Positions 1 through 31,060 are shown, counted from the stretch's first letter. The stretch: 31,060 nucleotides of DNA from Caecitellus pseudoparvulus (GCA_965644315.1 CBFFRQ010000176.1:1-31060); one strand, 5' to 3'. Translations and numbers: made by a program. Notes: generated by a model from the letters alone, not told the origin.

Positions 1-1727
1 TAACCCTAACCCTAACCCTAACCCTAACCCTAACCCTAACCCTAACCCTAACCCTAACCCTAACCCTAACCCTAACCCTAACCCTAACCCTAACCCTAAC
101 CCTAACCCTAACCCTAACCCTAACCCTAACCCTAACCCTAACCCTAACCCTAACCCTAACCCTAACCCTAACCCTAACCCTAACCCTAACCCTAACCCTA
201 ACCCTAACCCTAACCCTAACCCTAACCCTAACCCTAACCCTAACCCTAACCCTAACCCTAACCCTAACCCTAACCCTAACCCTAACCCTAACCCTAACCC
301 TAACCCTAACCCTAACCCTAACCCTAACCCTAACCCTAACCCTAACCCTAACCCTAACCCTAACCCTAACCCTAACCCTAACCCTAACCCTAACCCTAAC
401 CCTAACCCTAACCCTAACCCTAACCCTAACCCTAACCCTAACCCTAACCCTAACCCTAACCCTAACCCTAACCCTAACCCTAACCCTAACCCTAACCCTA
501 ACCCTAACCCTAACCCTAACCCTAACCCTAACCCTAACCCTAACCCTAACCCTAACCCTAACCCTAACCCTAACCCTAACCCTAACCCTAACCCTAACCC
601 TAACCCTAACCCTAACCCTAACCCTAACCCTAACCCTAACCCTAACCCTAACCCTAACCCTAACCCTAACCCTAACCCTAACCCTAACCCTAACCCTAAC
701 CCTAACCCTAACCCTAACCCTAACCCTAACCCTAACCCTAACCCTAACCCTAACCCTAACCCTAACCCTAACCCTAACCCTAACCCTAACCCTAACCCTA
801 ACCCTAACCCTAACCCTAACCCTAACCCTAACCCTAACCCTAACCCTAACCCTAACCCTAACCCTAACCCTAACCCTAACCCTAACCCTAACCCTAACCC
901 TAACCCTAACCCTAACCCTAACCCTAACCCTAACCCTAACCCTAACCCTAACCCTAACCCTAACCCTAACCCTAACCCTAACCCTAACCCTAACCCTAAC
1001 CCTAACCCTAACCCTAACCCTAACCCTAACCCTAACCCTAACCCTAACCCTAACCCTAACCCTAACCCTAACCCTAACCCTAACCCTAACCCTAACCCTA
1101 ACCCTAACCCTAACCCTAACCCTAACCCTAACCCTAACCCTAACCCTAACCCTAACCCTAACCCTAACCCTAACCCTAACCCTAACCCTAACCCTAACCC
1201 TAACCCTAACCCTAACCCTAACCCTAACCCTAACCCTAACCCTAACCCTAACCCTAACCCTAACCCTAACCCTAACCCTAACCCTAACCCTAACCCTAAC
1301 CCTAACCCTAACCCTAACCCTAACCCTAACCCTAACCCTAACCCTAACCCTAACCCTAACCCTAACCCTAACCCTAACCCTAACCCTAACCCTAACCCTA
1401 ACCCTAACCCTAACCCTAACCCTAACCCTAACCCTAACCCTAACCCTAACCCTAACCCTAACCCTAACCCTAACCCTAACCCTAACCCTAACCCTAACCC
1501 TAACCCTAACCCTAACCCTAACCCTAACCCTAACCCTAACCCTAACCCTAACCCTAACCCTAACCCTAACCCTAACCCTAACCCTAACCCTAACCCTAAC
1601 CCTAACCCTAACCCTAACCCTAACCCTAACCCTAACCCTAACCCTAACCCTAACCCTAACCCTAACCCTAACCCTAACCCTAACCCTAACCCTAACCCTA
1701 ACCCTAACCCTAACCCTAACCCTAACC
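1..1727. repeat. Telomere, (CCCTAA)n / TTAGGG-type, ~287 units
   Basis: Uninterrupted hexamer array from base 1 to ...cctaacc at 1727, then unique sequence. The C-rich strand at the 5' end is the expected orientation for a chromosome end. Confidence 0.99.
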
Positions 1728-1997
1728 AAAGCTGCTTCACCACCCCAGCCCGTCTCCATCCTGCACACCTGCTCACGCTCCCCGCCAGACCGCGCAAGCG
1801 GTACACTCGAGCCACAGCAAGCAGCTCTGGAAACTCAGCAGTCTCAGTACGCCCACCCTGAGCTCATCCACCCACAATGCGCCCAGCTGTCACCTGTGTT
1901 CAAGGTGCATTGCCTTCACACAGCTCACCAAGTGCACAAGGTCAGCCGACCCGCGCACGAGCTTCGCACCGTAGCCGCTGAGCAAACTCGACACACC

Positions 1998-4802
1998 TCA
2001 GTCTTTGGGCTGCAGGTTCTTAATGGCGTCAGTGATGCGCTGCTTGAGCGCAGTGGCCTTTTCCCTGAGCTGCTTCGCCACTTGAGAGGGGTCTGTTCCT
2101 GCCGCCAGGCCGAGGCCTCCGGCCAGGGGCATGGCGGAGTTGACCACTGCGCCAAAGGTGCTGCCGCCCGACATGGCCTGCACGCCCAGCAGGATGAAGA
2201 CGAGCATGATGACGAGCAAGACCACAAGCACCATGAGGCTGTACAGCAAGACGTCCCACGAGAGGCCCATGGCTGAGAGGGCTGCTTCGGTGATTTCCCG
2301 CAGCAGGATGTGGATGCCAGCCTTGAACTCCTGGCGGTCCAGCACATTGTCCGACTCGATGACGTCCAGAGACGCGAAGATGCGCTTGGCCCGCTCGTTG
2401 GTCAGGGGCAGCGACGCATTGGCAGTGAAGTCCACGAACTCGTCGAAGGAGATGCCGCCGCCGTCCGTGTCAAAGGCGTCGTACAGCAGGTCGATGGCTT
2501 GGTCGGACAGGCGCCCGTTGACGAGGGGCAGGGAGGCGAACTTGTTGGCGAGCTTGGTCTTGGCGCCCGCCACGACGCTGTCCATGGCCGCCTTGGCCTT
2601 GTCCTTCGCAGCGTCCAGGGCCACCTTGGCCGCTGCAGTTGCCGCGGCAGTGGCGGCAGAGGCAGCTGCGCCAGGCGATGACGTGTCGACTCCAGCCCGC
2701 TGCAGCTGCTCCATGAGGCCCGTGATGGTGTTGATGATGGTCTCCAGGCGGTCCTTGTTGAAGCCACCGAACTGCAGGGCCAGCTTGCGCACGCCGGAGA
2801 TGTCTCTGCGCGACAGGGACAGGATGGCGTCCACGATGGCCAGGGCGCCGTGCTGCTCCACCGGCACCACGCTCTCCAGCAGCTGCATGATATGCTCTTG
2901 CCGCTTCCCCAACTCCTCCGCCACCGCTTTGCTCACTGCCAGCGCCTTCTTGGCAGAGCTGCCGCTGGTGGAGCCCGCTGCGGACACGGCCGCTGCAGCC
3001 GCCGCGCCACTCTGCCCTGCCGTCTGTGCTCGGGACGCGACAGAGGCAGCTGAGCCAATGAAGGACTCAGCCTGTGACGCAGCGGCATTGGAGACGTCTT
3101 CCAGGGCACGCAGGCGGGCCTGCATGAGCGCTATGAAGTGCTGGATGACGCCGAGGGCAGCCACAAGTTTGGGCTCGTTCTGCACCAGCGCCTGCAAGAA
3201 GACGGGGATGGTGGTGAGGAGCTCACCAGGGTTGCCGCGCAGGAGGATGCCGCCCAGCGTGACGGCCAGGAACTTGGGGTCGCGCAGGCGCTTGGCGAAG
3301 ATCTCGTCGCCACTGCCCTGCGACAGGAAGTCCGTCACCATGCCCAGGGATGAGAGGGCGCCTTGTGCCTGGGAAATGCCGCCTGAAATGGCCCCTGCCG
3401 CACTGCCCACAGCTCCCAGAGCAGAGTCCCGCGCACCCATGATGTCTGCACTGAGCAGGGAGGACAAGTTGGCGCCGCCCACCATGCTGCTGGCGGCGTC
3501 CTGCGCCTGGCCTGCCGCTGCACTAGCAGACGCACTCAGCGCAGCCAGAGGCGCTGCGACAGACGTCGCAATGCCATGTGAGACTTGTGACGCTGCGAAC
3601 TTGACCACCGCCATGGAAGCCTGTGCAGCCTGCGACATCTGCCCCTTGCGGGACCGGGCCGCCTTGCCTGACTTGTCGCGCTGCAGGACCGCCTGCACCT
3701 TGTCCACTGGCCGCAGCAGGCCCATGGCAGACTCGATGGAGGATAGAGACACGCTCTGCAGCAGCTTCACCTCCTCGAAGCTGGTCAGTCCAGGGGGCAG
3801 CTCTTGGCCTCCGTGGGACAGCTCCCTGACGCGCTGCACGATGGCCTCGGCGGCCGGCTTGGGCAGGCGTCGCAACAGGACGCGGATGAGGGAGTTCCGG
3901 ATGCTTTCGTTGTGCAGCAGGGTGAGCTGCACTGTGTTTTGTGTCAACATGCCGCGGGGAATGCCAAGGATGCGGCAGAGGCCCGTCGCGACGTCGCCTT
4001 GCATGAGGGAGAAGAAGCCGATGAGGACACGGTCCACCTCTGGCAGGACAAAGGCCGGGTTGGCGCCCCACACAGCCCGGGACAGCAAGCGCACAGAAGC
4101 GCCCTTCACGCCAAAGTACTTCTCCATCGTGCGGTTGGACATGCCCCGCAGAGACTGCAGCGGGTGCAAGCCCACCCCTACACTCCACCGCTGTGCCGCC
4201 TGCAGCACAGGCAGCACTTGGTCCAGCAACCAAGGCCGGCGGGTGGTCTCTTCGTCCCCACGGTCGCCAGAGGATGCCGCCACAGCTGCAAGGGCTGGCC
4301 CGGCAGCCCGTGCGACAGGAAGAATACGCAGCAATTCCTCAGCAGGCGGCAGACGCCCTGTCACGAACTTCAGGATGGTGCTGAGCACGCGGGCCGTGGC
4401 ACGCACAGGCTTGGCCTCGCCGCCGACGTCGTCGTCCTCCTCCCTGCAGAAGGGGATGTTGCTGAAGCGCGCAGACTCCACGCGCGTGAGCAGCTTTAGA
4501 GCCCTGTCCAGGTCAATGCAGGCGCTGTCCCGCGTCAAGTCCAGTCCCGCCTCGGCGGAAGCACGTGCAAGGTCGTCGCGGACAGCCAGAGACTTAACGG
4601 CTACCGCGGCATCGTGGGAGGACAGCGTGCGCATTTCATCTCCGTCGATCATCAGCTGCACCGTCGCGGAGCTGCTGCACGCATCGCCCACCAGGCGGTG
4701 GAACTGGTTCGTGTGTTCCTCCTGTTTCTTGGCGAACTTGTCGCTCATCTCCGCCTCAACGAACTCGTCCAGGCGGTCTCGCTGCAAGTACAGGTCAGAC
4801 AC
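1998..4802 (-). CDS. Helical/Ala-rich protein with paired EF-hands and a C-terminal transmembrane region; probably the 3' half of the 4745-8074 gene
   Basis: 934-codon ORF with strong GC3 bias. EF-hand-like loops AFDTDGGGISFDEF and SLDVIESDNVLDRQEF. Hydrophobic segment VLLYSLMVLVVLLVIMLVFILLGV followed by FGAVVNSAMPLAGGLGL. The annotated start is GTG, and the frame stays open up to ~4883, overlapping the upstream ORF. Confidence 0.8.
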   Translation of the reverse strand: MSDLYLQRDRLDEFVEAEMSDKFAKKQEEHTNQFHRLVGDACSSSATVQLMIDGDEMRTLSSHDAAVAVKSLAVRDDLARASAEAGLDLTRDSACIDLDRALKLLTRVESARFSNIPFCREEDDDVGGEAKPVRATARVLSTILKFVTGRLPPAEELLRILPVARAAGPALAAVAASSGDRGDEETTRRPWLLDQVLPVLQAAQRWSVGVGLHPLQSLRGMSNRTMEKYFGVKGASVRLLSRAVWGANPAFVLPEVDRVLIGFFSLMQGDVATGLCRILGIPRGMLTQNTVQLTLLHNESIRNSLIRVLLRRLPKPAAEAIVQRVRELSHGGQELPPGLTSFEEVKLLQSVSLSSIESAMGLLRPVDKVQAVLQRDKSGKAARSRKGQMSQAAQASMAVVKFAASQVSHGIATSVAAPLAALSASASAAAGQAQDAASSMVGGANLSSLLSADIMGARDSALGAVGSAAGAISGGISQAQGALSSLGMVTDFLSQGSGDEIFAKRLRDPKFLAVTLGGILLRGNPGELLTTIPVFLQALVQNEPKLVAALGVIQHFIALMQARLRALEDVSNAAASQAESFIGSAASVASRAQTAGQSGAAAAAAVSAAGSTSGSSAKKALAVSKAVAEELGKRQEHIMQLLESVVPVEQHGALAIVDAILSLSRRDISGVRKLALQFGGFNKDRLETIINTITGLMEQLQRAGVDTSSPGAAASAATAAATAAAKVALDAAKDKAKAAMDSVVAGAKTKLANKFASLPLVNGRLSDQAIDLLYDAFDTDGGGISFDEFVDFTANASLPLTNERAKRIFASLDVIESDNVLDRQEFKAGIHILLREITEAALSAMGLSWDVLLYSLMVLVVLLVIMLVFILLGVQAMSGGSTFGAVVNSAMPLAGGLGLAAGTDPSQVAKQLREKATALKQRITDAIKNLQPKD

Positions 4803-7800
4803 AACGCCATCTGCATGCGCATGGCATCGTGCACGGGCAGGTTGGCGCCGTTCACTGCCTCCACCATGTCCAGGCGCAGCTCCTCAGCCACGGCCTGGGA
4901 TGTGAGCAACTCCCCGATCGGGCGGTACCCTGCCATGGCCCGCGCATTCATGTGCTTCATCTGGGCGCGGTGTACGTGGAAGCGGCAGTGGAACTTGCCC
5001 CGCATGATGCTGATGGAAAAGGCGGGGTAGATGGGTATGCCTTGCAGGTCCAGGTTCTTGAAGGCGACGCCCATGGGCCCGTCGAAGTTCCCATTTAGAC
5101 CGAAGGTCATGGTGCACTTGTTGTAGTCCACAGCGCAGCTGATGATGCCACCGTTCTCCCACTCACTGCCAAAGGAGCCGTCATCCCCGCCATTCCACTT
5201 CTTCCGGCGCTGGCCGTCCCACGCCCACGAGTTGGGGTCGTCGCCAACGCCATTGTTGCGCTTGGTCGTGAAGGCGTTGTTCACCCAGCCCACCTGCAAG
5301 TACCGGTCTCGCCCAGAGAACATCTGCAGCTCGTAGTAGTACTTGCCTGACGTCACCGCTGCGCCTGGGATGGCCACTGTGGGGAACGTGGACGCTTTGC
5401 TGGTGTTCAGCGACAGCCGCACACGGCCACTGCTGTCCCCCATGAACAGCCCATCGATGCCGAGGATCTGGTACTTCCGCCTGCCAGAAACCATGGGCAG
5501 GGGGCGCGTTGGCCCGCCAGCGTTGAACTCGGGTGCGTACTTGCTCTGCAGCACCTTGCGGCTCTCGCTGCCCGCGTACCGCAGCGCGTCATCGCTGTCG
5601 TCCATGACTGCAAAGTCAAAGTAGTCCTCCGCCTCTGCCACCTGGTCGCCGCCCTTGGGCGACATGGCTGAGCCACGTCGGGGGCGCCCCTTGGAGTCCG
5701 GTGAGCCGAAGCCCTTTTTCTTGCTCTGCCCTGTCAGCAGACGCATGGTGCTCATCTTCAGCATGGCGTCCTCCTTGTGTTCACCCAGATCCTCATCATC
5801 CTCACCAGGGTTGCCACTGGAGGAGAGGCGGCCGGGGGAGCCGCCCTGGGCGGGTTTGGCTTGTTCACTGCCAGGTTTCTGCTTCTCTTCCGCTTCAAAT
5901 CCACCTGGGCTGTCTGCTCGACCCGACGCAGGGGTTGGCAAAGGGGGCGGCGCCTTGGACTCGCCAGCGCCGTACTGCGGTACAGACGATGATGACTCGT
6001 GCAGGCCACTCGCACCTGATCCCGTCAGCGTTGCAGAATGCTCCGCATGGGCCTCCACCGCCGAGGGCCGATGCCCGGCGCCCACTCCGCTCAAGTCCAC
6101 CTTGGACACCTGTGTGGAGGGATCCTCCGCGTGGCTTGCTTCGGACAAGCAGATGAAGTTGTTGTCCATGTCCAGAGTCATCAGCTTGATCTTGCGGTCG
6201 GCGCCGGTGGTGATGAAGAGGAAGTCAATGGCAGCGGACTCCCTGTCCACCCGCAGAGTTGGCATGGAGTAGCTGATCCACGGCTCCATCTTGTGCCGGA
6301 AGTCCTTGCTCATGGGCACGATCTGCGTGATGCTGCCCTCGTGTTGGGGTGCCATCTCAGCCACCACCCTCCAGTCCATCCACAATGACTCTGTGACGTG
6401 TGCAGAGCGAGGCGCGCCGAGTACGGCCAGCAGCCGCCCATGTGACGTGCCAACCAGGATGATGTCGTTGGGGGTGGGCATGCTGGGCCGCGGCGCATCC
6501 ACCACAATGGCCTCCTCCTCCTCGCTCATGGACGCTTGCTTCTCAGTGGCAGCAGCCACGTAGTCCAGCCACACCTGCCGCTGAATCTTGCCGTCATCGT
6601 CGGTGGCCTCCCACTTCACCGCCAGGGGGTTCGCGATGGACGAGACCTGCGTAATTCGCTCCCCTGTAGACAGCTCGATGACGTCGGCGGCAAAGTGGTT
6701 CAGAGCACGCGCTTGCTCCATGACATTGCTGAAGTAGATGCCACCAGTGCTCGTCACCGTCGCAAACCACGACAGAGCTCCCCAAGCCTTCTGGTTGGCA
6801 GGAACGTGGTCAATGAGGGGCAGCTGGCTCTTGTACTTCAACTGCAGCCCCGTGACTGGCGCTGTGGCAAACTCGCGGGAGGCGTCTGTGTCTGGCTCCA
6901 GTTTGTTCCGCACCTCTCGTGTGGCCCCGACAAAGGCAGATGGGAAGGCGAAGAAGTACGACACGATGCCGACGGGGATGCTGTCATCGGGAATGAGGCC
7001 GTGCAGCAGCAGGCGTGCCTGCCGCTCCTTCTCAAGCTTCGCCTCGTCCTCGTCTTCCAACTGCCCATACCCGTTGCCGCAGTGGAATACATAGATCTCC
7101 CGCCCAGCAGTGAGCAGGTACTTCGTATCGTAGTCGCCGGTGTCTGGATCCATGAGGGGCCAGTTTGCTGTGAAGTTGTTCAGGCGCCCTGGCAGCAGCT
7201 TTGCAGTTATAAACTTGGCCGACTTCAGCCACTCCGTCGTGGCGCCCAGCGGCTCGGCATCCAGCTGAGTCAGTCGCCACGGCAGGATGGACTTCGATGC
7301 AGTCTGCACGAAGAGGGCTGGCTCTTCCTCCGTGGGGTACCGCTTGGTGCTTTGGACGAGCGTTCGAGCATCCATGAAGCACTTGCTGTCTTCGCCCGTC
7401 AACTGAATGTCCAGCTTCTCCAGCCTGACGGGAATGGGCTCGTACCCTTCGCCAGGCGGCACGCTCATCTCGCCCAAGAATCCGGGCAGGTCGCTCTCGC
7501 CTGAGTCAGCAACATCCGCGGCCGAATCGTGCACTTTCACAGGGGCGAAATCGCCCTCCACACGGTCGTTGGAGATGCCCCACACGCAGACACCGACCTT
7601 GTCAATGCCCATCAGAGCCACTGACCGCGCCTCATACGTCTCCCGCTCAGCGCGGCACAGGGACTTGACTGCTTCGTCCTCTGTCTGCACGCCATGGCCC
7701 AGCTCTTGGATGTACTGCAGGTCGGCACTCACCTGCCACACGCGTACAGAGCCTCGGGAGTCGCCTGTCACGAGACGCAAGCAGGCGTGCCCCTCAGCCG

Positions 7801-8074
7801 AAGACGGGTTCTGAACGAAGGCAGCGGCGGCGATGCCTTCCAGAGTAGCCACTGACGACGTCGGGTGTGGCACGATGAGATGTGGCACAATGCTGCCGCC
7901 GCAGTGCTCATCGTCAGCCCTTGGTGTTGCAATGCCGTGAATGCCGAACATAGCCGTGTTAAAGTCGATGGCTTCCGACAGGGCCCGCAAGCGTTCAGGC
8001 ACCCCCACTTCTTCCACAGGCACATGCTTGAAACCCTTACACCAACACCTCTGGAGCAGCACTTGCTCGTCCAT
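4745..8074 (-). CDS. WD40-like repeat + SPRY (B30.2) domain protein; probably the 5' half of a ~2,000-aa protein
   Basis: ATG in ccgccATGG context. WD-like motifs LVTGDSRGSVRVWQV and HEGSITQI...FITTGADRKIKL. Typical SPRY domain at ~5010-5390 (SGKYYYE...LQVGW...GVGDDPNSWAWDG...W...GGIISCAVD...FGLNG...GVAF...IYPAFSI). Confidence 0.85.
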   Translation of the reverse strand: MDEQVLLQRCWCKGFKHVPVEEVGVPERLRALSEAIDFNTAMFGIHGIATPRADDEHCGGSIVPHLIVPHPTSSVATLEGIAAAAFVQNPSSAEGHACLRLVTGDSRGSVRVWQVSADLQYIQELGHGVQTEDEAVKSLCRAERETYEARSVALMGIDKVGVCVWGISNDRVEGDFAPVKVHDSAADVADSGESDLPGFLGEMSVPPGEGYEPIPVRLEKLDIQLTGEDSKCFMDARTLVQSTKRYPTEEEPALFVQTASKSILPWRLTQLDAEPLGATTEWLKSAKFITAKLLPGRLNNFTANWPLMDPDTGDYDTKYLLTAGREIYVFHCGNGYGQLEDEDEAKLEKERQARLLLHGLIPDDSIPVGIVSYFFAFPSAFVGATREVRNKLEPDTDASREFATAPVTGLQLKYKSQLPLIDHVPANQKAWGALSWFATVTSTGGIYFSNVMEQARALNHFAADVIELSTGERITQVSSIANPLAVKWEATDDDGKIQRQVWLDYVAAATEKQASMSEEEEAIVVDAPRPSMPTPNDIILVGTSHGRLLAVLGAPRSAHVTESLWMDWRVVAEMAPQHEGSITQIVPMSKDFRHKMEPWISYSMPTLRVDRESAAIDFLFITTGADRKIKLMTLDMDNNFICLSEASHAEDPSTQVSKVDLSGVGAGHRPSAVEAHAEHSATLTGSGASGLHESSSSVPQYGAGESKAPPPLPTPASGRADSPGGFEAEEKQKPGSEQAKPAQGGSPGRLSSSGNPGEDDEDLGEHKEDAMLKMSTMRLLTGQSKKKGFGSPDSKGRPRRGSAMSPKGGDQVAEAEDYFDFAVMDDSDDALRYAGSESRKVLQSKYAPEFNAGGPTRPLPMVSGRRKYQILGIDGLFMGDSSGRVRLSLNTSKASTFPTVAIPGAAVTSGKYYYELQMFSGRDRYLQVGWVNNAFTTKRNNGVGDDPNSWAWDGQRRKKWNGGDDGSFGSEWENGGIISCAVDYNKCTMTFGLNGNFDGPMGVAFKNLDLQGIPIYPAFSISIMRGKFHCRFHVHRAQMKHMNARAMAGYRPIGELLTSQAVAEELRLDMVEAVNGANLPVHDAMRMQMALCLTCTCSETAWTSSLRRR

Positions 8075-8299
8075 GGCGGAAATAAAGGCAAAAGACAGAT
8101 CCTATACTAGTTTACTTTCTGCTACGGGCATGTAGTGGTGAGAATCTGCTCCCCGCCAGCACATTGACCAACAAGGCGCCAGTGCTACTCCGGCAAGCCA
8201 TTTCAACAGCAACCGCGTACTTTCCCCGCAGCAGCGACACCAAGGAGGACTTCCAACTTTCACGCCTCGCACCGAGCAATTTATCTACAACATACACCT

Positions 8300-8565
8300 T
8301 CCAGCTTCAGCAGCCACCCCCACCTTGCGTCAGCTTCTCCAGAATCGGCTGTGCAAGCCTCGGCAAACACAACCGATTTCCGCTCCACAGCTGATATCTT
8401 TGCTCTGCCCCCTGATGACCTTCCAGTTAGTCGTGGCAGAAAGGCAAGCCGAATGGCGATTAAAATGTTGTATTGGTTCAAATTGAGCGATCTGATTTTC
8501 CATTCTAGCCTCTCGCTGCCGAGCTTCCACGCTTTGCGGAGTTGCCCAGCCTGTTGTGGTTCAGA
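8300..8565. repeat. Diverged dispersed repeat, copy A (similar to ~19880-20145)
   Basis: Shared core cacaaccgatttccgc plus collinear matches (ttctccagaa, ctgtgc, gccccc, gtgg, ctagcctc, agcttcc), aligned by eye. Boundaries are approximate. Confidence 0.6.
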
Positions 8566-8646
8566 AATCTATCCGTGCAGAGAATGCGTAAATGTATGTT
8601 CCCACCAAAACCAACCCAAGGTGGGGAGGCTTCTTGCTTGAATTTG

Positions 8647-11600
8647 TCAACGTTCTGCATCCAACTCTTCCTGTGGATCGCCCATCTTTTTCCCCAACGG
8701 TTTCAGCTCAGGGGGCAAAAAATTCTGTTCGAACACCCCATAGAAGCCTGGGACATAAGCTTTCGATAATGCGTGGGACTTGCCCTGTGGGGTTCGGGTG
8801 CAGTAAATGAAAAACAGCTCGACGTCCTTCACTTCAGTGATCGACTCGGACAGAGGCAGGGGTGGACTCTCGTGGCCCTGTCCAAATGCTGCAGCTACTT
8901 CACCGGCAACCGATTGTGGGGCCACAGGTTCCTCCGCTTCATCTTCGCCGACTTCAGTTCCAGCCTCTGATTTTTTCCTGCCCTTCTTCCGGCCTGTCTC
9001 AGAAGGAGGCGACACCAGCAGCTGCTTGGTCATTTCCATCACTGCATCGCGGTCTTCTTCAGGCAGCAACTTCGGCTCCATGAGGAGCTCCTTGAAATCA
9101 CCACTGTGGTCGTATACCACTCGGCAGTTGAGGTCAATCGGAACTCCAAAAGTCCACAGGATTAAGTTCGCAAGTGTGGCCTTGGTCTCCTCAGTTTCCT
9201 TCGGATTGTCAAACTTCATCTGGGTTCCTTGGATCTTCCTGAGATAGCCCTCATCGCAGGCAAGGTTGGCCAGGTCAGCTAAAGTTGGAGGAACTTTCTT
9301 TTTCGGTTTTTCTCCGAGGCGTGTTACCCTTAAATTATGGAGCGTTCGTTTACTCGCGTGGCCGGCAAGGGTTGAGATTGTGGTTTCGATGAAAGCAACC
9401 TGTAACTTTGATGGTTCGGGTACGGTGTTGTCTTTATCCGAACTCTCTGGCGAGCGCCTGAACACGACGAAGTCCACAGCTGGAAAGTTGTGGGGTGTGC
9501 GCACCACGTGCACGCTCCCTGGAGCGAGGTTCTGCACAACATGCACATCGGCAGCAGACAAGCCAGCACCTTTCGCTTCTTGCTTGGTCTGAGCTGCGAG
9601 GATGGATCCCGGGTCCGAGCCCAGGGAGTAGGTCCGAAGCACCACCTTTGGGGGTCTGGACGGCATGCTTGAGAGCTCCTTGTAGGATGACCCAAACATG
9701 CCCAGCTCTAGCAATGTGGCCACCGTGTCCTCGAAGTCCTCTCCACTGCCCAGGTGGGTCACACCATTCATGATTCGGTCCCAAGCTCTCTTCTGACTCA
9801 GAGAAGCCTCCGGCCCAGCGAGCTCTCGGTGGAGCGAGATGAGGGACCTTATGTAAGCATGCCTCGCAACGTGGGAGGAGAACCGCACATTGCCCTCCAG
9901 AGTCATTTTGTTGGGGTCGATCCTCGACAGGATCGAAGCAGCAGCCATCGTGTGACTCAAGAACAACTTAACGCCTCTTTCCTCCTCTGTTGTCTCCAAA
10001 GTGCCTTCCGTCAGTCGTGTAAGGCAGCGATCCTCCATCTGCTGTCTCATGTCACCCCAAGCTGCTTTCAGAGCCACCTGAAACCAATCTGTGTCAATGC
10101 TTGAGCTTGCTTTTGTCCGCGCCACTGCCCTAGTTAAGGCACGAGCAAGCCCACCCACAGACAAGACGAAGTTGTCAAACAGCTTCAGGTTGTCAGCATC
10201 GCTCAGGGCTCTCATAGCCCTGGGGGGGAGCTGCAGAGAGCAGTCTTGGCCCGCTTGAAGGTCTGCAACGGTGTGAACCTGCTCGGTCCAGCCCAACGCA
10301 TCAGCGTTTCTCTTTGGCCCAAGCATGAGCAAGCGGGAAAGCTCTGGGCTGAGTCGCTCCATTTCAAAGAAAGGGATGTCTTCGTCTGTGGATGAGCCAA
10401 AATCGAACCTGAACTCAATAGGCTCCAGTTCTTTCTTCTTCTCAGTGCCTTTGCCTTTTCCTTTGTCGCTGCTGTCTGCTTTGCCTTTGCTTCTTTTTGT
10501 GTTGTCGCCTTCGTCAGTGCCACTGCTTCCTTCTGCGCCATCTTTTCCTTCTTTGCCTTCTTTAGACTTGTCTTTCTTCAAGTCAAGATGCGCAGCATGG
10601 AAATCTGGTGAGTAGGCGAACACCCTGCTCGAGTTCTTGGTCCAAATGAACAACTCATTCAGCTCCTTCCACCAGAGGGGATCCCCAGGAGGCTTTTTAT
10701 CAAGCACGGCCTGCAAGTGGTTTGCCTCGTCGACAATGAACGATGCAGGGAGGCTCTTCGGGTTTTTTCCTTTTGCTTCACCTCCACGATTGTACGCAGA
10801 GTCCTGAGCGATGAGCAAGCTGTGAAGTGCTTCGTGTGCTCTGGCTCCTTCCTTGCCAATCGCTGCCATGTCCATGCACACTTGAGGCCTGAGCAGGCTA
10901 TTCCCGCAAGACATTGACAAACCACCTTGCATGAGGTTGTGGAACAGATTCTCGAATTCTGGCTTTGAGGGAGCGAACACGTTCGACTCCGACATGTACA
11001 AAACGTCACCCCCCGCCCCGATGCCAATCATCGTGGCAAGCGCCCGTAGAGATGCCGACTTCCCAGTTCCGTGAGCAGCAGTGGCCATGACCCCTGGAAG
11101 AGCACCAAAACAAGTCTTGGCGGACTTCTCGAACAACCTCATCCGTCCGCGCGTGAGAACGAAGGTGGTGAGCATTAGGTCTTGTTCAAGGCTGGAGGAC
11201 GACGCCTCAGAGCGAACGCCGAAAACAGTTGGTCGCAAGCCCTGAACCTTCAAGCCTCCGAATGAAACTCTCTTCAAACCTGTTTTATCATGCTGAAATT
11301 TATACGGCTGCTCCAACCAAATCGGCAGCCGCAGCACCACAGCCTCTAAAATGCCGTTCATGTAGATTGGAGAGCAACCTGCTGTCCACTTGATGTTCTT
11401 TCCTTCACTTGCCGTGGGATCCTCGCACTTGGCTTTCGTCAATCCGTCTTTGAGTGCATCAGCGACACTCCATTGAGAAATTTCAGCTCCCGTGAAGGCA
11501 TCCCCCGCATCAAGCAGCCAGCCAAAGTTGTCCGCCAAGATCTCCAGAGTTGAATCGTTAGTTTTGAGGAGACCCTGAATGTACTGCTTGTCTCCGACAC

Positions 11601-12818
11601 CCGCATCTTTGAGCTGCTTCTTGGCCGCGCCTTCGCCTCGCCTCTTCAACAGCAGCATCGAACGGAGGGGCACGCCCAAGTTCATGATCGATAATTCCCG
11701 GGCTTGGCTGTTGAACCACGCAGTGCGGACGGCCACTTCCAGCTGCGCCTTGAAGTCGGCCACCATGCTTGCAGAGACATGCTCAGGCAGCTCCTCTTTG
11801 CAAAATGCGTCAATGTCACACTTGGCCAGTGAGTCCACAGAGTATGAGCAGAGGCTCTTCAGAACCTTGACTCTGTCCTCCGCCTTCGTAGTACCCTGCA
11901 TCATCTTCATGGAGACCCTCACGACTCCACAACGCTTGAGAATTTCCCACAGCTCGTCTCCAGCACTTTTCTGAATAAACAAAAGCAAGCAGCCACTATG
12001 ATGCGCAAGGAAGGGGAACACAAAGCGGGAAGTGCTCAACTCACCTTGCATGTCAACACTTCACTCTTGATGGCTTCCTGTGCTTCCATCTTCGCCACCA
12101 TCTTCGCCAGCTTGGTTTCGATCTTCAACAGTTCGGCCTTTGCGTCGCTCAAGTATGTCGGCAGCTTCCTCACCCACACTTGAGTAACGCGGTTTTCGAA
12201 CTTCACCCCAATCGAGCTGATCAGTTCACCTTCTTGAGCAAGTTCCAAGCTGACGTCAATTGGCATGTCAAAAATGGAAGCAAGGAAACTATTTTGTTTT
12301 TCGGTACTTTCATTCTCGAATCGAATCCCAAAATCAACTTGAGTTATGAAGCCGCTTGAGACGAGGGCTTGAACCACGTTTACGTCGGGAGGTGCCTGCG
12401 AAGAAGGCCAGACAAAGTGCAGGGCACGATGCCTCGCGCAGGCACACCTCAAGGGCAAGCTACGTACCTTCAGCTTCTTGAGGGCAGAAAGGGCTATTTC
12501 CAATGGAACCTCTCCTTCTGCTTGCTCAAGCTCAGCCAAAGCCACAAGCAACTTCTCCCTCTTCTTCTGCGGAAACTTTCCCCACCATTTCGTGCTCCGT
12601 AGCACTTCCCTGACCTCCCGAGGTTCCTCCGTCGCAGCACCAGCCACAGATGAAGCGTGGCGCAGCAAGCTGGGTGCCTGGGGCGGCTTGGGTGTGCGCG
12701 GTGGAGGCCAGAGCACTGGAGCAGCAGCAAATTCCGCTCCAACACTTCGCAACGCCAACACAGGCCGCAGTGACGCCCCCACAGCACGTGACAAAGTCAC
12801 TGCAGCCTTCAAGCTCAT
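8647..12818 (-). CDS. CR (Crinkler/RHS)-type P-loop NTPase + PD-(D/E)xK-like nuclease, copy 1; join(12818-12468, 12395-12045, 11970-8647), ~1341 aa
   Basis: Introns AAG|GTACGT...TTCGCAG (72 nt) and AAG|GTGAGT...TTCAG (74 nt) give one continuous frame. Walker A AAHGTGKS, Walker B FIVDEAN, GGLAR motif, nuclease-like HNFPAVDFVVF...VAFIETT. Arg/Ala/Ser-rich N-terminus ending RHASS. Confidence 0.8.
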
Positions 12819-13539
12819 GGTACCTTGCCTAGATGTTCAGGCACCGCAGATGCTCCAGGTGCGCGCTCACTACTCAAGGCTGTGTTGGTGCGGAAGTGTG
12901 CGCAAGTCCGCACAAGGCAGAGCTGCACGAAGCTCCGAGGTGAGGCAAGCTTGAACACAATGTGCCAGATGAGCAGTACACACTTCGCCCATGGGCACTT
13001 TCATGAAATATGATGTTTTTGCCGTCAGCGCACCGTCGCGCAGCTTCGGCCAACCACACGAAATGCTGTCTTGAGAGTTACGCGAATGATGCCAAAACAT
13101 GTCTCACGCTGCTGAAACCGGAGTGTCAACGACAGAACAAAGAGGAACCAGCGGCAGCTGCACCAGCAGACGCGCCTGCCAATACGCTCCATGACATTTC
13201 ATCAACTACTTTTTGGTTGCCCGCTCCTCCCACCTCCAGCACAGAGCCAAAGTAGGATCGAATCCCACCCGTCAGAGCGACCCAGTGGCAAACAGCACTG
13301 AGGCCATCCACGAGCCCTTCAATATGATGTGCAAGCTCATACAGATGTAATCATCAACAATTTATTCAATGTGCAGCTAGCCTTCATGCCGCACGCTGTG
13401 GGCTTTCCGCGAGCAAGTTGTACCTCGCCGCCGCGCCCAGATTCCCAGGCAAGCTGCGAATTTAGCACGATCACGAGGCCACAGCTCAACACAAGCTGCC
13501 TCCTTCGGAAAACACTCGCAAAAGACATCCGAGTTTTCT

Positions 13540-16500
13540 GTGCACAAGCAGCGTCTGCGATGCCTGACTGGGCGTCCCAAGGCGCATCAGCTGTGAAGGT
13601 GAGGCCTGTGGCTTGCGTGAACGCCGCAGCGGACAAGGACCCCTCGTTGAGCTGGGTGCCTTGGGCTGGCACGAATGCCAGCTGCCCCTCCACAGCAGAA
13701 GGCGCTTCGCCCAGGACGGACGCAGCAAGAGAGTGCAGCGCACGGGCCAGAGCACGCTGGTTGTGCACTGTGCCCTGCCAAACGCCATCTGCATCCAGGG
13801 TGCTGCTCGCCGCCAACGCCATGGACAGCGGCTGCTGCACTGGCGCACTCCAAGCTGCGTCCACAGTCACACCCACGCTGGAGGCGACACTCGTCCAGCC
13901 GTCACTGGACTGCACGTGGAGGTTGGGGAATACGTGTGAGCCACTGGCAAGGTGCAGGCCAGACACCAGCAGCTCGCCTTGCAGTGCCTGCAGCTGGTCC
14001 AGCGGCACTGGCTGTGCGCCTCGCAAGTCTCACAAGCCTGGCTGGGAGCCTAGGGAGATCTGCACAGAGTGCACAGGAGCCTGGGAAGCCACGTTCCACT
14101 GCACAGCCACGGCAGTTGTGTTCTGCTGGAAGCAGCACAGCTCGCTCGCACTACCGCTGGCAGTCAGCGGCACAGGTGCAATGGTACCTGAGAAGGCGGC
14201 CTCTTGCCCGATGAAAGTGCTTCCACTGCTTGTGTTGGCAACGTTCCCCGCGCTGTCTGTCGCCCTCGCTGACAACGTCAACGCTTCCTGCTCACTGCCC
14301 AGGGGCAAGGACAGGGTTGTGGCGGAGAGGGTGGCGTTTGTATCCAGACCAGCTGCAGGCGGAAGCAGCGACACCTCTTGTGCCGTGCCCAGAGCAGTCC
14401 ACCACAGCACTGCAGCTCCAGAGGAGGCATTCACAACAGACACCTCGTAGGTCAGGGAGCCCGCAGTCGCCACGGCGTCATGCCACCGCCAGCACGCGTG
14501 CACTGGCGCCCCAACTGGCAGGAACAAGTTCTCAACAAGCGGTGTGAACCCCGCATGCCCCCTGCAGGCAGCAGACACTGACAGCCAAGTGGGCACAGGA
14601 GCTGCCGTGTCCACCACGATGCCGTCTGTGAAGGCGTACGTCTGCAGGCCAGCGGCGCTGGTCAACACGACGGTTCCGTACAGCACTTCGCCTTGGCTCA
14701 GGGCAGAGCCGGGCACAGCAGAACACGTGCCTGAGGCCAGGCCAGGCAGCGCGTGCACGCCTGCCTGGGACGCTGGCACAACGTCCTCTGCATCGGGGCT
14801 GGTGCCCCACATGCACTGCACGTGTTCCAGGCCAGACTCGGCATCCGCCGCGCCCTCCCACGCCAGCGCCAGGAAGTCCGCAGACGCTGTGGCTGCTGCG
14901 TCGAAGGATGCAGCCAGCTCGTCGCTATCCAGGGGCGCCCGCAGCGAATCCGACACCCGCAGCAGTGTGGGGCCAGTGGCGTCCACTGCACCCGTGCGAG
15001 CGGTGCTGGTGGTGTACTCGCCAGCGCCATTGGCGACAGTGAGAGAGAAGTAGACCCGCTGCCCATGCACGATGTTGGAGGCCAGGAATATGTCGAGGGA
15101 GTCCAGAGGCACAGCGGCAGGAGGTGCGAGCTGCGTGCCGCTTTGGGAAGTGCCAGCCGACACGACCACCACAGCCAGGCCGCTCTCGGCATCTGCAGCG
15201 GCATCAAACGTCAGCGCAAACGCGCCTGCTGCCCCAGACATGGAGGGGGCGCAAGGTGTGCACTCAGTGATGGAGGCGCCGTGGGTGGCCTTGTACGTGC
15301 CCAGGGGGCAGGGGCACAGGCGCCACTGGCCGCCTCTCAGTGGGTGCCTGGAGCACACGGCAGGGCTGGGGAATCTGAAGACACTGTCGGGCTGGGGGCA
15401 GCAATCCCAGTGGCACCCGAGTTGCAGGCGTCACAGAGGGCGGGTTCATTGCCCAGCACTTGCTTGCAGGCGGGCACAGCACAGGGGCGGCAAGCCTTGC
15501 TCGTCGCGTTCAACACGAAGCCCGGCCCACACTGGCACACGCCGCCGCCGTGCGTGAAGTCGGGCACGAATGCGGCATTGGGGTCGGCACAGGCGCACGT
15601 GCTGCGCCCCGCAGGATCCCCGATCCCGAACGCCGTCAGCAGCAGGGTCTGTGCACTTGCGCCAGCCAGGGAAGGCAGCGTCTCGTCACAGGCAAAGCCG
15701 TCCGAGGAGGCAACACTGGCGTGTCCCGCTATGTTCGTGGCGCGCACACTGGTGTACAAAGTGCTCCCAGGTGTCAACTCGAGGCCTGTAGCAGCCCATG
15801 CCGTGCGTTGCGCCAGGACTGTCCAGGGCATGACGTCATCCAGTCCTGCAGCGCTGCCAAGCGCAACCTCGTACGTTGCGATGCCAGAGGGGTCCCCGAA
15901 GGAGTCCCAGCTCGCAGCCGCCTGGCTGCAGTCAGCGGAAAAGTCCACGTCGCCCCCCAGTCGAGCGCTATCGCGCGCGATACCGGCGGTGGGCCCACTT
16001 GTGACCAAGGGTGCAGGGCGCCCCACTGCTCGGCGCGCCAGGCCTGCTGCGTTGGTCGCCTTGACGCTGCAGGCCACGAACCAGCTTTCAGGGAGGGGGT
16101 CCGGCACCCCATCGCTCCCGGGGGTGAAGGTGGCTTGGGCCTCACTTGGTCCCAGGGACAGCACATTGGACATCGGCACGATGGAGCCAGTCCCACCCGC
16201 CGTCACCTCCACCAGCTCCACTTCAATGCCCACCACTGGTGCCTGGGCGTCCTGCACGCCTGCCCATCCACACGTGGCCTGTGTCGCATCGCTCAAAAGG
16301 GACACTTTGCTGCCAGTGGCGTCAAGGAAGTGCACGCTGCCGATGTCTGGCGGGGTGATGTCCACGACGACGGGCTTGGAGAACACTGTGCACCGGCCAG
16401 CTTCGTTGGTGCCAATCACGGACATGTAGTACTTGGGGCCAGTGACCAGGTGCACGCCACTCCAGGTGGCAGCTGGGCCGGCGAGAGGTGTGGAATACCC

Positions 16501-16812
16501 CTGCACCTGCTCCCCACAAGGCGACGTGCCAAGGGCGGCTGAGAAAACAACATCTCCCTCTGCGTCCAGGAACGGCGCCCAGGACAGGGCGACAGCGCTG
16601 GTGGAGGGCGCGTAGTACACGCCATCCAGGAGCTGCCCGTCCGTCACTGCCGCTGTGCCGTCGAGTGTCGCCGCTGTCTCGTCTGGGGTGAAGGAGGTGT
16701 GTTCCACACCCAGCAGCGCTCCGTCCTTGTCATACGGGATGAGTGTCACGTGAATATCGGTCTCAGTCAGCAAACCAAGGTCACTGGTACTGGCCTGTGT
16801 GGCAGTGCACAC
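13540..16812 (-). pseudogene. Disrupted large extracellular protein with FN3-like beta-sandwich repeats and Cys-rich (TNFR/ephrin-receptor-like) repeats
   Basis: Repeated VD(I/T/A)T(P/A/G)P, DxESG and (A/G)TNxAG motifs, plus CPLGTYK...CTPC. In-frame TGA at 15337-15339 and 14030-14032, and a frameshift near 15310. Starts at an acceptor-like ctgacgtag|GTG (16813) with no upstream exon visible. Protein-like sequence ends near 13540. Confidence 0.75.
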
Positions 16813-17271
16813 CTACGTCAGTGAACGCAATAAAGCATCGCATGGGCTTGTTTCCAAGAACCACGTGGGCGAGGTAAGCTACAGCCCGTCTGTGGAATCT
16901 TTCCTCATTTCCGCAGTATTTGGCCGATTTCGCATGCTCGACACAATCAAATGGAATACGTTCAATTCATCCTGCCAAAGTCATGCCTGGAGGCTGTGTT
17001 GCTCCCGCCTGAGAGCACTGCACAGTGCTGGTGTGGCGTTTCAGGTTGCTTCACCACGACAAAACACGAGGCCTGCGATATCTCTGCATTGGGCTGCACT
17101 CTACCGGCTCTGAATAGCTGGGAGGATCGTAGCATGTAGGCGATTTGAAGAAGATTTGAATTGGTTCCCAAGTCTCTCAGACCACGCGTCTAGCCTCGGG
17201 ATCCTGGCTGGCTTGTGTGTGGATGAAACTCCCTTCATCCAGCCGCAGAGCCAGTGGCCCTGCTCCAGCCC

Positions 17272-19904
17272 TCAGCACCGTGCACACTTGGCACTCGGCT
17301 GGCTGAGACCATGTTGCCTTGATCGCTTCCCCCACTGGGCAAACTGCTCTTCCTCCCGCTGCACCTTGCTGGCCACTCGCTCGACCTGGCCGACAGTGGC
17401 GTGAGCAGCGGAGGCGATGCGGGACGCTGCTGTGTTGGGGCTGTACCTGGCAGTCTTGGCCTCTTGCGCCTCCCGCTCCTCCATGAGCAGTCGGCAATTG
17501 TCTTCCTCAACCTCTGGCGTGACGGACGAGCTGGCCTTGTGGTACAGGGGCAGGCCAGAGGCCTTGGCTTCCTCGAATGTGGTCGGGGCAGGCGCATCCG
17601 GGCAGCTCTGCAAGGCTGCTGTCAAGGCACCTCGAGCAAAGCCACCTACATCACCAGTCAGAACAGAGCAAAACTCCAGAGTGGCTGCAACGTCTTGAGA
17701 CTTGCTGCGGGTCTCTTCCTGGCGGCATTCACCGCTTGCATCCTTGGACAGCAGCTTGGCCGCAGTGGCCTGGTTTTTCTCCAGCCAGTACAGCGTCAGG
17801 ATCATGTCGGCGACATCCAGACGGGTGGATGTGCCTGCTGACACCATGTGCCGCATGCCAGAGTGCAGGCTCTCATTGCCCCCGGTGGTGGTGGCGCCGT
17901 GCACCGCGTCACGCCCATCCAGCAAGCCTTGCAGCCCCACATCGTTCTGCAATGACGCCTTGACCCGAGCGCGAACTGCGTGGAAGGAGGACTTGTGATC
18001 CAGGATGCCGCGTGTGATGCGGCCTTGCACGGCAGTGCCTGCGCCACCCCGCGACTGAGGCGCCCACACCTGGCGAAACAGGTTTGCAGTGCGCTCCGAT
18101 GCCGCTGAGGCCTGATTGTGAGTGCAGGGTCCAATGTGAAGAGGGAGGATGGGCACCCCGCTTGGGTGCAGTCCAGCCTGAGTTGGTGTGAAATGCTCTC
18201 CCCGGCCCCGATGGAGTAGCATGCCTGCTGAAGTGGCGCAAGCAGCAGCCAGAGCGAGGGGGGCGTGCTTGCGAAGCCTTGCAGCAGCTCCAACTGCACG
18301 CCCTAAGCCGTACAGAGACCACCCATAGGCTATGAGGAATGCCTGGACTCGGGCCTTCTGGGGGTCTGACAGGGTCTTGCGTTGCAAGATGCGGCAGGCG
18401 CAGTCGATGAAGGCCTGGATGTCGGCATGTTCAGCAGGGTCCAAGGCGGCTCGTTGCCGAGCAATGGCAGCCTCTGGCAGGAGCAACTGGGGAGACACCA
18501 CGCCCAGTGCAGGCGTCCGGATCCACTCCACTGTGTCGAACCACAGCCTGATGAAGAGTGGGCCATCCTGGTGCATGGCTCGCTTGGGAATGGCCTTGGC
18601 CACGCGGCAGGCAAAGTGCCACGGATCCACCGCGAACCGCACCACGCCTTTCTGCAGTAGTGGGAAGTGCACGTCGATGATTGCTTGCAGGGCGTGCTGG
18701 TGGGTCTTGAGGTTGTCCACTGTGATGACGCTGGGATGGGACGCAGCTGGGCCGCGCTCCCGCAAGTGCCCCTTCAGCCTGCACAGCACTAAGCCCAGGA
18801 CCCAGGCCAGGTTCGCCGCGCTTTCGAGGCCCGTAAACATGGGAGGCTGCAGGATGAAGCCGTACCGGCCCACAACCGTGGCTATGCTGGGGGCAACTCG
18901 CCACTGAGTCTTGCCTGTGGCCCGCGTGGCCCGGCCTCCGCTGCCCGCACAGGCTTCCCCCTCTGAACCCTCCTCGTCGCTGTCGCTGTCGCTGTCTTCT
19001 TCACCATCCGGCTCATCTCCGGGCTCTTCCTCGCCCAGCCCGTGCTCTGCGCTGGCTGACACAGCTGTGGCCCTCCGCAGTGGCTGCGGGCCTGCGACGT
19101 GCACCCTGGCCGAAGATGCAAAGGCCCAGTCCACGCTGATAGTGTCAGCGAAGCGTGCGAGGGCCTGCAGGTACCCCTCCAAGTGTGGCTTGACAGCGGC
19201 ATGGTAGATGTGCAGGATGGCATCCCGCAGAGCCTTCACGCTTGTGCTGGATCGCACCCTGCCCACGACGTGCAACCTGGCTCGGGACACTGCGCGGGCC
19301 AGTGATTGCTGCTTCTCAGGGCGTGCAACAACGGAGAAGTGCTTCCTGAACAGCGTCTCTTTCCAGGAGTCCACTTTGTGTTCGAAGGGCCGTATGAGGT
19401 CTCGCCAGAAGGCTGCGTGCACCTTGACCTTGCCTTCGCGGCGGTGGATGTCGGAGCACTCCCACAGCCGATTGGTACACATGACGTGCACAGTGAGATG
19501 TGTCAGAGGGTAAGGGTTTAGTAGTGAACGACTTTGGGTGCAGGTTACGTGTGCGAGGCTGCGCTGCCAGGGGCGGGGTCGACGCCGTGCCGGGCTGGGC
19601 CATGGCTTGAGCTGCCGCTGTAGTGCTGGAGGCAGCATGATGAGTGGCGATTGAGCCCAAAGATGCTTCTATGAGACGTAAAGCTTTCGCCATAGCTGCG
19701 AAAGTCCTGGCAATGGTGGGTGGATGGGTCGTTCTCTTGGCGTTCCTTGACCGTGAGAGGGGCTTTCCTTTGGTGTAGCGTGCAAACCCGCTGCTGGAGA
19801 CTTTCTCGGCAATGGCCTGAGCCACAGGCAAAGTCTGCCTTCTCACCTTGTGATAGGTACTTTTTCATAGGTATTGGCTCATCAAGCACAGCAGTCGCCC
19901 ACAA
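17272..19904 (-). mobile_element. Degenerate DDE transposase of the C/DxxH class (Mutator/Kolobok/ISL3-like catalytic signature)
   Basis: ISVD (~19130), ITVD (~18715), DPWH (~18616) and TGGNESLH (~17870) occur in the canonical D-D-(DxxH)-E order. A Cys-containing N-terminal part lies in another frame (19545-19904), implying a frameshift or intron. No clear terminal inverted repeats (TIRs) or target-site duplication (TSD) found. Confidence 0.7.
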
Positions 19905-20145
19905 TATAGGTTTGGTTCTCCAGAAAGAACTGTGCCTCCCGTGCTAACCACAACCGATTTCCGCAACAAAGTTCGCAGTCCTGCACAGCCCCCCTTGCGG
20001 CCTCTCGCTCAGCAGTGGTGAGAAAAATGACCTCTTCTCAATCTTAAGTGTGGTAAGGTTTGACACTCGCCGCCCTAGCCTCCCACCCCAGCTTCCTTCG
20101 TTTCCAGGCTGCATTGCACCGTTGACTGGCTCAGCTCACCAAAAA
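19880..20145. repeat. Diverged dispersed repeat, copy B (similar to ~8300-8565)
   Basis: Same collinear motifs as copy A, in the same orientation. Lies at the 5' end of the transposase. Confidence 0.6.
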
Positions 20146-20484
20146 GCAACGCATGTTGGAAGTCGCCGTTCACGAAGGCATGGCTGATCACGCGTGAGTT
20201 CTCCAATCCAAATCAAGTGGCATCTTATTATAGAATGGAAATTGCAAGCTTGCTTGTTTGGTCAGCCCCAATGGCGGTGCAGCCTCGATTTTTGAAGGCA
20301 AGGCTTGCAGCCGGTCGGCCACGCGACGCGCGTCGAGCCCGGCAAGCTGCTTCGCGTTGCGCTTGCTGCAATTGCTCTACCTCTCTGGTAATTGAATACC
20401 ATGCACAAGGGGGGTCTTGCCAAAAAGTTCCACGGCACTTCAGCGGTTGGAGTCGATGTCGATGGTTCTTGGCAGCTCTATCGG

Positions 20485-23400
20485 TCAAGGGCTTTTTCGT
20501 GCAGGTGCAGGCATGAAGTCGTCGCCCACCATCGCATGCACCAGCGGGGAGTCCAGGTAGTCTGCGCATTGCTCCAAGTACCGCTTATTTGCCACAAGGT
20601 CTGCGTTCGTGACGTACAGCATGTGCACCCGCCACTCTGGCTTGCTTACACCCTCCAGAGGCTCTGCCGTCACCCTCAACTTCTTGAGCTTGCTACTTCC
20701 ATGCTCGCAGCCAGCCATTCTAGCAGCACCATCTGCATCACTCTCAGACACCAGCTCTGCCTTAATCCGCACGTCTGCCTCCAGCAGCTTGAGCCAGGAG
20801 TTCACAACAGACATACGCCCCTCTGAACCCTGTGCACTGGCTGCGCCAGAAGTGGGCGTTTTCCTCTGGCCTTCTGCGTGCAACAGCATCACGCTCCCAT
20901 CCGAGAGAAGCTCATGGCGTGACTCCTCTGAGAGCACCACCTGTGCGATGCCGCGCAAGGCAGGGGGGACACCCTCAGGTGCTCGTTTCTCTTCTGCGTG
21001 GGCAAACAGGCTCGAGGATGTCACTTCCACAAGCAATGCGTGCTTTCCTCCCGTTCTGTCGCAATACACCATCAAAGCGTCTATACCGGGGCTCTTGTCC
21101 CACGTATGGATGACCCAGGACTTGCCTGGCCCGATGTTGCGCAAGGATACCAGCACATCTGCTGGCACCTCGGAGTTGTCGAGCCTGACCAGGGTTGGTG
21201 GAGCGCCGAGGTCCACCTGCACATCCTTTTGACCTTTCGTTGCTTTCGATAGATTGAGCCGCGATTGCAAATGACTAAAATCGAGCAGTGAAGAAGGCGA
21301 CATCACCTCCATCAGCTCCGACGTGCTTTGGTTCTTGGGGTACTCAATGTGTTGGCATACCTCCTCGAGAGCGAACTTCTGGCCCACACCCAGCGAACGG
21401 TGTCCACACACACCAAGCGCCATGAGCGATATCACCTTACGCTCCAAGGTTTCCTGGTTTGACGGGAAACGTCGCAACAAGTTCGACATTTTGCGCCGGT
21501 CGGTGCCTAGAACGTCCCTGAACGTGATTGATTCCAGCAAGGCATGCCTGGCAGCTAAGGACGCAAACAGCGCGTTGCCAGCAACAGCTGCGCGAGTCAC
21601 GTTGATGCGGAACACCATGGACGCGTGCACCAGTCCGGAAAGTGGACCTTCGACCTGCGCTCCCCATGTGGCTGCTGTGAAGGTTGGCCAGGTGAGGTCT
21701 TCCTTCAGCACGCCAGTTTTGAGATGCTGCTGCTTCATGTGATCTTCGAAAGTTGACAACTGTTCGGTATACTCATTAAAGAGGGCTCCTCTGTGCCCTG
21801 TGCGCTTCAGATCGCGAGAGTAGCGCAAGGTAGCGCGCGGGATACAACCAAAGTGCACAAGCGCTTCCTGAAGCTCGCGATCAGTTGGGCTCGGTGTTAC
21901 ACAATCCATCTCGGTGCCTGGCAGCAAAAGCCCTGCATCTGCACGGCTGCGCAGCACTGCCACCATGGTTTCTATAGTGGTTGGCCCCAGATCGTAGAGC
22001 ACATCCAACGATTGGCTCTTGAGAGTGACATCCATGCTGGAGTCTGTGGAGCATGCCATGACGCGCATCGTGCCTGTCGCTTCATGCTGGCGCATCCAAA
22101 CACACCAAGATTCAAGGGCCTTCTGCAGGAGGCTCTGCTTTCCATCCTTCACGTACTCAAACAAGTCATTCGCTTCATCCACCACCACAACGCGTGGACT
22201 GCGCAGAAGTCCCTTGCCTGGCACACCAAACAGACCATGCAAAACGCCCATGACTGCCTGCGGAGACGGCCTTGAAGAGCCCAGCAGCGGAAGCATGCGC
22301 GCCTGCAGCTCGTGTCCACTCAGCGCGTCCCCTGCACACGTGCTCAACCCCCGCAGCAACGTGACTCTTTCCCTTCCAATGAATCTGCCGCCATCAGACA
22401 TGTACAGCACGTCAGCCCCGAGTCCCACAGCCGAGATGCTGGCCAGCGCTGCCAGTATGATGCTCTTGCCGCACCCAGGCACCCCGGTCAGCAAATGGCC
22501 TGGACGCTTGGACACCAACGCTTGTGCACAGCTCGCAAGGAAGGCAATGCGCTCTGGCGTCCACACGATGCTTAGCGTGCGGACCAACTTGCGCGGCAGC
22601 TGCTCCAGGGTGCCATCCAGGCGCGGTCGCACGGCATGCACCTGAACGAAGTCTGAATCGTTTTGACTAAACGTGAGTGGGTGCGATGTCGGTGGTGCGT
22701 CCTCGTCAATCGCCGCGCGAATAACATACTCGCTCTGATAGTCTCTGAACGGCAAACCTATGCGGCTGACGGGTGTAACGAGGCGTGTCGCGAATGCGAC
22801 AACCTCGCCATTCTTGTCCAGCACAGGACTCAGTCCAGTGATGCTCATGGTGTCGTAGGGTGTTTCTTCGCTTCCTGTGGCACCGTCTGGGTCTCTTGCC
22901 TTTCCGTCGTGCTCCCTTTGCAGTTCAGCTTTTGCCCTCTCAAACCATTTCAACACCCCGTCCTTGCCTCTCAGCATCGCTTTCCCCAGATCAAGCTTCC
23001 AGCCCAGCACATGCCGCACCGCCTGACGGTGGCTGGCATCTGGCATGTACTCCTGCCCAGCTGCACTTTCAAGCAGCACTTCCCGCAGTGGCAGCACCAC
23101 ATTCGAGACATCTGCATGGGAGAGCGCAGAAGCCCATGCAGCCACGTCTCTTTCTCTCTTTTTTGCAGAGGCAGCCTCCTTTTTTGCCTTCTCCTTGGCA
23201 GCAGCAGCCTCCTCCTTTTCCTGCTTCTTTGCACTCTTCCTTGCATTTGCATCAGCAGCTGCAGCAAGACTCAACTGCTCAGAGAGGTGGGTGTACAATG
23301 GTCGTGCAACTCGATGCGGTTTCACATTGAAGAGGTATTGAAGGGCCCGGTTGTCCATTATCTCAGCAGGCAGGAAGAGCAGCGTCTTCATGCCGCGCGC

Positions 23401-23973
23401 TATCTTTCGCTCTGCAGCCTCTCGAGTTGGTCCGTCCAGGTCCCGCAGAAGGCCTGGCAATGAAGGACAAGCCAGTGCAAAAGCTGTTGCAGTTTCAGGC
23501 AAGAACCACTGCGCCGTGTGCAAGGTTGGAGTGTGTCAATGCTTGCAGCGACAAGCGAGCGGCAAGTGCCACCTCAACATTGCACGTACCCGTGGCAGCT
23601 CAGGGGGCAGATACTCCACGGCCTCGTCCAGCCCAAGATCACGTAGAGCAGTGTGCAGCCCCCCAGGCTCATACGCAGATGGTGATACCATCGCCTGAAG
23701 GACAGAGTCACGTTTCTGCCGCACTTCGCCGCTGCTGCTGAAGCGCGCTGCCCCCGTGCCCGGCCAGGAGCGCCACACCTGAGCAGTTGACGCATATCCT
23801 CGTTGTGGAACACGACCCACTCTGCCTTTCCAGGCATGCGCCATGAAAGCGGCGACTTCGACGGAAGAGGCGTGACTTGAAACGCCGAGTGAAACGCCAC
23901 TGAGCAAACCGCTCGCAGCGGCACCCCTGATCGCCCTTTGGCATACAGCTGCTGTGCAAATAGTTACTTTCAT
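20485..23973 (-). CDS. CR-type P-loop NTPase + PD-(D/E)xK-like nuclease, copy 2 (divergent); join(23973-23590, 23508-20485), ~1135 aa
   Basis: An 81-nt intron CGG|GTACGT...GCGCAG removes an in-frame stop. Walker A GVPGCGKS, Walker B VVVDEAN, GCIPR motif, nuclease-like KSPGIDALMV...LLVEVT. Shares GxDVxY and FAS..ARHA motifs with copies 1 and 3. N-terminus contains RGYAST and RFSSS. Confidence 0.8.
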
Positions 23974-24344
23974 GATTCAGATGGTATGCCAGATGGGTTT
24001 TCCAGGACGCGCCGGTGCTCGATGCGAAGGTCGGGTTGGTGTGGAGTTGTGCTGACATGTGAACCGCAGCAGTCTTCAAAGCTGCCAGAGCCTTGTGGCG
24101 TTTAGAGATGAGCTTGTACGTGTCCCTCACGACCAACGCTGGCGTTTTCGGGCTGCAAACTTAGAATTTTTTTTAACTTTTGGCCGTGTCAAAGTGCCCT
24201 GAAGCGCGCAGTGTGTGCCTGGCCTCACTTGCTTTCACGCGGCTGCCACGGCTGCCACCAAGCCACCTCGCTCCTGGACTGTGCAGCACGGAAGCCGAAC
24301 AAATATGGGCTGAATGTGGTGGAACCCACGTGAAAATCAATGGA

Positions 24345-27300
24345 TTAGTCCTTCTCTAGGGCTGGCACAGCGACATCCAGCGTCTTCATTCCTGGAGGAA
24401 GGAGCCCTTGTTCAAACACTCCGAAAAACCCAGGGATTTCTGCGTCAAACAGTGAGTGACTTTCTTTGTCTCTCGGCTGTGGTGTGCAGTAGATGAAGAA
24501 GAACTCAACATCACTGCAATCTTGGATGGTTGCCGCAAGCGGAAGGTTCTCCAACTCTTCCTTTACTTCGACTGTCCTTGCTCTGCTGTCACTGGCCTCG
24601 ACAGCAACCGTCCTCTCGTCTGCATGCCCACCGTCAAGGCTTTGCCTGGAAGCCAGACCTGGGATCCTGACCTCAGCATCCCCTTCATCAGCTTTTGTCT
24701 GTGTCTCGAGCAACCTTGCAGCATTTGCAAGAGCCTTGCTTCGCGAAGCACCAGACAACACTCGTGGCTGCATGAGAAGCTCATCGAACTCCCTCTCAGA
24801 ATAGCACTGAACTGTGCAGTTGAGATCGACGGGCACGCCAAATGTCCACAATATGGCGTTCGCCATCGTGGTTGTCTCCCGACCTGGACGCTTTGACATC
24901 GTAATCTTCACCTGGGACCCTTCGACATCCGTGAAGTACTTGACGTCGCAAGCGAGGTCTGCAATGTCCCTCAGGGACTGTGGCAGTACAACCTCCTCCA
25001 TTGAAAGCGAACCACCTGAAGAAACGATGAGTCTGTCCAATATGTGGTTCCGCCCATGAGTGACCAGGGAAGACACGGTTGTCTCAATGAAAGCCACCTC
25101 CAGCTTTGCTTGACTGGGATTCTTACCTGGACTCGGCAATGGTGGACGCCGGAACACAACAAAGTCCACTGCCGGGAAGTTGTGGGGTGTGCGTACCACA
25201 TGCACGCTTCCAGGTTTCAGGGTTTGCACTGCATGCACGTCAGCGGCTGACAGCCCAGCACCCTCGGGTGCTTGCGTTGTTTGGGCTTTGGGAAATGCGT
25301 TGGTTCCCTCGGAGAAGCAGCTCCCGAGCATTTCAACTGGCTTTCTCTTTGCTATGCGTGATAAAGGCGTGTACTCAGAGCCAAAAATGCCCATCTCCAG
25401 CAGTGTTGCCACAATGTGCTCAAAATGCGTGCCACCACCAAGGTGGGCCACCCCGTACAGCAGTCGCTCCCAAGCATCTTTTGTTGTCTGGTCAGCGTTT
25501 GACCCGGCCAGTTCTCGTTGGCGCCTGAGCAGCGCCCTCACGAGGGCATGCCTCGCTGTGTGAGACGCAAACTCAACGTTCCGGTTCAACTTCAACAGCC
25601 CCGGGCGGATCCTGGTGAGGATCGACGCAGCAGCCAGCGTGTGAGCCAGGAGCATGGGCACGCTTTGCTTCCTGTCCAACAGATTCTCTGCAGACAAAGC
25701 TTGAAGTAGCTCGAGGCAGCGCTTTTCCAACTCACCCCTAGCCTCTGCCCACGCTTGCCTCACGGCGGAAGCGAGCGAGGCGGGACCAACGATCGCGCTT
25801 GCTCTTGCGAGTTCCGAAGCATGGCTCAGCGGTCCAGCAACACCGTCAACAGACTCAATGAAGTCCTTGAGCTGTTTCGAATTGCTCTTCGTGCGCAAGG
25901 CTTCCATTGCCTGAGGGGGCAGCTGAAGGGAGCAATCCTGGCCTGCTGGCATGTCCGCAACTACGTCCACCTTGTTGGACCATCCAAGGGAGTTCTTGCC
26001 GTCCTTTGGCCCCAGCATGAGCCGGAGCGCAAGCTCGGGCCTCATGGCTTCCATCTCGCAGAATGGATGGAGCAGGTCACGGGAACTGCCCACATCAAAG
26101 AGCTCTTCCAGAGGTTTGAGCACACCCTTGTCAAAGATGCTCGCGTTGACATCAGGCGAAAAGGCTAAGACCTTGCTCGAGCGCCCCCCCCATTGGAACA
26201 GCTCCTCCAGTTCATGCCACCACTCTGCATATCGGCCGCCTTCATCAGCGGGCTGGTCATCAACACGGAGTTCACTGTTTCTGCGGTGTAGCTCGCCTTG
26301 CACATTGTTGGCTTCGTCGATGATAAGCAAGCTGGGACAGAAGAAGTTCCCCTCCTGTTTGCCGGTATGATGGTAGACTGAACCATTACGAATCATCGTA
26401 CGTTCCAGGGCTTCGTGTGCATCAGCTCCCTGCAGGCCAATCGACGCCATGTCTTGGCACAACTCAGGCTTCTTGAGACTCCTCGCGCAGGACAGCGCAA
26501 ACCCACCCTGCATCAGACTGCGAGGAAGCTCTTTAAATGCGCCCTTGCCTGGCACCAACACTTCTGACTTGGGTAAGTACATCACATCGCCACCCGCACC
26601 GACGCTTGCCATCAGCGCCAATGCCCGCAATGACGCAGACTTGCCAGTTCCGTGAGGGGCTGTTGTCAAGACCCCCAGCTCGATCCCGAAGCAAGTCTTT
26701 GCAGCCTTCACAAACAGCATAATTCGTCCACGAGTCAGAACATACGTTGTCACGGAAAGGCCTTGGGGTGGCATTGTCGAAGGTGATTCAGGGCGGATGC
26801 CGAACGTAGTTGGTCGCAGGCCTTGCAGAGACAAGTCTCCAAAGGGAACCTTTGTCAAGCCTGTCTCGTCGTGCCCAACGCAAAACGGTTGGCCTTCCCA
26901 GATAGGCAACCGCAGCACTACAGCCTCCAAAATGCCGTCCATGAAGATGGGAGAGCACCCTGGCGTCCACTCGATGCCCCTCTCGCCTTTCTCGGCATTC
27001 GGAAGGCACTGTTCCTCGGCGAGCCCTGTCATTAGCGCTTCGAAAACGTCCCACACCGTCGCCTTTTGTCGTCGAAAGGCATCTCCTGCGTCAAGCATCC
27101 AGCCGAAGTTGTCGACCAAGGCCTCCAAAGTTGCTTCGTCTGTGTCGAGGAGTCCCTGGATGAACTGCTCATCCACAACACCTGCATCTTGCAGCTGCTT
27201 CTTGGCCGCATCTTCGCCTCGCTTCTTCAACAGCAGCATTGCACGGAGTGGCACGGCCAAGTTCACAACTCCCAGTGCCCGAGCTTGGCTGTCGAACCAC

Positions 27301-28391
27301 GCAGTGCGAACAGCAAGTCGAAGTGCTGCCTTGAAGTCGGCCACCATGCTTGCAGAGACATGCTCCGGCAACTCCTCTTTGCAAAATGCGTCCACGTCAC
27401 ACTTGGCCAGCGAGTCCACAGAGTGCGAGCAGAGGCTCTTCAGAACCTTGACTCTGTCTTCAGCTTTGGCAGCGCCCTTCATCAACTTCAGGGCGGTCCT
27501 CACAACCCCACACCGCTTGAGGGTTTCCCACAGCTCGTCGCCAGCAGCCTCCTGCAGAATCAAAAGCGACAAGGCACTATGGTACAAGGCTCCAGTGAGC
27601 GGGTTGAACACAACGTGGAGAGGCCTCAACTCACCTTGCAAACCTGCACTTCTCTGTCCGTGGCTTCCTGTGCTTCAACCTTGCCCTGCTTCGTTTCAAT
27701 CTCCAGCAGCTTGGCCTTTACCTGACTCAAGTACGCTGGCAAGTCTTCTGCCCAAGCCTCTGAAAAAGGGTTGTAAAGTAAAACATCTGCAGCCTCCAGA
27801 AACTCCTCACGAGTTGCAAGCTTCAGGGACAAGTCGATTGGCAAAGTGACCGCTGCAGCCAAAAGTTGCGTCTGCTCTTCCATGGCCTCTTCCTCCTGCA
27901 GAAGGCCACGCTCAACTTGGGCAATAAAGCCGCTTGAGACGAGGGCTTGCACCAGGTTCACGTCTGGAGCTGTCTGTGAACAAGGTCAGTCGAAGTGCAG
28001 GGAACAGCGCTTCATTCAAGCGCGGAACATGCACGCAGCAACGTACTTTCAGCCTCTTGAGGGCAGCAAGGGCCAACCTCGCAACCCGTCCTAGTGGATT
28101 CAGACCATCAAATGTCGTCAGCAGCTTCTCTTGCTGGCTCTCCTCCAGCTCAGTCCACCATGCCGTGCTCGGAAGCACTTCGCTGGCCTTCCGAGGTCCC
28201 TCTGTCACAGACCCAGCCACAGATGAAGCATGGCGTGACAAACTGGGTGCCTGGTGCGGCTTCGGCACACATAGTGGCCGCCAGTGCACAGCGGCAGCAG
28301 CCAATTCCGCCCTAACACTGCGCAACGCCAATAGAGGCCGCACTGACGCCCCCACAGCACGTGACACAGTCACTGCAGCTTTCAAGCTCAT
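24345..28391 (-). CDS. CR-type P-loop NTPase + PD-(D/E)xK-like nuclease, copy 3; join(28391-28047, 27973-27635, 27551-24345), ~1296 aa
   Basis: Introns AAA|GTACGT...TTCACAG (73 nt) and AAG|GTGAGT...TCTGCAG (83 nt) sit at the same positions as in copy 1 and restore the frame. Walker A APHGTGKS, Walker B LIIDEAN, HNFPAVDFVVF...VAFIETT. Clear paralog of 8647-12818. Confidence 0.8.
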
Positions 28392-28729
28392 TGCGTCCCA
28401 GAAATGCTTGCGAGCGCGGCAGGTGCTGCGAGTGTACGCCCACTTTCAAGGCTGCGCTGGTGCGGAAGTGTGGCCGAAGGTTTGCAGCGCAGAGCCGCAC
28501 GTTGAGCGGGCGTGAGGCAAGTCTGGGCACGATGTGCCAGGTATGCAGCATATGTGGTATGCTGCAGGAGATGCCTGGGATTCAAATTTTGTCTGGGAGG
28601 GCGAATCTGATTCTGGCACTTCCCAGGCCAAATTCCGCAACTCTCAATGACTCACGCGGTCCATGAATGATGCAAAAATGAGTCCGCAAAAGGAGAAGCG
28701 AACAGTGGCACACCAGACTGAGAGGAAAC

Positions 28730-29620
28730 CCTTGCAGTGCCGGCACTGGCAGATGAGCCAAGCATCGGGACCCATGAGCCCACACAACCTCAGCAGCATG
28801 GCGCGGCTGTACTCGCGGCGCACCAGCACAGCCACGCCCACACTCAGGCAGCCATGGAGCGCACCAAGTGCACGCTTGATGACAGGCTAGCCCAACGAGC
28901 AGTGTGCGATCGTCTCAAGCCCGTGCTTACCAAGGCCAAGGGTTCAAAATGTCTGGTCGAGCACCCTCGGCTGCGTGCCCTGGTATCACTTGCCGCACTG
29001 CCTGTGCCATGCAACAGTTGTGTCTTTCAGCTTGCTTGTGTAAGCCTGCAGCTTGAAGAGCAGGTGCTGCTGTTGCCCGGTCAGGCAACCGAGCAGCGCC
29101 TCCATCCCCAGCAGCTCTGTGCCGACGGCTTGCGCTGCAGCCTCACCCTCCGGCAGCTGTGCGGCGTGCAAGAGGCGTGACAACACCGCTGTTGCTTTGG
29201 AGGTGGATGATCAAATGGCCGCGCACGCATCTGTGAGCTGTGCGACCTTCACCTGTGCCTCATGCCGCTCTTGCATCCAGCCCTGGAGCCAGGCAGCTTG
29301 TGTATGGTGGCTTTGCGAGCTGGTTGTGAACACCTGCACCACACGTTCGGCCTCATGTGTTTCTTGGGTATCTCTTTCTGAAGCTTGCAGCTCCGCTGCC
29401 ACGAACTCACACTCCTGTCGTGTATCGGCAACCACTTCTTCCACTGCGGCAAGTTTGGCGTCTGCTGCGGTGAGGAGATGGTCGTGTTGCAGGGCAGCTT
29501 CCAGTCACTTGACGCGTCGGTGTCCGGCAAGGTGCACACCTTCGGATTCCCCATGTGCCGTCAACTCTGCTGCCGCTGCATCTGATTCGCGTTCGCTTGG
29601 AAGGCCAGGCAAGGCTTCTT
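28730..29620 (-). pseudogene. Decayed coiled-coil/helical protein gene fragment
   Basis: One minus-strand frame reads as protein (AKLAAVEEVVADTRQECEFVAAELQASERD...). It is interrupted by TGA at 29505, 29211, 28986 and 28944, and by a TAG near 28887. Boundaries are approximate. Confidence 0.6.
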
Positions 29621-30038
29621 GCAGGGAAGGGCATGCAGCTCATCTCAGCAAGACAATGTCCCCGCAGTGGCACAACTCAAACCGCGCGTTCCCAACGGCG
29701 ACGAAAATCCCGTCAGGAAACCGGCGTCCACTAAAGTTCTTCAACCCATTATCAGTGTGTGCCTGTATACCCCTGCACTGTTTCAGGAAGTGGTGCGTGC
29801 GCGCAGGCGTGTCGCGAGTAGTTGCGATAAACAAGCAAGTACTTCTCACACAATCTGTGCATAAGCGCTGACACAGCGGCAGCATCTGCATGTTCACAGA
29901 CTTGGCATCATCAAGATTTCAAAACTTCCCCTGCTGCGTACCTATTGCTCTTCTGCGAGGCATCACGGAGCTTCACTCGCACAAGCTTGCCGCAGCCTGT
30001 ACCTCCAACTTCAGCGTCGGCCACTGGCGTCACTCACC

Positions 30039-31060
30039 ATGGCAACTTATGATGATCCGGAAAATCTCGCAGACCAGTGGAAAACCACCTGTGAAGAGGA
30101 GAATGCAGATCGGCTGTGGCACATCTTGCTACAAGCCAGCGTTCGGACTGCCACTTTGGCCGAGGCACTGACCAGCTCAGACATAACAGCTGGGTTTCAG
30201 GTTGCATGTGGAAAGGGTCACTTGGAGTTGATGTGTGGGTTACTGGCCCTGACTGGGGCGCGGGAAGTGGATGTGCACGCCGCGGATGGGGATGGACCTG
30301 AGGCCGCCTTCCGAGATGCATGCGCAAATGGCCACACAGACATTGTGCGTGACCTGCTTGGCCTGACTGGGGCGCGGGAAGTGGATGTGCATGCAGGGGA
30401 TAGGCGTGGACCTGAGGCCGCCTTCCGATACGCATGCGCCAATGGCCACACAGACATCATGCGTGAGCTGCTGGCCCTGACTGGGGTGCGGGAAATCGAT
30501 GTGCACGCGGCGGATAGACATGGACCTGAGGCCGCCTTCCGAGATGCATGCGCAAATGGCCACACAGACATTGTGCGTGACCTGCTGGTCATGACTGGGG
30601 TGCGGGAAGTAGATGTGCACGCCGCGGATGGGGATGGACCTGAGGCCGCCTTCCGATACGCATGCGCCAAGGGCCACACAGACATCATGGGTAAGCTGCT
30701 GGCCCTGACTGGAGCGCAGGCAGTTGATGTGCACGCGGCGGATAGACATGGACCTGAGGCCGCCTTCCGAGAGGCATGCGCCAATGGCCACACAGACATT
30801 GTGCGTGACCTGCTTGGCCTGACTGGGGTGCGGGAAGTGGATGTGCACGCGGCATGTTGGAGCAGACCTGAGGCCGGCTTCCGGAAGGCATGCGCCAATG
30901 GCCACACAGACATTGTGCGTGACCTGCTGGCCCTGACTGGGGTGCGGGAAATCGATGTGCACGCGGCCGATGGACGTGGACCTGAGGCCGCCTTCCGAGA
31001 TGCATGCGCAAATGGCCACACAGACATTGTGCGTGACCTGCTTGGCCTGACTGGGGTGCG
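30039..31060 (+). CDS. Ankyrin-repeat protein (3'-partial; absent from the supplied ORF track because it has no stop within the window)
   Basis: caccATGG at 30039, with the frame open to the window end. MATYDDPENL... is followed by repeats of the type EVDVHAADGDGPEAAFRDACANGHTDIVRDLLGLTG, matching the ankyrin consensus (A..NGH.DIV..LL...DV.A). Confidence 0.9.
   Translation, partial: MATYDDPENLADQWKTTCEEENADRLWHILLQASVRTATLAEALTSSDITAGFQVACGKGHLELMCGLLALTGAREVDVHAADGDGPEAAFRDACANGHTDIVRDLLGLTGAREVDVHAGDRRGPEAAFRYACANGHTDIMRELLALTGVREIDVHAADRHGPEAAFRDACANGHTDIVRDLLVMTGVREVDVHAADGDGPEAAFRYACAKGHTDIMGKLLALTGAQAVDVHAADRHGPEAAFREACANGHTDIVRDLLGLTGVREVDVHAACWSRPEAGFRKACANGHTDIVRDLLALTGVREIDVHAADGRGPEAAFRDACANGHTDIVRDLLGLTGV
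30243..31060 (+). repeat. Coding tandem repeat, 114-bp (38-aa) unit, about 7 copies visible
   Basis: The gactgg anchor recurs at 30251, 30365, 30479, 30593, 30707, 30821, 30935 and 31049. Confidence 0.95.

Follow-up and report, generated by a model that had tools for sequence, protein, structure and literature searches.

The analysed stretch of DNA, hereafter the window (31,060 nt of Caecitellus pseudoparvulus), begins with a telomere repeat and carries three intact spliced genes, all on the minus strand, which encode proteins of 1341, 1135, and 1296 aa. The features identified within the window were as follows.

1..1727 (1.7 kb), plus strand: telomere repeat (CCCTAA)n at the window start, read directly; GC skew -1
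8647..12818, minus strand: gene copy 1 (type A), exons 12818-12468, 12395-12045, and 11970-8647; 1341 aa, in-frame joined model
12467-12396 (72 nt) and 12044-11971 (74 nt), minus strand: introns of copy 1
12639..12818, minus strand: leader of copy 1, codons 1-60; basic and poor in acidic residues, with an amphipathic start followed by a Pro-rich stretch whose last residues are R-H-A-S-S
11059..11070, minus strand: Walker A of copy 1, G301-K304 of the last exon
10729..10731, minus strand: Walker B aspartate of copy 1, D414 of the last exon
9358..9498, minus strand: nuclease-fold core motif T...PxxD...ExT...H of copy 1 (T825, P830, D833, E862, T864, H871)
17272-19638: transposase-like ORF adjoining the type-B copy
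20485..23973, minus strand: gene copy 2 (type B), exons 23973-23590 and 23508-20485; 1135 aa, in-frame joined model
23589-23509 (81 nt), minus strand: intron of copy 2
23728..23973, minus strand: leader of copy 2, about 82 codons, with motifs R-G-Y-A-S and A-R-F-S-S
22465-22476, minus strand: Walker A of copy 2
20998..21105, minus strand: nuclease-fold core motif of copy 2 (T802, P807, D810, E828, T830, H837)
24345..28391, minus strand: gene copy 3 (type A), exons 28391-28047, 27973-27635, and 27551-24345; 1296 aa, in-frame joined model
28046-27974 (73 nt) and 27634-27552 (83 nt), minus strand: introns of copy 3
28212..28391, minus strand: leader of copy 3, codons 1-60
26316..26651, minus strand: P-loop core of copy 3, from Walker A (G301-K304) to Walker B (D412), based on the last-exon model and motifs
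24348..25484, minus strand: predicted C-terminal restriction-endonuclease-fold domain of copy 3 (last-exon residues 690-1068), into which a beta-rich module is inserted

The initial annotation of this DNA had claimed three intact spliced genes, and these were indeed found, each joined model being in frame with a single stop and each starting at the first Met downstream of an in-frame stop. The five introns (72-83 nt, GTACGT/GTGAGT...CAG) are all in phase 0, and the lengths of three of them are not multiples of three. The exon 2-exon 3 junction is confirmed by paralogs on contigs C111, C46, C206, and C87, which lack intron 2 and in which the reading is continuous across this junction. In each protein, an N-terminal module composed of the leader and a short helical 'WW' segment (to which type A adds a small exon-2 domain) is followed, according to the structure models, by a helical and beta region, a P-loop NTPase of the mS29/ORC/STAND/archaeal-ATPase kind, a helical/winged-helix part, and a predicted restriction-endonuclease-fold domain.

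The Walker A (GxGKS) and Walker B (hhhhDE) motifs are intact in all three genes of the window, conform to the AAA+/STAND-like patterns GxxxxGK[ST] and hhhhD[DE], and are kept across 41 family members, distant metagenomic ones included; a few paralogs elsewhere in the genome are degenerate. An AlphaFold model of the last exon of copy 3 (pLDDT 80, pTM 0.82) was used in an exhaustive fold search, in which mS29 of algae, plants, mammals, and fungi accounted for six of the eight best matches of the NTPase region (six lineages, Z 12.6-10.6, 273-297 residues aligned). For the archaeal Walker ATPases 2qen (Z 11.3) and 2fna (Z 10.7), the alignment extended through the winged-helix part to residue 672. 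MalT, MuB, NLR, DnaA, and TnsC came next, at Z 9-10, and plant NLRs, CED-4, and NLRC4 were also present among the neighbours. The protein mS29/DAP3, the P-loop GTPase of the small mitoribosomal subunit, is nuclear-encoded and mitochondrial. Given the mS29 matches and a cluster named mitochondrial S29 that neighbours the family in a language-model comparison, one may consider descent from mS29/DAP3 as the source of NTPase and presequence alike, with later fusion to the winged-helix and nuclease parts. However, the DAP3 model (PF10236) matched none of the 41 family members in a profile search; in the genome it recovered only the single canonical mS29 gene on contig C57, whose product, unlike the family, has no nuclease domain, and the mS29 Z scores lie within about 1 of those of the archaeal ATPases, which makes such an origin very improbable. 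The archaeal Walker-type ATPases (PF01637; PAB2304, SSO1545) share with the family the NTPase and winged-helix parts (Z 10.7-11.3, about 294 residues), and among the prokaryotic ATPase + Hjc/REase fusions an archaeal ATPase_2 + Hjc cluster (score 0.87) is a language-model neighbour of the family. In contrast to the archaeal ATPases, with which no significant sequence match was found, the family is eukaryotic and has introns and N-terminal extensions.

For the C-terminal domain (model m8c9a77c4f274, pLDDT 84), about 40 of the best 50 matches of the exhaustive fold search were restriction-endonuclease-fold proteins, with weak Z scores (3.3-5.9); these included R.BspD6I, FokI, AF1548, Card1, HamA, MspJI, and NgoMIV, as well as Avs3, McrC, NucS, and Hjc. 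The modelled order of secondary-structure elements fits the alpha-beta-beta-beta-alpha-beta core, and neither Foldseek on this domain nor a sequence search against solved structures found a match. A comparison of 34 sequences shows no variation in P, D, E, and H of the motif E...PxxD...ExT...H and almost none in E, T, and T, and all motif residues of the domain are present in the three genes of the window. This motif had first been described as (N/S)xPxxD...ExT; it is intact in all three genes, but copy 2 reads S-P-x-x-D and not (N/S)-x-P-x-x-D. The domain departs from the PD-(D/E)xK triad D...(D/E)-x-K, as the canonical Lys position is occupied in the 34 sequences by a near-invariant Thr, and an invariant His is located seven residues past the Thr that takes the place of Lys. 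Variants lacking the Lys are known in the restriction-endonuclease superfamily, so the domain may or may not be an active nuclease. The order proposed earlier, an NTPase followed by a C-terminal restriction-endonuclease-fold domain, was thus recovered at the level of prediction in structure models (pLDDT 80-84) and fold searches, and we consider this modelled architecture highly probable.

An AAA+/STAND-like ATPase paired with a restriction-endonuclease-fold nuclease is also found in the Tn7 TnsC/TnsA, Mu MuB, and Avs STAND nuclease systems, whose fold Z scores are lower than those of mS29 and the archaeal ATPases. Unlike in the family, the ATPase and the nuclease of Tn7 and Mu are separate proteins, and in Avs the nuclease is N-terminal and a repeat-type sensor is present. 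The proteins might be cytosolic immune sensors of the STAND/NLR or Avs type, in which virus or foreign nucleic acid would cause oligomerisation and then nuclease activity in an abortive-infection-like response. This would agree with the weak Pfam matches (AAA_16 in 24 of the 41 members, NACHT in 7, and nSTAND_NTPase5 in 5), with the presence of MalT, plant NLRs, CED-4, and NLRC4 among the NTPase neighbours and of the Avs3 nuclease among the matches of the C-terminal domain, and with the large, diversifying character of the family. Such a function is nevertheless unlikely, since no TPR, LRR, or WD40 repeat-type sensor domain was found, the NTPase matches mS29 and archaeal ATPases better than NLRs, and the N-terminal leader would be left unexplained.

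In this genome, the family comprises about 54 loci (about 39 type-A-like and 15 type-B), mostly without internal stops and mostly near contig ends, and this count and mapping, together with the telomere repeat read in the window, uphold the subtelomeric location that had been claimed. Each of the 15 type-B loci has an exon 1 of the copy-2 type 80-90 nt upstream. The family is very rare in public data (64 matches among 1.84 billion representatives). The dN/dS values of the bodies, which range from 0.26 to 0.58 and are 0.29-0.32 for copy 1 compared with its close paralogs, indicate purifying selection on the family. The GC3 of the family genes is 0.60-0.63, versus 0.78-0.81 for neighbouring genes and 0.89-0.94 for housekeeping genes. 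This low GC3, the copy number of the family, and the occurrence of a transposase-like ORF beside a type-B copy, both in the window and on contig C106, could mean that the genes serve a selfish mobile element as its payload or machinery, a transposon-derived ATPase and nuclease of the TnsC/MuB + TnsA type whose copies would multiply in subtelomeres to the benefit of the element and not for a host function; the fold searches place MuB and TnsC near the NTPase (Z 9-10), and the literature traces the NTPase-REase module of CR proteins to prokaryotic transposons (PMC5289972). On the other hand, the copies have kept introns of host style and a conserved leader and remain under purifying selection, the transposase-like ORF and the type-B gene are arranged in a different order in the window than on C106, and the 97% identical counterpart of copy 1 on contig C193 lies within a segmental duplication of greater extent, which also took in ordinary genes nearby. 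We therefore judge a mobile-element nature of these genes to be improbable.

The 5' ends and the bodies of the genes have diverged to different extents. Paralogs with only 41-49% identity in their bodies have 57-97% identity in exon 1, and for copies 1 and 3 the pS of the leader is 0.32 versus a body dS of 1.57. The family thus has a conserved N-terminal module and divergent C-terminal bodies, as in CR-type proteins, and, since all introns are in phase 0, header and body behave as exchangeable modules.

It had been proposed that the leaders are acid-poor and resemble presequences, which was corroborated for copies 1 and 3, both acid-poor and basic, but only in part for copy 2. Copies 1 and 3 have their first acidic residue at position 29, and copy 2 has it at position 39; the first 30 residues of copy 1 include four basic and one acidic residue (hydrophobic moment 0.50), whereas copy 2, with only three basic residues in this region, is a weaker presequence candidate. 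Across nine representatives of at least five subfamilies, the first acidic residue is at position 20-41 and 3-8 basic residues are found within the first 30, and these leader sequences are mutually unalignable, yet alike in character; a metagenomic type-B relative also has a leader of the same kind. Patterns of the processing-peptidase R-2/R-3 type were matched by R-H-A-S-S in type A, R-G-Y-A-S and A-R-F-S-S in type B, and A-R-F-A-S-T on contig C67. The leaders resemble in style the short presequences of Hsp60 and citrate synthase from the same genome, which end R-G-F|A-T and A-R-A-F|S-A. A signal peptide was considered and rejected, because Arg residues interrupt the hydrophobic stretch of the leader.

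In a background test requiring at most one acidic and at least four basic residues within the first 30, 27% of (mostly spurious) ORF N-termini of this GC-rich genome passed, and therefore leader composition alone is weak evidence; stricter criteria were passed by 4.4% of the background ORFs and by copies 1 and 3. The pN/pS of the leader across paralogs is 0.40 (Fisher p = 3e-14), compared with 0.72 for the following 55 codons at equal pS, and hence the leader is the more constrained of the two. This value and the recurrence of unrelated leaders in at least five subfamilies bear out the earlier suggestion in so far as dissimilar leaders of shared character are under selection; that targeting is what is selected may be so. 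As far as the sequences allow, mitochondrial import of the family proteins is plausible, at just under an even chance.

The same N-terminal module may, however, be a family-specific header with a trafficking, regulatory, or recombination role, carried by proteins that are nuclear, cytosolic, or unconventionally exported. At equal synonymous divergence the leader is better conserved than the segment next to it, which would be unusual for a cleaved presequence; together with the conserved Pro-rich stretch behind the amphipathic start, this agrees better with a sequence-specific header. The 300-nt 5' flank is also similar (60-85% identity among paralogs), which makes the whole 5' end one shared module. 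Basic, acid-poor N-termini arise commonly by chance in this GC-rich genome. The headers of known CR proteins vary and are in part alpha-helical, and a nuclear location is described for these proteins (PMC5289972). Against a header of this kind stand the presequence-like character kept by unrelated leaders in the different subfamilies and their closeness to the Hsp60 and citrate synthase presequences, R-x-(F/Y)-(A/S) motifs included, so that we hold this explanation to be possible, but somewhat doubtful.

The genes had also been assigned to the Crinkler/RHS class. Zhang et al. 2016, as summarised in PMC5289972, describe CR proteins with a C-terminal module of NTPase, HTH, and REase, and the family shows this layout in its predicted folds and their order. 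One language-model neighbour is a cluster in which 88% of the members have a Crinkler N-terminal domain (score 0.90), a weak lead. However, neither exons 1 and 2 nor the N-terminal portion of the last exon matched the Pfam Crinkler model (PF20147), and the profile searches revealed no link to known CR families. Domain layout and one weak neighbour are thus all that points to the class. The family shares with CR proteins, a class also known from free-living eukaryotes, the domain order, the conserved N-terminal module on diversified bodies, and the organisation as a multigene family; it differs in having neither LxLFLAK nor HVLVxxP, in a header that has no detectable sequence or profile similarity to Pfam Crinkler and begins with a mitochondrial-presequence-like leader, and in the motif ExT...H instead of ExK. 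Trypanosomatid RHS (retrotransposon hot spot) proteins likewise form a large, largely subtelomeric family, with a P-loop and with conserved N-terminal and variable C-terminal parts, but the genes of the window have introns and no sequence similarity to RHS was found. RHS proteins have been reported as nuclear. Real kinship of the family with the Crinkler/RHS class appears to us evenly balanced.

Taken together, the three genes are best explained, with a probability of roughly 0.55, as functional members of a fast-duplicating family located mainly at chromosome ends, which encodes NTP-gated proteins of a nuclease type employed in genetic conflict, with a leader that may be a matrix presequence. 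Nucleotide binding or hydrolysis would license the nuclease-fold domain, which could then bind or cut its nucleic acid, and the proteins probably oligomerise, by analogy with related ATPases. The leader would most likely direct them to the mitochondrial matrix, and, if imported, they would be aimed at DNA or RNA of the organelle or at elements residing there. Destruction of mtDNA, uniparental elimination, and drive are speculation as to their roles. A bolder and rather unlikely extension would see in the about 50 chromosome-end nuclear genes a diversifying arsenal of mitochondrially imported NTP-gated nucleases, with an NTPase structurally closest to mS29, serving organelle-directed conflict or immunity; mitochondrial plasmids or selfish mtDNA might be the opponents, or mtDNA might be selectively eliminated.

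NTPase-nucleases of the Crinkler/RHS kind are widespread and have been described as host-translocated or nuclear, and their role in free-living eukaryotes is poorly understood. The family presented here combines a CR-like payload layout with a selected, presequence-like leader in about 50 mostly intact chromosome-end copies, and its codon usage is sharply unlike that of the rest of the genome. Even without import, it is a clear case of modular evolution, with bodies diverged to saturation behind a 5' header that has stayed similar. If import is true, the family would point to a conflict system that is based on nucleases and has the mitochondrion as its target, and would offer a compact natural set of leader and payload variants to test.

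The first 1,727 bases of the window are (CCCTAA)n repeats, which mark it as a true end of a chromosome; it belongs to contig C176, one of 215 in a eukaryotic genome of 30.6 Mb. Three predicted genes of one family lie in the window, all of them transcribed toward the telomere; copies 1 and 3 are referred to as type A and copy 2 as type B.

Exon models of the three family genes (window positions)
Copy 1: exons 12818-12468, 12395-12045 and 11970-8647, minus strand; 1341 aa, single open frame
Copy 2: exons 23973-23590 and 23508-20485, minus strand; 1135 aa, single open frame
Copy 3: exons 28391-28047, 27973-27635 and 27551-24345, minus strand; 1296 aa, single open frame

These models were derived from the sequence, on the basis of canonical GTACGT/GTGAGT...CAG introns of 72-83 nt; joined spliced models were used for frame checks, and single exons served as queries for searches and folding. 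All five introns are in phase 0 and the length of three of them is not a multiple of 3, therefore the frame is kept only by intron removal. Moreover, type-A paralogs on four other contigs (C111, C46, C206, and C87) lack intron 2 and their exon 2 runs open into the body, which independently supports the exon 2-body junction. The three intact spliced genes proposed in the initial annotation were thus borne out as in-frame predicted models. In the same four paralogs (comparison loci L037:2162-3100 and L011:1-400), the loss of intron 2 also took about 20 codons from the coiled segment with which exon 2 ends.

The dN/dS of the bodies (0.26 between copies 1 and 3, 0.29-0.37 for close type-A paralogs, and 0.41-0.58 for type-B genes) argues that these are working genes, and a pseudogene reading was ruled out by the intact frames together with these ratios. 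The family genes (8647-12818, 20485-23973, and 24345-28391) are nevertheless strong codon-usage outliers in their own genome, as their GC3 equals 0.60-0.63, compared with 0.89-0.94 for housekeeping genes (those of Hsp60, citrate synthase, and ATP synthase beta; comparison loci L053, L056, and L058) and 0.78-0.81 for the two telomere-proximal neighbours. Atypical codon usage would fit a selfish, transposon-derived element, and so would the adjoining transposase-like ORF (17272-19638, minus strand; 788 aa, without a Pfam match), though we consider such an origin of the family unlikely. This ORF recurs on contig C106 (L035:7709-8968, minus strand), where it adjoins a type-B gene in a different gene order.

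As for the remaining neighbourhood, an EF-hand ORF and a SPRY ORF (1998-8074, minus strand) overlap at 4745-4802. Their counterpart on contig C193 (L039:1-3744, minus strand) is a single 1248-aa frame, whose start resembles that of the SPRY protein of the window and whose end matches sequence inside the EF-hand ORF; the two ORFs of the window may be one gene. A segmental duplication is common to the chromosome ends of C176 and C193 and includes the copy 1 gene, at 97% identity. The stretch that separates copy 1 from the transposase-like ORF (13000-17000) has a GC content of 65%, with long ORFs overlapping on both strands; Pfam assigned no family to them, with the sole exception of a sub-threshold Ig-like match at 15337-16812. 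A telomere-repeat block was also found inside contig C5 (C5:10582-10994), about 10.6 kb from its telomeric start.

The last exon of copy 1 matched about 39 loci in the genome, and the copy 2 query added 15 loci of its own type; internal stops are absent from most of them. Copies 1 and 3 are 49% identical, while copies 1 and 2 have only the NTPase region in common (27% identity). Each of the 15 type-B loci is found no more than 45 kb from the low-numbered end of its contig; of the remaining loci, most are on small contigs or at most about 50 kb from a contig end, with a few internal (C54, C95, C43, and C67). End position was scored by contig ends, the telomere itself being read directly for the end of the window only. 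At this level, the genome-wide searches supported the suggested concentration of the family near the ends of chromosomes or contigs.

Members from beyond this genome are very rare: a word-index protein search returned three proteins, and an exhaustive profile search, run against 1.84 billion representatives, gave 64 matches at E <= 0.001, all from metagenomes or fragmented assemblies. The sole source name attached to any relative was "unnamed protein product [Symbiodinium sp. KB8]" (database proteins P0002, P0005, and P0009; CAE7272908.1 and CAE7682834.1). Since the N-terminus of P0002 matches that of the paralogs on contig C67, this label suggests a mixed assembly and not a dinoflagellate origin. 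The Caecitellus genome is that of a heterotroph: neither a dinoflagellate spliced leader nor light-harvesting genes were found in it, and the nearest named matches of its Hsp60 are from stramenopiles and green algae (65-70% identity), with unnamed metagenomic proteins at 76-77%. The public Symbiodinium sp. KB8 assembly probably includes contigs from Caecitellus or close heterotroph kin. Among the reference genes, that of ATP synthase beta (L053:1279-3273, minus strand) has several small 5' exons and, in the N-terminal domain of the protein, about 130 inserted residues.

Pfam searches with whole proteins, single exons, and domains yielded only weak, sub-threshold, generic AAA/P-loop matches, and profile searches against solved structures only P-loop noise. 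The last exon of copy 3 was modelled with AlphaFold, using 25 family sequences (pLDDT 80, pTM 0.82), and the predicted parts were as follows.

Parts of the modelled last exon of copy 3 (residues of that exon)
1-180: helical N-terminal part
199-273: beta domain
277-520: P-loop domain
546-720: helical part with a beta hairpin
End of the exon: alpha/beta C-terminal domain

Foldseek against PDB gave no match at E <= 0.001 for this model or for that of the C-terminal domain; searches of the ESM Atlas for similar folds and of a viral structure library likewise gave no meaningful match. In an exhaustive structural search, the top matches were mitoribosomal mS29/DAP3 proteins from Chlamydomonas, Polytomella, a flowering plant, a mammal, Neurospora, and yeast (Z 12.6-10.6, 273-297 residues aligned). 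Two archaeal Walker ATPases were interspersed among them, 2qen at Z 11.3 and 2fna at Z 10.7; their alignments take in the winged-helix part and reach residue 672. MalT, MuB, a plant NLR, DnaA, and TnsC followed at Z 9-10. The DAP3 HMM matched only the single canonical mS29 gene of the genome and no family member. Walker A and Walker B are kept across 41 members, including distant metagenomic relatives. Because the structural scores are tied within about 1, the modelled NTPase can be placed in the ORC/DnaA/STAND/mS29 neighbourhood but not assigned more closely. That the family consists of cytosolic STAND-type immune nucleases is a further reading, which we regard as unlikely.

The C-terminal domain, modelled alone with 34 sequences (pLDDT 84), shows the order of a restriction-endonuclease (REase) core, i.e., helix, three strands, helix, and strand, broken by a beta-rich insertion. 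About 40 of the 50 best matches in the exhaustive fold search were REase-fold proteins (R.BspD6I, N.BspD6I, FokI, AF1548, Card1, HamA, EcoT38I, SgrAI, MspJI, Can2, NgoMIV, the Avs3 nuclease, McrC, NucS, CdiA-CT, and Hjc). The REase fold is likely rather than proven, since the Z scores are only 3.3-5.9. Within the pattern E...T...PxxD...ExT...H, the residues P, D, E, and H are invariant, and the helix E, one T, and the second T are nearly so. This conservation would fit a metal site, and all of these residues are intact in the three window genes. The canonical Lys of ExK is Thr throughout the family, thus the domain is a candidate nuclease whose activity is neither proven nor excluded.

The predicted order (NTPase, helical/winged-helix, REase) is that reported for the commonest Crinkler C-termini (PMC5289972). 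Four clusters of language-model neighbours are taken as leads only: a eukaryotic one labelled "archaeal ATPase" (0.96), one named mitochondrial S29 (0.95), one with the Crinkler N-terminal domain (0.90), and an archaeal one with ATPase_2 and Hjc (0.87). An atlas feature search with the header region returned nothing informative, and literature searches for DAP3 with Crinkler and for mitochondrial Crinklers found nothing relevant. The models and fold searches support a Crinkler/RHS-like NTPase and REase-fold family at the level of architecture, as initially suggested; membership of that class is putative.

The leader (about 60 codons in type A, about 82 in copy 2) is encoded in exon 1. Across 15 type-A paralogs, the ATG is invariably present, the frame stays open as far as the donor site, and the first 60 codons contain no indels. 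Strong type-A first-exon matches were upstream of a family body in 17 of 17 cases, and the type-B first exon lies 80-90 nt upstream of the body in 15 of 15 loci. As the leader pN/pS equals 0.40 (sum over seven disjoint pairs; Fisher p = 3e-14), the leader is, by its substitution pattern, translated and under selection, which agrees with the original proposal.

The description of the leaders as acid-poor and Arg-rich held for copies 1 and 3, whose first acidic residue is at position 29 and whose first 30 residues include 4-5 basic ones; their hydrophobic moment is 0.50, and Pro, Gly, Cys, and Trp are scarce. The description was only partly true of copy 2, where the first acidic residue is at position 39 but only three of the first 30 residues are basic. 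The presequences of Hsp60 and citrate synthase from the same genome are short and very similar to the leaders, ending R-G-F|A-T and A-R-A-F|S-A, and R-H-A-S-S, R-G-Y-A-S, and A-R-F-S-S occur in the family leaders. In other subfamilies (C109b/C196/C74, C67a, C67b/C11, and C54), the candidate first exons are unrelated in sequence but have the same character, followed by a common "WW" helical segment; a metagenomic type-B relative has a leader of like kind, and the distant relative L061 (another assembly) has no recognisable leader within its contiguous ORF. Evidence against a simple presequence comes from a background of mostly spurious ORF N-termini of the GC-rich Caecitellus genome, 27% of which have no more than one acidic residue and four or more basic ones in the first 30 and 4.4% of which pass stricter criteria, and from copy 2 with its three basic residues.

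Cleaved presequences usually evolve fast. Here, the leader pN/pS of 0.40 compares with 0.72 in the next 55 codons, both at pS of about 0.32, and a conserved Pro-rich stretch lies inside the leader; such constraint is unlike that of a usual presequence of this kind. A mitochondrial address is a reasonable suggestion, and we put the probability that the family proteins are imported into mitochondria at roughly 45%. The N-terminal module could instead be a non-mitochondrial, family-specific header, a possible but somewhat doubtful reading. The header, selfish-element, and immune-nuclease explanations are not mutually exclusive.

Exon 1 and its 300-nt 5' flank are 60-91% identical between paralogs with bodies at 41-49%, and the pS of the leader is 0.32 against a body dS of 1.57 for copy 1 versus copy 3. 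Because the similarity of leader and flank is far above that of the bodies, the 5' module is either homogenised or swapped between diverged bodies, and the phase-0 introns together with this shared module parallel the header-plus-payload logic of CR (Crinkler/RHS-type) proteins.
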